A stretch of 64,000 nucleotides of DNA from Raja brachyura (taxonomy: Eukaryota). The stretch is from NCBI GenBank assembly GCA_963514005.1, contig OY740786.1:110732001-110796000 (forward strand), given 5' to 3'. Both the position numbers and the translations under genes were made by a program. This document shows positions 1 to 64,000 of this stretch, in pieces. The stretch's first letter is position 1. The number at the start of each line of letters is the position of its first letter. The notes under the pieces were generated by a model. It saw nothing but the letters and a program-made list of their open reading frames with translations, did not search any database and was not told the DNA's origin.

Positions 1-109
1 ACTAGAACCCAAGAGATTTCTAGTGAGTTCAGTTCCCATGTATTATTATTTTTTTGTCATTGCAGGCATGAACAGATGGAATTGGCGGTCAAAAGCAGAC
101 TGCATAAGC

Positions 110-270
110 TTAACACAGTGGGTCAGACAGTGGGTCTGGCAGCGTAGGCTGCATTTCGGCTCCCAACCCAAAACGGTGCCTATCCATTTCTCCCACAGAT
201 GCTACCTGGCTCTCAGAGTTCCTCCGGTACTTTGTGTTTTGCTCAAGATTCCAGCACCTGCAGTTCGTTA
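110..270. mobile_element. short Penelope-like-derived repeat, decayed inverted copy
   Basis: acccaaaacggtgcctatcc...cagatgctacctgg...gagttcctcc...cagcacctgcagttc matches the family consensus. Confidence 0.55.
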
Positions 271-1299
271 TGTCATCAGAACACTTAAGCTATTGTTTGT
301 AATAATGTTGTTTTGTGGATATATCATGAGCCAACTCGCGTGAGTGCATCATAGTCATTGAGATAGAAACAAACGGTGTCAGTACATTAGTGCTTTGGTA
401 GGGCAAAGCACTACCCACAGAAAGTGATCTGATTTTCTCAGCTCTTCACTGGAGAAATAGAGATCTACCATCACGATAGAGTGGAACTATGCACTGAAAC
501 GCACACATTTATTGACAACCACATCAGGAAAAAAATACATTTATTATGTGGATATTAACTTTACATTGATCTCTTTGTATTCTTGTCATTCACAAAATCA
601 TAGGGTGTTATTTTCTTTCCAAGAAACATTAATTTATTTTCTCATGAGTGCATGTAAAGCCTGTGGCTTTAAAAGATGAATATAAATCTTTGAAATAATG
701 AACAGATCAGCGTGCAGAGTTACAGTTTGAAAAAATATACCGCTCTCTGCCCTCCCTTTTGTGAAAAAAATTCTGCTTAGCAGTTCCAATCCTTTGAATC
801 TGAGGCAAAGCAAGACATTGAAAGCAAAGCAAGATTGAGATGGAATCAATCACATTTAAATTAATGTGATTCTTGTAAGCTGCAGCTGAGTGCTGGCCTG
901 ACACAGTGAGGAAGAAGCACAGGAAGAAATTAAAAGCTTTCCTCTCTTGAAAGAACAGTGAATACAAGCTCTTATTATCTGTCAATCATCTGGAATTGCT
1001 CACAACCTAAACTCCATTTGGAAGCAAATCAGAATATTCGAACCCCTAATTTTCATTTGGTTCTATCGTAATTCCACATTGCAGTTCACTTTTTAACAAA
1101 GTGGAAGGACGGAGATGGTCCAAAAGGATTAGGAATAGAGTCTATCAAGATATAGGAAATAGGGAGAAAATAACTGCAGCATTTACTTTGATCCAAATGC
1201 ACTCATGAAGGTGAATTTCCAGTTGCATTGCTTGCATCAGCCAGCTGCAGTTTAAGATTGGAATTCTGTGGATCTCTCACGAGAGTGGAGGATTCCTAC

Positions 1300-2349
1300 A
1301 GCTTTCCACAGAATCGGTTTACAGTTGTTAAATAAAGAGATTCAGGAATGTTACGAGTTTGTAGATGATGCAAAATTCTGAAATGGAATCAACATTTAAG
1401 GAAGACAGCTGGCTTCATTGGGACTTTGACAAGTTGATGAAATGAGCAAAATGTTTAATGCAGACAAGTGTGATGCGATGCATTTATTGAGTAGGATTAA
1501 GGAAAAGTAACACAAACTGGATGATATAATTGTAAAGGGAGCACAAATGTAGAGAGCTCCAAAATGCAAGCACAAATCTTTGCTGCTGAAGGCACTAATT
1601 GAAAAAGCTGAGTAGAAAGCATGCATGAATATTGGATTTATGAACAGAGACATGGAATATAAAAAGTATGGAAGTAACGTTGAACCTTTATAATTCATTG
1701 GTTAAGCTTCAACTAGAACATGCTATTGAATTTTGGCAACTCTCTAACGAAGGACATCAAGCCCTTTAGATGATGCCAAGGAGATTTTAAAGTATTATGC
1801 ATATGAGGGGCCACAGTCATGCCGTGACACAAAAGAAGTTAGCATTTTCCTCTTGGAGCTGAGAAGACTGAATGGACACTTAATAGAGTTAATCAAAATT
1901 ATGGTGGGATTTGACGGAACCATTATGGGGAACTGATTTCCACTGGCTGGTCAGTAACCAGAGGGTAGAATTAAAATAAGAAGTAAAAGAAGTAGAGCAT
2001 AAAACAAAGTGCTGGAGGAACTCAGCGGGTCAGGCGGCAACTGTGAAGGGAAATGGACAGACGACATTTCAGGTCGAAGCCCTTCTTCACACTGAAGAAG
2101 GCTCCCAACCTGAAGGCAAAAGACCTAGACTGGAGCTGATCTTTGTTGAAATGTGCAAGTTGTTAAGATCTGAAATGAGTGGCCGTGATTTTGCCCATAC
2201 ATTTGAAATGGAAACTTTGGCAGGCAGATGTTGAATGGAAAGACTGGGAGGGGAGTAGGGACAGGGTCAGGTGTAATCTGGTTGATTTTGCAAAGGTCCA
2301 GCACAACGATGAGGGCCTGAATGGCCTCCTTTTGTGCTCTGTGATTCTA
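1300..2349 (+). mobile_element. decayed CR1 LINE 3' portion, interrupted by a short Penelope-like repeat at ~1996-2116
   Basis: Remnant RT motifs (FVDDAK, FNADKC, YNSLVKLQLEH) and CR1 tail gggcctgaatggcctcctt. Confidence 0.7.
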
Positions 2350-2614
2350 GGGGCAAGCTGTCCACATGATCAATACTTCCGTTCATGCAGAAATGAGCCA
2401 AATTAAGTTGCAACTTATCGGGGCTTATATAAGGGCATATTTTTGAATTTCTCTCAGGATTTCCCCAAAATGAGGAGTTTCTGCCATGTACTTACTCTCC
2501 TCTATGACCTTTGTGGGTAACATGCCCATAAAATGTTTTTTTTAGGCAGATGAATTAAGTTGCACAACTGCAGCTCAAAGATGACGTTTCTTCATTACAA
2601 TCAGCTTCTATTAC

Positions 2615-2713
2615 CTTCATTCTCAGTCTTTTGGGTGGGCTTGCTTGTGGCTCCGTCTCGTCCTTTTCCGGGACCACTGGGTGCTTTGTCATTTCGTCCC
2701 ATTGAATTTGCAT
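2615..2713 (-). CDS. efnb2: ephrin-B2 coding exon 4 (juxtamembrane linker)
   Basis: Acceptor actttttag, donor gtaata, 99 nt, phase 1-1, open and in frame with exon 3: (D)ANSMGRNDKAPSGPGKGRDGATSKPTQKTENE(G). Begins DA.S like mammalian exon 4 (DASS); the rest is divergent. Confidence 0.8.
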
Positions 2714-4063
2714 CTAAAAAGTTTTTAAAAAGGTTGTTTCAGTTACATGCCGTAGCGCTGAGATACTTCATCAGTCAGACAAAGAGGAAGATCCCTCAAC
2801 ACTGATGTTTTATTTCAAGGGCAACAAACAGAAGCCACTGTGGACACTAGCACCATGACTGCAACAAAGTCTGTTTGCCTTTAGCTTTGTTTACTTGATG
2901 TGGAAGTCACTTTGATGGACAAGAGTGTTCAATATAAAGTTTCTATTTCTGTATTCAGACTTACAAAATGAACCAGCAGAACTAATTATTGAGAAGGTTT
3001 TGATAGGTATATATTCAGTCCTCTCAACATATGAGGTGAAGTGTAATTCATTTTGAAGCACAAGGAGTTGTGGAAAAACAAGCAATTTAGAACTTTCACT
3101 TTTACAGACGCCCTGCACTGCTGGCTTTATTTCATTTTTAGATTGTTGTGTGTGTACCCTTGGCGGCATGGCAATGTTCACTGTCTAAATTGGCCCTTTC
3201 CCGGGCTAGAGCTTATAGAAAGTGCAAACATTAGGTATTTAGATGCTGACCCTCAAAAGCCATCTATAACAGCTATTGAGAAACCTACCAACAACAGGCA
3301 AAGTTTTTGCAGATGATAGCTCAATCAAACAGAGGATGCTGACAGAATGCTGAATAGACACTATTTGGAAAAAGCGGCATTGAAGTGGTTGCAAGTTTTT
3401 GCTTTGCACATACTAAACATGTAAGAGGGGGTTACTCATGACCACACAGATTGCATTTCAAAATTAAAATTAAGTTACACGAAACCAACTTAGATTCCAT
3501 TTACTGTCAACATTTTACAAGGAGGAAATATGCTGCTTAAGCATTTATTTTAATTAACAACCTTTACATTCAAATGAACCTCCAATGTCCTACAAAATAA
3601 ATTTCTCATTATTGACTTGAAAACAAAGATAAGCACGTCAGCATGTATAATTATTTATTTTATTTTGAAATGCTAATTGAATTTTCTTCAATCATAACAG
3701 AAAATGTAAAGTTATTTTTTTCCCACAAATTAAAAAGTACTCATGCTTATCTCTTTGTCGACCAACCTGATGGAACAAATACAAACAGATTGTTGTAATG
3801 CAATTTACTTTGCAACTATCCAATTAAAATGTAGGACAACAAGCTGTTGGACTACTTCTAATCAATTTCATACAACAAATGAGAACTCTAGAAAAGTTAT
3901 AGTGGTTAAATATTGCACACCCTTCAGTTCTGATGGCTGCAGACAACTAATAAATCTTTGCTCTCTTGAAGAGTGCCTTTGTGCCTTTAATTGTCCAGCT
4001 TATAACTACATGAGCAAAATAGGCCAATGCACGCATCTCCCAAAAATACCTCTTGACTCTTAC

Positions 4064-4156
4064 CTTGTTCAACTTTCATGATAAGCTTCATGGCTTTGGT
4101 TTGGCACACTCCCCCTTCTCGGTTTTCCAGTCCTTCCAAAGTACCATTTGATGTTG
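4064..4156 (-). CDS. efnb2: ephrin-B2 coding exon 3
   Basis: Polypyrimidine tract ttcttcctccccccccccag, donor gtaaga, 93 nt, phase 1-1. Encodes (S)[30 protein letters not shown], in frame with exon 2. Confidence 0.95.
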
Positions 4157-4623
4157 CTGGGGGGGGGGAGGAAGAAATGAAAGGTTCAATCCTCAAAATT
4201 CAATCCAGTGCATCCATAAAAATGTCCATTGCCACAATAAAGACACTAAATAATTACTGTAGGTACACCAACAGATCGGACACTGCAGCATTTTATCCAA
4301 TATGTTCACTTCCCTTATCCCAATGATATAAAGTAGCTTGGTCATTTATCAGCTATTGAAATCCAATCTTCTGAAAGACACTTAAAATGAGGCCCGTAAT
4401 GTGGCCTTCATCAACAGGTTTGGAGAATTGTGGAGACATATTGCTTTTAGATGAGAAAATCAATAGCACAATGGAAATCTTCATGTAAACCAGGTCTATC
4501 AATTTTGCATGTGTTTTTAATGACCTATTAAACGACACTGTGAGGACAACTCCCTTACAATAGCACCCACACATGGAACAGCAAACATCAGAGCACTGGA
4601 ATGGCTAATAAAGAGGTTATCAT

Positions 4624-4752
4624 GTGTAGGGAGGAACTGCAGATGCTGGTTTAAACCGAAGACAGACACAAAAAGCTGGAGTAACTCAGCGGGTCAGGCA
4701 GCATCCCTGGAGAAAAGGAAGAGGTGACGTTTTGGGTCGAAACCCTTCTTCC
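4624..4752 (-). mobile_element. short Penelope-like-derived repeat with 8-bp TSD
   Basis: Family consensus; gttatcat at 4616-4623 and 4756-4763; hammerhead core degenerate. Confidence 0.7.
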
Positions 4753-5329
4753 GATGTTATCATTGTCACTTGGTCGGGTCATTTAATTACAGGTGTACAC
4801 TTACAATAGCTTGGAAGGTGAAACCAAGCTGCGAAGACTAATTCCAAACACCATTAGTTCTTCAAACAAGATTCGGGTACCACGTGAATTGTTTATTGTA
4901 ATGTGATCTGCTCAGTAGGTTGGCCATTAAAATATGCTCATAAATCAATCCACATGGAGCCTGGGAAAGAAAGTGTGCGTCTTTCTAGACAGGATCAGAC
5001 ATCAGTTTAACATCCAGACACTTTTAAAAACGGCAACACGGATGGGTGGAATGAATACTAGAAAGCCTGAATAACGAATGCAATACCCCACATAACGTAT
5101 TAGTAATCCCGAATCAAGCTCTCTCTTACCATCCATGGGGCTTTTAAAAAGCACTACTGTTTCAGTATTTGACATGCTTTTAGTTTATTTCCTATGTCGT
5201 TTTTTTCAGTTTATGATAATTTAACAGGATCTTTCCATTATATACTACGTTTCACAACTACAGCATTATCTCAAATTGCTTTACAACAAATGATATATTT
5301 TGCAATGATATCCCTTGCAGTAATATTGG

Positions 5330-5530
5330 AAAAGCAATGGCCACTTTATAGAACTAAAGCGGTTAACCAGTTAATTGTCTTTCAGTTCTCAGTTTGAAAG
5401 CTAAATGTTGGCCAGGGCACTGAGGAAAAATTCCCCAGCTCGTCTTGGAAAGATGCCATGGGATCTCGTCCCTGAGACAACAGACACATTTTAACATATC
5501 AGAAATAGCAATGAGGACTGAACATACCAT
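5330..5530 (-). mobile_element. DeuSINE (SacSINE1-like) remnant
   Basis: aaatgttggccagggcactgaggaaaaattccccagctcgtcttggaaagatgccatgggatc resembles the reverse complement of the Deu central domain as I recall it. Confidence 0.5.
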
Positions 5531-6701
5531 TAAGGCTGTTCAAGAGGGACGGGGGTTAGTGGGCCTGACAGTGTGAATCCCCTGAATTAGCGCATGCAGT
5601 TGAAATTACAACTTTGCCGAGCCACCCCGGGGTTAATAAATATGTTGATTAACTTTCTTACTAATACAGGACCTCCTTCAAGGCACCAAGTCACTGGGTA
5701 CTTTTTAATTAAAAAAATAAACAAATAAACACTCAAATTAAACATTATGGACTTTAAAACGATTAAATTATTCTATGGTACACCATTTTCCATCAGCTGC
5801 ACATGGCATCGTGTTGCCATTTACTGTATGCTGGTTTCACCCATTTACCAGGGAGTTGAGGGGATGTTGAAAGTTCATGCATAAATACTGCCCACAGTTG
5901 CAAACTGAGCATTGGCATGTGATAGTGTCATTGTTCACCCAGATCTACGGCCAGCTGAGTTTCTACTGAGTAGAAAAACTACTAAAGATGGAGGAAGTTT
6001 GACACTTACCCTATGTTGCTGTAACCTTGATTTCCCCCAACAATCACGCAACAAACTCTAAACATGCCTTTAGGGTAAATGCTCCATTAAATTAAGTTAA
6101 TTTTGGAATAACTGAGATGTGCAAATTGGAAGCGGAAATTCTTAACTAAAATGTTTACCTATATGAACAACTCCATTCAAGAGTACTGTACTCAATTACG
6201 ACGTCATATTAACAACTAACAATCCACTCTTAAATGGGGAAGAGTTTTGGTCGCAGTTTATGAAGGCAGATTACACGAATTATGACAGACCTGCAGCTCT
6301 GTACAAAAATAATTAACAAAGAGGATATAAAAACGGAATTAAAATTAACTGTGCAATTAAAATTAACTGTGATGGCAGTATTTTCCAACTAGGGTTTGAA
6401 TGCCACATGTAGCTTCTTCTTATTTTTAATTTATTGGCCCTCAAATTATTTTGTGGGATCTTATACAGTAGGCACATACCCTGACCGTCTGAAATTATTC
6501 CAGTGCAGACATTCACCAAGCTAAATGTTTTATCACCGACACCCTAATTAAAGCCTTACATGGAATTGGTTGTAAGTTATTAATGAGCTACTATTTTCTG
6601 TTGCCTTCTTTGTTTTCCCTTCCTCCATACCTGCCTATCCAAAGTATGAACAGTTGAAAAATCCCTGATCCCTCCGTCTCGCCTGTCCTCCCACCCTAGA
6701 T

Positions 6702-7062
6702 GTTTAGTCTAGTTTAGTTTAGAGTTACAGCGCGGAAAAAGGCCCTTCGGTCCACCGAGTCCGTGCTGACCAGCGATCCCTGCACACTAACACTGTCCTA
6801 AGCACTAGGGGCAATTTACAATTTTACCAAGCCTATTAACCTACAAACATGTACATCTTTGGAGTGTGGGAGGAAACCGATCCTGGAGAAAACGTATTTT
6901 ACTGATTTTGGATGGCCGTATTGAATGGCTCGAAGGGCCGACACCTGCACCAATTTTCTATGTTTCCATGTTTCTAAAACCCATGCAGGTGATGGGGAGA
7001 ACGTACAAACCCCGTAGTTAGGATCGAACCCGGGTCTCTACCACTACTCCATCGTGCCACCC
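6702..7062 (-). mobile_element. tRNA-derived SINE (HE1/V-SINE-like) with a CR1 3' tail inserted at ~6893-6975
   Basis: (gttta)n tail, ggcccttcgg 3' end, tttggagtgtgggaggaaacc V-domain-like segment, B-box gatcgaacccggg. Insert ends tatgtttccatgtttct and is flanked by aaaac. Confidence 0.7.
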
Positions 7063-7837
7063 CATGGTGCTACTGGAAACATCAGAAAAAGCCAGCGCCT
7101 TGATCTGTGCACCATTTGTTAGCTGTGAAATAGGATCAGGCATAGGCTTACAAATGTAGTCTGTTCAGCATGTCAGTATGCAAAGTGGCCACCTCAGCAA
7201 GATAACAAGTGCGTCCATTCAAATTATATGAAAAAAGTTAACCGTAGACATTGTTCAATGTGACAGGTTTTGAGGTCAAGCTACAAAGCAATGAGCAACC
7301 GACAAGTAAAAATCTCATTTGATTCTTTATGTTTGCTTCAGATGGTGTCTGGTTTCTCTGTTCTGGGGTGGGAGGTGCATTGGACAAATAATAAAAAGCT
7401 GTTTACTGGAAGTAATCTGACACTCCTCACTGGAGTCACATTGCAATGCGGCCCACATCATTTATCTAACAATTAGCGTTGGGTGTTGAGCGAATTATTT
7501 GAAAAATTCATAGGGACAGCCCAACTACTGCCTCACATATCCTCGCAGCTGCATGGGGTCAAGCTGTGAAGAAAACCTCCCAGTGTAAAGGTCTGCGTTA
7601 CATTCGCGAAAGGAGACAAATCATCGGGTGATGCCCAGGCCACCAGAGCTTCATCACATTAGCACCTGTTGAAAGCTGCATGCAACTGAAACTCTGGAGC
7701 AAGTGCACAGTATTCCCAATGGGCTGCAAGAGTGGAAGAGACAGAGTAAGCATCAGCACACTCTCTTCTTTAAAAAAAATATATATTTCAACCTTTAACG
7801 TTAACCTGGCTCCCAAGTCAACGCTTTAACTATTTAT

Positions 7838-8059
7838 GTGCTGGTTTAAACCGAAGATAGACACAAAAAACTGGAGGAACCCAGCGGGTCAGACAGCATT
7901 CTCTGGAGAAAAGGAATAGGCGACATTTCGGGTCGAGACCTTTAACTGAAGAAGGCCTCAACCAGAAACGCCACCCATTCCATCACAGATCCCGCTGAGT
8001 TACTACAGCATTTTGTGTCTAATTCACTTTAAACCAGCATCTGCAGTTTCTTCCCACAC
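7838..8059. mobile_element. fold-back pair of Penelope-like-derived repeat
   Basis: gctggtttaaacc...gacatttcgggtcgagacc / ctgaagaaggcctcaaccagaaacgcc...tttaaaccagcatctgcag. Confidence 0.7.
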
Positions 8060-8245
8060 CCTTAACTGTTTAACTGCTTTGAAAATAAACAAGCCCTCAC
8101 TGAGTTTGTGTTTTAAATCCCTAATGGACCCGCATGTACCATTTTCAAAGGTAAAATAGCACATTCTTGAAAATAGTCGACTGGCTTTTTGAGGTGATTC
8201 CGTATTTCAGAGTCCAGAAAGCAGCATTGTACATTTACACAGTAG

Positions 8246-8988
8246 CATAGAAACATAGAAAATAGGTGCAGGGCGAGGCCATTTGGCCCTTCAAGCCTGC
8301 ATCACCATTCATTGTGATCATAGCTGATGATCCACAATCAGTAAGCCATGACTGCCTTCTTCCCATATCCTTTCATTCCGCTAGCCCCTAGAACTCTATA
8401 TAACTCTCTTGTAAATTCATCCAGTGAATTTGCCTCCACTGAGGCAGAGAATTCCACAAATTCACAACTCTCTGGGTGAAAATGTTTTTTCTCATCTCAG
8501 TTTTAAATGGCCTCTTGGACTGTGGCCCCTGGTTCTGGACTCCCCCAACATTGGAAACATTTATCCTGCATCTAGCTTGCCCAGTCTTTTTATAATTTTA
8601 TATGTTTCTGTAAGATCTCCTCTCATCCTTATAAATTCCAGTGAATTCCAGTGAATACAAGCCCAATCTTTCCAATCTTTCCTCATATGACAGTCCCGCC
8701 ATCCCGGGGATTAGCCTCGCGAACCGACACTGCACTGCCTCAATAGCAACGATGTCCTGCCACAAATTAGGAGACCAAAATTGCACACAATACTCCAGAT
8801 GTGGTCTCACCAGGGCCTTTTACAACTGCAGAAAGACCTCTTTACTCCTCTACTCAAATCCTCTTGTTATGAAGGCCAACATGCCATTAGCTTTCTTCAC
8901 TTCCTGCTGCACCTGCATGTTTACTTTCAGTGACTGGTGTACAAGGACACCCAGGTCTCGTTGCACTTCCCTTTTTCCTAATCTGACA
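8246..8988 (-). mobile_element. 5'-truncated CR1 LINE
   Basis: RPHLEYCVQFWSP...RLIPGMAGLSYEERLERLGLYSLEF; (catagaaa)n tail. Confidence 0.9.
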
Positions 8989-10829
8989 GCAAACAAACAA
9001 ACTCCAACCGTACGATCATAAATCCTAAAGCAGTCACAGGCTGACCACTGCCTAATTCCTTACACCTTTGTGTCAGATTATGGAACCTTTATGCTCTGTC
9101 CTCCAGTTGTAAAAGACAGCTGAAATTCCAATTTAAGGCAATTCTGAAATGTCAAAATAATGTTTAATTACTCCTGCATACAACTCCTGCATTCAAAACA
9201 AAAACGGCCCAATGTTATGTTGAGAGCTGTGGCCATTTATCCAATAAAATTCGAATAGTGTGTAGTTGGTAAAACCATGCTTAGAAGTTAGAAAATCGAA
9301 GTTGCAGTACAGGTTGCTGTTCTGCTCCGTAGAGTTAGATTTAAATCAATATATCAACAACCGGCAGTGCTCTTTGAGTTGAGACAAACATTGTATGACA
9401 ATAATTTGCACCAGTAAACCAAGGGTAATCTGGCAGTTAATCGAGTAGGCTCACTGCAGTGTCTTTCAGACTGAGCCATGACAGCTTAAAAATAACAAAC
9501 TCTGCTGCTGCACGGATTGCTGGAGTGATCTGATCCACTGTCTGCTTTTTGCCAGATTGCACAGTTTTCACATTATCACAGCAATGGTGGTACTGGTCCA
9601 CGTTAGGGCCTAATGATTTGAAGAAAATCGCTTGCACTTTTCAATTGGTGGGGGAAGGGGAGTTCATTGTGATGGAGAAGAAGAAGGCTGCGATTTACAT
9701 CATAATTCCAACGAGAACAATATTACTGCTGGCTTCTTACTATTTATCTAGCTGTTGCACCTGTCAGAAAGAACAACTACAGCTGCTGGCACGAGGTTCT
9801 TGTCAAAATTGTACACAATTTTAAAATGGAATGATGATATGAATTAATAAACATGAGAGAAATATGCTTATACATGTGCCACTTCTGAATTCTCCCCATC
9901 CCCAATGGAAGAGAAGTGATATTACATTTTAATGCATCTTCGTTTGATCATTTATTACCCTACTTCTCCGGAGACTATGCTTCATAAAGCAACTATGCTT
10001 CATATACACTTGGGTGATCTGGGCTTTCAGACGAGTAAGACTGTTTAATCACTGACTAAATAAAGCTCTGGATTTTTGACTGTACCTTTGGTTTTGCTGT
10101 CAACAATCAGAGGGACCTGAACTGAAGCAGCAGATTTCAGTTCCCCACTATCCCATGATCAGAAAATAATGTTTTAATTTTTTCAGGATGTCAGGTCATT
10201 CTATCTACTGCTTTTAGGTCACTCAAAATTCAGCCATAAAACTTGCCTCAATTTCCCTGCAACTTGCTGGGCATCACCAGGTGTACTAACTATATGAATA
10301 GTTTTGCCGTTTATTAAAGGTCAGCATCCAAGTATTTCAAACCTGTAGTACGATGAGAAGGTTCTCACACTCTATGAAAAAACAATCACAGGGGAGCACT
10401 TATTTCTTTTCAAAATGCATCAGCAACTCAATTCACAACAGGAAACTAAAAGTGAGGAGCATGGAGGATAAGAAAGTCAATTGAGATAAGTTAGCATTTC
10501 AAAGCTTAGTTTCCTAAAACAATAAACCTCTGTGTCCACCTGCAGACCCAGACTGATGAAATTTGTGTTTTTATTTATAAATCGCAATTTTTCAAATCGA
10601 TTTTCTGAAGTGCAGAACTGGGTTGAGAGAATATGCGCGACGCTGACACTTAATCAGAAGCTGAATGGATTCGGCTCTGACATTCAAAATAAAACCCAGC
10701 TGTGTTTTTGCCTTCTGAAACTGCCATTCAATTAATTTTGCCCACGTAGTATTTTCGAGCATCTGTATCTCTAGCCTTTACAGCGGACAAGTACACAACT
10801 CGAATGGCTGGAGTCAGCCTAAGGTATTA

Positions 10830-11170
10830 GCTATGCCTCAGTAGAGAATCAATAAGATTATGGGTTCAATTCCTACTGCAGAGACAGGAGCAACAAATCT
10901 AGGCTGCCACTCTGGCACCGACTGTGAGCTGTACTGACAAAAGCACCATATTGCAATAAAACTTTAAGGCAGGGTTCGGGCTACTCTCTCAGGTAGATAT
11001 CAAATATCAACTGATGCTCCTTGATAAAAGCAGGCAAGTATTTCTCATTGGCTTGTCCAACACTAATCCCTTCATCACAAGACGACCTTCTCATTAACAT
11101 TGATATTTTGGGGACCTGGAGCACAATTTGACTGTGGATTACACGTTATACTTCAACAAAAGGCACATCA
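10830..11170 (+). mobile_element. DeuSINE (SacSINE1-like) remnant
   Basis: gggttcaattcctactgcagagacaggagcaacaaatctaggctgccactc...ctctcaggtagatatcaaa: tRNA-like head plus Deu domain. Confidence 0.55.
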
Positions 11171-11639
11171 TTGTCATTAATGTAAACATTATAGATAAAT
11201 GCTAGTTTCTGTTTGCACGCATCCACACACCCCACAACCACATCCCTGCTTTACAGTGTCTTCATGGGTCAAGGATATAGATCAAGGCATCATATGCTCT
11301 CTGCTGGAACATGCATCAATATGCAGTTGCCAATATTCAATAATTGCTTGTTTAAATGCTGGACGCTGGCTGCAATACCTTTCCAGCTGTTAACCAAATG
11401 CAGCCTTATCTGACTGAAGTTCTTTAGAACTAATATAGTACTGCCACATCGAGGTGTATTTAAATGCAGGAAACACCGTTTCACATCCCCGCAGATGTCA
11501 ATTTAAACTCATTCAGCAACTGGTTAAATACATAATTATTTTAATCCTGAAACTTTGGGAAGATTTTCAAAGTCAAAAAGTATTTTAACGTATAATATTA
11601 TTTAAATAAATATTATAAACATCTTAAAAAGTGTAGATA

Positions 11640-12062
11640 TACCAACAGAAAATGCTGGCAACACAGTGGGTCAGCAAGCATCCGAGGAAACGAATGGTTA
11701 GGTCTGAGTCCCTTCACAAGTTTTCATGGACCTGATCACACTGTTTCCACAGATGCTGCCTGACCCATTGAGTGTTTCAAGAAATTTCAGTTTTTATTTC
11801 AGATTTTCAGTATCTGCAGTTTTTTAATATTGTTATCATGTATTCTATGCCACCAAACCAGGAAACGTTTTAATGTTCTGCAGTTTAATTTTCTACAGTA
11901 TTATATATGTTATATTACACAAAATACGCCAAATCACAATTTTCTGTGTAAAACCCAGAGCCTATTGTCTTTTGGAGAAACAAGGAACTACAGATGCTGG
12001 AGTCTTGAGCAAAATACAAAGTGCTGGAGTAACTCTGCGGGACATGCAGCATCTCTGGAGGA
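11640..12062. mobile_element. two decayed Penelope-like-derived repeats (11640-11823 inverted pair; 11976-12062)
   Basis: cagatgctgcctgacccattgag; ggaactacagatgctggagtcttgagcaaaatacaaagtgctggagtaactc. Confidence 0.6.
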
Positions 12063-15000
12063 CATTGATAGCCTGTGCACATCCAGAGGTGTTGACTATT
12101 TCCTTTGATTGGTCCCTCTGATGGATAATACAGAGGTAATATACAGAGTAGAATACCAGTTTCGGAGTTCAACTTTCAAACAAAGGTACTAAACCAATTG
12201 AATCCTGTGCAACGAGCTGGGACTTGGGGCTATCGCAGAGCTAATAAATGCCACATCCTCCAAGCTCCAACCTAGAATGTGGAACTGAGCAGGATGCTGG
12301 CACAAACCATCTTCCTCGATGACAACTCATCCAGTTTTTCAACATGAAACACCAGTAGCGTTAATGTTCATGGGACCCCAAGTAATAAAATATGCCCTGG
12401 GATGATCATTTATAATTAATCTGTGCACATGCAGGTTGTTGCAGGGTGCGCATGAAATTCAAGCCCTCTGTTCATTATCACAATTTCAATGACCAGCTAC
12501 CCTTGGCTCATCAACACTGGGGCCAAATTCAATAGAGGTGTTAAAAGCTTCTCACCGTGATTGTTCACAGTGGCTGGAACTAGTGGCAGATGTTTCACTG
12601 AGGAGCTGCAGAAAAACATGGGCAGAGTGGATTTATCGATTTGCTGGTGGTAAGAAAAGGAGAAAGATCATCTTCCTACACTGGCCTGCAAAATAGTACG
12701 GCCCTGGACTGCACGATATCAGATGCAGTGCCACCAGGGGTTCAATGATCTCATGTGAGAGGTCGTGGTCAGTGAGAAAAGCTCACATTACATCACCAGC
12801 AACTCTGCCAACAATGATACATGCTGCAAAGTACACTACACCCCCACCACAATTCTCTCTTACAACAAGCTGCAAGCGGACTCATATATTGTACATGACA
12901 TCGCTGCAAACTGCACCATGGTGCAATGTAGCCCAACCTCTCTGGCAAAGCAGATTTTAGACGAATGAAATGGCAAAAATAATGTCAAATACCGCAGCTC
13001 TGTTATTTAAGAGCAAAACCTTAGTGTTCAAACTAAATTATTATTAATTCTGAAACAGCTCACTGTTGGCCCGCAGTTTATATTTACGTCTCTGGGCCAA
13101 CAACAAGAACCGGGATTCATCTACTCTTGTTAAGAGTTCTGTACGTAGTACTTGCTATCCCATTAGTCAACCTGAAGACACAGATCAGTGCTTGATGGGT
13201 TTTTGATTTATCAAATTGACTTATAGATCATAGATCAAATGTAGCTATAGTAAAACGACATTTATTTATCTAACATCAGCTGCTCATGACATCTCAAGGA
13301 CAATACTCCAGCTTTTTAAACAGCAAGCAATGTTCACACAGAAGGTTGAAATAAATTGAATGCAACATTTAAGCTTGCTGCAACAAGGAGCCGGAATGAC
13401 AAGGACTCCTCCCCCAAAAATCCCTCCTTTGTTAAGCAGACTGTGGAAAAAGGGTCCATTCAACTGCACCACTTGTAATCCCTATTCACTTTCTCTTGAT
13501 GAATAAAAGAAAACACAGTTCTTTGTACTCTGTGTGTTCCACGAAATGCACTCTTGTTTAGTCTGCAATGATGTAAAAATAATTTTATAGGAACTGGGAC
13601 TAGACATGGAGTAACTGGATTACACAGCGCTGGTGAATTGTTGAATGTGAAGAATACTAAAAGGAACATGAGCTCTCTTGGTGGCAAAAACAACCAGGGT
13701 CCCATTCTCCACTTTAGGACTGTGGAATACACGAATGAGTATCCATTTTAGTTTCAATCTCTCAGCTAATTAGCTTGCACCCAATAAAATATCAACCAGG
13801 AGTGAATCTGACGTTTTATCCCACTGAATTAGTTATGCTACATTCAAGTGCCTTCTTTAGACATGAAACTTAATAAGTGCCATAAAGTACATCAGAATTG
13901 ATCCGATATCATGCCTTTGAATAAAATTCTTATAAAGTTCTAATGCATGTGGGAATGTGCTGGTACATTTATTTCAAAGTAGCATCAAATCAAAGTAGCA
14001 TCTGCATCAGATATGAAAAGCTTCCTCCAGTCAAATAGAAGTAAGTAAGGTAACTGAATGGATTGAAGATTTTCCAACTCTTGTATGTGTCATTACTTTA
14101 AGAGACACCACAGAACCTTTAACACAGTGGGTCGCTTGACAGGGGCAACTTGATTTGTCTAGCTAACAGGAAAGGTCACTGCCATGTCAAGTTTTATGCA
14201 GTCCCCTTCTCCTTCTGGGGAATTTCTCTATGCCGTGAAACAAAGACATGGTGGGTGCCTATGAATATTCCTAACACTGGCAAGTTTTTTTTAAATCAGC
14301 GCACAAAGACTAACCTTCCATTGGTAGGCATGAGAATATAGTATTCACCTCCCCCACACCCTTCATCAATAAGGCCACTTATCTGAAATGGAAGCAACGA
14401 GCTCCGCAGTAATTGTCTCACATTATACCCAAGTCCTTCAAGGACGACAAGGAATTCTTTAAACTCGAGTGTCTTGATTTAATGAGCACAGATTCTTGGG
14501 GCCATGATTGTCTGCAATAAATGTGAGCTTCAAACGTTGCCCGTGGCAAAGAGAAAGTGTGCGAGGGGGACACTGGCCACTTCCCATGACTAACAACACT
14601 CCTGTATTTTCCACAGCCCAGCTCTCATGCAGCATCAAATGCAACCAGCAATTACAAATTGACAATATTTTCACTGTGGTAAAGGAGTTTGGAATTTAAA
14701 ATCAAAAGCAATAGTACTTCAAACTCTAAAGCATTGTTTGGATTCTATCTTTTCATGTTTGATGGTTTACAGCCTTGAGGGTTGAGGAAGCCATGAAACC
14801 AATCATCTCTTAACATAAATAGTGAATGCTAAAGTAATTACTGAACACACAAATAAAAAGTTGTATCCAATAACTTTTAATGCCTTATATAAGCTTCAAC
14901 ATCATAATTTTAAAATCCGGGGATAAAAATGAGCCGGCATGATGATCTTAGCTCAGACTGTAGGGACGGGGTAATTTACATCATGGCACCAGGACAACTG

Positions 15001-15499
15001 TACCACTTGCAGTTCTCCCCGGGAGCTCTATAGTGTGAAAGAATTTTAAAAAGACATCATGAAAAAGAAGTGGTGCAAAAGATATAATTCCTAGTTTCAT
15101 TTATCCTAAGGTTCGGGCCAATAAGAACTGAAACCCATGTGGTGGAAGATTTCTTACAGCATTTGTACGGGAAGTCAGCCTACACCACAAGGGATACAGG
15201 GCCATTTGCACTTTTGGGATAATGGGTTTTAGATGAAAGCTGAAAAGATTGTGAGATAATGGATTCACATGTGCTGTCATGGACTATGGGAGAATGGGTT
15301 CAACTAAAAACCCTTTATCCTATAATCCATGATATAACATGTGAAAGCTGTGAGTTTGAAAGTATATCTTGCTTCTCTTGCCAGTGGGAATTTTGAGAAC
15401 CTAGCCAAGCATAGGTCAAAAACCATTTCATCCCAAATCTCTCTGCTATCTGCAATTGCATTGTCTCTACTATCTCTTCCACATTGTCTCTGTTACAGT

Positions 15500-15722
15500 C
15501 CTGAACTACTGTCTACCTCATTGGAGACCCTCGGACTATCTTTGATCAGACTTTACTGGCTTCATCTTGCACTAAACATTATTCCCTTTATCAAGTATCT
15601 ATACAATGTGAATGGCTCGATTGTAATCATGCTACTGATCAGTCTTTCTGCTGACTGGTTAGCACTCAACCAAGCTTCTTCACTCTACCTCGAACATTAA
15701 ACTAAAATGAAATAAACCTAAA
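15500..15722 (+). mobile_element. non-LTR retroelement 3' tail (second copy at ~41575-41713)
   Basis: Both copies share aatggctcgattgtaatcatg...ctgactgg.tag.ac.caac...cttcact.tacctcg and end in an (aacta)-type tail. Confidence 0.55.
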
Positions 15723-15819
15723 ACTACATGTAAATTAAACACAAATTTCTCAGTTCTTGTTATTTCGATGATACAGTTGGAATTGCCTTGATTGATAGCT
15801 AAACAAGAAAGACAAGTCA

Positions 15820-16005
15820 AAGATAGACACACAAAGCTGGAGAGAAAGAATGGGTGACGTTTCGGGTCGAGACGTTTGTAGAAGGGTCTCGACCCAAAAT
15901 GTCACCTATTCCTTCTATCCAGTGATGCTGCCTGTCCCGCTAAGTTACTCCAGCTTTTTGTGTCTATCTTCGGTTTAAACCAGCATCTGCATTTCCTTCC
16001 TACAC
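15820..16005. mobile_element. fold-back pair of Penelope-like-derived repeat
   Basis: gacgtttcgggtcgagac...agaagggtctcgacccaaaatgtcacct...cagcatctgcatttccttcctacac. Confidence 0.7.
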
Positions 16006-16350
16006 ACTAAAGACATGCCACCGCATATTTATAATGTGCCCCTTCAGATGTTTCAGTTGAGTTTTAAGCTAAAAGGACATGGTTCATTAATTGTTCCTTG
16101 CACCCAATGGTCTGTTTAGAGCTGTATATTTTTAACACCACTTCACCAATGTTTTACTCATGACAACTCCCTCCTTTGCTGCCAAATGGTATCAGTCATG
16201 AACCTGGTTAAGGAAGCCTTCCATTCGAATCTGCCTCGCAGTGGCTGGGTTAAATTTGGTGAGCTATCAAGCATTAGCAAGAGAGAGCAAGAGAGAAGGG
16301 AGAAAACAAAATGGCTGCAAGAGAGGTGTAGGAGGAATGGCAAATGCCCA

Positions 16351-16497
16351 TTTACACCAAAGAGAGACACAAGACGCCGGAGTAACTCAGCGGGACAGGC
16401 AGCATCTCTGGAGATGCTGGCTATCCCGCTGAGTTACTCCAGCATTGGGTGACGTTGGGTTTCCTATTCTCCAGAGATCCAGCATTTTGTGTCTATC
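16351..16497. mobile_element. rearranged palindromic Penelope-like-derived repeat
   Basis: ggagtaactcagcgggacaggcagcatctc-tg-gagatgctggctatcccgctgagttactcc forms a hairpin. Confidence 0.65.
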
Positions 16498-16535
16498 TAC
16501 AACAGCAAGAGAGGAACACTTTCTCCTGCTTCAAT

Positions 16536-17080
16536 CATAGAAACATAGAAAATAGGTGCAGGAGTAGGCCATTCGGCCCTTCGAGCCTGCATCGCCATTC
16601 AATATGATCATGGCTGATCATTCAACTCAGTATCCTGTACCTGCCTTCTCTCCATACCCCCTGATCCCTTTAGCAACAGAGGCCACATCTAACTCCCCCT
16701 TAAATATAACCAATGAACTGGCCTCAACTGGCCTGAACTGTGGCAGAGAATTCCAGAGACTCACCACTCTGTGTGAAATTTTTTTTCCTCATCTCGGTCC
16801 CAAAGGAATTCCCCCTTATCCTTAAACTGTGACCCCTTGTTCTGGGCCTCCCCAACATCAGGAACAATCTTCCTCCATCTAGCCTGTCCAACCCCTTAAG
16901 AATGTTGTAAGTTTCTATAAGATCCCCCCTCAATCTTCTAAATTCCAGCGAGTACAAGCCAAGTCTATCCAGTCTTTCCTCATATGAAAGTCCTGACGTC
17001 CCAGGAATCAGTCTGGTGAACCTTCTCTGTACCCCCTCTATGGCAAGGATGTCTTTCCTCAGATTTGGAGACCAAAATCA
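16536..17080 (-). mobile_element. 5'-truncated CR1 LINE
   Basis: YSLEFRRLRGDLIETYNILKGLDRLD; catagaaacatagaaa tail. Confidence 0.9.
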
Positions 17081-19149
17081 CACCTCCTGCGGGCAGGCTG
17101 GAGACCCCAATACATGGGAAACATCAGAATTCTGTTCTCTGAGATGTTCGACACTACTAGGAATTGGACTGCTTGAGGGAGAAGAGCCAACTGCCCTCGA
17201 CATGAAAGATCAGCACTGTAGTTAGATGCACAAACAGCCAAAGTCAGAGTGCGGAATGCTTAGTATGATACGACACGATATAACCTTATTTATCCCAGGA
17301 GGGAAATTGATCTGCCAACAGTCGTAGAAACAAAAAATACATTATTCTTTTGCAAGGAATTAATTCAACATCACATTTGTTGATTTAAAAGGTTACTGCA
17401 AATTTAACTCTTGCCACATTGTAACATGACCCATTACGCTGGAGCAATCTTATTTTGAAAATGGTTATTGCCGCAACTTGAAAACTGGATTGGCACAACC
17501 TGTAGATAAACTCTATGTGACAACATACACAATATCTCCTTAAATTAACTATAACGTGCTCTAGGCCGCACTGTCTCAGAGCCAATAAGTCTCTGAAGAC
17601 ATTCTTTATCTACAGTGAGAGCATATGTGGGTTCACAATTTAATTCCCTCTATTGTATTTTTATATTCTGAGAATCTAAATTCTACCTATTAATGGATTA
17701 GGGTGTAAAATCTCAATTTGCACATAGTCGATTAGTCAAAAATGTGAAGTAAATTGAACGTAAATTAATTAAGATAGAAAACCATATTCAACCCATATAC
17801 TTACTTTTATAGACATCCATAATTGTCCTGCTGAGTTAGAGATTGATTCATCTATTTTAAATAATTCCCCTAAGTTTTCTGTTTCCTTAAATGTTGACGT
17901 CCAATCGTGCAAATAATGTAAAGGTCAATGAAACCACATTTTTGAATATTATGTTAGCCAACTATTACTTGAGAATTCTCACTCTCTAAAGAGCTTTGTT
18001 ACACTGGAACATTCTTACATTCCTTAGCCAGTTGTTTTAAGATTGAGGTATCGCTTTGCTTAAATATCAATCAAGTTCTTCTTTATCAGCATGTTTAACT
18101 TTTCAAGTAACAGAGATATTTTTTGAAAAGTTCTGTCATTTGAAAGCACTTAATTAATTATGGAACAGCACAAATCATGCCATTTTTTAACCACAGCTAA
18201 CCAAGAACTACAATCATCAAAATCTCAAATTCTATTATGTGGAACCTATTTTTTTTTTGTCTGGAAAACACCTACATTCAAATGTGAAATATCACAGATT
18301 TAAGGAAAATTGCAATCTGATCATTTGGCATTCTGGATTTGAAAGAACAGAGGGATGGGTTTTTTAATTATTCGGCGAAAATAATTCAATATGAAAATTA
18401 GCCCTTTTCAATCCGACGGCTTTCACTTCTGATAACTGTCCAATCGCAAATAGACGCAATGATATTAATGACCCGATGATTACCCTGCTGGCTCCAGTCA
18501 GGCAGAATGCACTGGTTTAGGCAGGAGGTCAGTGGTTGGTTAGTCGATGTCTGCATTCACTGAGATAATGCCAGTTGACAGCTTGGACTACAGTGTAACT
18601 AATGAGAAAGCACACCACCCTGCTGCACAATGGCTGGTTTTAAAACTATGATGTACATGAAGCTATTTGGTTTGACTACAAACCATACTCCAGTAAACTT
18701 AATAAAGTGCCACAGTCAGGTTGTGCCCCGCTGATGAACCTGACTGTTTTACACGAAGAATCTTTACTTGGTCAGAATCCGCAGCAATTTTCCACTTGTC
18801 TGCTTCAATAAAACATGTGTTTGTCAGGCATTTTTAGATCAAAGGCTACAAAATAATGTTTGTAAAACACAATCTGCCATTGATATCATGTGGCTGCCTT
18901 TATGTTGGAGTTAACAAGATTATGCATGTACTCAATTTCTGCATTACCATCTGTGGTGGATGAATGAAGCAACTGCCACCCTCAGCACCAAAAATAAATC
19001 AAAATCATATAAACTTCAAAGGATCAGTCTCCACAATAAAGTAACTCCTACAAATCTTGTAGATAACCAGTGGTGGTCTACATGAAGGGTCTACATGTTT
19101 TTATTCTCTGCTGCAGTATTTCTCAGCCCTTGTTTTCTAGTAACACACC

Positions 19150-19490
19150 TGGCTTTGAGTCAGAAGCTGTGAGTGCAATTTCACTCGAGAAATATAAATG
19201 CAAAATTCAGAGACCGTGGCAGATGGAAGTGCTGTTTTTTGGATGAGATATTGGACCGATGCTTTCTCAGGCACATTTTTCCCAGAAAAACATTCCCCAA
19301 AAAAATCAGATAAATTCTTCTGAATATCCAGGCCATTACGTGTCCCTGAACCAAACACAACAGTTGTCTGATAATAGTTGCGGAATCTTGTGGTGTATAA
19401 ATTGCAGCAAGTACCCCACATCACCACAGTAATTACCTTTCATTAACTTGTTTCGAAAATGTCCTGACACTAAAAAAGTGATATAGGGGC
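19150..19490 (+). mobile_element. DeuSINE-like remnant
   Basis: ttgagtcagaagctgtgagt...gaagtgctgttttttggatgagatatt...gcggaatcttgtggtgtataaattg. Confidence 0.45.
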
Positions 19491-20279
19491 ATGTCTTCCT
19501 TCTATATATTCTCATTTATGCATTTAGTTTTACTGTACAATTTCAGTTATCTATCTAATGAATATTGCTAAATGTCAAATGCAGCAAGTTACGTTAAAAT
19601 CTACTTATGAGATCAATTTAATTAACACCTAGGCATTTCTATTGTGAATTTTTAATGAAGTTTATGTAAGCACATCAGTTTCTACTTAAAATTCTAGCTA
19701 TGCTTAACAACATTTCCTGTTGTGAACATCTCATTGGGACCAAAGTTCCGGACCTTAATTATATAAAGACAATATTTATCATACTATAGACCAGAAGCAT
19801 GGAATTAAATCCACTTGTGTAACATGGTAGCCTGAAGTCTTATCGTATTGAATGCTTCTATATTTGAGCCAAATATAGGTTTGATTTTCATAATTATTGG
19901 CAATGTTCTGGATGACTTGGTCATACCAGGCTCCAAATGTTAGGACAGGGTTTAACTCCCAGGTTTGGCTTTGTGCAGCTACATGGACTTACTTAATTAA
20001 GCCAGACGCTATCAGACAACACATTTGCAGAGAGCACTTCAAAACGCTGCATGAACTGAATGCTGTCACAGCGAGTTATCATCATCCAACTGTAAGCTGA
20101 ACTAATGAGATCTACTTGTTGACCCAAAGCATTTGCATGTTCCCTCATTTCTAGTCCCTGAGTCAGAATTCTGTCCTCCTGGAGGAACAAAAGGATTGCA
20201 AATTAATTAAGGTGTCATAATTAGAGACTGGGCAAGACTGGGACACCTGAAAGGACACTTTTATCGTCTTAGTGTTCTA

Positions 20280-20640
20280 TAAGAAGACAAATGTAGGTCC
20301 CTTACAATCAGAGACAGGTGAATTTATAATGGGAAACAAGGAAATGCCAGAACAGTTAAACAAGTACTTTGGTTCTGTTTTCACTAAGGAAGACACAAAC
20401 AATCTCCCATAAATACTAGGCAACCAAGGATCTAGTGGGAGGGAGCAACTGAAGGGAATCCACATTAGTCAGGAAATGGTTAGGTAAACTGTTGGGACTA
20501 AAGGCAGATAAATCCCCAAGGACCTGATCGTCCGCATCCCAGAGTACTCCAGGATGTGGCCCTAGAAATCGTGGATGCATTGGTGATCATTTTTCAATGT
20601 TCTCTCGACTCTGGATCAGTTCCTGTGGACTGGAGGGTAG
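20280..20640 (+). mobile_element. CR1 ORF2 fragment
   Basis: ALEIVDALVIIFQCSLDSGSVPVDWRV. Confidence 0.85.
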
Positions 20641-21700
20641 ACCTCAAAGTGGATAACCTCACATTTATCTATATTATACTGCATCTGCCACGCATCTGCC
20701 CACTCACTCAACCTGTCCAGGTCACCCTGCAACCTCCTAACATCCTCTTCACAGTTCACACTGCCACCCAGCTTTGTGTCATCCGCAAACTTGCTAGTGT
20801 TGCTCCTAATTCCCTCTCCCACATCATTAATATATATGGTAAACAGTTGCGGCCCCAACACCGAGCCTTGCGGCACTCCACTCGCCACTGCCTGCCATTC
20901 TGAAAAGGACCCGTTCACTCCTACTCTTTGCTTCCAGTCTGCCAACCAATTTTCTATCCATGTCAACACCCTACCCCCAATACCATGTGCTCTAATTTTA
21001 GTCACCAGTCTCCTGTGCGGGACCTTATCTAAGGCTTTCTGAAAGTTTAAACACACTACATCCACTGGGTCCCCTTCATCCATTTTACTTGTCACATCCT
21101 CAAAAAAATCCAGAAGATTAGTTTAGCATGATTTCCCTTTCATAAATCCATGTTGACTTGGACTAATCCTTCTACTGTTATCCAAATGCCCCATTATTAC
21201 CTCTTTAATAATTGACTCCAGCATCTTTCCCACCACCGGTCAGGCTAACTGGTCTGTAATTCCCCGTTTTCTCTCTCGCTCCTTTCTTGAAAAGTGAGAT
21301 AACAATAGCTATCCTCCAATCCACAGGAACAGATCCTGAATCTATTGAACATTGGAAAATGATCACCAATGCATTCACTATTTCTAGAGCCACCTCCCTG
21401 AGGACCCTGGGATGCAGACCATCAGGCCCAGGGGTTTTATCACCCTACAGTCCCATTAGCCTACCCAATACTATTTCTCACCTAATGAAAATTTCTTTCA
21501 GTTCCTCTACCCCCTTAGATCCTCTGTCCTCCAGTACATCTGGGAGATTGTTTGTGTTCTCCTTAGTGAAGACAGATCCGAAGTACCTGTTCAACTCTTC
21601 TGCCATTTCCTTGTTACCCATAATAATTTAACCCGTGTCTGCCTTCAAGGGAACCACATTTGACTTTGCTAATCTTTTTCCCTTAACATATATAAAGATG
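20641..21700 (-). mobile_element. CR1 ORF2 RT segment (inverted relative to flanking pieces)
   Basis: PVDWRIA..SLFKKGAREKTGNYRPVSLT; [20 protein letters not shown]; [11 protein letters not shown]; DKCEVIHF. Confidence 0.9.
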
Positions 21701-23058
21701 CTTTTATTGAATGGTGTCAGATTAGGAAAAGGGGAGGTGCAATGAAACCTGGATGTGCTTGTACATCAGTCACTGAAAGTAAGCATGCAGGTACAGCAGG
21801 CAGTGAAGAAAGCTAATAGCATGTTGGCCTTCATTGCAAGAGGATTTGAGTTTAGGAGCAAGGAGGCCCCACTGCAGTTGCACAGGGTCCTGGTGAGAGC
21901 GCACCTGGAGTATTGTGTGCAATTTTGGTCTCCTAATTTGAGGAAGAACATTATTACGATTGAGGGAGTGCAGCGTAGGTTGACCTTGTTAATTCCTGGG
22001 ATGGCGGGACTGACATATGATGAAAGATTGGGTCAACTGGGCTTGGATTCACTGGAATTTAAAAGAATGAGAGGGGATCTTATGGAAATATATACAATTC
22101 TTAAATGATTGGACAGGCTAGATGCAGGAAAAATGTTCCCGATGTTGGGGGAGACCAGACCAGGTGGCACAGTTTAAGTATATGGGATAGGCCATTTACA
22201 CTGAGATGAGGAAACATTTTTTCACCAAGTGAGTTGTGAATCGGTGGAATTCTCTGCCACAGAAGGCAGTGGAGGCCAATTCACTGGATGTTTTCAAGAG
22301 AGAGTTAGATTTAGCTTAGGGCTAAAGTAATCAAGGGATATGGGGAAAAAGCAGGAAAGGGGTACTGATTTTAGATGATCAGCCATGATCACTTACATCC
22401 AAGCTGGTCAGCAAGTTCAAGGAACTGGGCCTCTGCACATCCCTCTGCAATTGGTTCCTCGACTTCATCATCCACAGACCACATCTGTTCTAGTTGGAGG
22501 AACCACTTCATCCTAAGTAACAATTAGTATGGGAGCACCTCAAGGCTGCGTGTTCAGCCCCCTGCTGTACTCACTCTATACCCATGACTGCATAGCCGGA
22601 ACTCCATCATCAAGTTCACCGATTGCACCACTTGAACATCGGGGAGCGAAAAAGACCACAAAATGTTGTGATCACTGCCCAGTCCATCACCGGCTTTGAT
22701 CTCCCCACTGTCAAAGGGATCTATCGTAGTCGCTACCTCAAAAAGACAGCCAAAATCATCAAGGACCCACACCATCCTGGCAACATACTCCTCTCACCAT
22801 TGCCATCAGGAAGGTACAGGAGCCTGAAAACTGTAACATCCAGGTTCAGATACAGCTTCTTCCCTACAGCAATCAGGCTATTAAACACAACAACGAATAA
22901 GCTCTGAGCTCTGAACTGCAAAAGACTATATTATTATTTGGTATTTGCACTATATATTTTTTGTGTCTTTCCCTGTTATGTACTAAGTTTACATATTCAA
23001 ATATTGTGTTGTGCTGCAGTAAGTAAGAATTTCATTGTCCCATCCTGGACTTCCATAT

Positions 23059-23259
23059 NNNNNNNNNNNNNNNNNNNNNNNNNNNNNNNNNNNNNNNNNN
23101 NNNNNNNNNNNNNNNNNNNNNNNNNNNNNNNNNNNNNNNNNNNNNNNNNNNNNNNNNNNNNNNNNNNNNNNNNNNNNNNNNNNNNNNNNNNNNNNNNNNN
23201 NNNNNNNNNNNNNNNNNNNNNNNNNNNNNNNNNNNNNNNNNNNNNNNNNNNNNNNNNNN
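23059..23259. other. assembly gap (N run)
   Basis: Run of N. Confidence 1.
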
Positions 23260-23746
23260 ACGACATGCTAACGGTAAAATATTTACATATTCTGGTAGAG
23301 ATTTATCCCGTGAATTCAAAAATCTGAAAAATTCATGTTTTATTTCTCGAGTTATTAATCAAAATATTCAAAATTCTGAAAAAAACATTGACTCTCAACG
23401 AGATGGTCCCGCTGATGATGTCACAATGGTTCTGCATGCTGCCGCCTTTGGTCTGCGCGCAGCGAGTAACGTCCCCCCCCCCCCTCCTCCTCTCCTCTCC
23501 CTCCTCCCCCATTATTCAAAAGAGACGCACAAAGAGCGAGCAAGTGGGGCCATGGACTGAAGACCAAAGATCATAGCTGAAGACTCTCTCCCCCCGGGCC
23601 TCGCTCTGGTGCCTGGAGCCTGCAGCTGGAGCCCGGAGCTGGAGTGAGGGAGTATTGCGTTCGGGAATCAGCCCTCGCCTGTGACGCCCATCGCGCCCCA
23701 CCCCTCAAACTCTACCCCCTCCCTCTCTGCCCCTGCTCACTCTCTG

Positions 23747-23942
23747 NNNNNNNNNNNNNNNNNNNNNNNNNNNNNNNNNNNNNNNNNNNNNNNNNNNNNN
23801 NNNNNNNNNNNNNNNNNNNNNNNNNNNNNNNNNNNNNNNNNNNNNNNNNNNNNNNNNNNNNNNNNNNNNNNNNNNNNNNNNNNNNNNNNNNNNNNNNNNN
23901 NNNNNNNNNNNNNNNNNNNNNNNNNNNNNNNNNNNNNNNNNN
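23747..23942. other. assembly gap (N run)
   Basis: Run of N. Confidence 1.
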
Positions 23943-24181
23943 CCCCGTTCCCCCCCCCTCCACCCCCTCCCCCCTGCAACCATGCATTAAGGGGACAGGA
24001 CCCAATGGGTCCCCTTTTTTCCAGTATGACAATAAAACTCTCTTGACCTTTGACTCTTGAATGGCAGTGCTGGCTCGAAGGGCCAAATGGCCTACTCCTG
24101 CACCTATATTTCCATGTTTCTATGTTTCTAAAACAATGAAACATGTTTAAACCAACTTGTTTTTGAGTTGGATTTGGGAAC

Positions 24182-25955
24182 AGTCTGGTGAAGGGTCCCA
24201 ACCTGAAACTTCCCTCCAGAGATGCCGTCTGACCCACTGAGTTACTCCAGCTTTTGTGTCTATCTTTGGATTTAGCATTGATTGGAAGAACAGACTCAAC
24301 TCACCAGCAGGAAATTAATACTCATTGACATCCACAACCATGAGAATGTGAGAAGCAATGCTTCTGTACTATTAATAGACATGCAGCAGAAGCAAAATTA
24401 TACTAAATACATCCATATCTAACTCTTCATTGCTTCATTCTAAGTGAAGTAGTATGCTCTCATATTTAATATTGTATCCTGAATCTAGCTGCTCATTAGA
24501 GGAAATGAAAGACATTCTGAACTTCATGTCAATAAATAAAAAATAATGCTGCATGTTTTAATATCACTGTACTATTCTGTTTGTAATAGAGTTCTTGCCA
24601 TGCACTTACCTGGGAACAAATCTGTTGTGGACCATTATGTATAAATCCTTCACTAATCTTTACAGGGATAAGAGGAGCAAAGGGAAACTCGAAATTGTTA
24701 ATTTTTTTCCCCAAGCCAAACACTATTTCAGAATATAGTTCCCTGTGTTGAAATTGTTCACCCTGGTGACCCTGAATATCAAAACACCAGAATTAAACAT
24801 TTTTGCTGAGATTCTGAAACTGAAATTCTTGGGCAAACAATTAACATTAGGGTTTTTTCATTCATATATTGCTGTGCAGATTCCAGGTATTTTACAGTAA
24901 ATTGCTTGTGGTTACCGATTTCTTATATTAGCATGTTAATTCCTTTTGTGCTCAATCTCAGCTACATCTTTTGTTAATTGCCAAGACCTTAGGCAATAAT
25001 TAGGCTTTTCCTTTACAATTAGTGATTGAATTGTAGACAGCAAATCCTTTTGCATTTTAACGAGGATAGAAATTTAGCATGCAGCATTTTCCTGCGGAGA
25101 CTTCCGTTTACACCTTAAGTGATTAACGTGTGAAATAAGCTGCCATCCATCTTGGCTCTATCTTCCTGTTTTATTCCCTTAGCACATTTATGCACAAGGA
25201 AATCATCCTTTTTATCTTCCAAGTTTGTATAAATGCAGAGAGCTATTAACTCAATATGAATTGTCGAAGGAAAATAACAGCTGATTCAACAAAAGAAAGC
25301 TGCCTGCACACAATGTTTCGGATCACAACGGCAAGAGGTGGAATTGGAACAGAATGTAGTGAAAATAAATACAGAATATCAGAAACCATGGGTGATGTTT
25401 TAAGTGGAGACCTTTCTTCAGACCCGAAACGTCACCCAGTCCGTCGCTCCAGAGATGCTGCCTGTCCCGCTGAGTTACTTCAGCTTTTTGTGTTTATCTT
25501 TGGTGTAAATCAGCATCTGTAGTTCTTTCCTACACTTATCAAAAACCATAAAGTTTCCATATTTTGTTGAAGAATTGAATGAGATTTTGCTGATTTTTAT
25601 CCACAGGGTGTGGCTAGGTTTTAGATTTCCCACATTTGCACTGGAGTCCAAATCTATTGGCCGAACCCTGCCAGTGTTCTGGAAGAACGCCACCACTCAA
25701 CTCCACATGGAGATCAATGGTAGAACAAGAGTCTGTGGCAATGTCCCACATCTCAGATCCTGTTCCCGTCAATGGAAATTGTAGCATTGTATCGAGGAAA
25801 TAGGAGAATAGGGCAAGTTATCTAATTTGTGTCGGAAGGAAGTGCAGATGCTGGTTTACACCAAAGATAGACACAAAAATGCTGGAGTAACTCAGCAGGA
25901 CAGGCAGCATCCTGGAGAGAAGGAATGGGTGACGTTTTGGGTCAAGACCCTTCTT
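24182..25955. mobile_element. three separate Penelope-like-derived repeats (24182-24268, 25389-25535, 25828-25955)
   Basis: Each matches the family consensus, e.g. gacccgaaacgtcaccc...gagatgctgcctgtcccgctgagttac. Intervening DNA is unique. Confidence 0.6.
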
Positions 25956-26289
25956 AAGAAAGGTTATCGCACTTCTTTATTATTTGGATTTGGTTTCTTA
26001 TTTTTGAACACTTAGAACATAAAACAGTATAGCACAGGAACAGGCCCTTCAGCCCATATCTGTGCCATAATGGTTTTAAGTGTTTTCAGTTGTTTACCCC
26101 TTTTTCTCATTGAAAAATATTAATAATATTCAAATAGTTTATAATTATTTCATTTGTAGACGTCCTCCAAGAATTAGGGCAGTGTTCTGTTCCTGAGGGC
26201 TGTTCCAAACTCGAACGGTCCGCAAGTCAGAATGTGGCCACTTGGCAATGTATTTTTATAAAAACATGGGCCAAATAAAACCAATATGT

Positions 26290-26620
26290 GGGAGAAGGCA
26301 GGAGAATGGGGTTGAGAGGGAAAGATAGATCAGCCAAGATTAAATTGGGGAGTAGATTAGATGGGCCAAATGGCCTAATTCTGCTCCTATGTCTTATGAA
26401 AAAGACCAGGTCAACTCTCCCCATGACCTAGTCAATATTTATCTCTCAAACAACACCAGTAAAAAAGATTTACTGAGCCATTATTTCAGTGATTTGGTGC
26501 TGCATATAAATCAGCTGATATCTTTTCTGCAATATGAACATGATCACATTTCAATTGAAGTTCACTGACTGAAATCACTTCCAACCTCTCTGTCCAGTGT
26601 CATGAAAGGTTTGAAAGGTA
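26290..26620 (+). mobile_element. CR1 tail (26290-26397) followed by DeuSINE-like 3' half, ending about 80 bp from the exon 2 donor
   Basis: gggccaaatggcctaattctgctcctatg; ctctccccatgacctagtcaatatttatctctcaaacaacacc. Confidence 0.5.
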
Positions 26621-26699
26621 TCTTCTAATTTTTCTTTGTGCTCACGGTTCATTACATTTTCCTTATTCCTAGACAAATACTGTAAGTTGCAATACTTAC

Positions 26700-26983
26700 A
26701 AATAATATAGTAGTCTTCATGTTTTCTGAATTCCAGTCCCCAGAGGTTAGGGCTGAATTCCTGAAACTTGATGGTAAACTTGACATCTTGATCTGGCTTG
26801 TTGCAATTGAGTAAAGGTGTGGGGCTGAGCACAGCGTTGCAGTTGTCTGCTTGATCTTTTGACACCATATATAGTTTAAAGTATTCATACTGTCCCGTAA
26901 TCCTGGAGTCCACCTTGGGGCAGATAATATCAAGCTTGTCTCCTATTTGTGGGAACATCACCAATCCTTTACTAGGTAGAAAC
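26700..26983 (-). CDS. efnb2: ephrin-B2 coding exon 2 (ephrin receptor-binding domain)
   Basis: Acceptor ttattttcag, donor gtaagt, 284 nt. Encodes [40 protein letters not shown]...[43 protein letters not shown] is characteristic of EFNB2 and [10 protein letters not shown] matches the B2/B3 G-H loop. Lies within ORF 26575..27048. Confidence 0.96.
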
Positions 26984-28574
26984 CTGAAAATAAAAGCACA
27001 AGAGTGGTGCACATCAATAAATATGACATCACTTGCCAAAGAGCACAAATATTCAGTTTCACACGTTTTTTAATGCCAGGAAGTTGGAACTTGATAAGTG
27101 ACTGGCTGCAATAACATATTACATGGTGGTGTGGTGTCAAATGAAAGCAAAGGAAAATCTTTTTTATTGATCTTTCTTTGTTAGACAATTTCCCTTTTAA
27201 ACTATCAACTCCACAATCATGTTCTAAAAACATAACTTCCAAAAAATAAATGACTTATTTTCCTGAATTCTAATTGCCATGTTATTAACTGTACCAAAAT
27301 GAGAAAACATTGTAGTTTATTGAATCATTTAAAATATTTCAAACTTGATAACAGATTCCCTTTGTAATGCGTGTTAAGCTAAAGGTACATAGTTCACTTA
27401 GTTTGCTTAGAACAGAAGGTAAGAGCACAGTCATAATAAAATAATTACATAAAAAGGCTTAATCCAAGACATTTTACAAATTGTTATAAAGGTCCAGCAT
27501 TGTGCAATTTATTTTATTCAGAAAAGTACATCCAATTTTGGAGGTTGATTTGTCTTGGTGATTTATACTCATACTTCCATTTGCCACATTCATATCTCTA
27601 CACCATCACTAATCCTTGCTCTGAGATATATTTGCTGCAGTTAATACTCAGAAGCAGCTCCTTAAATTCACAGCGGCCGACACAATAGTCCGAGGCTCAG
27701 AACTAAGTGCCTTTGTCCCGTGAAGCTGATAGATGTTTACACAGCATCTAACCAAATGTACACAGGGCCAAACATGAAACATGAAGGAACAACTTGCCAT
27801 TAAGAAGCATGTATACTAATTAGTCATTTTCTAATTGATCTCTCCTATGAACTAACTTGCAGGTTAAAGGATTTTCTGAGGTGGCCTGAAAGGAATCATC
27901 TCCTCTAGTGTATCTCTATTTGGCTTTAGAGGGAATGGCAGTGAAATTATTAACATGTAAAACAAGTTGTCTTTACTATTTCCTAAATCTGTAATTTTAC
28001 GCAATGAAGCAGGGGCACAAATTTCACTCTTCTTTTGTATCATTGTATCCTGAACTTGGATGTCTCCTTATTCTTGTGATCTCCCCCAGTATTACAAAAC
28101 CCTAATATCTCTGCACTTTTTCAAATGTGACCTCTATTATTCCCCTGATTTCAAATAGCCTAATATTGATGGTTAACTTTTGGGAATATTCCTTCCTAAC
28201 TGTTTCTTTACTTTTTTGTAAAGAAAATTCTTAACCTTAACCCTTTGAATAACATTTCCCAATATTTGCAGTCCATTGCCAGATTCTAATGAAGTGTCTA
28301 GCGATGTTTTATTCTCTTAGATGCATTTTATGTCAGCCCTGTGCATCGCCTTCACTGGGGAAATCAAGAGCAAGAATGCGCCACCACTCAAACGACACAT
28401 CCAAGGCATAATGCTGGGTGTGGAAAGGCCAATTGCACGTCCCGCTGTCTGGGTTGTGAGGACTGATATAAACTGATGAAAACAACGCTCCCTGCAAACA
28501 CCACCTAATCTTATTTGATGAAACTACAGGAGCATACGGGGATGTGCTATCTGAACATGTAAAGCCCATGTAAG

Positions 28575-29480
28575 ACCATATAACCATATAACAATTACAG
28601 CACGGAAACAGGCCTTCTCTGCCCTTCCTGTCCGTGCCGACCATTCATTTTCCCCTAGTCCCATCTACCTGCACTCAGACCATACCCCTCCATTCCCTTC
28701 CCGTCCATATACCTATCCACTTTACTTTTAAATGTTAAAATCGATCCTGCCTCCACCACTTCTGCTGGAAGATCATTCCACACAGCCACCACTCTCTGAG
28801 TAAAGAAGTTCCCCCTCATGTTACCCCTAAACGTCTGTCCCTTAATTCTCATGTCATGCCCTCTTGTTTGAATCTTCCCTACCCTCAATGGGAAAACCTT
28901 ATCCACGTCAACTCTGTCTATCCCTTTCATCATTTTAAAGACCTCAATCAAGTCCCCCCTTAACCTTCTGTGCTCCAAAGAATAAAGACCTAACTTGTTC
29001 AACCTTTCTCTATAACTTAGTTGCTGGAACCCAGGCAACATTCTAGTAAATCTCCTCTGTACTCTCTCTATTTTGTTGACATCCTTCCTATAATTAGGCG
29101 ACCAAAATTGTACACCATACTCCAGAATTGGTCTCACCAATGCCTTGTACAATTTTAACATTTCTTCCCTACTCCTATATTCAATGCTCTGATTTATAAA
29201 GGCCAGCACACCAAAAGCTTTCTTTACCACCCTACCTACATGCGATTCCACCTTCAGGGAACTATGCAGTTATTCCTAGATCCCTCTGTTCCACAGCATT
29301 CCTCAATTCCCTACCATTTACCATGTACATCCTATTTTGATTTATCCTGCCAAGATGTAGCACCTCATACTTATCAGCATTAAACTCCATCTGCCATCTT
29401 TCAGCCCACTCTTCCAAATGGCCCAAATCTCTCTGTAGACTTTGAAAATCCACTTCATTATCCACAGCACCACCTATCTT
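28575..29480 (-). mobile_element. 5'-truncated CR1 LINE, relatively young subfamily
   Basis: 198-aa uninterrupted C-terminal ORF2 (VRPILEYGVQFWSP...FFTQRVVAVWNDLP) plus upstream QRDLGHLEEWAERWQMEFNADK; (accatata)n tail. Confidence 0.92.
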
Positions 29481-31230
29481 ATGAACGTGAACTTGAACTA
29501 AAACCCATGGGCTGATATTGGCATGTTATCCTGAACTATTGGGTTCAGCATTGGTTTCTGTTGATAACTGTAACATGTGTATGTTGTTTACTTAGTGGGA
29601 AACTCAAGTTTAACTATCAGTTTTGTTTTAAGATGCAATATCTTTGCATTCCATTAACAATTGCAAATCCCAATGTATTTCTCTGTGAAATTATCCAATG
29701 AAGCAACTACATTTCATGGATTATTTTTCATCTTGTAACTCGAGTGGAATTGATTTGTGATATTGTGACCAAATATATTTGACCTAAATCATTGCTGCAG
29801 CTATGTTACAAGAAAATCTAATTCTGAATATTTTTGTAGGAGAAAATTTCGCTTAGATTCAATATATTTAAAATTAATTTGTGAGAAAGAGGAATGCCTG
29901 AATTGATACAAGATTAAGGTATTCTAGTCTGAGAAATATGCTGAACACATTAATTTTATATCGCATGGGAGACTCATATTGCCAAGGACATGGGAGGATT
30001 CATTGTCATTAATGTTATGCTCAATAATTTTTAATTATTCCTTTAGCCTGACACACTTACACTTTCTTTAAAGTGGAGGATTCAATCTGCTATACTGAAA
30101 CTCAGCTTCTGACAAGATGATAGGAACCACATGCAGACAGAAACCGAGTCAGAGATAGCATCTTCCAACAAAGAAGGAGATTAGTTGACAGGTTATATGT
30201 GTTTTTTAACACCTGAGGTAGCAAAACAAAAACCCTGGCATTCAAACTACACAACAAAAGAATCCTCAGCACTGCCTTGATCAGAAATATGGACACATGC
30301 AAAAGTCACTATCATATTTATTTTTCCAAAAGTTGCTTCTTGGAAAAACAATCAGCAGTGGCCTTGCATTGATTACGTTACTCTATCCGATGCTATAATT
30401 GGTTTACAGGTACATCAATTTTGCATAATTAAATCAAGCTGCTTGCTCACCTTTACAATACACAATCATGTGCTGACTAAATCACTTAGCAATCACATTA
30501 TTTCAAGATTGTTAATTCTAATAATATGTAAACTAAAAAGAAGCCATTAAGGATAGCAACACAAGAGATTACTTTGGACATTTCTAAACTTCTGTTTTGC
30601 TTTAAAGATTGAATTCAAGATGCAATCAAGCCTTATATTAAATAGATTATCACACTAGTATAATGCCAAATCAGAAAATATGGATTTCTAATTCCTAGCC
30701 ACCTCGAAATCCATTAAAACTGCTCAAAGAAACTCATACACGTTATTCTGGGATGGGAAGCTCAGAAGGGCAGAATGAGGAAGTTCTAATCTGCCCTGCA
30801 TGATCATAAGTGCCCTTTGACTCTGGTTATATAATTTGGTTCTACGTAAGGCATGGGGCTGGGGTGAGGCTGCTAAGGCTTTAAATAAATTTACAATGTT
30901 AACGTGGAATTGAACGGGTCACCACAGCTCCTTTGTGATCACAGTTATTTTATCATTCCTTGATACTTACTAATCGGCCTAAGAACAATATTTGCCAATG
31001 GCTCACGTTTTATTGTCCCTTGTTTGCTATTTTGCTTACAACTGATTTTTCAGAGAGCAAAAGATTCCAGTAAATTTTCAGTGGTTTGAGAGTTCATGCC
31101 TGAATTCTGGTATTAAAATTGAACCTGAACTGGTTTTCATGCCAGTCTCCTCTCTCTTCTGAAGGGAGATATGTGATATAGGGCTATGTGATACAGGGCT
31201 TGGACACACTTACCTAGTTTATATCTAGAT

Positions 31231-31345
31231 CAGTCTGAAGAAGGTAGACACAAAAAAAGGGTCTCGACACGAAATGTCGCCCATTCCTTTTCTCCAGAGA
31301 TGCTGCCTGTCCAGCTGACTTACTTCAGCATTTTGTGTCTATCTT
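31231..31345 (+). mobile_element. Penelope-like-derived repeat
   Basis: cagtctgaagaagg[insert]agggtctcgacacgaaatgtcgccc...; flanked by acctagtt duplication. Confidence 0.65.
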
Positions 31346-33456
31346 TAACCTAGTTCATAGTTGCGTGGACACAGCACTAAAACCTGGCACACACTGGCAT
31401 TAAACTGCCAACTGGCAAAGCCAGGGAAACAAAAAGCACAGCCGGCTCTGGAAAGTGTCAAATGCATGCTAGTGAAGCAGTAAGTGCTCTTTAAAAAGAC
31501 ACATTACTGAAGCACAGTGCTGGGTATTATGTCCACTCAGAGGCAACGTCAATATAATACTGAATTACAGAAAGGGATAAAGAGCACCATGATAGGACGT
31601 TGGTATTACTCAGCTTGACTTAGGTAACACAATTGCCAAAACATAAACTACAATAACAATTGGTGAAAGTTTTAAAATTATTTTGCCAAAAACTGTCATA
31701 ATGATTGGTGGGAGGTTAAAGTCTTACATGATGTTTGTGCAACACTGGCAAAGTAGGTATTGCCACTGTTTAAAAATAGCCACCTAACTTGTGTTAAAAA
31801 TCACGTGCTTCCAAAAGAGACTTGGCATGGAAGTACCTTCAGCTTACTTCACCTAACACCACATCCTGGCCTTAGATATCTGTAACAGTATCTGCCTCCA
31901 CCTCCTCCTCTGGCAACAGGTGCCAAATATTCACCACCCTCTGTGAAAAATGTACCCCTCAGACCTTCTCCAAACCACTGAACTAATATTCTACTCTTTT
32001 TTTAAAGGGAATTCTTGGTTGCAGAGAAAATGGAAAATGATTCAGCCAAGGACTAAATGGTACTGATCTGATTCTCTGGTGGAATAATTTTTTGTCTTTA
32101 AGATGTTCATCTCTTTTAAAAGGTGATTTAAGTAATTTTAAGACATCATTTTGAAAGACGGTACTGTTCTTAACACAAAAGTAGAAATTGTGCACCACCT
32201 GTGAATCTAAAATTCTCGTGCAAATTTCTCTCTGCTTAGGTTTCTCATTCATAAATCTTCAGTTCCTGCAGTCATTTTAACATTCTCTATTAATGTTTAA
32301 CCCTGTTAACTATCAGGCCTTGCCCTGTCTGTGATCAGCTTCTTGTCAATGTGTGATTTGGACTTGGAGCAATCACCACTGGTATTGATCACAATCTGTT
32401 TGATAGTTAAGAATGTTAGATAGATAGTTAAGAATGAAATGTCAAAAAAGCAAATCCTATTTTTAGACTTTACTGGTGGAGGTCTATCCAAGGAGCTAAT
32501 TATTTAAAACTGTTAAAATAAATCTGTAATCACCTTTTATTCTTCCCAGTTATCCTTCAAATGTTCCGTACTTATAATTTAGGCTGTCATTTCATTTCTA
32601 CGATGTTTTTAAATATTCAGACTACATGTGCAATATATTATTTTAATTGTGTAGGAAAGAACTGCAGATGCTGGTTTTAATCAAAGGTAAACACTAATAT
32701 ATTGATTTGATCACAAGAAGAAAAAAAATTATATTACAAAAAAAATTCTTACTGATTATTATTGGTAATTTTATTTAGAATCATAGAGGAAGTGCATTTC
32801 GTTATATAGTTGGTTGTTAAAGCAGCTAGTTGCCATTCCTGCAGTTCATTTTTGTGGAAAATTACCATGGATCTGCAATTACCAGACTTCAATTATGAAA
32901 GTTTTGAAGATGCTAGAAAAATATGCATTATGCTAGAAAAATATGCATTATCCTTCCTGAGATTTTACTTAACGTTTTGTAGCATTCATGGTGGTCAGAT
33001 GTATTCACTTTGGCAAAGGCAATGAATACCTCAACATTGATCCCAGCAGATAGACTGCCTAGTTCTCATTAGTGTCAAGCGAGCATATCCTAGATGACTA
33101 ACCAGCTCTTCAATATACATTTTCAATACAGATTTATGAACTGCACATATAATGGCAATTATTAGACATGAAAACATGGTTTTGAATAGCAACAAGGCCC
33201 TAAACCTAATGACATAAACTCTCTTGCACCAAAACAATGTTATAAACTGACAATAAAATGTCAATTGAGGAAATCTGAAGATTTTACATGTTTCTAACTT
33301 ACATGTGTTTCTGTCATGTTTTCTGCCAATTCTATAAAACAGTTTTATTAACATTGTTCCACTCACACTAGTCAATAGCACAGTACCATTTCCTCAACCT
33401 GCTCTAGATCTATGCAGTAGATGAAACTTAGAGCTAAATTACTACTCATTAATCCA

Positions 33457-33592
33457 ACACAAAGTGCTGGAATAATTCAGTGGTCAGGCAGCATATCTGG
33501 CGGTCATGGATAGGTGATGATTCGGGTCAAGAACATTCTTCACGCTGAAGCACTTTTTTAATGTAAGATTCAGCATCTGCAGTTCCTTGTGT
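33457..33592. mobile_element. decayed fold-back Penelope-like-derived repeat
   Basis: cacaaagtgctggaataattcagtggtcaggcagc...ttcgggtcaagaacattcttcacgctgaag...cagcatctgcagttcc. Confidence 0.55.
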
Positions 33593-33666
33593 TTACTACT
33601 CATGAAATTTTATATGCTTTAAAAGGAAATTCTTACTTCCACATGCAAAGTTGTACATGATTAAGA

Positions 33667-33888
33667 TAGAAACATAGAAAATGGATGCAGGAGGAGGCCA
33701 TTCGGCCCTTCAAGCCAACACCACCATTCATTGTGATCATGGCTGATCATCCACTATCAATAACCCATTCCTGCCTTCTCCCCATATCCCTTGATTCCAC
33801 TAGCCCCCTAGAGCTCTATCTAATTCTCTCTTAAATCCATCCAGTGACTTGGCCTCCACTGCCCTCTGTGGCAGGAGATTCCACAAAT
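33667..33888 (-). mobile_element. CR1 3' end
   Basis: tagaaacatagaaa tail and ggccattcggccc hairpin. Confidence 0.85.
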
Positions 33889-33957
33889 GATTGAATGTAA
33901 AATTGTTTAAAGAAACTGAAGAACAGTCATGGCTGGTTTCAAACTATAATTTCTTAT

Positions 33958-34077
33958 ACGGCAGCGGTAGAGTTGCTGCCTTGCAGCACTTGCAGGTCTA
34001 GAGACCCGGGTACAATACCGACTACGGGTTCAGTCTGTACGGAGTATGTACATTCTCCCCGTGACTGTGTGGGTTTT
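33958..34077 (+). mobile_element. tRNA-derived SINE 5' head, cut off by a CR1 insertion
   Basis: gcagcggtagagttgctgcc...agagacccggg...tacattctccccgtgac. Confidence 0.65.
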
Positions 34078-35234
34078 AGAAACATAGAAACATAGAAATT
34101 AGGTGCAGGAGTAGGCCATTCGGCCCTTCGAGCCTGCACCGCCATTCAATATGATCATGGCTGATCATCCAACTCAGTATCCTGTACCTGCCTTCTCTCC
34201 ATACCCCCTGATCCCTTTAGCCACAAGGGCCACATCTAACTCCCTCTTAAATATAGCCAATGAACTGGCCTCAACTACCTTCTGTGGCAGAGAATTCCAG
34301 AGATTCACCACTCTCTGTTTGAAAAATGGTTTTCTCATCTCGGTCCTAAAAGATTTCCCCCTTATCCTTAAACTGTGACCCCTTGTTCTGGACTTCCCCA
34401 ACATTGGGAACAATCTTCCTGCATCTAGCCTGTCCAACCCCTTAAGAATCAGTCTGGTGATTCCTGGGATGTCAAAACTGTATGCAATACTCCAGGTGTG
34501 GTCTCACCAAGACCCTGTACAACTGCAGTAGAACCTCCCTGTTCCTATAGTCAAATCCTTTTGCTATGAATACCATTCGCTTTCTTCACTGCCTGCTGCA
34601 CCTGCATGCCTACTTTCAATGACTAGTGTACCATGACACCCAGGTCTCGTTGCATCTCCCCTTTTCCTAATCGGCCACCATTCAAATAATAGTCTACTTT
34701 CCTGTTTTTGCCACCAAAATGGATAACCTCACATTTATCCACATTATACTGCATCTGCCATGCATTTGCCCACTCACCCAGCTTATCCAAGTCACCTTGC
34801 AGCCTCCACAGCTAACACTGCCCCCCAGCTTCGTGTCATCCGCAAACTTGGAGATGTTGCATTCAATTCCTTTGTCCAAATCATTAATATATATTGTAAA
34901 TACCTGGGGTCCCAGCACTGAGCCTTGCGGTACCCCACTAGTCACTGCCTGCCATTGTGAAAAGGACCCGTTTACTCCTACTCTTTGCTTCCTGTCTGCC
35001 AGCCAGTTCTCTATCCATATCAATCCTGAACCCCCAATACCATGTGCTTTAAGTTTGCATACTAATCTCTTATGTGGGACCTTGTCGAAAACCTTCTGAA
35101 AGTCCAGATATAACACATCCACTGGTTCTCCCTTATCCACTCTACTAGTTACATCCTCGAAAAAATTTATAAGGTTCATCAGACATGATTTACCTTTCGT
35201 AAATCCACGCTGACTTTGTCCAATGATTTCACCT
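34078..35234 (-). mobile_element. CR1 LINE with internal deletions
   Basis: [35 protein letters not shown]; (tagaaaca)n tail. Confidence 0.92.
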
Positions 35235-35458
35235 GATTTTCTGATTTTCTGATTTTCCCCGAATGAAAGATCTTACCAATATTTCTGCATTTTCCTGGAC
35301 CTTGATTCTTCGGGTCCATTTTCACAATTGAATATAATCTAATGTGAAAAATTCAGGCAATTTTGCCGTTGATACTGATTGGCAAACAAAGTGGAGACTT
35401 CCTCATTTCAATTTGTGCTCGTCCAGGAGACACTAGATGGGAACAGATCCTCTACTAA

Positions 35459-35708
35459 GAGGTAGACAAAAATGCTGGAGAAACTCAGTGGGTGAGGCAG
35501 CATCTATGGAGAGAAGGAATAGGCAAAGTTCTCCTCCTCTCTCCCTTCGATTTTTCCAGCATCTGTAGCTCTTTCTTAAACATTTCATCTACTCCACTGC
35601 GAAATCTCCTCAAGGTATGTCTACTTTGAAGAAGTTCTCCTCCTCTGTCCGAACTTTCGATTTTTGTCTAGCGTCGATTTTTCCAGCATCTGCAGTTCTT
35701 TCTTAAAC
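35459..35708. mobile_element. rearranged Penelope-like-derived repeat
   Basis: gtagacaaaaatgctggagaaactcag... and two copies of cgatttttccagcatctg; flanked by ctacta.gaggt duplication. Confidence 0.55.
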
Positions 35709-37532
35709 AACCCTACTATGAGGTGCTCTTTAGTCATAATGCTAGGAAACTCACAGGTGGTAAATCTCGGTTATTTGTGAAATTCAAAGCCATGGGGCCA
35801 CATTTCTGCTTGGCAGACTCATAGCTATGTTGTCACACTAACTTACAAACATATTTTAATTCACTTATTGATATTACATTTAGATTTACAAGTCATGCTG
35901 ATATCAAATTTCCAAGCACTGCAAATAAACTGAGCTCATAACTGTGAAGAAATGACTTAGGGGATAACAACAAACCTTGATAAGAGTGATTGAATCTAAT
36001 TGTAAAAAGTTTGGAACTTTTTCAAACACGGCCAATACATCATAAACTGGTGCATAATTTGGTAAGAATTGCAATAACAATGAATTGAGATGCATCACTA
36101 ATGTGCTGCACATGTCATTTCTATTATAAAGCTAGGTCTACCTAAACCAGAACTGACAGAGTAAATGGAAGGATTCCTCACTGCAGTCTTTTCTCACATC
36201 TAGTCATGTTCTCAGGTATCCTTTTGGCCCAAAGCCAATTGAAAATTAGAGTTCTTTTTCGAGAAAACACAACTGAATTATTTTGCCAATCATGATAAAA
36301 GATTTCAACAAGTACATTTGGAGCTTTCAAAACCGTGCTTTGATGTAAAAGACTCCTAGAACTTGTACAAAACAAGAAACTGAAATTATATTGGCTGTCG
36401 TCCAAGTTTTCATTCCTTTTTTCTCTAGTTTGTAAGAACTATAAGTTGGCAAAGGGGAAACAAAATAGAACTATTTAAACTGTTGAGGCACCAACCCAAC
36501 TACCACTGAAACATGCTCCAGAAACTTATAATAGATCGCTAAGGGTTTGTGATAAGGGCACAGTACTTCTGAAAGGAAGCCAGATACTTAGCGGAAAAGC
36601 TCTGAATTTGTCACATGAACTAATTGTTATCCATACTATAAAATTGAAAGCATCATATCAATTTAAAATATTTGTTGTTTGCAAAAAATGTTTCTTTACA
36701 ATCTATGCAGAGAGGCAAATAATTCCAAGTAAACTTCACTCTGTTTTTTTCAAAAAACGAATTCAGTAACCTAGAGGTAGGATTTTAGTGGACGTGTTCT
36801 GCAAACATATACCCAGCCTAATGGGCTGATGGAGAAAGGGCCCAGACAGGATTTCAGCACTCTCAGCATCTCCAAGCTACAATCTGGCAGAGGTCCCAAG
36901 CCCTAGACTGTGAAGTGGTGGCTGCTGAAATGACTCTATGTTTACCTTGTTGAGTTATGATACAATTACTTCATACATTGACTGTCAACAGTTAGAATAC
37001 AAATTAAGTTCCAGCGGTGAGACAAAAAGATCTCAAAATCCAAGAGAATGCATTGATATAAATCATTTATATAAATTAATATTACAACAACAGATCAAAG
37101 ATAAGTGGTTACAGAAATTAAATTTACTACATGTCCTTAGATAAACACAGTCATTACTCCTAGAATTCTGCTTTCTTAAATTGATCTAGCAAACCAAACT
37201 GCTTATTTTACTGTGCTTATCAGGTCAATAAAGACCAACTGCTTGAAATTCACAGGGGGCTTCAGCTCTCCAAGATTAGTGCTTGATATAATTTGCATTT
37301 GATGGTAAAGTCTTTGAACAACTGAATGATACATAAAACAGCGTTGAATCATAATAGCTAATTTCTACTTTAAATGTGCGAATATCTTAGACACGAACCA
37401 ATCCAGCTTTTAAACAATGTACAATATCTGTGTGTCCAAACATATTTTAAAACATTTTATATTGACTGCTGATTTTGTTCAATATTCAACATTTAGTTGT
37501 TTTACTGTAAGATGACTTCATATTTTACATAT

Positions 37533-38247
37533 TGTGACAACACCCTCTCCCTCGGATGCCGCTCCTGATATCTATCACTGGCAGACTGGTCAGGAGAGGC
37601 CCATCCTTGGCTTCGTTGGTTACAAATGGGTACAATTAGCTAACATCCGATTGCCCCACCTAAACCTCGTCAGCCTACGCCTTGTGAAACCCAGACAGTC
37701 CAGCGAAAGGAGAGAGAGTGGGGTGCCTCCCTGCTAGCTGTGTTCCCCCGTCACAGGTTTGAGAAAGACTGAGCCATTGTGACGAGCCCAAAACCAGCAC
37801 CTCCACTGTCTTGTCAAGACTAGGCTGCCAGGAAGAAGCCCTAGACAGCCATCGCCACTACTGAGGCTAAGACTGAGTGGCTGGGGCAACCCTGAGGTGC
37901 CAGTGCCTCTTCCTGCCCACAGACAATGAGGGACTGTGCCCACACACAGAGGCAAAGACTGAACTGTCAAGATATGCAAAAGATAGCCAGCGCCTCCTCT
38001 TAAGGCAAGGGTGAACTGCAGGGAGAAGCATTAGATTGCCACACCTCCCCTTTCAAGTCCAGGACTGAGCTACCAGGACATGCCTGAGATCACCAGCACC
38101 ACCACAAATGCACCCTGACGACCAGGGACAGCGTCCCGTACAGTCCTGGACTTTATCGTCACTGTAAATAAAATATATCACTGCATTCACCCCTCCGTGA
38201 GTGTCAGTGTGGTCAGAATTGAACCCAGCAACATCCCTGACGCCAGA
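37533..38247 (+). mobile_element. possible solo LTR
   Basis: GC-richer ~715-bp block starting TGTGACA, with AATAAA near 38167, a degenerate 3' end and ATAT on both sides (37529-37532, 38248-38251). Confidence 0.35.
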
Positions 38248-39451
38248 ATATGTATATGCCAGGTTTACATTGCTCTGTGTTACTGATAACCAGCTGATGA
38301 AGTCATTATACACACATAACATCTTCAAATCACTGGAAATAGTTAGAATGGACCATCAAGATTACATGGATGCACATAGTTCAGCCCTATTGTTTCCTTG
38401 ACAAGTCCACAGTGTTATGTTGTAGAATAATATATCTGATGAAGATAATCAAATAGAGCCTGGGGAACGGTCTATTGATAATCAGTTTGACCTTTGCAGG
38501 AAGGCTGTGGAAAGATTATAATCATTTCTAACTACCCTGTTAAAATATGCGCATTGATCAATTTCAGAAAGTACAAGACTGGTTTTAATATTTATTTTGC
38601 CAAGCCCCCTGTTACAAAGTGAAAACCTTGTGAGCTGCTTCTGACCAAATTCTAGTCAGTAAACTCACAAAAAGTGTTTGAATAAGATTTACTCAGAAGA
38701 GAAAGAATAAATGCTCCAATGTTTTCAGAAATCAAACTGAGTAAAGAAAGCTTTGATGTAAATGAGTTAAGATTCAAGATGAATTCAAGGAGAGGTTGGA
38801 TCATAAATTATGAATAATTTATCCAACAGTTGACAGTGCTTCTCTAGAAATTTACAATCTTAGAGTTTTATGTCTTTAATTTAGTTTAATGTAGAATTAG
38901 AATAAGTACAATCCAAGTATGACCTGATCAAAGGAAGTAATTCCAAGTCTTCTCCTGAAGAAAGCTACTTTCAACATTAAATCAACCAGCAACACTTTAC
39001 TTATAGTCTTGTTAACAAATGCTAATAGTTCCTCTGCTTATTTCATTTTTTCCTTTGGCAAATACGTAATGTCTGATTTTCAGTTTCAGGACCAAAGGAA
39101 AATTTAAGTCTCCACCTCCCTCTGTAATAATAATTTATCAGAAAAATGTTGTTTTTTGGCCTACTGCACTCACTATTTTGATTTTTCTGGAAAATGAGGA
39201 ACACTAAATGATTTTCACATTGGCAAGATGTTTTCTACCTAATTTGGGACAGTAGCAGTAATCAGTAACACTGAGCATTTTAACTTGTTACATTTCAACA
39301 GTAATCACACACCTCTACATTTTAGCATAAGCCTTTCATTTTGTAAACTGTTTATATAAATGGTTCTATGAGTTACACTTATTAAAAGACAGATTAACAG
39401 AATAGTCTAAGCAATGAGGCAAATCGATACACTAACTAACAAAATGGTATT

Positions 39452-39529
39452 GACCCGAAACGTCGCCTATCTCCTTCGCTCCTTAGATGCTGCTGCACCC
39501 GCTGAGTTTCTCCAGCTTTTTGTGTAACC
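39452..39529 (+). mobile_element. Penelope-like-derived repeat with 15-bp TSD
   Basis: aacaaaatggtattg at 39438-39452 and 39530-39544; same subfamily as the copy at 46220-46312. Confidence 0.75.
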
Positions 39530-39666
39530 AACAAAATGGTATTGCTATGTTTCTACTTATGATTGCTTTACTTTCAATTAAGAACTTTTGATGCTCTCAG
39601 ACACTAACTGTGGTTGAGGCCTAAAATAGGTGGCTTTTTAGGTATCAAAAAAGTTCCAACTTAGAT

Positions 39667-39798
39667 GTTTAGAAAGGAACTGCAAATGCTGGTTTAAACC
39701 GAAGATAGACACTAAAAGCTGGAGTAACTCAACGGGTCAGACAGCATCTCTGGAGAAAAGGGATAGGTGACGTTTCGGGTCGAGACCCTTCTTCAGAC
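39667..39798 (-). mobile_element. Penelope-like-derived repeat with intact hammerhead core
   Basis: Near-consensus copy. Confidence 0.75.
39769..39796 (-). ncRNA. minimal hammerhead ribozyme motif, intact core, sense to efnb2 intron 1
   Basis: Reverse complement reads CTGAAGAAGGGTCTCGACCCGAAACGTC. Confidence 0.65.
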
Positions 39799-42367
39799 AG
39801 TGAATTTTGTTAATTGAGTGTGATTACGTTTCTGTAGTTGTTTTCCTAGTGTCTCTGACTTTGAGGAGGGAAAGAAATAGCCATCTTTGCCCCATTGTCC
39901 ACTTTGCATGAATGATCAATGGTATTTCTAATCTACAAACCCCCTTCCGAGTGGCACAACGTTAACTCATGCTGCTGATAAACTCATTAGCAACCTGTAA
40001 ATCAAGGGTCGATCAACATCTTGCCCCAATTACCCTTCAAGGCTCACGGATGAATATTAGATTCTGGAGAGTTACAGGGCTGCATTCCAGAGGAGCAGGC
40101 CAAGTGGGAATGAGCATGGAGAAACAATTAATATTATTGGGAGCAAAACAAATAGTTATGGTCTTTTTTCATACTTCCACAGTAGCTAGGAAACAAAATT
40201 CCCAACAGACTCTCATTAAGTTTCTCACAAAGTGAAGTTTTTAAAACCAGTGTATCTTGATATGAATAAATTATGTAATTGATTGCATATTCCATTCTAT
40301 AACCCCCACCCCTTCCACAATGCTAGCTCATCGGCTGAAAAACTCATTAGCAACCAATAAAACAATTGTCACTGCTCTGTAATTACTGGGACTGCCATCG
40401 TCCCAAAACCCAGTCGTCTTTGCCTTTTTTTCTTTTCCAAAGCCTCGGTGTTGAGCAAAGAGGCAACTTTTAAGCAAAAATCAAAAAGGAGCTTTTCACC
40501 TCTGTTAGGATTTTGCACATTTTCCCATCCTTAAAATCTTTTTGACGGTACTGAATTTAAATATATTTTAACAGATTGTACATCTAACAGTTGATACTTC
40601 ATTTAGCCTTTCATTTCCTGAGACAGCTGGATGTACTTATTAGGATTATGGGGGGAAAAGGATTGGGTTGAATACTAAAGATCAGTTCAGATGTGTTGGG
40701 AGGGAAGCCGTACTGGGGGAACGCCGTTATCAGAGTAGCCAGTGGACAATGTGGTGTTTATCTTAGCCTTTCTCGTGGAGGGATAGACTAAAGTCTGTGC
40801 CTGAAAGATGGTTACATCAAAAGCACTATGTTTTCCTTTCAGATAACCTCAGACCTGCCAATTCTCCCATATTCCGTTGCAACTCAGCATGTTACTCTCT
40901 GTGGCATAAATAGATGAAAGACACAATCTCAATGTGAACTTAAGCCAACAGAATTGCTACTGCTGGGCCGGAGGAGAAATTAAAAGTCTCTTGCCTAACC
41001 AATGGTACAAGCTAGGGCTTTGGGCGTACGGGTGTACACTAAAGCAGCAAATTAAATCTACCTTTTTCATATTACGCACAATGAATGAACAAGAACTGAG
41101 CAGCTTTTCTTCACCGTCCTCCAACCCAAGCCAGAAATACATGCCCTTTATACATCCTAATCCTAACCTGACGTTACAGAGCAAAATGCTCATCAGCTCT
41201 GAACACTGCTTCCCTCCTTTCCCTTTCAAATCTCAATGATAGATGTGTCAGTTTGGGCATGAAAAAAATCTATATGTTGCCTTGGCAACAACAGTTCCCA
41301 CTTATATTTTGCTCACAAAATGGTTCCACCACCCTACTATTTATCAGAAAGACATAATTTTAGCTAGATTTTGATTTCCATATTCTGTCCCATGCTGGTT
41401 TCAGCTGTAGCACAAACAAATTATTGTCAATAACTTGAGGTTGATATCTTTTTAAATACTGTACTGGGACTTCCCAAAAATCTCTACCCAATGTTTGAAG
41501 GATGTTTCTCGGAAGAAAATACTTGAATACTTCTGCAAGAAAACATATAATGTGTCCATACCTACAAATATCCACATGATTCCCTTCATCGTGTATCTGT
41601 ACACTACAAATGGCTCGATTGTAATCATGTTCTGTCTCTCCACTGACTGGGTAGTACGCAACAAATGCTTTTCACTGTACCTCGCTATACGTGACACTAA
41701 ACAAAACTAAACTAATCATTAATCTAGGAAAGCTAAATGAAAAATGTAACACCTTAAACATGTTTTTCTGATCAGCAACAACTGTTTTATTTTATACCCA
41801 GTATTTTGAATTTTGGACATTTGATTTCTTTTTGGCAATGTTTATCGACCTTAATCCAATACAGAGAGAGAAGGGGAGCAAAAAATCTGCAAGAAGAGCA
41901 AATTATTACTGCCTATGGTAGTGGTTAAGAAAACTGGTTTGACAAGTCTTCTACTCTACAAGGTTTATACATAAATATTTTGCCTTAAAATATAAAAGTT
42001 CAACAAAATGTTTACAACACACATAGTTGATCATGATACCTTATGATGAAAAGAGTCAACTGTCTTTACCAACGTCTCTCCTGCACCCTTACTACTCATG
42101 CACAAAATTATGCAACATCAAAAGGCAGTTGTTGCCAAACCTAACCAACAATGAGTTTACTGAAGTTGCATTTTTCTTTGTTCTTTTCTCCTTTGTCAGT
42201 TAAAACATAATTATATGATGTTAAGATGTTCTGCACCCATGCAAGTACTGTCTGCATTCCTTCAATATTACATAATTTGAATCAATACTTTAATACATAA
42301 ATTATATGTAAACCTCTTAAGTAAAAAGCTGATCAACCTGTTCTCCCTCTTAACTGGGCCAATGGCA

Positions 42368-42443
42368 CAGATTCAGATTCAGATTCAGATTCAATTTTAA
42401 TTGTCATTGTCAGTGTACAGTACAGAGACAACGAAATGCATTA
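42368..42443 (-). repeat. ~75-bp retro-tail element with (tctgaa)n tail, copy 1
   Basis: Reverse complement matches 48125-48198 exactly. Confidence 0.75.
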
Positions 42444-42561
42444 GAATTGTTACTTAGAATTGTTTGTTTTGAAGGGATACTTCACATAAAAATGTCTATT
42501 TTATACATCCCAATCATTAGTAAAAGGAACTTGCCCCTACCAGCCTGACTTAGCGCACAAT

Positions 42562-42758
42562 GTGCAGGAAGGAACTGCAGATGCTGGTTTACACCGAACA
42601 TAGACACAAAGTGCTGGAGGAACTCAGCAGGTCAGGCAGCATCTCTGGAGAAAAGGAATAGGTACGCTTCTGTCAAGGGTGTTGACCCAAAACGACACCT
42701 ATTTCTCCAGAAATGCTGCCTGACCTGCTGAGTTACTGCAGCATTTTGTGTCTGTCTT
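42562..42758. mobile_element. fold-back pair of Penelope-like-derived repeat
   Basis: gacacaaagtgctggaggaactcagcaggtcaggcagcatctctggagaaa ... tttctccagaaatgctgcctgacctgctgagttactgcagcattttgtgtc. Confidence 0.7.
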
Positions 42759-43857
42759 ATGCACAGACCTACGCTCTAATGACCTCTACAGCTACACTTC
42801 ATAAACAAACATTTGTTTCACTCTTTAATATAGGCAGATTCCCTTCTCATACTGTAAACAGTACCTTTCCCATGACTAATCTCGAAAGGTAGGATCGGGA
42901 AATGTGTATTCATATCTGCCAGAATTAAAATTCCTCAGGGGTGAAGTATAAGGGTGGGAATACAATGCCTAGAAACAGGCTTCTCGGTTTTTTTTTGCTG
43001 TAAGACTGCCACACCTTCTAGACCCATGCAATTTTATGAAAGCAATGGGACAAAATCAACTGCAATGAGGCTTTTTTCTTAAAGCAAGTGCAGGTCTGTT
43101 TTATCATATCTCTTCAAGTGGTATTTATGACCTCGCATAACACTTCATGCTGGTTCCCATGTACAGTACTATGTGGCAATTTATTTTAATCAAATTAATG
43201 CCTACTTCGCAAGAGTCTAACAATTTAAATCTCTCCTGACAATAACACATTATGATTTTAACACAGCCTGATTTTAATAAGCACGGTAACATGTTCAAAG
43301 AACAGCATTCAAAACCCATTCTATTATGAACACCAAAACTATCAAGACAATTATGCATCTTAAGACTAATCATGTCTTCAACAGATCTAAAACTTTTGTT
43401 ACATAGAAGTAAGGTAAAAAAAAAATTGCACTATGCTATGTCTGAATTCCATATTCTTATTAATTGTCACACTTTCAGGAATTAATCTAAAGTCTGCACT
43501 TAAAAAAAATTAAAGATCCTGATGAGTTTAATTTAACCAGAACATTAAATTTGTTTAATGAAAGTCTGTGACCGTGTATATGCAATGCACTTCTATTTAT
43601 ACAACAAAAATACTTCCTTCTTCCATTCTCATATATTAAAGCAAGGTGACCCCAGATAAAGTTGCAATGTCCAGTTCTGGGCCTAACTCAGAACACAATT
43701 ATATGGTGAGGAGGAGCAGCAGCGCAGAGATAGGCTGTTCAGCATCTCAAGCCTCCCACGTCTTTCAATAATATCATGGCTGATCAAATTGCAATGCATC
43801 TTGCTAACCTGTCGTACCATCACTTTTCATCCATTGTTTATCAAGTCGTTTCGTTTA

Positions 43858-45365
43858 CAGTGTTTGGGACAAAGACCCATCATTTATTTATTTGCCTCTG
43901 TACTCTACAATTTGAGATAGAAAAAAATCACATGTGATTAAAGTGCACATTGTCAGAATTTATTAAAGGGTATTTTTATACATTTTGGTTTTTACCATGT
44001 AGAAATTACAGCTGTGTCCATACATCGTCCCCCCCCATTTCAGGGCACCATAATGTTTGCGACACATGGCTTCACAGGTGTTTGTAATTGCTCAGGTTGC
44101 TCTCAGCACCTAGTCTTTCCATCACCTTTGGAAACTTTTATTGCTGTTTATCAACATGAGGAACAAAGTTGTGCCAATGAAAGTCAAAGTAGTATTATGA
44201 GACTGAGAAAAAAGAATAAAACTGCTAGAGGCATCAGCCAACCCTTAGGCTTACCAAAATCAACTGTTTGGAACATCATTAAGATGGAAGAGAGCACTGG
44301 TGAGCTTACTAATCGCAAAGGGACTGGCAGGTCAAGGAAGACCTCCACAGCTGATGACAGAGGAATTCTCTCTATAATAAAGAGAAATCCCCAAACACCT
44401 GTCCAACAGATCAGAAACACTCTTCAGGAGTGGATTTGTCAATGACCACTGTCCGCAGAAGACTTCATGAACAGAAATACAGAGGCTGCACTGCAAGATG
44501 CAAACCACTGGTTAGCCACAAAAATAGATGGCCTGGTTATAGTTTGCCACAAAGTACTGAAAAGAGCAACCACAGTTCTGGCAATAGGTCTTGTGGACAG
44601 ATGAGACAAAGATGAACTTATATCAGAGTGATGGCAAGTGCAAAGTATGGAGGAGAGAAGGAACTGCCCAATATCCAAAGCACACCATCTCTTCTGTGAA
44701 ACACGGTGGTGGGGGTGTTATGGCCTGGGCATCTATGGCTGCTGAAGGTACTGACTCACTTATCTTCATTGATGATACAACTGCTGATGGTAGTAGCATA
44801 ATGAATTCTTTATAGACACATCCTATCTGCTCAAATTCCTTCCTTCAAACAAATGCCTCAAAACTCATTGGCCGGCAATTCATTCTACAGTAAGACAATG
44901 ATCCCAAACATACTGCTAAAGCAACAAAGGAGTTTTTCAAAGCTAAAAAATGGTCAATTCGTGAGTGGCCAAGTCAATCGGCCATCCTGAACCCAATTGA
45001 GCATGCCTTTTATATGCTGGAGAGAAGACTGAAGGGACCTAGCCCCCAAAACAAGCATAAGCTAAAGATGGCTGCAATACAGGCCTGGCAGAGCATCACC
45101 AGAAAAGACACCCAGCAACTGGTGATGTCCATGAATCGCAGACCAAGCAGTTTCAAGCAAAGGATACTAAATATACTAAACATGACTACTTCCATTTACA
45201 TGACATTGCTGTTCCCCTAACATTATGGTGCCCTGAAATGGGGGACTATGTATAAACACTGCTGTAATTTCTACATGGTGAAACCAAAATGTATAGAAAT
45301 GGCCTTTATTAAAATCTGACAATGTGCACTTTAATCACATGTGATTCTTTCTGTTACAAATCTCA
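43858..45365 (+). mobile_element. Tc1-family DNA transposon (IR/DR type) with dead transposase
   Basis: TA|CAGTG left end. About 200-bp inverted repeats (cagggcaccataatgtt / aacattatggtgccctg; atcacatgtgattaaagtgcacattgtcaga and its complement). Frameshifted transposase with WTDETK, VKHGGGGVMAW, Q*DNDPKH and WPSQS..LNPIEH (DD34E-type motifs). Right end truncated by a SINE head at ~45366-45407. Confidence 0.9.
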
Positions 45366-46219
45366 TCAAACCTGGGTCTCTGGCGCTGTGAAGCAGTAAC
45401 TGTACCGAGTACCTCTCAGTTTCTCATTTAAAATTGTTTTAAGGGTCACTAAGGAGGGGAGTTTAAATGACTCACAAACTCTGGGTGAAAAAAAATTACT
45501 TTGTCCCTGCTTTAAATGGGTATACCGTTATTTTTAAAGTTTCTAATAATTCTATGTACTCAGCACAACAAATAAATCTTCTCCATATTTAACATGTCAA
45601 GTATCTTTGAGCCCTTTTATGTATCAATGAAGGTTTGGTCTTACTCTTCTAAACTCCACTAGATACCAAGCCTAAAGAGATGTGATAATTTACCTTCAAA
45701 AGAGCGGTATAATATTACCACACCTCTTTACATCACTGATCTACACTGATTAACAAGGACTCATTGGTAAATATGATTTGAATATGTTATGATACATTAG
45801 ATGTTTCATTTAATGTTTTGTACAGATGAGTATGTTACAAGCATATCAAGCGATTCGATATTTGCATCATCATTTTGCACAATATCATTCCCTGGCTCAT
45901 TTATGTTCACAACTGGCATAATGCACAAATTGAACATTCCTGTTTTTCAATTCCAATGTTATCAAAGTGTTTCTTGCCCAGTGTATTCTCTGTACCTTTA
46001 AGCAACTTATTTATGGATCGACATAACTAGGTTTGATAAAGAGAAGAGATTGGGTATAACAGTCATTAGCATTCAGGAACTGGAACTCTTATTTAATTAG
46101 GACTGCAAAGAAAGGACTTTCTCAAGTAACAAGAAACATGTGCGCAATATATTTTCAAACCATTTTTTATCTCAATGTATCCCAAACCACCTGATCTTCA
46201 TGTTGTTTTACAATAATAT

Positions 46220-46312
46220 GTCTGAAGAAGGGTCTCGACCCGAAACGTCGCCTATCTCCTTCACTCCTTAGATGCTGCTGCACCCGCTGAGTTTCTCCAG
46301 CTTTTTGTGTAA
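46220..46312 (+). mobile_element. Penelope-like-derived repeat with 36-bp flanking duplication
   Basis: cacctgatcttcatgttgttttacaataatatgtct at 46188-46223 and 46313-46348. Confidence 0.8.
46222..46249 (+). ncRNA. minimal hammerhead ribozyme motif (Penelope-type), intact core
   Basis: CTGAAGA-A-GGGTC-TC-GACCC-GAAAC-GTC: C3-A9 core, extra A, 5-bp stem II, G12-A14, palindromic ACGU in place of stem III, GUC cleavage triplet. Confidence 0.65.
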
Positions 46313-47036
46313 CACCTGATCTTCATGTTGTTTTACAATAATATGTCTCCTAAACATCACAATAGTTGCTAGTGATATTTTTAACATCTTCATTCATAAA
46401 AAGGCTACCTATAATTTGTCGAGGCAGGATGTAATGACATACTCGTGAGCTTTCTTTGAATGGAGAGCCTGATAATCTGATCTTTGCTCACATCACACAT
46501 GCTTTTACTCACTATGGCTAATAAATAGCACTCAGAAGGGGAACCCTGGTGCATTCTCCTCCCAGTCCAGAGGCACAGAGCATACTGTAGCACCCCATCG
46601 TTCTACCTGTGTCCTCTAGTGCGTTTACTTAGACAACCCACCATTGAGCCCAATAATGCAAATATATATTATTTTGCAGAGTAGGAAGGTGTTAATACTG
46701 AACACGCAACTGGTAGGAATGAATCACCTGAGCTATTTGAGGTAGCTGACTGTAAATTGAGAATATGTTAATTTACCAAAACTAAAACACTATTTTACTC
46801 TGGCATTGATAAGCCGTGTCAGAGCACAACACTTTCTCATCAAGTTACGATAGTGAATGCAAAATGCTTCACCAGCACAGATGCTAATGTGCCTACAAAC
46901 CACAAATGGATTTGCTTGTCCTCTAAAATCTGGTCCCTTTGAAAAGTGGCATGCTTCTTAATGAAGCAAAATTCACTGCCTAGACGTTCTGGTTCTGTGA
47001 ACAGAAAGCTGTCTGTTGGCTCTGCACTCGTGTTGA

Positions 47037-47168
47037 TGTGAAGGAAGGAACTGCAGATGCTGGTTTACACTGAAGATAGACACAAGATGCTGGAGTAAAA
47101 CGGGACTGCCAGTATCTCTGGGGAGAAGGAATAGATGACGTTTTGTGTCGAAACCCTTCTACAGACTG
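47037..47168 (-). mobile_element. Penelope-like-derived repeat, degenerate core
   Basis: Family consensus; core reads CTGTAGA...CAAAACGTC. Confidence 0.65.
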
Positions 47169-48124
47169 AGATGCTTGCATTTTACATGTTCTATGCCTTC
47201 AGCTGCTGCTGCTTGCTCACCATCCCAATATTCCCTTGGAAACAAAAAGCATACATACTTTGCCTATAATACAGATCAGCATTTTATTTCTTTGTGGTTA
47301 GGTTTATCATGATGACACTAGGACCCTGCCCAAAATCTAGTTTTTTGCTGATTTGAATTATTCAAAGAAGTTCAGGTAATATTTGCACAACACGGCATTT
47401 GATAGCAGCGATATGTTATGCTCATCTCTGAATTTCCTTCAGACAAAGTTCATAAATGTAAGCCAGAAACAACTGCCTATTCAACTACTTCCTCCACCAA
47501 CACCTTTCATGACAGTACTTTTAAAGAAGGCATCCCTCACAACCAACTGAAGGAAATAAGTCAGATTCAGAAGTGCAATGAGTAATGGTATCAGTACAAC
47601 CGCTCTCAAAAATATAACATAATGAACAGATACTGTCGTTCAACAAGACCGGGACTGATTGTGTATCTCAGCACTACTTGGCTGCACTAACTAACTCCAT
47701 ATTCCCTTGGTTGCCTTAATTTATAAAAAAAAATAATTATCGCCTCTTTATTGAATTTACTTGTCTTGAAAACATTTACAGAAATTAATAATCATAGTTT
47801 GTTCCTTTGCTACAGTCCTTTGAAAGATCAGAAGGAAACAATTTTATCATTGAGCTTCCTTTGTTCATCAACTTCCTGGAGACACGTTGAATTGCAACAG
47901 AACGTATTTTAAAGTTTAAAAAAACGTAATTCTCGGGGGAAAATAAAAGAATATTCCTTAATAATAAAGGTTGCCTCTTTATTATTATTCCCATGTCACA
48001 GGAAGCATGTTAGAAACACAAGATATTTTAAAGAATGACAGCAGACATAAACGGGAACGTATGAAAAATAGCAGTTTTTCTCAGTCGGTCAGAGAAGATT
48101 AAGAGGAATCTTACAGAGGCTTCA

Positions 48125-48198
48125 TAATGCATTTCGTTGTCTCTGTACTGTACACTGACAATGACAATTAAAATTGAATCTGAATCTGAATCTGAATC
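48125..48198 (+). repeat. ~75-bp retro-tail element with (tctgaa)n tail, copy 2
   Basis: taatgcatttcgttgtctctgtactgtacactgacaatgacaattaaaattgaa(tctgaa)3; tcataa on both sides; abuts a minus-strand CR1 tail (48199-48330). Confidence 0.75.
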
Positions 48199-49713
48199 AT
48201 AAGGTCGGAGGTGATAGGAGCAGAATTAGGCCATTCGGCCCATCAAGTCTACTCCACCATTCAATCATGGCTGATCTATCTCTCCCTACGAACCCTATTC
48301 TTCTGCCTTTTCCCCATAACCCCTGACATCCGGAAATTATAAAGAATCTTGTGATGGGCTCTTTTAACCAACTGGCGAATGGTTTAAAAAAAAAGGAACT
48401 GACTGATTTGTTGAACCAATGGTTATTGGAACATGGATACCTTTGCATTATAACCATAAAACAGAGCTCCTAATGACAGTTGTATGGGAAGTGGACTGTA
48501 ACGTAATCAAAGGATATGAGGAACAGAGAAATTAGATTAGGATGAATGGCCCCAGGTGAAAACATGCACAGTGGCACTGGGGCAAGTGATCTCCATATGC
48601 ATATGGTTCTATAATCATTACAGCAGTAGGGTATGTTTCAGAACATTTACATAACTGGATGGAATTGAGACTTGCATCTTTTACTTTTAAGCAGAGGTGA
48701 AAGACAGATTAAAAATGTCAAACGTCCCTGTTGTTTTGGATGGACATCATAGTAATGGGTGTTTGTACACCTGTAAATCAATTAGTCTGACTGGAAAATG
48801 TTAATTGGTTAAAAATGTTCCAGCTATCCTTGATGATTTTGCCCAAATCTTGAGACTCTGCTGCACTGGAGAATTATAAATAAGGAAACAGCAGCAATCA
48901 GATGGCAGTAAATGTGCATAGGCTCTTTGTTTAAGTACAACCTTGAGACAGTACAAGTTCTCAAGAATTAGTATGTCCGCACCCTAACTGCTGTGACAAT
49001 TGTGAATCAATTCAATTTACAAGGAAATAGGGCTGATGTGAATGAATAGAACTTGAGGGGGGAATCACTGCCAATTTACCATTAACCATCATGAGTGAAA
49101 TTTTAAAAGCAATTCACGTAAAGAAAAATGTTTCTACTATTTTGTAAACAAATACTCATCTGATCAGATCACGGACTGAAAGCGTAAATTGTGCTTTCAT
49201 CCTTTTCAGGTGCAGGAGAGTAATCGAGATAATGATTTTCACCATTACCTTAGGGATGGGCCTTGGTAGACCCCAAAAATGAATTTTAAAAACTTTTGGG
49301 TTTTTTCCAATCATGAATTTATCAAAATGATCTATGCTTGCTGCCTTCAGTGCATTATAGAAGCACTTCACCGCAAGCGAGCAAAACTATTCCTCACTCT
49401 CCTCACCTGAGAGTCAACGGGCAATGAAGCGCTTCTTGAGCAATGTGCCAATGTAAAACAATGTGTCTATGAGCAGGATGCTCATTAATCTCAATGCTGC
49501 ATGGATATTCTCTGGTGAGAGTTCATTGCATCAACCCAATGAGCTGTAGAAAATAATCAGTTCCTTAAAATGCATGAAAACACTGTGCAACACATCGCGG
49601 AGCAGACTGGGCAGATAAGACGATCCACCCTTGCCACACAGGTTAAAAGGCCCAGTAAACAGATGCACAACATGAGGAAAATATAACAACTACAAAACAA
49701 AGTTTATATCTCG

Positions 49714-49902
49714 TTTAAGAAGCAACTGCAGATGCTGGAAAATCAAAGGTAGACAAAAATGCTGGAGAAACTTGGCGGGTGAGGCAGCAGCTATGGAGCG
49801 AAGGAAATAGGCAACGTTTCGACCCAAAACGTTGCCTATTTCCTTCGCGCCATAGATGCTGCCTCACCCGCTGAGTTTCTCCAGCATTTTTGTCTACCTT
49901 CA
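49714..49902. mobile_element. near-perfect fold-back Penelope-like-derived repeat
   Basis: About 74-bp arms at 49746-49819 and 49827-49900; tatatctc TSD at 49705-49712 and 49908-49915. Confidence 0.8.
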
Positions 49903-50462
49903 AGGTCTATATCTCCTTGGGTTTGCTAGTTTTGGTGAGATATTTCTTGTAAATGTCATTAGACTTTCCAACTCCTGCCATCGACATTATTCTCACCCTC
50001 ATTAATAAGTCAATTTACGAAAGGAAATTAGAAAACTTTATTTCAAAACTCCTAAATATTCCCTCTTATAGCAGTGTCCCGGAGGTTACTTCTCAATTCA
50101 ATGAAATGCTGGGCCAAAGCTGTAGGAGTTAATAAGTATCACCTGCATAAACTAAATAAGATAACTGGTTAACCAACATTATATTTGATCAACTTTGTAC
50201 AACTCACTTCTCAAAGCCTCCAACTTGAATGTGAGAATATTTCCAATGTGCAAACAGACATAATACTATGATTCTGATCATCCAATTCAGATTGGGAATC
50301 TGTTCCAAACCATTTTGCACAAGTCTGGCAATAATTACAACAGAATCAACCCCACCCCACCAACCTCTGGAAAATATAGTTTTAGAAGCTCTAGAAAATA
50401 TCAATAAACCACAATGTGGGGAAAAAGGCACAGAGTCAGCTACTGACTGACCACACTCTCGT

Positions 50463-50589
50463 GTTAAAGAAGGAACTGCAGATGCTGGAGAATCGAGGGT
50501 TACACAAAAGGCTGGAGAAACTCAGCGGGTGCAGCAGCATCTAAGGAGCGAAGGAGATAGGCAACATTTCGGGTCGAGACCCTTCTTCA
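50463..50589 (-). mobile_element. Penelope-like-derived repeat
   Basis: Family consensus; actctc.tgtt flanking duplication. Confidence 0.7.
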
Positions 50590-51539
50590 AATACTCTCTT
50601 GTTGGGTGTGGGCTTTTTGAAGCATCTGAAGAGTGTAGGACTATTTGGAGAGATCTGTATGTCATCGCTGGAGTGAGCTAAAAGCTCCCATTCACCCACG
50701 CTTCTACCTTATGACTGAAATGTCTCCTTGTACTTCTACAAGGAGGTTTCTGTTTTATTTATGTAATTACTGGTGCCAGATTTTCAATTCAGAAATAATT
50801 CTTGACTAGAGATGTTAGAAAATGTAAACCCTGGCAAAACACTAGTTTAATTTGGGGTTTTCACTTTGTAGACTGATGTAAACGGTGTCATCTATACTTA
50901 ACGTCAATGTGTCTCCCGTAACATATCTGAGATTACGGAAAATGGGCAATATTCAGACAGGATATACAACGAATATTTAACAACAAAATACCAACAGGCT
51001 AAATTTGGAATATTTTGCAAACTCAATGATCAAAACGATTTGCTTACATGTCGCTAATACAAAAACAAAACACTGCTTGCAAATATTTGTGTGGGTTGAT
51101 TTTCTAAAAAGGGGGGAAATGGATAACATGATTAGTTCACTGCAATCACCAGTTTGATGCGCTGGGCCTGCGTGGCTCGTTTGGGATAAACATTTTTTAA
51201 TCGGCAATGTTCTGAATCAAATCAAAAGCTCCACTTCCCACAGAATGCCCCAGCACCTGAAGACGGAGAGCTAAAAAAGTATTGGCTGATTCGAGCGATG
51301 TCTGCACCAGTTATTGACCGGTGTTGCCCTTTAACCACCGGTTAGAATTACACCACTCGTCTTTCCGGCTGCCTCTAAATCGGCGGCGGCTGGAATGACC
51401 TTGGGGGGGGGGAAATGAGGAACGATGCACTTTTACATTCCCGTCGCAACTTTATTTCCTGGTAACTGACGGGAATGCCAGTGCAAGGCACTGGAAGGAG
51501 AGTAGCCGGAGCAAGAGTGCGGGGGAGCAGCGTAGAGTG

Positions 51540-51687
51540 GAGACACAAGATAATGCAGATGCTGGAGTCTTCAGCAAAATACAAACTGGTGGAGGAACTG
51601 CTCGGGTCGGTCTGAAGAACGTGGTCTGTCCATTTCCCGTCTCAGATTCTGTCTGACCCGCTGGTTTCCTCCAGCAGTTTGTGTTTC
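51540..51687. mobile_element. decayed fold-back Penelope-like-derived repeat
   Basis: tgcagatgctggagtc...ggaggaact...tctgaagaa...gacccgctggtttcctccagcagtttgtgttt. Confidence 0.55.
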
Positions 51688-54069
51688 AATCGCTCAAATT
51701 AGCAGAGGGTGTCGGGTTAGAGAAAGATTTTTTTTAGATTTGTGAAATCAATTTTCTTTGACGAAAAGTCGAGCAAAAGTTAGTTAGCTCGCGTCTTGTA
51801 CTTGCGATGTATCCCTACATTGTAACTGCTCATTTTCTCCCAGCTAAATCTGAGCAAAACTTCGCACCTGTCGGCTGGCTGCGAGTTACTCCGAAGCCAC
51901 ATCGGTCAACAAGACCCTAATGCTTCTCGGCATTTTGTGACCATTTTATTTGGAGCAGATGGCTCGGTCAGAACAAACTCCGCGACTCTTTCACTCCAAC
52001 GTGCAAGAGAAAACTGACCCAACTTTTATTGAACGAAAGTGTCACTTCACTGATGATAAATGGCCAAGCCGTAATGCGATTTCTCAATCAATTTAACAGT
52101 GTTTTATTCTGCTCCTAAATCTACTCCAAACCTGGGCGAGTTTGATCACACTCCATCGATCCGTGATTTACACCAGCAAACAGGCCTTGCTTAGCTGGCA
52201 GTACTCCTTCCTGCCCACCTCCAACTTCTGTGGCCTGGATGCTACTTTAAACGGGGAAGGAGACCCTGACTTTCTGTTTGACAAAGAGACAAAGCCCAGA
52301 AGCAAACTGCAAGTTACATGTTGAGCTCTTGGGGGTAATTTAGCTTGGGGGGCCCGCCATCTGCGCTCTGGAGATATTTATGTTCGCGTTTTATTTCTGA
52401 TTCTGCACTATCTTTATATATTCTGTTGTGCTGCTGCATGCAAGAATTTCATTTTTCTACCTGGGACATGGGACAGTAAAACGCGACTATTCTGAAACCC
52501 ATAAACATGAAACGTTGAGGGAGCGCGAACAGACACAGAGTGCCGTGCAGTAAACAGTGACTAAAATACGATTTAATCATATACCAGCGCTTAGGAAATA
52601 TTCTCCTCGCATTTGTGATCCGATGCATTGATGCCGATGGAAATACTACGGTAACTTAAAAATGAGTGACCGAGCGGGTGTGTTAAAGTTTGTCGGGAGA
52701 GGGCGGGTAATTAATGCGGGGCCAAAACTGAGCATATTTAGATTTGTCATCAACCATCTTATCTTAACCTGTTTGATGGCTCTGGGACAATCCATTTACT
52801 CTAACACTTTAAACAAACATTTGCTCAATGAGTTTCAAACTAAGGATTTACTGAAACTCCGATAAGATGCTGATTCATTCACAAGGCGGTTAGTTCCAGG
52901 CGTAGACGGTTTTAACTGTTTGTGTTTTTCTTTCGTGTAAAAGTGCTAGACTGCCAACTGAAAATCAGAAAGGGTAATGATCCTTCAGAGGAAGTGATTA
53001 GACGGCACCGTCACAAAAAAAGGCTGAGCAAATTAAATATATTCGGTTAATGATCTGTTCAGATGTAACTCTAATTTTACTACGGGGACCTGGGGCAATC
53101 AGAATCATTAGTCGTCTGAGAATCAAGTCAGGGTGTGCTAGGGAAATCGGCAGAGTTTAGGGAAGGGTGGTCGTGGGGGTGGGGAAGGTGTATCTTTTTG
53201 AGTTTAAATATTGCCTTTACTGTCTATAAGGTGCGGATCTCCCTGTATGAAGAAACCAGTGAGGTTTCAAATCGATCATCCATACAGACTGTAACCTGCT
53301 TTTGCGTTGCACATGGAGTGAAGTCTCTGGGTAAAAGATTAGATTTCTAGGAGATAATCACCCTGCAGTAACAGATTCCCGGCAAAGCCTCAGATGCTGC
53401 CTGATTATTGACTGTGGAATCTCACCCAGCACATAATCAGGTAGAATCGCTTGCTGCTGTCGAACATTAGCCCCGAACCCTGCAGTAACGCCACCTGCTT
53501 CCTTGTCAGCTTGCCCGCTGCTCGAACACACAGCGCTCTGGGGTTATGAGTAGCTAGCTCTCTGTTTCCAGCCAGTACTATCCAGTTTCTATCTCGCCAC
53601 GCTCCGCTCCCGTTCTCCCAGCCGAGTTTTACCGGGACTAACTGGACCTCTGCTGCAGATATCGTTCTGCTCTCAATTCCCGCCGTTGGTAAAATCAGCC
53701 CCTCTCCCTCTACATTGTAACATTCCCCTTGGACATACCAAGGCCAATAATCTTTAAGCAATCGGCGCCCAGTCCCAGTCCCAGCCCCCCCGATCGCCGC
53801 TTCTAAGCATTCTACTCCGGCTTCAACCTAAACGAGCAGGCTTGTGTTAGTTAGTCCTTGTGGACTGCTCAGACCCCCCTCGCTAGTTATTGGGGGTCTC
53901 TTTAAATTGCGATACATTGCACGTGTGACGATCGTTGTGATTACAACAGCAACGAGGACTATCCTCGCTAGTCATTCTCGCCTTGTGCCGAGTTGCGTGT
54001 GTATATCATATCACAAGAACTAAAACAGCAAAGTTGCAGGTGTGGAGCCTGATCAGGGCCATTACTTAC

Positions 54070-54188
54070 TTGGGGTTTGAGGAATTCCAATATATAGGTG
54101 CCAAAATTTCACAATTTGATACAGCCATCCTGCATAAAACGCACAAAACTCCCAAATAGTATTTCCACAACGAGTTCCTTATCGCCAT
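54070..54188 (-). CDS. efnb2: ephrin-B2 coding exon 1 (signal peptide and start of receptor-binding domain)
   Basis: Minus strand reads MAIRNSLWKYYLGVLCVLCRMAVSNCEILAPIYWNSSNP(K), closely resembling the vertebrate EFNB2 N-terminus (MAVRRDSVWKYCWGVLMVLCR...LEPIYWNSSN). Strong Kozak context ACGATGG. 119 nt ending in phase 2 at donor GTAAGT (54069-54064). Not in the supplied ORF track. Confidence 0.93.
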
Positions 54189-54656
54189 CGTCGCCGATCC
54201 CTCTTCTCCGGCAATATTGGTATAAATATATATTATTAGCCTGTCCTCCTCTTGGGTACGACTCCTCTCAAAGGTCTCAACGATATCCCTTTATAACCAA
54301 AAACACACTTCTGCTCCGAGACTGCCGGGTCGAAACTTGAAATGGAGCGTCGCGTTGCTGTTGCTGTCGCTACTGATCGGCCGGGGTTGTTAGCTGAGCG
54401 GAGACTCCGGATCTTACTCTCGGCACAATGTCCTCCACATACCCCTTGCGTTCCTGGAAATTGCTGCAACTCTTATTTTTTTCTGCAGCTAGGCACTTGC
54501 TTGCATCGTAACAGCTAGTAAGAGCCAACGATCTCAGCTGCAACGCTGCTTTTCGCTTGTAACCTCTGCTGTCTGCGATGCCCGAGTCTGTTCCGATGGG
54601 TTGGCTGTCAACAGAGGTACGAGCCGGTGTGCGCGCATGCAAACGCGCTCTGCGTG

Positions 54657-54680
54657 GTGTGTGTGTGCGTGTGTGTGTGT
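54657..54680. repeat. (GT)n/(CA)n microsatellite in putative 5'UTR
   Basis: Sequence gtgtgtgtgtgcgtgtgtgtgt. Confidence 0.8.
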
Positions 54681-54719
54681 TCTGCTGGGTATGTCGCTCT
54701 GGACACTTTCACGATCCAG

Positions 54720-54875
54720 GACGTAATGATCTTGCTCTTTGCAAGAAAGCTTTATACCTCCCACTAACCCAGGGTAAGAGCACTCAGCGCCTGCCGCCAG
54801 CTCATTGGTCCCTACAGCCACCTGCCCCAGCAACTCCGCCCGACAGACAACCCTCTCCGCGCTACCATTGGGCAC
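54720..54875 (-). promoter_or_regulatory. efnb2: efnb2 core/proximal promoter
   Basis: In minus-strand order: CCAAT (54871-54867), GC box GGGCGG (54841-54836), CCAAT (54808-54804), TATAAA (54756-54751). Implies a TSS near 54725 and a 5'UTR of about 540 nt. Sits in a CpG-rich region. Confidence 0.6.
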
Positions 54876-55065
54876 GCCAAGACTCACTCTGGTCCTTCTC
54901 GCACCTCCATTGTTATTCCATCGGATTAAGGCTGATCGCAGAGTTTATTTGCAGCCTGCCCAAAAGCACAGGTAACCAAATAAAGCCACACAAATGAGCT
55001 TTTCCCTGCAAACCCGCACACCATTTCATTTGCCCTTGATAATTGGAACCTCTGCATTACTGTTT

Positions 55066-55320
55066 GATAGACATAAAATGCTGGAAAAACTCAGCGGGAC
55101 ACCTCTGGGGAGAAGGAATGGGTGACGTTTCGGGTCGAGACCCATCTTCAGACTGACAGTCAGGGGAGAGGGGAACGAGGTGATATAGACAATATAGAGA
55201 GATATAGAACGAAGATATGCCAAAAATAACAGTCTGAAGAAGGGTGTCGACCCGACTCTTTCCTTCTATCCAGAGATGCTATCTGTCCCGCTGAGTTACT
55301 CTAGCATTCTGTGTCCACCT
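55066..55320. mobile_element. inverted pair of Penelope-like-derived repeat upstream of the efnb2 promoter
   Basis: Minus-strand arm has an intact hammerhead core plus about 75 bp of additional element sequence; plus-strand arm begins cagtctgaagaagggtgtcgacccga. Confidence 0.7.
55124..55151 (-). ncRNA. minimal hammerhead ribozyme motif, intact core, upstream of efnb2 promoter
   Basis: Reverse complement reads CTGAAGATGGGTCTCGACCCGAAACGTC (the extra base after A9 is U). Confidence 0.6.
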
Positions 55321-58300
55321 TTAACCAAGTGACTCGATGGTAAAGCAGCAACTTTCTACATGTTACTGTTTGATTTGCATGAGAGGAGATGCAAGATGGT
55401 GGGAGGTGGGAATGCCGCTCGGCCACTGCACACTGTATCACTCCCATGAACTGGTAAAGTTTGCGCTTCACAATGTGGGTTCCCCGTAATTCCCCGCGAA
55501 TTGTTTTCCAGTGGAGCAGTTACCTTACGCTGCATTGGGGGATGGGGCGGGGAATGAGACGGGATTAACATGAGTCAAGTCAAGAACGAAACCTACATTT
55601 GAAAAAACCATGGGGTAATTAATCGTGTAGCTAACGGGAAGTGCATCGTATTGCTTTCTTTACTGACTTGCTGCAATTCCGTGCAATTATGCTGCATGGA
55701 AGGAATGACACGCCTGGGCTGGGCACCAAATGCAATGATGTAAGGTAGGGCAAGCGAGGCGCCAGCCAGGATCCGACCGACCGACCTGCGCCTCTTCCAT
55801 GGATCCACAGCGCCCACTAGAGACTTTATTTGAATATTTCATAACATGTTGGCGAAACGAATCCTCCCACAGTCCTAGTCCCACCGATTTCAGTCCGGAG
55901 ACAGGCTCGAGGCGAATCCACTGCACGGTGAACGTTTTTTATTTCGATTTAATGTTAATTATTAAAATACTTCGAAAACCGGGTTGCTTTGTTCATTTAG
56001 TTTATTTCAAATCCATTGAGATGATTTACAACTGCAACTGCAGACACTCATTTGAACTAAACATCCGGGAAAAATGTTCAAACTTTGAGCCCTTCAAGGG
56101 AACGGGATACTATTTACATTGTTCAACTAACACGCTGTTTGCTTAAGCAGCAACGCTGGTTTCGGAACGTGTTTGGTCGTTTACCGTGCGCCGCTCAAAT
56201 ATGCAACCATAATGAATCAAAGACCCCGCTTAAATAGTTGATCATTTGATCATTTTTTGCCGTTAACTCCTGGCACAAACCCATTCAATGCAGTTAGGCT
56301 TTTTCCAAATCTATACTAAGACGTTGTATTTTGGAAATAGGAAACAAAAAAAAGCAAAAATGACTGAAAACATGCGTTTCCAACGAGGAATTGAAGTATA
56401 CAATTGGTGGAAATTGCATTTCTACATTTCAGTGCAGCCAGTGGGGAAATCAAGTGTGAATCGCGTTAGACAAAAGGCCCCACAGAGTACATGTTCTTTA
56501 TGGATGGTCTATATTTAAATATGGGGTAAGGACTTCGAACGTGCTAAAAACGAGGTTCGTTTTATTAATCAAATATTCGAATTGCCAGACACGATCTAAT
56601 TTACAGTTAGTCTCGGGGACCAGATTGATCGGAATCCCGGGCTCCTAACGCAATTTACTTTAAATGTACTTTAAATGGGGGTGATTACATTTCAATTGTG
56701 AACGTGGGTTGCAGCATTAAATAAGAAAACTCTAATATAATCAATGCAGGTGATTGAATCATCCAGCACGGTGACAAGTTCTGGGATGGTAACGCGTCCT
56801 TTTTTGTTTCGGCGATACTTATGATTTGAAAACGTTACCAAGTTAAAAACAATTCTCCATTAAAAAGCAATTACCAATTATGACATAAATAGTTTTCAAT
56901 TCTTCATTTATATGGATAGTATATAGATCTAAATAATGAATTGAGGGTATGATGTTATGGTGTATCTTGAGTGATCGGTTTCGCCATTCAATAGATTGGA
57001 TCAGCCAAATATCCTAAATGGGCACATATTTATATTGATAGTCTTAAACGCAAAGACCCCTCGATAGACATGAATTTGTGTTCTATCTCGTTATCGCTCC
57101 ATCCGTTCTCTATTTCGCGTGTCGGTTAACTCAATTTTCATAAAGTCAAAGTAGCAACTGAGTTGCAACTACATTCTGCTGGATATTTGGCTGCACAGTC
57201 GAAAGATGTACACACATCCAAGTTTGCATTTTGACACAAAGTAGATGCATCAAGATCAATGATCGGTTTATTTCGTGTTTGACGGAAACTACAATTGCAT
57301 GTTATTAGTGATATGCTGTTAGTGCTAACCTGGGCGTTTCCTTGCATTGCCCACCTATCTGGGAATAAATGAGTTAAACAGGAATCGTCACGCGTGTCTC
57401 CCAACAACAGCAAGACATTAGAAATGATCGTAAACCCTTTCAACATCACCCCTAACGACGACAGCTGTCGACACGTTTACTGCAAAATTTTATGTGGCAA
57501 TTTACACGATGCTCATCAGGTCGGTGAACATTTGGTAATTAATAACATCGATGGGCGGAGTGGAAATCAGCGCTGAGAAGCGTTAAAGTTCTTCAGTTTC
57601 GCGACTGGAACCTAAAGTAAGTCGAACCGACCGAAGATCAGCTGTTGAGTTTATAGGTACCCCGTGAACTCGCAGCGTCCCAGTCCAACGCATGTGCGAA
57701 TCTTTGTTTAAAAAATTAGTCTCTGGTGAATTTCCTGTTGTTTCCCGGTTTGCGTTACCTGCGGACTGTAGACTGCAACATGTGAGAATTGCCCTTCCGT
57801 ATTGAAAGCGTAGATTAGAATGAGAGTGAGCGGCGGGGAATGAGTGTTTGCATATTCACATAAGCTGATGTTTAAATATATCTATAGCGCGGTCACTATA
57901 TTTTCAAGCTAGCACCAAATAGCTGAAAACCCAAGTGATTTTTCCCGCGGCGGACCTGCAGACTTTGATCTGTTTTCTGGATATAGTTTTAATTTTAACC
58001 TCAAACCTACAGGAAATGGTGGATTTGCTAACTGTCTGATCTTTCCCTTTTTGCCGTGACCCAGACAACGGGAATAATTGGCAGGACTGCGAAGCAAAGA
58101 AATAGGAAATATCAACACTGCCCCCGGACTACTCCACGATCAACAGGAATGGTATCACTTACACATTGCACAGGATCCAGAAAACTATTTCAAAGCGAAT
58201 TCACAAGCCCATTAAATCGACATTGTCTTATAATGTTCCTCAATGCATTCGTTATGCGAAGTGTAGTATTATAAATTATTATTTATCACCTGTCAGTATA

Positions 58301-58422
58301 ACACCAGACCTTTCAAGACCGTTGGATAGTGTGTTATTGGTAGGGTATTACGTTTCGAATTAAACGTGCCCTTAGAGTTCAACATCGAAAACCTAAAGAA
58401 ATGGAGACTCGAGTTTGTACCC

Positions 58423-58506
58423 CTTAAATATTAATCACACTTTTCCTTAAATATATGAATTGTGAAAAATATATATATTTAAGGAAGCGTGTGATTAATA
58501 TTTAAG
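58423..58506. repeat. AT-rich inverted repeat (34-bp arms, 2 mismatches, 16-nt loop)
   Basis: cttaaatattaatcacacttttccttaaatatat ... atatatttaaggaagcgtgtgattaatatttaag. Confidence 0.85.
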
Positions 58507-60999
58507 TCGTCCCAAAGTTGCCACAAGATTTCTCATCGCGACTTATTGCAATGTTTTTCGGCGGCAATTTTCATTTTCCTTAAAATTCCGCTACAAGTTA
58601 TAGAAATGGAACACTTAATTTTAAATGTGGGTACGCTGGCGTATTGTTATATTTTAATTCTGATAAATAATTACAAATGTAGGCTTTCATTTTAAAAGTA
58701 GAATCTGGTGGTTGTTAATAACTTGCACGTCTATTAATAAAGGTAGTGTTTAATAATGTATTTTAGTATATATCGCTGCTTCTAAATATTTGATAAATCA
58801 GTTCATGTGGTGAATCAAATGGGAATACAATACACACTTCTTTAAAGTTGCAGCAATTAAGTCCGGCAAGAGGCGTCCTCAAGAAGAAACTGCATACGGA
58901 CCCCGCGTCTCCATCCACAACGCGAAATGATTGTTGACAGTCAACTAGACATGAACACAGCAGAAGTCTGTTGCTGACCAAATGGAATATTTCTGAGCAA
59001 TTCTTCTTCCCTCATGCAGCGTGGAAGAAATTCAAACCTCGTCCTAATTTGGAAATTCACGTTCATGAACATTAAAAAAATAAGCTAGCTGGATAACGCC
59101 AGTTGAATGAACACGCGGTTTTATTTGTTAAACCTGTTTATAAATCTTGCACTTGTTTGATTAAAATTGTATTATCTGGTGTCATTATTTAACTGTGATT
59201 CCTGCACAGACTGCATTGTCGTTGCTGTCTGCATGTGGGAGGGAGAACAGGCAACATGATCTAATTCGCAGTGGGGCTGAAATGAGTTCAAGTGTTCATT
59301 CAAGGACAGGTGAGAGGAGTCTCTGCAAAACTGCTTTGGAAAGCTGCGTGGGTAGATTCCCGCTTCAATGAACCCAGATAAACGACGATAAGGAGAAATT
59401 GATTTCAAAGCTAACCCGGAAATCCTGGCATTTACACTTCCAAGTTTTTAGCTTCTGCGTTTTTATATAAAAAATAAAAATTCGCTTTCGTGTTTTCTTA
59501 CGAAAGACTCGATAATTCACAAAAATGCACAAAAGTACACAATTGCATACCAAGGATGATTTTATTGTAATAATTTTAAGAGGACGGTTTCTATAGTTTG
59601 GTGGAATGCATCAAAGAGGGCGAGTGTAATCCGACTGAAGAACAGACGGCAGACGGGCGGTTAATCCAACTGAAAGGTTCCACGTTATGCCACTAGCATT
59701 TCAAAGCATTACAATGTCTTGGAGACTTTCTCAAGCAGAATTCTATTACATCCCATTCGATGTGTTTTAACTGTTGACGTTGTTTCTTCTAGCATTCGTT
59801 TTTGAGATTGGTTTTGAACATTTCATTACGTATGTAATTTCGAGTACAGCGGGATCGTTTCCCCCGAAGTTTGAATCAGCTACCTGAGATGTGAATCTGC
59901 AATTTGGAAAGTTGAGATGAAGGGCGCATAGCCACTGGTAGGTACCCTGCAGCGAGACGCTGCCAGCTGGGGTTTGGTGGAGAATTCCACCCGAGGTCAC
60001 TGTAAGGAACAATGCAAGCCCCGGCTTCTGATAGCACCATAACCCGCGAAACCGTGAAAGCTGTTTATCACTCCAAGATGAACTCGTTCCTATGTAACTT
60101 TATCCAATGGAATTGCTGGACGGTTGTATGTATGCCAATTTATTGTTTGGTCAGCTATTTTCAACATCAATCCTGTTAATTCAAAATTATGTCCCACCTA
60201 TAGTTTTAATGGCTAGGGAATCGTTGGAACAAAACCACAAGACCTCTCTATTTTTCCACCCCCCAAAAATAAAATAGCAAATATTCACAGCCTCATAAAA
60301 GCAGTACTATACCAATATATCTATACGAGCGGAGCTCATATATCTTTCTTTCATTGAACGATGAAAAGAAATGTGCCTCGATCGGTTTGCATTTATTGAT
60401 GTGTTGGTAACAGTATGTATCACACATGCGATGATACCATCATCCTATATGATGGTATCATCGCATTTGATACGTAATCATTTGTCTGGTGTATGGATCT
60501 TTATCTATTTTCTATTTTACAAATATTTAATAAACAAACAGAATATGCAGACAGTATCTGCTGAGTTACATTCAATGAAGTAAAGATGTTGATGTCATGA
60601 TTGACACATCTTTTTTTTCCCGGAATGCCAGTGCCAATGAAATGATTTGTTGTAATAACTTCGCCATATCGAACCAAATTATCTTTACGGTTGCTTCAGA
60701 CTTCTGTATTCTCGCCGAAATAAACCCTTTTCGCGTGGTGCGTTCAAACATGTGGCCCAGCCAAGCGTTTGCCGTATCTTTGTCTCCCCCTAGTGTGAAA
60801 TCATGCCTTGAAATTTTAAACAGACACGCTGGTCATCAGTTTTTATTTTCATTCGCTTCACTTATTCAACTGGTGCATATTCTTAGGCTGTCACTGATAT
60901 GATTTCAGATCGAAATCAGGAACAACTGTCAATGGACAACGGGAAGACACCAGAGATAACCTAGGTAGGAAGGTGGGATGGAGACAAAAGGCCGGAGTA

Positions 61000-61160
61000 A
61001 AGGGCCTGTCCCACCAGCATGCAACTCCATGCGATGAGCGCGACCTAACGTGGTCGCTTGAGCCGTCCGGCGTCGCGGGGCCGGTCCCACTTCGATCGCC
61101 GGAGCCGTGCGGAATTTTGCGGAGTTCGTCCCGACATCGCGAGGGGCTCCGAAAAACTGA
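61000..61160 (+). mobile_element. Harbinger/PIF-like MITE left end
   Basis: TAA followed by AGGGCCTGTCCCAC terminal motif, internal repeat ggccggtcccac, CpG-rich body; no right TIR seen. Confidence 0.4.
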
Positions 61161-62040
61161 CTTCAGCGGGTCAGGCAGCATCTCTGGTGAAAAGCAATAC
61201 TGGAGGCGACGTTTCAGGCCGAGACCGTTCTGAAGGCGCTGTCTGACCCACTGAGTTACTCCAGCTTGTTGTGTCTGGCTTCAGGGAAAAGATAGCTATG
61301 GCGCATACTGGACAATTTCCCTGCAGAGAAAATGCCAGAGAAAAAGTTAAAGCTCCCTGGATGACAAAATAAGTAGATTACAATTTAGAAGAAGACATAC
61401 TCATAATTCTGTAAGGAATCAAGCTGAATAGAGAATTCCAAGAAACATGGGATAAAATAATGAGGGATGCAGAAAAAATAAGAATACATTGGTGAGTAAG
61501 ATGAATGGGAAGTCATCAAGTGGCAGAAAAGATTGTTGATGCTGGAATCTTGAGCAAAACACAACGCTGAGCAACTCAGCAGGTCGGACAGCATCTGTGA
61601 AGGGAATGGACAGGCTACCAATCTTCAAAGGAAGGAGGGGGGCAGATACCTACGTGAACCTTATGCCTTTACGAGGTTGCACATGCTATTCTGTATCTGC
61701 GGTACAATCTTCTTCAAAGCCTGCCTCTTTCAGCCATTCCACAAAGACGGACAGGACACAGATGGCTGCTGGACATATGGATGCTGGAAATGTGAGTAAA
61801 ATGCAGGAAGACCTTCACAGGTCCGGCAGCATTCGTGGAGGGAACAGAGAGATGATATTTTCGGGTTGGGGCCTTTCTTCAATTTGATGTCGTGAAGGGG
61901 TGGGGGGGGGGGGGGGAGGGGGGGGGGGGAGGGGGGGGGGGAGGAAGAGGTCAATCTGTAAAAGAAAAGTGGGGTGGGGCAAAGCCTACCAAGTGATAGG
62001 TGAATCAAGTGCAGGGTGGGTGCTGAATGGTAGATGGGTC
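61160..62040. mobile_element. cluster of decayed Penelope-like-derived repeats (61160-61278, 61536-61615, 61775-62040) with poly-G tract
   Basis: cagcgggtcaggcagcatctctgg, gatgctggaatcttgagcaaaacacaa, tttcgggttggggcctttcttca; G-run at 61897-61940. Confidence 0.55.
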
Positions 62041-62248
62041 AGAAGTCTTCTATACATATATAAACTTCAAATTTGTAGTCAGTCGTGAAGGAACGCCACC
62101 ATTCATTTACTTAAAATAAAGTCTACACAATTATCCAGCCATCTCAGATGTGAGTTTAACACTTTGCACATCACTCCAAGGCAATTCCTGGATGCAACAG
62201 CTGTGTGGTCATCAAATCACCTTGGAAACTAGTCACTTTGAAGACTCA

Positions 62249-62383
62249 GGGGAGTCAGGGGATATGGGGAGAAGGCAGGAACGGGGTACTGATTGGGGAT
62301 GATCAGCTTTGATCACATTGAATGGTGGTGCTGGCTCGAAGGGATGTATGGCCTACTCCTGTACCTATTGTCTATTGTCTATT
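62249..62383 (+). mobile_element. CR1 3' tail
   Basis: gggatatggggagaaggcaggaacggggtactga...ggcctactcctgtacc(tattgtc)n. Confidence 0.8.
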
Positions 62384-63299
62384 GACTCCTCAGCTATGGG
62401 GATCCAGGGAGCAATTTTGATTTAACTTTTAAAACATTATAAGGAAAGATCGTCACGAATAAATAATTAAAGTAGCTGAACTATCAAAAAGGAATATTGG
62501 AATATAAACTATATTTACTATATACTATACTATATATACTGTATCACTAAACTATACTGAAGTCCCTTATATATAGAAATATTAATTATTCTGGACAAGA
62601 CTGGATGTATAATTGTATCATTTTGGAAATCTTTCCAGTTCAAATAATTTCAGCTTGACTGTGGCATAGAAGGTTGCAAATGATGCACACTATGGAGGCA
62701 TGTTAAATCACTGGCAGCAACATTAATATCACTGCCAAAATTATGAAATTGCTTTCATTTTCAGAACAATAATGACTTTGGTTATTGCTCTGTCAACCAG
62801 GAGACTATTTGATGCAAGCTCATAACTGACACAACACAATAGTTGCGGATTTCAATTCATTAAGATCAGCCTTGAGCATGTTCTCATCTTCCAACCACAG
62901 AGGAATGAGAACAATGTTTAATATGTTCACTACAGCTAACACTGCAACATCTAGATATAATTCAAGATAGAAGTCAAGCTAAAGTGGGCTGTTTAAGGAG
63001 CAAAAGTGTAAATGTCTTGTGGAGGCCAAGATAATCTCTAGGTACTAAATGAAATCTGAGTCTGTAGTTTTGTTAGATTAAATGGAAACTGTCAACATCA
63101 TGATAAAGAGCGCAGGAGTGAAATAAAAGCTGAGGATTAAACTGGATAAGTGGAAAGAGTTCTTAAGTTTGACATTACCCAAAGCAGAAGATTTACTCAA
63201 TCTGGATAGGATCCAGGTTGCTGAACGATGTAGGGGTGGAGACAACAGGTACCCTTCCTCCTCAAGATACTGCCAGAGAATTGAAGGCATATTCTAAAA

Positions 63300-63660
63300 A
63301 GGGGAAAGGCTGAAAAATGTCTACATATCTTGCTTTTAAAATGGATAATTATGTTCAATTCGGGATGTTACATTTATGAAGGATGTCCAGACATTAGAGA
63401 GAATGTGGAACAGATTTATTAGAATGGTGCAAAGGATGTGGGATGTTGGTTACATGACATATTTAGAGAAGCTGGAATTGTTCCCCTCAGGGCAGAGAAG
63501 GTACAGAAATCATCTACTGAGATGTTGAACTTGTGAAGGATATCGAAAAAAGCCAAAATATTTTCAACAGAGATGTCAGTAACCACAATATGTTGATTTC
63601 AGGTAATTGGCAAATACATCAGGGAAGCTGAAGGAATTTGTTATTCCCTGTGGTTGCTGA
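63300..63660 (+). mobile_element. highly decayed CR1 3' fragment
   Basis: gaaggatgtccagacattagagaga...agatttattagaatggtgc...ttagagaagctggaattgttc. Confidence 0.55.
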
Positions 63661-64000
63661 CTACCTAAGGGTTAATATGTGTATGACACATCTGGTTAGC
63701 ACTCTCAACAGGAAACATTGAAAAAAGTTAAAATGCTCCTCGATTAATGCCACCAACATTTTACGGTGTAATGTCATTTGAACACCTTCACACTTCAATT
63801 GAGTGTAAAACAATAGGACAACTGAACTTCCCAACATGAAGTAGCTACCTCAATAGAATTGTGAGTCCATACCAGAATATGTGGTCAGATGCTTACCTGT
63901 CACAATCAATAAAGAACTGCTGATTCCTGTTGTGTGCTGCAACCCAAGTGTGAAATATAACAGCACAAGATTACAAGCTGTCATGCCTCCCCTGGGAAGG

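Follow-up and report, generated by a model that had tools for sequence, protein, structure and literature searches.

A short repeat built around a minimal hammerhead ribozyme motif recurs along a 64,000-nucleotide stretch of the Raja brachyura genome (GenBank assembly GCA_963514005.1, contig OY740786.1, positions 110,732,001 to 110,796,000 of the forward strand), the whole of which is referred to below as the window. The locus raises two questions: whether the repeat is a separate non-autonomous, retrozyme-like element mobilised by a Penelope enzyme, as proposed in a preliminary description made from the letters of the window, or a part of a larger retrotransposon, and whether its hammerhead cuts RNA in the living animal. 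Cutting by minimal hammerheads in vivo, and the origin of pLTRs, tails and inverted pairs, are left open in PMC11167929 and in the available parts of PMC4209133 and PMC8557442 (sources available in part are marked as such below).

Element positions were numbered from the C of CTGAAGA (+1, window position 46222), the preceding base being -1 and the predicted cut falling between +28 and +29. The core CTGAAGA-A-GGGTCTCGACCC-GAAAC-GTC was located at 46222-46249 on the plus strand in the window sequence, within an insertion with the following features.

46188..46223, plus strand, left copy of a 36-bp target-site duplication
46220..46313, plus strand, focal insertion, a solo, tail-less pLTR of the young subfamily (element -2..+92)
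46220..46221, plus strand, 5′ strand of the 2-bp stem I (partner 46250-46251)
46222..46249, plus strand, minimal type I hammerhead motif (from the sequence and the feature list of PMC4209133, in part)
46222-46228, plus strand, hammerhead C3-A9, followed by an extra A at 46229
46230-46233/46238-46241, plus strand, hammerhead stem II with a 4-nt loop
46242-46245, plus strand, hammerhead G12-A15.1, with the ACGT palindrome at 46245-46248 and C17 at 46249
between 46249 and 46250, plus strand, predicted hammerhead cut
46269..46313, plus strand, 5′ part of a nested hairpin downstream, drawn from folds and ending at the first 3′-end site (+90..96)
46313..46348, plus strand, right copy of the 36-bp target-site duplication

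Save for one subfamily position (+42), the focal copy agrees with the pLTR of L106, a full-length element described below. Four nucleotides of microhomology with the target at its 5′ junction (46220-46223) include the 5′ strand of stem I. Judging from the folds, the 3′-end counts and PMC11167929, the region 46269..46313 would be where RT recognises the RNA and starts synthesis.

Stem II is best drawn as 4 bp (GGGT/ACCC) with a loop of 4 nt; the 5-bp stem with a 2-nt loop given in the preliminary description had to be redrawn, as RNA geometry does not permit such a stem. Stem I consists of 2 bp, the first being T:G or T:A in 160 copies and the second G:C in 145, with A:C at the third position in 133 copies. 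The identification of the core as a hammerhead held up, with all features of minimal PLE hammerheads listed in PMC4209133 (in part) present: the CUGANGA...GAAA...UH core, an extra base after A9, G10.1-C11.1 and a palindromic 15.1-16.1. All of them are kept in 94 of the 183 copies that cover +1..+28 in the 791-kb sample described below. The likeness to the minimal hammerheads of that source (in part) comprises the type I core, the extra base between A9 and 10.1, G10.1-C11.1, the palindromic 15.2-16.2 and the lack of a stem III loop, as well as presence in both pLTRs and occurrence for the most part as single, dispersed motifs belonging to truncated PLEs. The helices are shorter than in the S. 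mansoni families (stem II of 7-8 bp and stem I of 4-5 bp, against 4 and 2 bp here), while a helix I of 2 bp is shared with D. virilis (PMC4209133, in part). An Rfam scan of the window gave no match to a hammerhead family at E up to 1; it gave 13 sub-threshold hairpin matches, some of them on head-to-head pairs of the repeat.

A degenerate 25-mer with up to 3 mismatches matched the window seven times, and none of 100 shuffles gave any match. With a single copy as the query, 29 matches were obtained by blastn and 30 by nhmmer, and an iterated profile gave 36 matches covering 3,448 bases, or 5.4% of the window. The earlier figure of about 27 copies was thus right as to abundance and a slight undercount as to number. 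The three copies named as intact in the preliminary description (46222 on the plus strand, 39796 and 55151 on the minus strand) are exactly those in which core, ACGT palindrome and stem II are all preserved, the remaining 33 of the 36 being degenerate or partial. The limits given there for the repeat are too short, as the unit exceeds 91 bp: its optional tail reaches about +129, and many copies extend 5′ into a 3′ UTR and a GIY-YIG ORF. The copies in the window, besides the focal one, include the following.

7839..8057, both strands, head-to-head pair of the older subfamily
15837..16005, both strands, head-to-head pair of the older subfamily
16330..16451, both strands, head-to-head pair of 3′ halves without the hammerhead, giving sub-threshold Rfam hairpin matches
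35444..35653, both strands, truncated minus-strand copy beside a plus-strand piece of the ORF start (35588-35653)
39442..39533, plus strand, young-subfamily copy, 5′-truncated within stem II, with a 15-bp target duplication
39666..39800, minus strand, older-subfamily copy with tail and an intact core at 39769-39796
42561..42758, both strands, head-to-head pair of the older subfamily with a tail on one arm
49712..49899, both strands, head-to-head pair with its junction near the stem III palindrome and a tail on one arm
50462..50591, minus strand, young-subfamily copy with tail and a mutated core
55052..55323, both strands, head-to-head pair of the older subfamily, the minus arm with an intact core at 55124-55151

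The minus arm of the last pair has about 75 bases of the element 3′ UTR upstream. As stated in the preliminary description, no autonomous partner lies in the window: the family ORF is absent (no tblastn match with the 967-aa RT-EN frame described below), and blastn of the element body against the window returned two short pieces only. Tandem arrays with a complete hammerhead in each unit were not found in the window.

In the 2.7-Gb genome, the exact 28-mer occurred 50,608 times (reversed control, 0), and a 35-mer specific to the youngest subfamily occurred 53,498 times. The genomes counted in PMC4209133 (in part) held 2,000-9,000 copies, in contrast to at least 50,608 exact copies here. A profile search found 355 copies in a 791-kb sample, the tiles of which were mostly picked around young copies, so that the number is not extrapolated to the genome. 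The family is young, as the best-scoring endonuclease copies are 98-99% identical and the mean divergence of the main cluster is 2%, and more than 50,000 near-identical young copies permit the starts and stops of RT to be mapped to the single base. A pattern search for related loci among metagenome contigs gave 128 matches, of which none was confirmed. Contigs assembled from transcript runs, several of them probably DNA, showed a steep drop in depth from the pLTR toward the 5′ ORF; this is expected from 5′ truncation and was therefore not counted as evidence of expression.

In two of the first ten genomic matches, the motif is preceded by a coding region for GIY-YIG and a UTR rich in pyrimidines. 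Full-length elements ending in the repeat were then counted among 38 long loci, of which two (L106 and L332) are full-length, with their frames broken. The former was taken as the reference.

G000:C5:3865930-3870092, minus strand, L106, full-length pLTR-ORF-pLTR with 196-bp repeats that are 99% alike

In L106, the repeat lies on both sides of a 3.6-kb ORF (ATG at +164, one frameshift), and the minimal hammerhead is present in both pLTRs. The first ATG overlaps a splice-donor-like AAG/GTATGC (L106 oriented 3230-3242, element about +156..+168); ahead of the hammerhead stand a pyrimidine tract and a CAG, and the sample contained no spliced genomic copy. The ORF is about 1,190 aa; none of the 38 long loci has it wholly intact, the longest open frame being 1,167 aa. 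An open frame of 967 aa in L107 matched RVT_1 at E 1.4e-4 and GIY-YIG at E 1.1e-3, neither match reaching the Pfam cut-off, and contains a DKG motif, a YIDD active site, a C-x4-C-x2-C linker and the CxxC/His/His residues of the endonuclease. For the RT-EN protein, 1,520 homologues were found; those nearest to it among the named ones, at 63-69%, come from whale shark, bamboo shark, zebra shark, devil ray and stingray. About 26 kb to the left of the window lies a copy that is 5′-truncated and inverted and has an RT-EN frame open over 811 aa (L091). Partial tandems were seen as direct repeats in L106 and L332 and as inverted upstream copies in L091, L095, L096 and L104. The suspected link to a Penelope RT/GIY-YIG enzyme is confirmed in that the same sequence flanks the RT and GIY-YIG ORF of a full-length element, and the repeat is almost certainly the pLTR (minimal hammerhead motif, with or without a 35-nt tail) of a young Penelope-like retrotransposon whose ORF codes for RT and GIY-YIG.

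The element resembles the Neptune clade (Arkhipova 2006, via PMC8557442, in part) in having a single ORF with RT followed by a C-terminal GIY-YIG domain, and also in the CX2-5CxxC linker, the DKG motif, the partial tandems, the inverted 5′-truncated copies and a 30-40-bp tail on one end (PMC8557442, in part); compared with that clade, the ORF here has a long low-complexity N-terminal insert. The linker, zinc-finger-like and placed between RT and the endonuclease, defines the Neptune and Nematis PLEs, CCHH residues in the endonuclease going with it in Neptune (PMC8557442, in part), and only Neptune and Poseidon PLEs are reported from vertebrates in the available part of bioRxiv 10.64898/2026.07.22.740005. 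On sequence grounds the element is probably of Neptune type, the choice of Neptune over Nematis being made from the linker and the host range. This kind of element, a Penelope-like element with minimal hammerhead pLTRs, is already known; the repeat family may already be named in Repbase or Dfam. A literature search that fell short of most subscription papers yielded no description of the repeat family or of end-mapping of the kind reported below, and one supplement of PMC4209133 (in part) contained no shark or skate term. The identification gives a very abundant repeat its parent element and is by itself of modest interest.

The proposal of a separate non-autonomous, retrozyme-like element does not agree with these results, as the repeat is both the 5′ and the 3′ pLTR of full-length L106. 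For comparison of variants, 82 short copies and 89 copies linked to UTR or ORF were used, after removal of 27 of 198 candidates that were poorly covered or lacked the start. G42A was present in 16 of 82 short and 10 of 89 long copies, T81C in 9 of 82 and 10 of 89, and the A90 deletion in 6 of 82 and 3 of 89; the two groups differed only at +1/+2, the junction itself. The short copies thus look like products of the same masters as the long ones, although a comparison of this size has low power against a recent self-propagating lineage. In addition, 32 of 110 young copies run at least 43 bases upstream into the UTR or ORF of the element, and most copies read through the predicted cut site, unlike what spread through cleaved, retrozyme-like RNA would give; cleaved or circular RNA is therefore not the usual template.

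An independent retrozyme that spreads through self-cleaved circular RNA and borrows the Penelope enzyme would account for the very high number of short units and for tandem arrays that begin at the cut site (see below), and animal retrozymes have been proposed to derive from pLTRs (bioRxiv 10.64898/2026.07.22.740005, in part). Like the non-LTR retrozymes of animals (PMC7229834 and bioRxiv 10.64898/2026.07.22.740005, both in part), the repeat has a type I hammerhead, a short non-coding unit and a link to PLEs. Those elements, however, form tandem units of 150-450 bp with canonical type I hammerheads and circular RNAs, whereas the unit here, with its minimal hammerhead, occurs scattered or in head-to-head pairs; its sequence is that of the pLTR of the autonomous element, and nearly all copies read across the cut. 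The arrays here repeat the part after the cut, in units that do not contain the hammerhead core. Tandem units with complete hammerheads, a canonical loop 1-loop 2 hammerhead (stem I here has 2 bp and stem III is minimal) and a separate non-coding lineage were all absent, the last judged by the lack of short-only variants (82 vs 89 copies, at low power). We regard the independent retrozyme as largely refuted and very unlikely.

With the repeat taken as a pLTR, the ends of its copies were mapped in 110 young copies selected by the internal 35-mer from the first 3.9 Mb of contig C1, four of which are local duplicates. Besides the 32 that extend at least 43 bases upstream, 59 start at -5..+3, 3 at -12..-6 and 16 at +4..+38. 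The pile-up at -5..+3 is at the upstream edge of the hammerhead and not at the cut, indicating that most templates were uncut. Cleaved RNA as the main template was ruled out, as exactly one of the 110 copies starts at +29. The 3′ ends fell at +90..96 in 63 copies and at +127..131 in 36, both sites directly following a TAAC-like motif, and the segment between them is the PLE tail. Among 67 head-to-head pairs the tail was present on exactly one arm in 64, on neither in 2 and on both in 1, whereas independent choice would put it on one arm in about half of the pairs. Of 48 solo short copies, 22 have a target duplication of 8-18 bp; the control, 294 mismatched flank pairs, gave 8. From the one-arm tails and the target duplications, we infer staggered nicks with one start site used per strand. 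A tail on one end was already described (PMC8557442 and PMC3846280, both in part).

A comparable arrangement is known from PAc, the Poseidon PLE of the green anole, in which two internal RT start sites bound the tail in vitro, both strands are cut and extended, and uncut RNA is the main template, the hammerhead upstream of the start sites being protein-assisted (PMC11167929). The position of the hammerhead relative to the start sites is the same here, and the copy ends suggest uncut RNA as the main template here as well. PAc differs in belonging to another clade and in that its ORF begins inside the hammerhead, whereas the first ATG here is at +164; there was no strand difference in its start site in vitro, in contrast to the 64 of 67 pairs here that show one site on each arm; and no RNA ends were found at its cut, unlike the small class of copies starting at +29 described below (PMC11167929).

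The short copies are likely run-off cDNAs that extend from the internal RT start sites to the probably capped 5′ end of the RNA. The base preceding A(-3), which is C in the element, was G at 2,039, A at 1,075 and T at 627 loci genome-wide, against an expected 935/1,403/1,403 at 40% GC; for control truncations within the ORF, G preceded in 18 of 101 (20 expected). The G excess is inflated, because an inverted partner can supply the G, as it could at 12 of 30 sampled G loci (at 5 of the 12, one composite repeat); scaled to the 18 of 30 solo loci, the G/T ratio is about 1.9 against 0.67 expected, roughly a 3-fold excess. A duplication fixed the junction in 5 of 30 G loci, and the G lay outside the duplication in 4 of these 5. 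The sequence YCAGT at A(-3) is one that we take to resemble an initiator. An untemplated G is a described signature of the cap in L1 and SVA insertions (PMC3287187), and the Penelope pLTR of D. virilis has an internal Inr/DPE promoter (PMC2377424, in part). We therefore lean towards run-off to a capped start at A(-3). Of the 38 long loci, the two that are full-length have their 5′ ends farther upstream than -3 (about -66 and -29), and for these either read-through RNA or a switch into the 3′ pLTR is needed.

The ends at -5..+3 could instead mark the fall-off of RT at the edge of a folded or protein-bound ribozyme, or the end of an intron, with no capped start there. The pyrimidine tract and the CAG at -4..-2, found in all subfamilies seen, would suit an intron end, as would the mapping of an intron end of D. 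virilis to helix I (PMC4209133, in part), and the full-length copies begin upstream of -3. A spliced RNA, however, predicts a common upstream exon before -1, where target sequence is found instead; the stop comes after RT has copied the entire motif; and neither fall-off nor an intron end accounts for the site-specific excess of G. We consider this alternative rather improbable. Splicing into the CAG ahead of the motif was also tried as the source of the short copies and was rejected, no common upstream exon being found.

Solo pLTRs might also propagate themselves, as a SINE-like partner copied in trans by means of a putative internal promoter and the RT start sites. The fixed start and end points of the copies and the constancy of the -3..+28 block in all well-covered subfamily majorities agree with this, and for a rotifer PLE the pLTR sequences alone sufficed for mobilisation in trans (PMC3846280, in part). 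Short-only variants, on the other hand, were absent from the 82 short copies compared with the 89 long ones, a comparison of low power in so young a family, and we think it improbable that the solo copies form a lineage of this kind. The best explanation of the whole, and in our judgement a probable one, is that the repeat is the pLTR of a young PLE and that its short copies arise by run-off.

Under run-off, transcription by Pol II would start at A(-3) within the initiator-like YCAGT, making the hammerhead the first 31 nt of the RNA. The element protein, probably as a dimer, would nick both target strands about 13 bp apart and prime cDNA at +94 on one strand and at +129 on the other. RT would then pass through the uncut hammerhead to the cap, often adding one C opposite it, and the cDNA would be joined by microhomology to the target, giving a solo copy, or to another cDNA, giving a head-to-head pair. 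Long copies would result when priming takes place in the 3′ pLTR or when RT, having reached the RNA 5′ end, switches to the 3′ pLTR. A small share of the RNA would probably be cut after GUC, as a dimer or with help from protein, and would give rise to copies and tandem arrays starting at +29.

Whether the hammerhead takes part as a ribozyme was approached through its conservation and through the copies starting at +29. Across seven clusters, the majority rows differ at 3 of 32 core positions, in small truncated clusters only, against 18 of 61 positions downstream (Fisher p 0.036). The -3..+28 block is identical in all well-covered subfamily majorities, and every subfamily keeps the catalytic positions. 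Compensatory changes in stem II were not seen among the subfamilies, the stems being invariant in their majorities; one-sided changes occur as U:G/U:A in stem I and as 21 U:G in stem II, double changes number 3 among about 235 copies, and the one variable position of stem I retains pairing. With no compensatory change in stem II, the conservation of the core could equally reflect use as a promoter or as a protein-binding sequence. The predicted stability of the hammerhead region is about that of shuffled sequences (z 0.13, 0.08 and 0.92; z -1.5 for the unit -3..+130), and a dimer folded with stems II and III has -12.7 kcal/mol against -19.7 for the free cofold minimum. The hammerhead fold is thus not the predicted lowest-energy fold of either monomer or dimer. 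A result on dimers of minimal hammerheads (Lunse et al. 2017) is cited in the review PMC6765202 (in part).

Starts at +29 outnumbered those at +26 by 283 to 108 when two non-templated upstream bases were required, and those at +31 by 375 to 230 when one upstream purine was required. True ends made up 16 of 22, 21 of 30, 23 of 30 and 10 of 20 sampled loci, and after this classing the excess at +29 was about 2.7-fold and 2.5-fold over the two neighbouring positions, a modest excess based on two control positions, in a class that makes up less than 1% of young copies. Tandem arrays of the +29..+88/90 piece were found at three separate loci (L231, L238 and L309), and at L231 the inverted partner and every unit begin at +29. 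No clustered places were seen among the control matches listed (100 of the 108 at +26 and 100 of the 230 at +31). Both the excess and the arrays are well accounted for if RT reached a physical end of the RNA and then primed again. Stalling of RT at the folded motif, GGCC microhomology, or amplification of one junction at the DNA level are possible alternatives, and on these sequence data we hold the case for and against an in vivo cleavage footprint of the predicted ribozyme to be evenly balanced.

If the class were an artefact of stalling or microhomology, the motif could be no longer catalytic and kept as a promoter or protein-binding sequence, which touches the ribozyme step only and is compatible with the pLTR identity. 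The 2-bp stem I and the lack of covariation in stem II fit such a loss, minimal hammerheads without help have low or no activity (PMC4209133, in part), and the hammerhead of PAc needed protein for cleavage, gave no RNA-seq ends at the cut and was dispensable for insertion (PMC11167929). Against it stand the invariance of the catalytic positions while 18 of 61 downstream positions vary, the excess and the arrays at exactly the predicted base, and the pairing kept at the variable position of stem I. A loss of catalysis seems to us somewhat unlikely, though a serious possibility.

Should the start at -3 and the +29 class both be borne out, the transcription start, the use of one priming site per strand and cleavage in vivo could be tested directly, and the prevalence of minimal hammerheads as lone motifs would be explained. 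The joint reading, with a capped RNA headed by the hammerhead, an RT dimer using one site per strand, run-off at the cap, and a few hundred insertions and several arrays from cut RNA, is put forward tentatively and is on balance doubtful in all its parts together. Were it true, the copy ends would be an in vivo fossil record of the Penelope life cycle, the run-off would resemble the strong-stop product of retroviruses and the tandem arrays would be telomerase-like, and there would be genomic evidence of cleavage by a minimal PLE hammerhead in the germline of a living animal.

Several further observations concern the copies and the window. A larger repeat carries a head-to-head pair as cargo: the composite of the pair and the same downstream flank was found at five of the 30 sampled loci, in distant places of C1 (L198, L205, L211, L217 and L218). 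A second hot spot of 5′ ends lies within the ORF at about -984 and accounts for at least 8 of 101 ORF truncations (L035, L037, L043, L044, L051, L057, L121, L131 and others); it may reflect a second start, a structural feature or a sublineage of shorter elements. Two long copies stand tail to tail at L150 (G000:C1:1532495-1532653), with about 21 target bases between them and the tail in one only, and at L180 (G000:C1:3050293-3057576) a head-to-head pair with its flanks is present three times at a spacing of about 3.5 kb, as a local tandem duplication. Extra short pieces of the element occur at some 5′ junctions (L128, L166 and L117), as if RT had restarted or jumped before joining to the target.

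Sub-threshold Rfam microRNA matches in the window fell at 49766-49879, in a head-to-head pair of the repeat, and at 58420-58509, in an unrelated hairpin. An open frame at 43942-44445 on the plus strand had no Pfam match at 1e-3 and presumably corresponds to the N-terminus of a Tc1-type transposase, which it resembles. LINE reverse-transcriptase fragments, which we take to be CR1-like, are located at 20616-21122, 28655-29269 and 34694-35272, all on the minus strand, the third matching RVT_1 at E 1.1e-19. An exon of an ephrin gene, presumably of B type from its sequence likeness, is present at 26575-27069 on the minus strand (Pfam Ephrin, E 1.3e-32), and the repeats upstream of it on its strand, the focal copy included, probably lie in the first intron of that gene, the focal copy being antisense to it.
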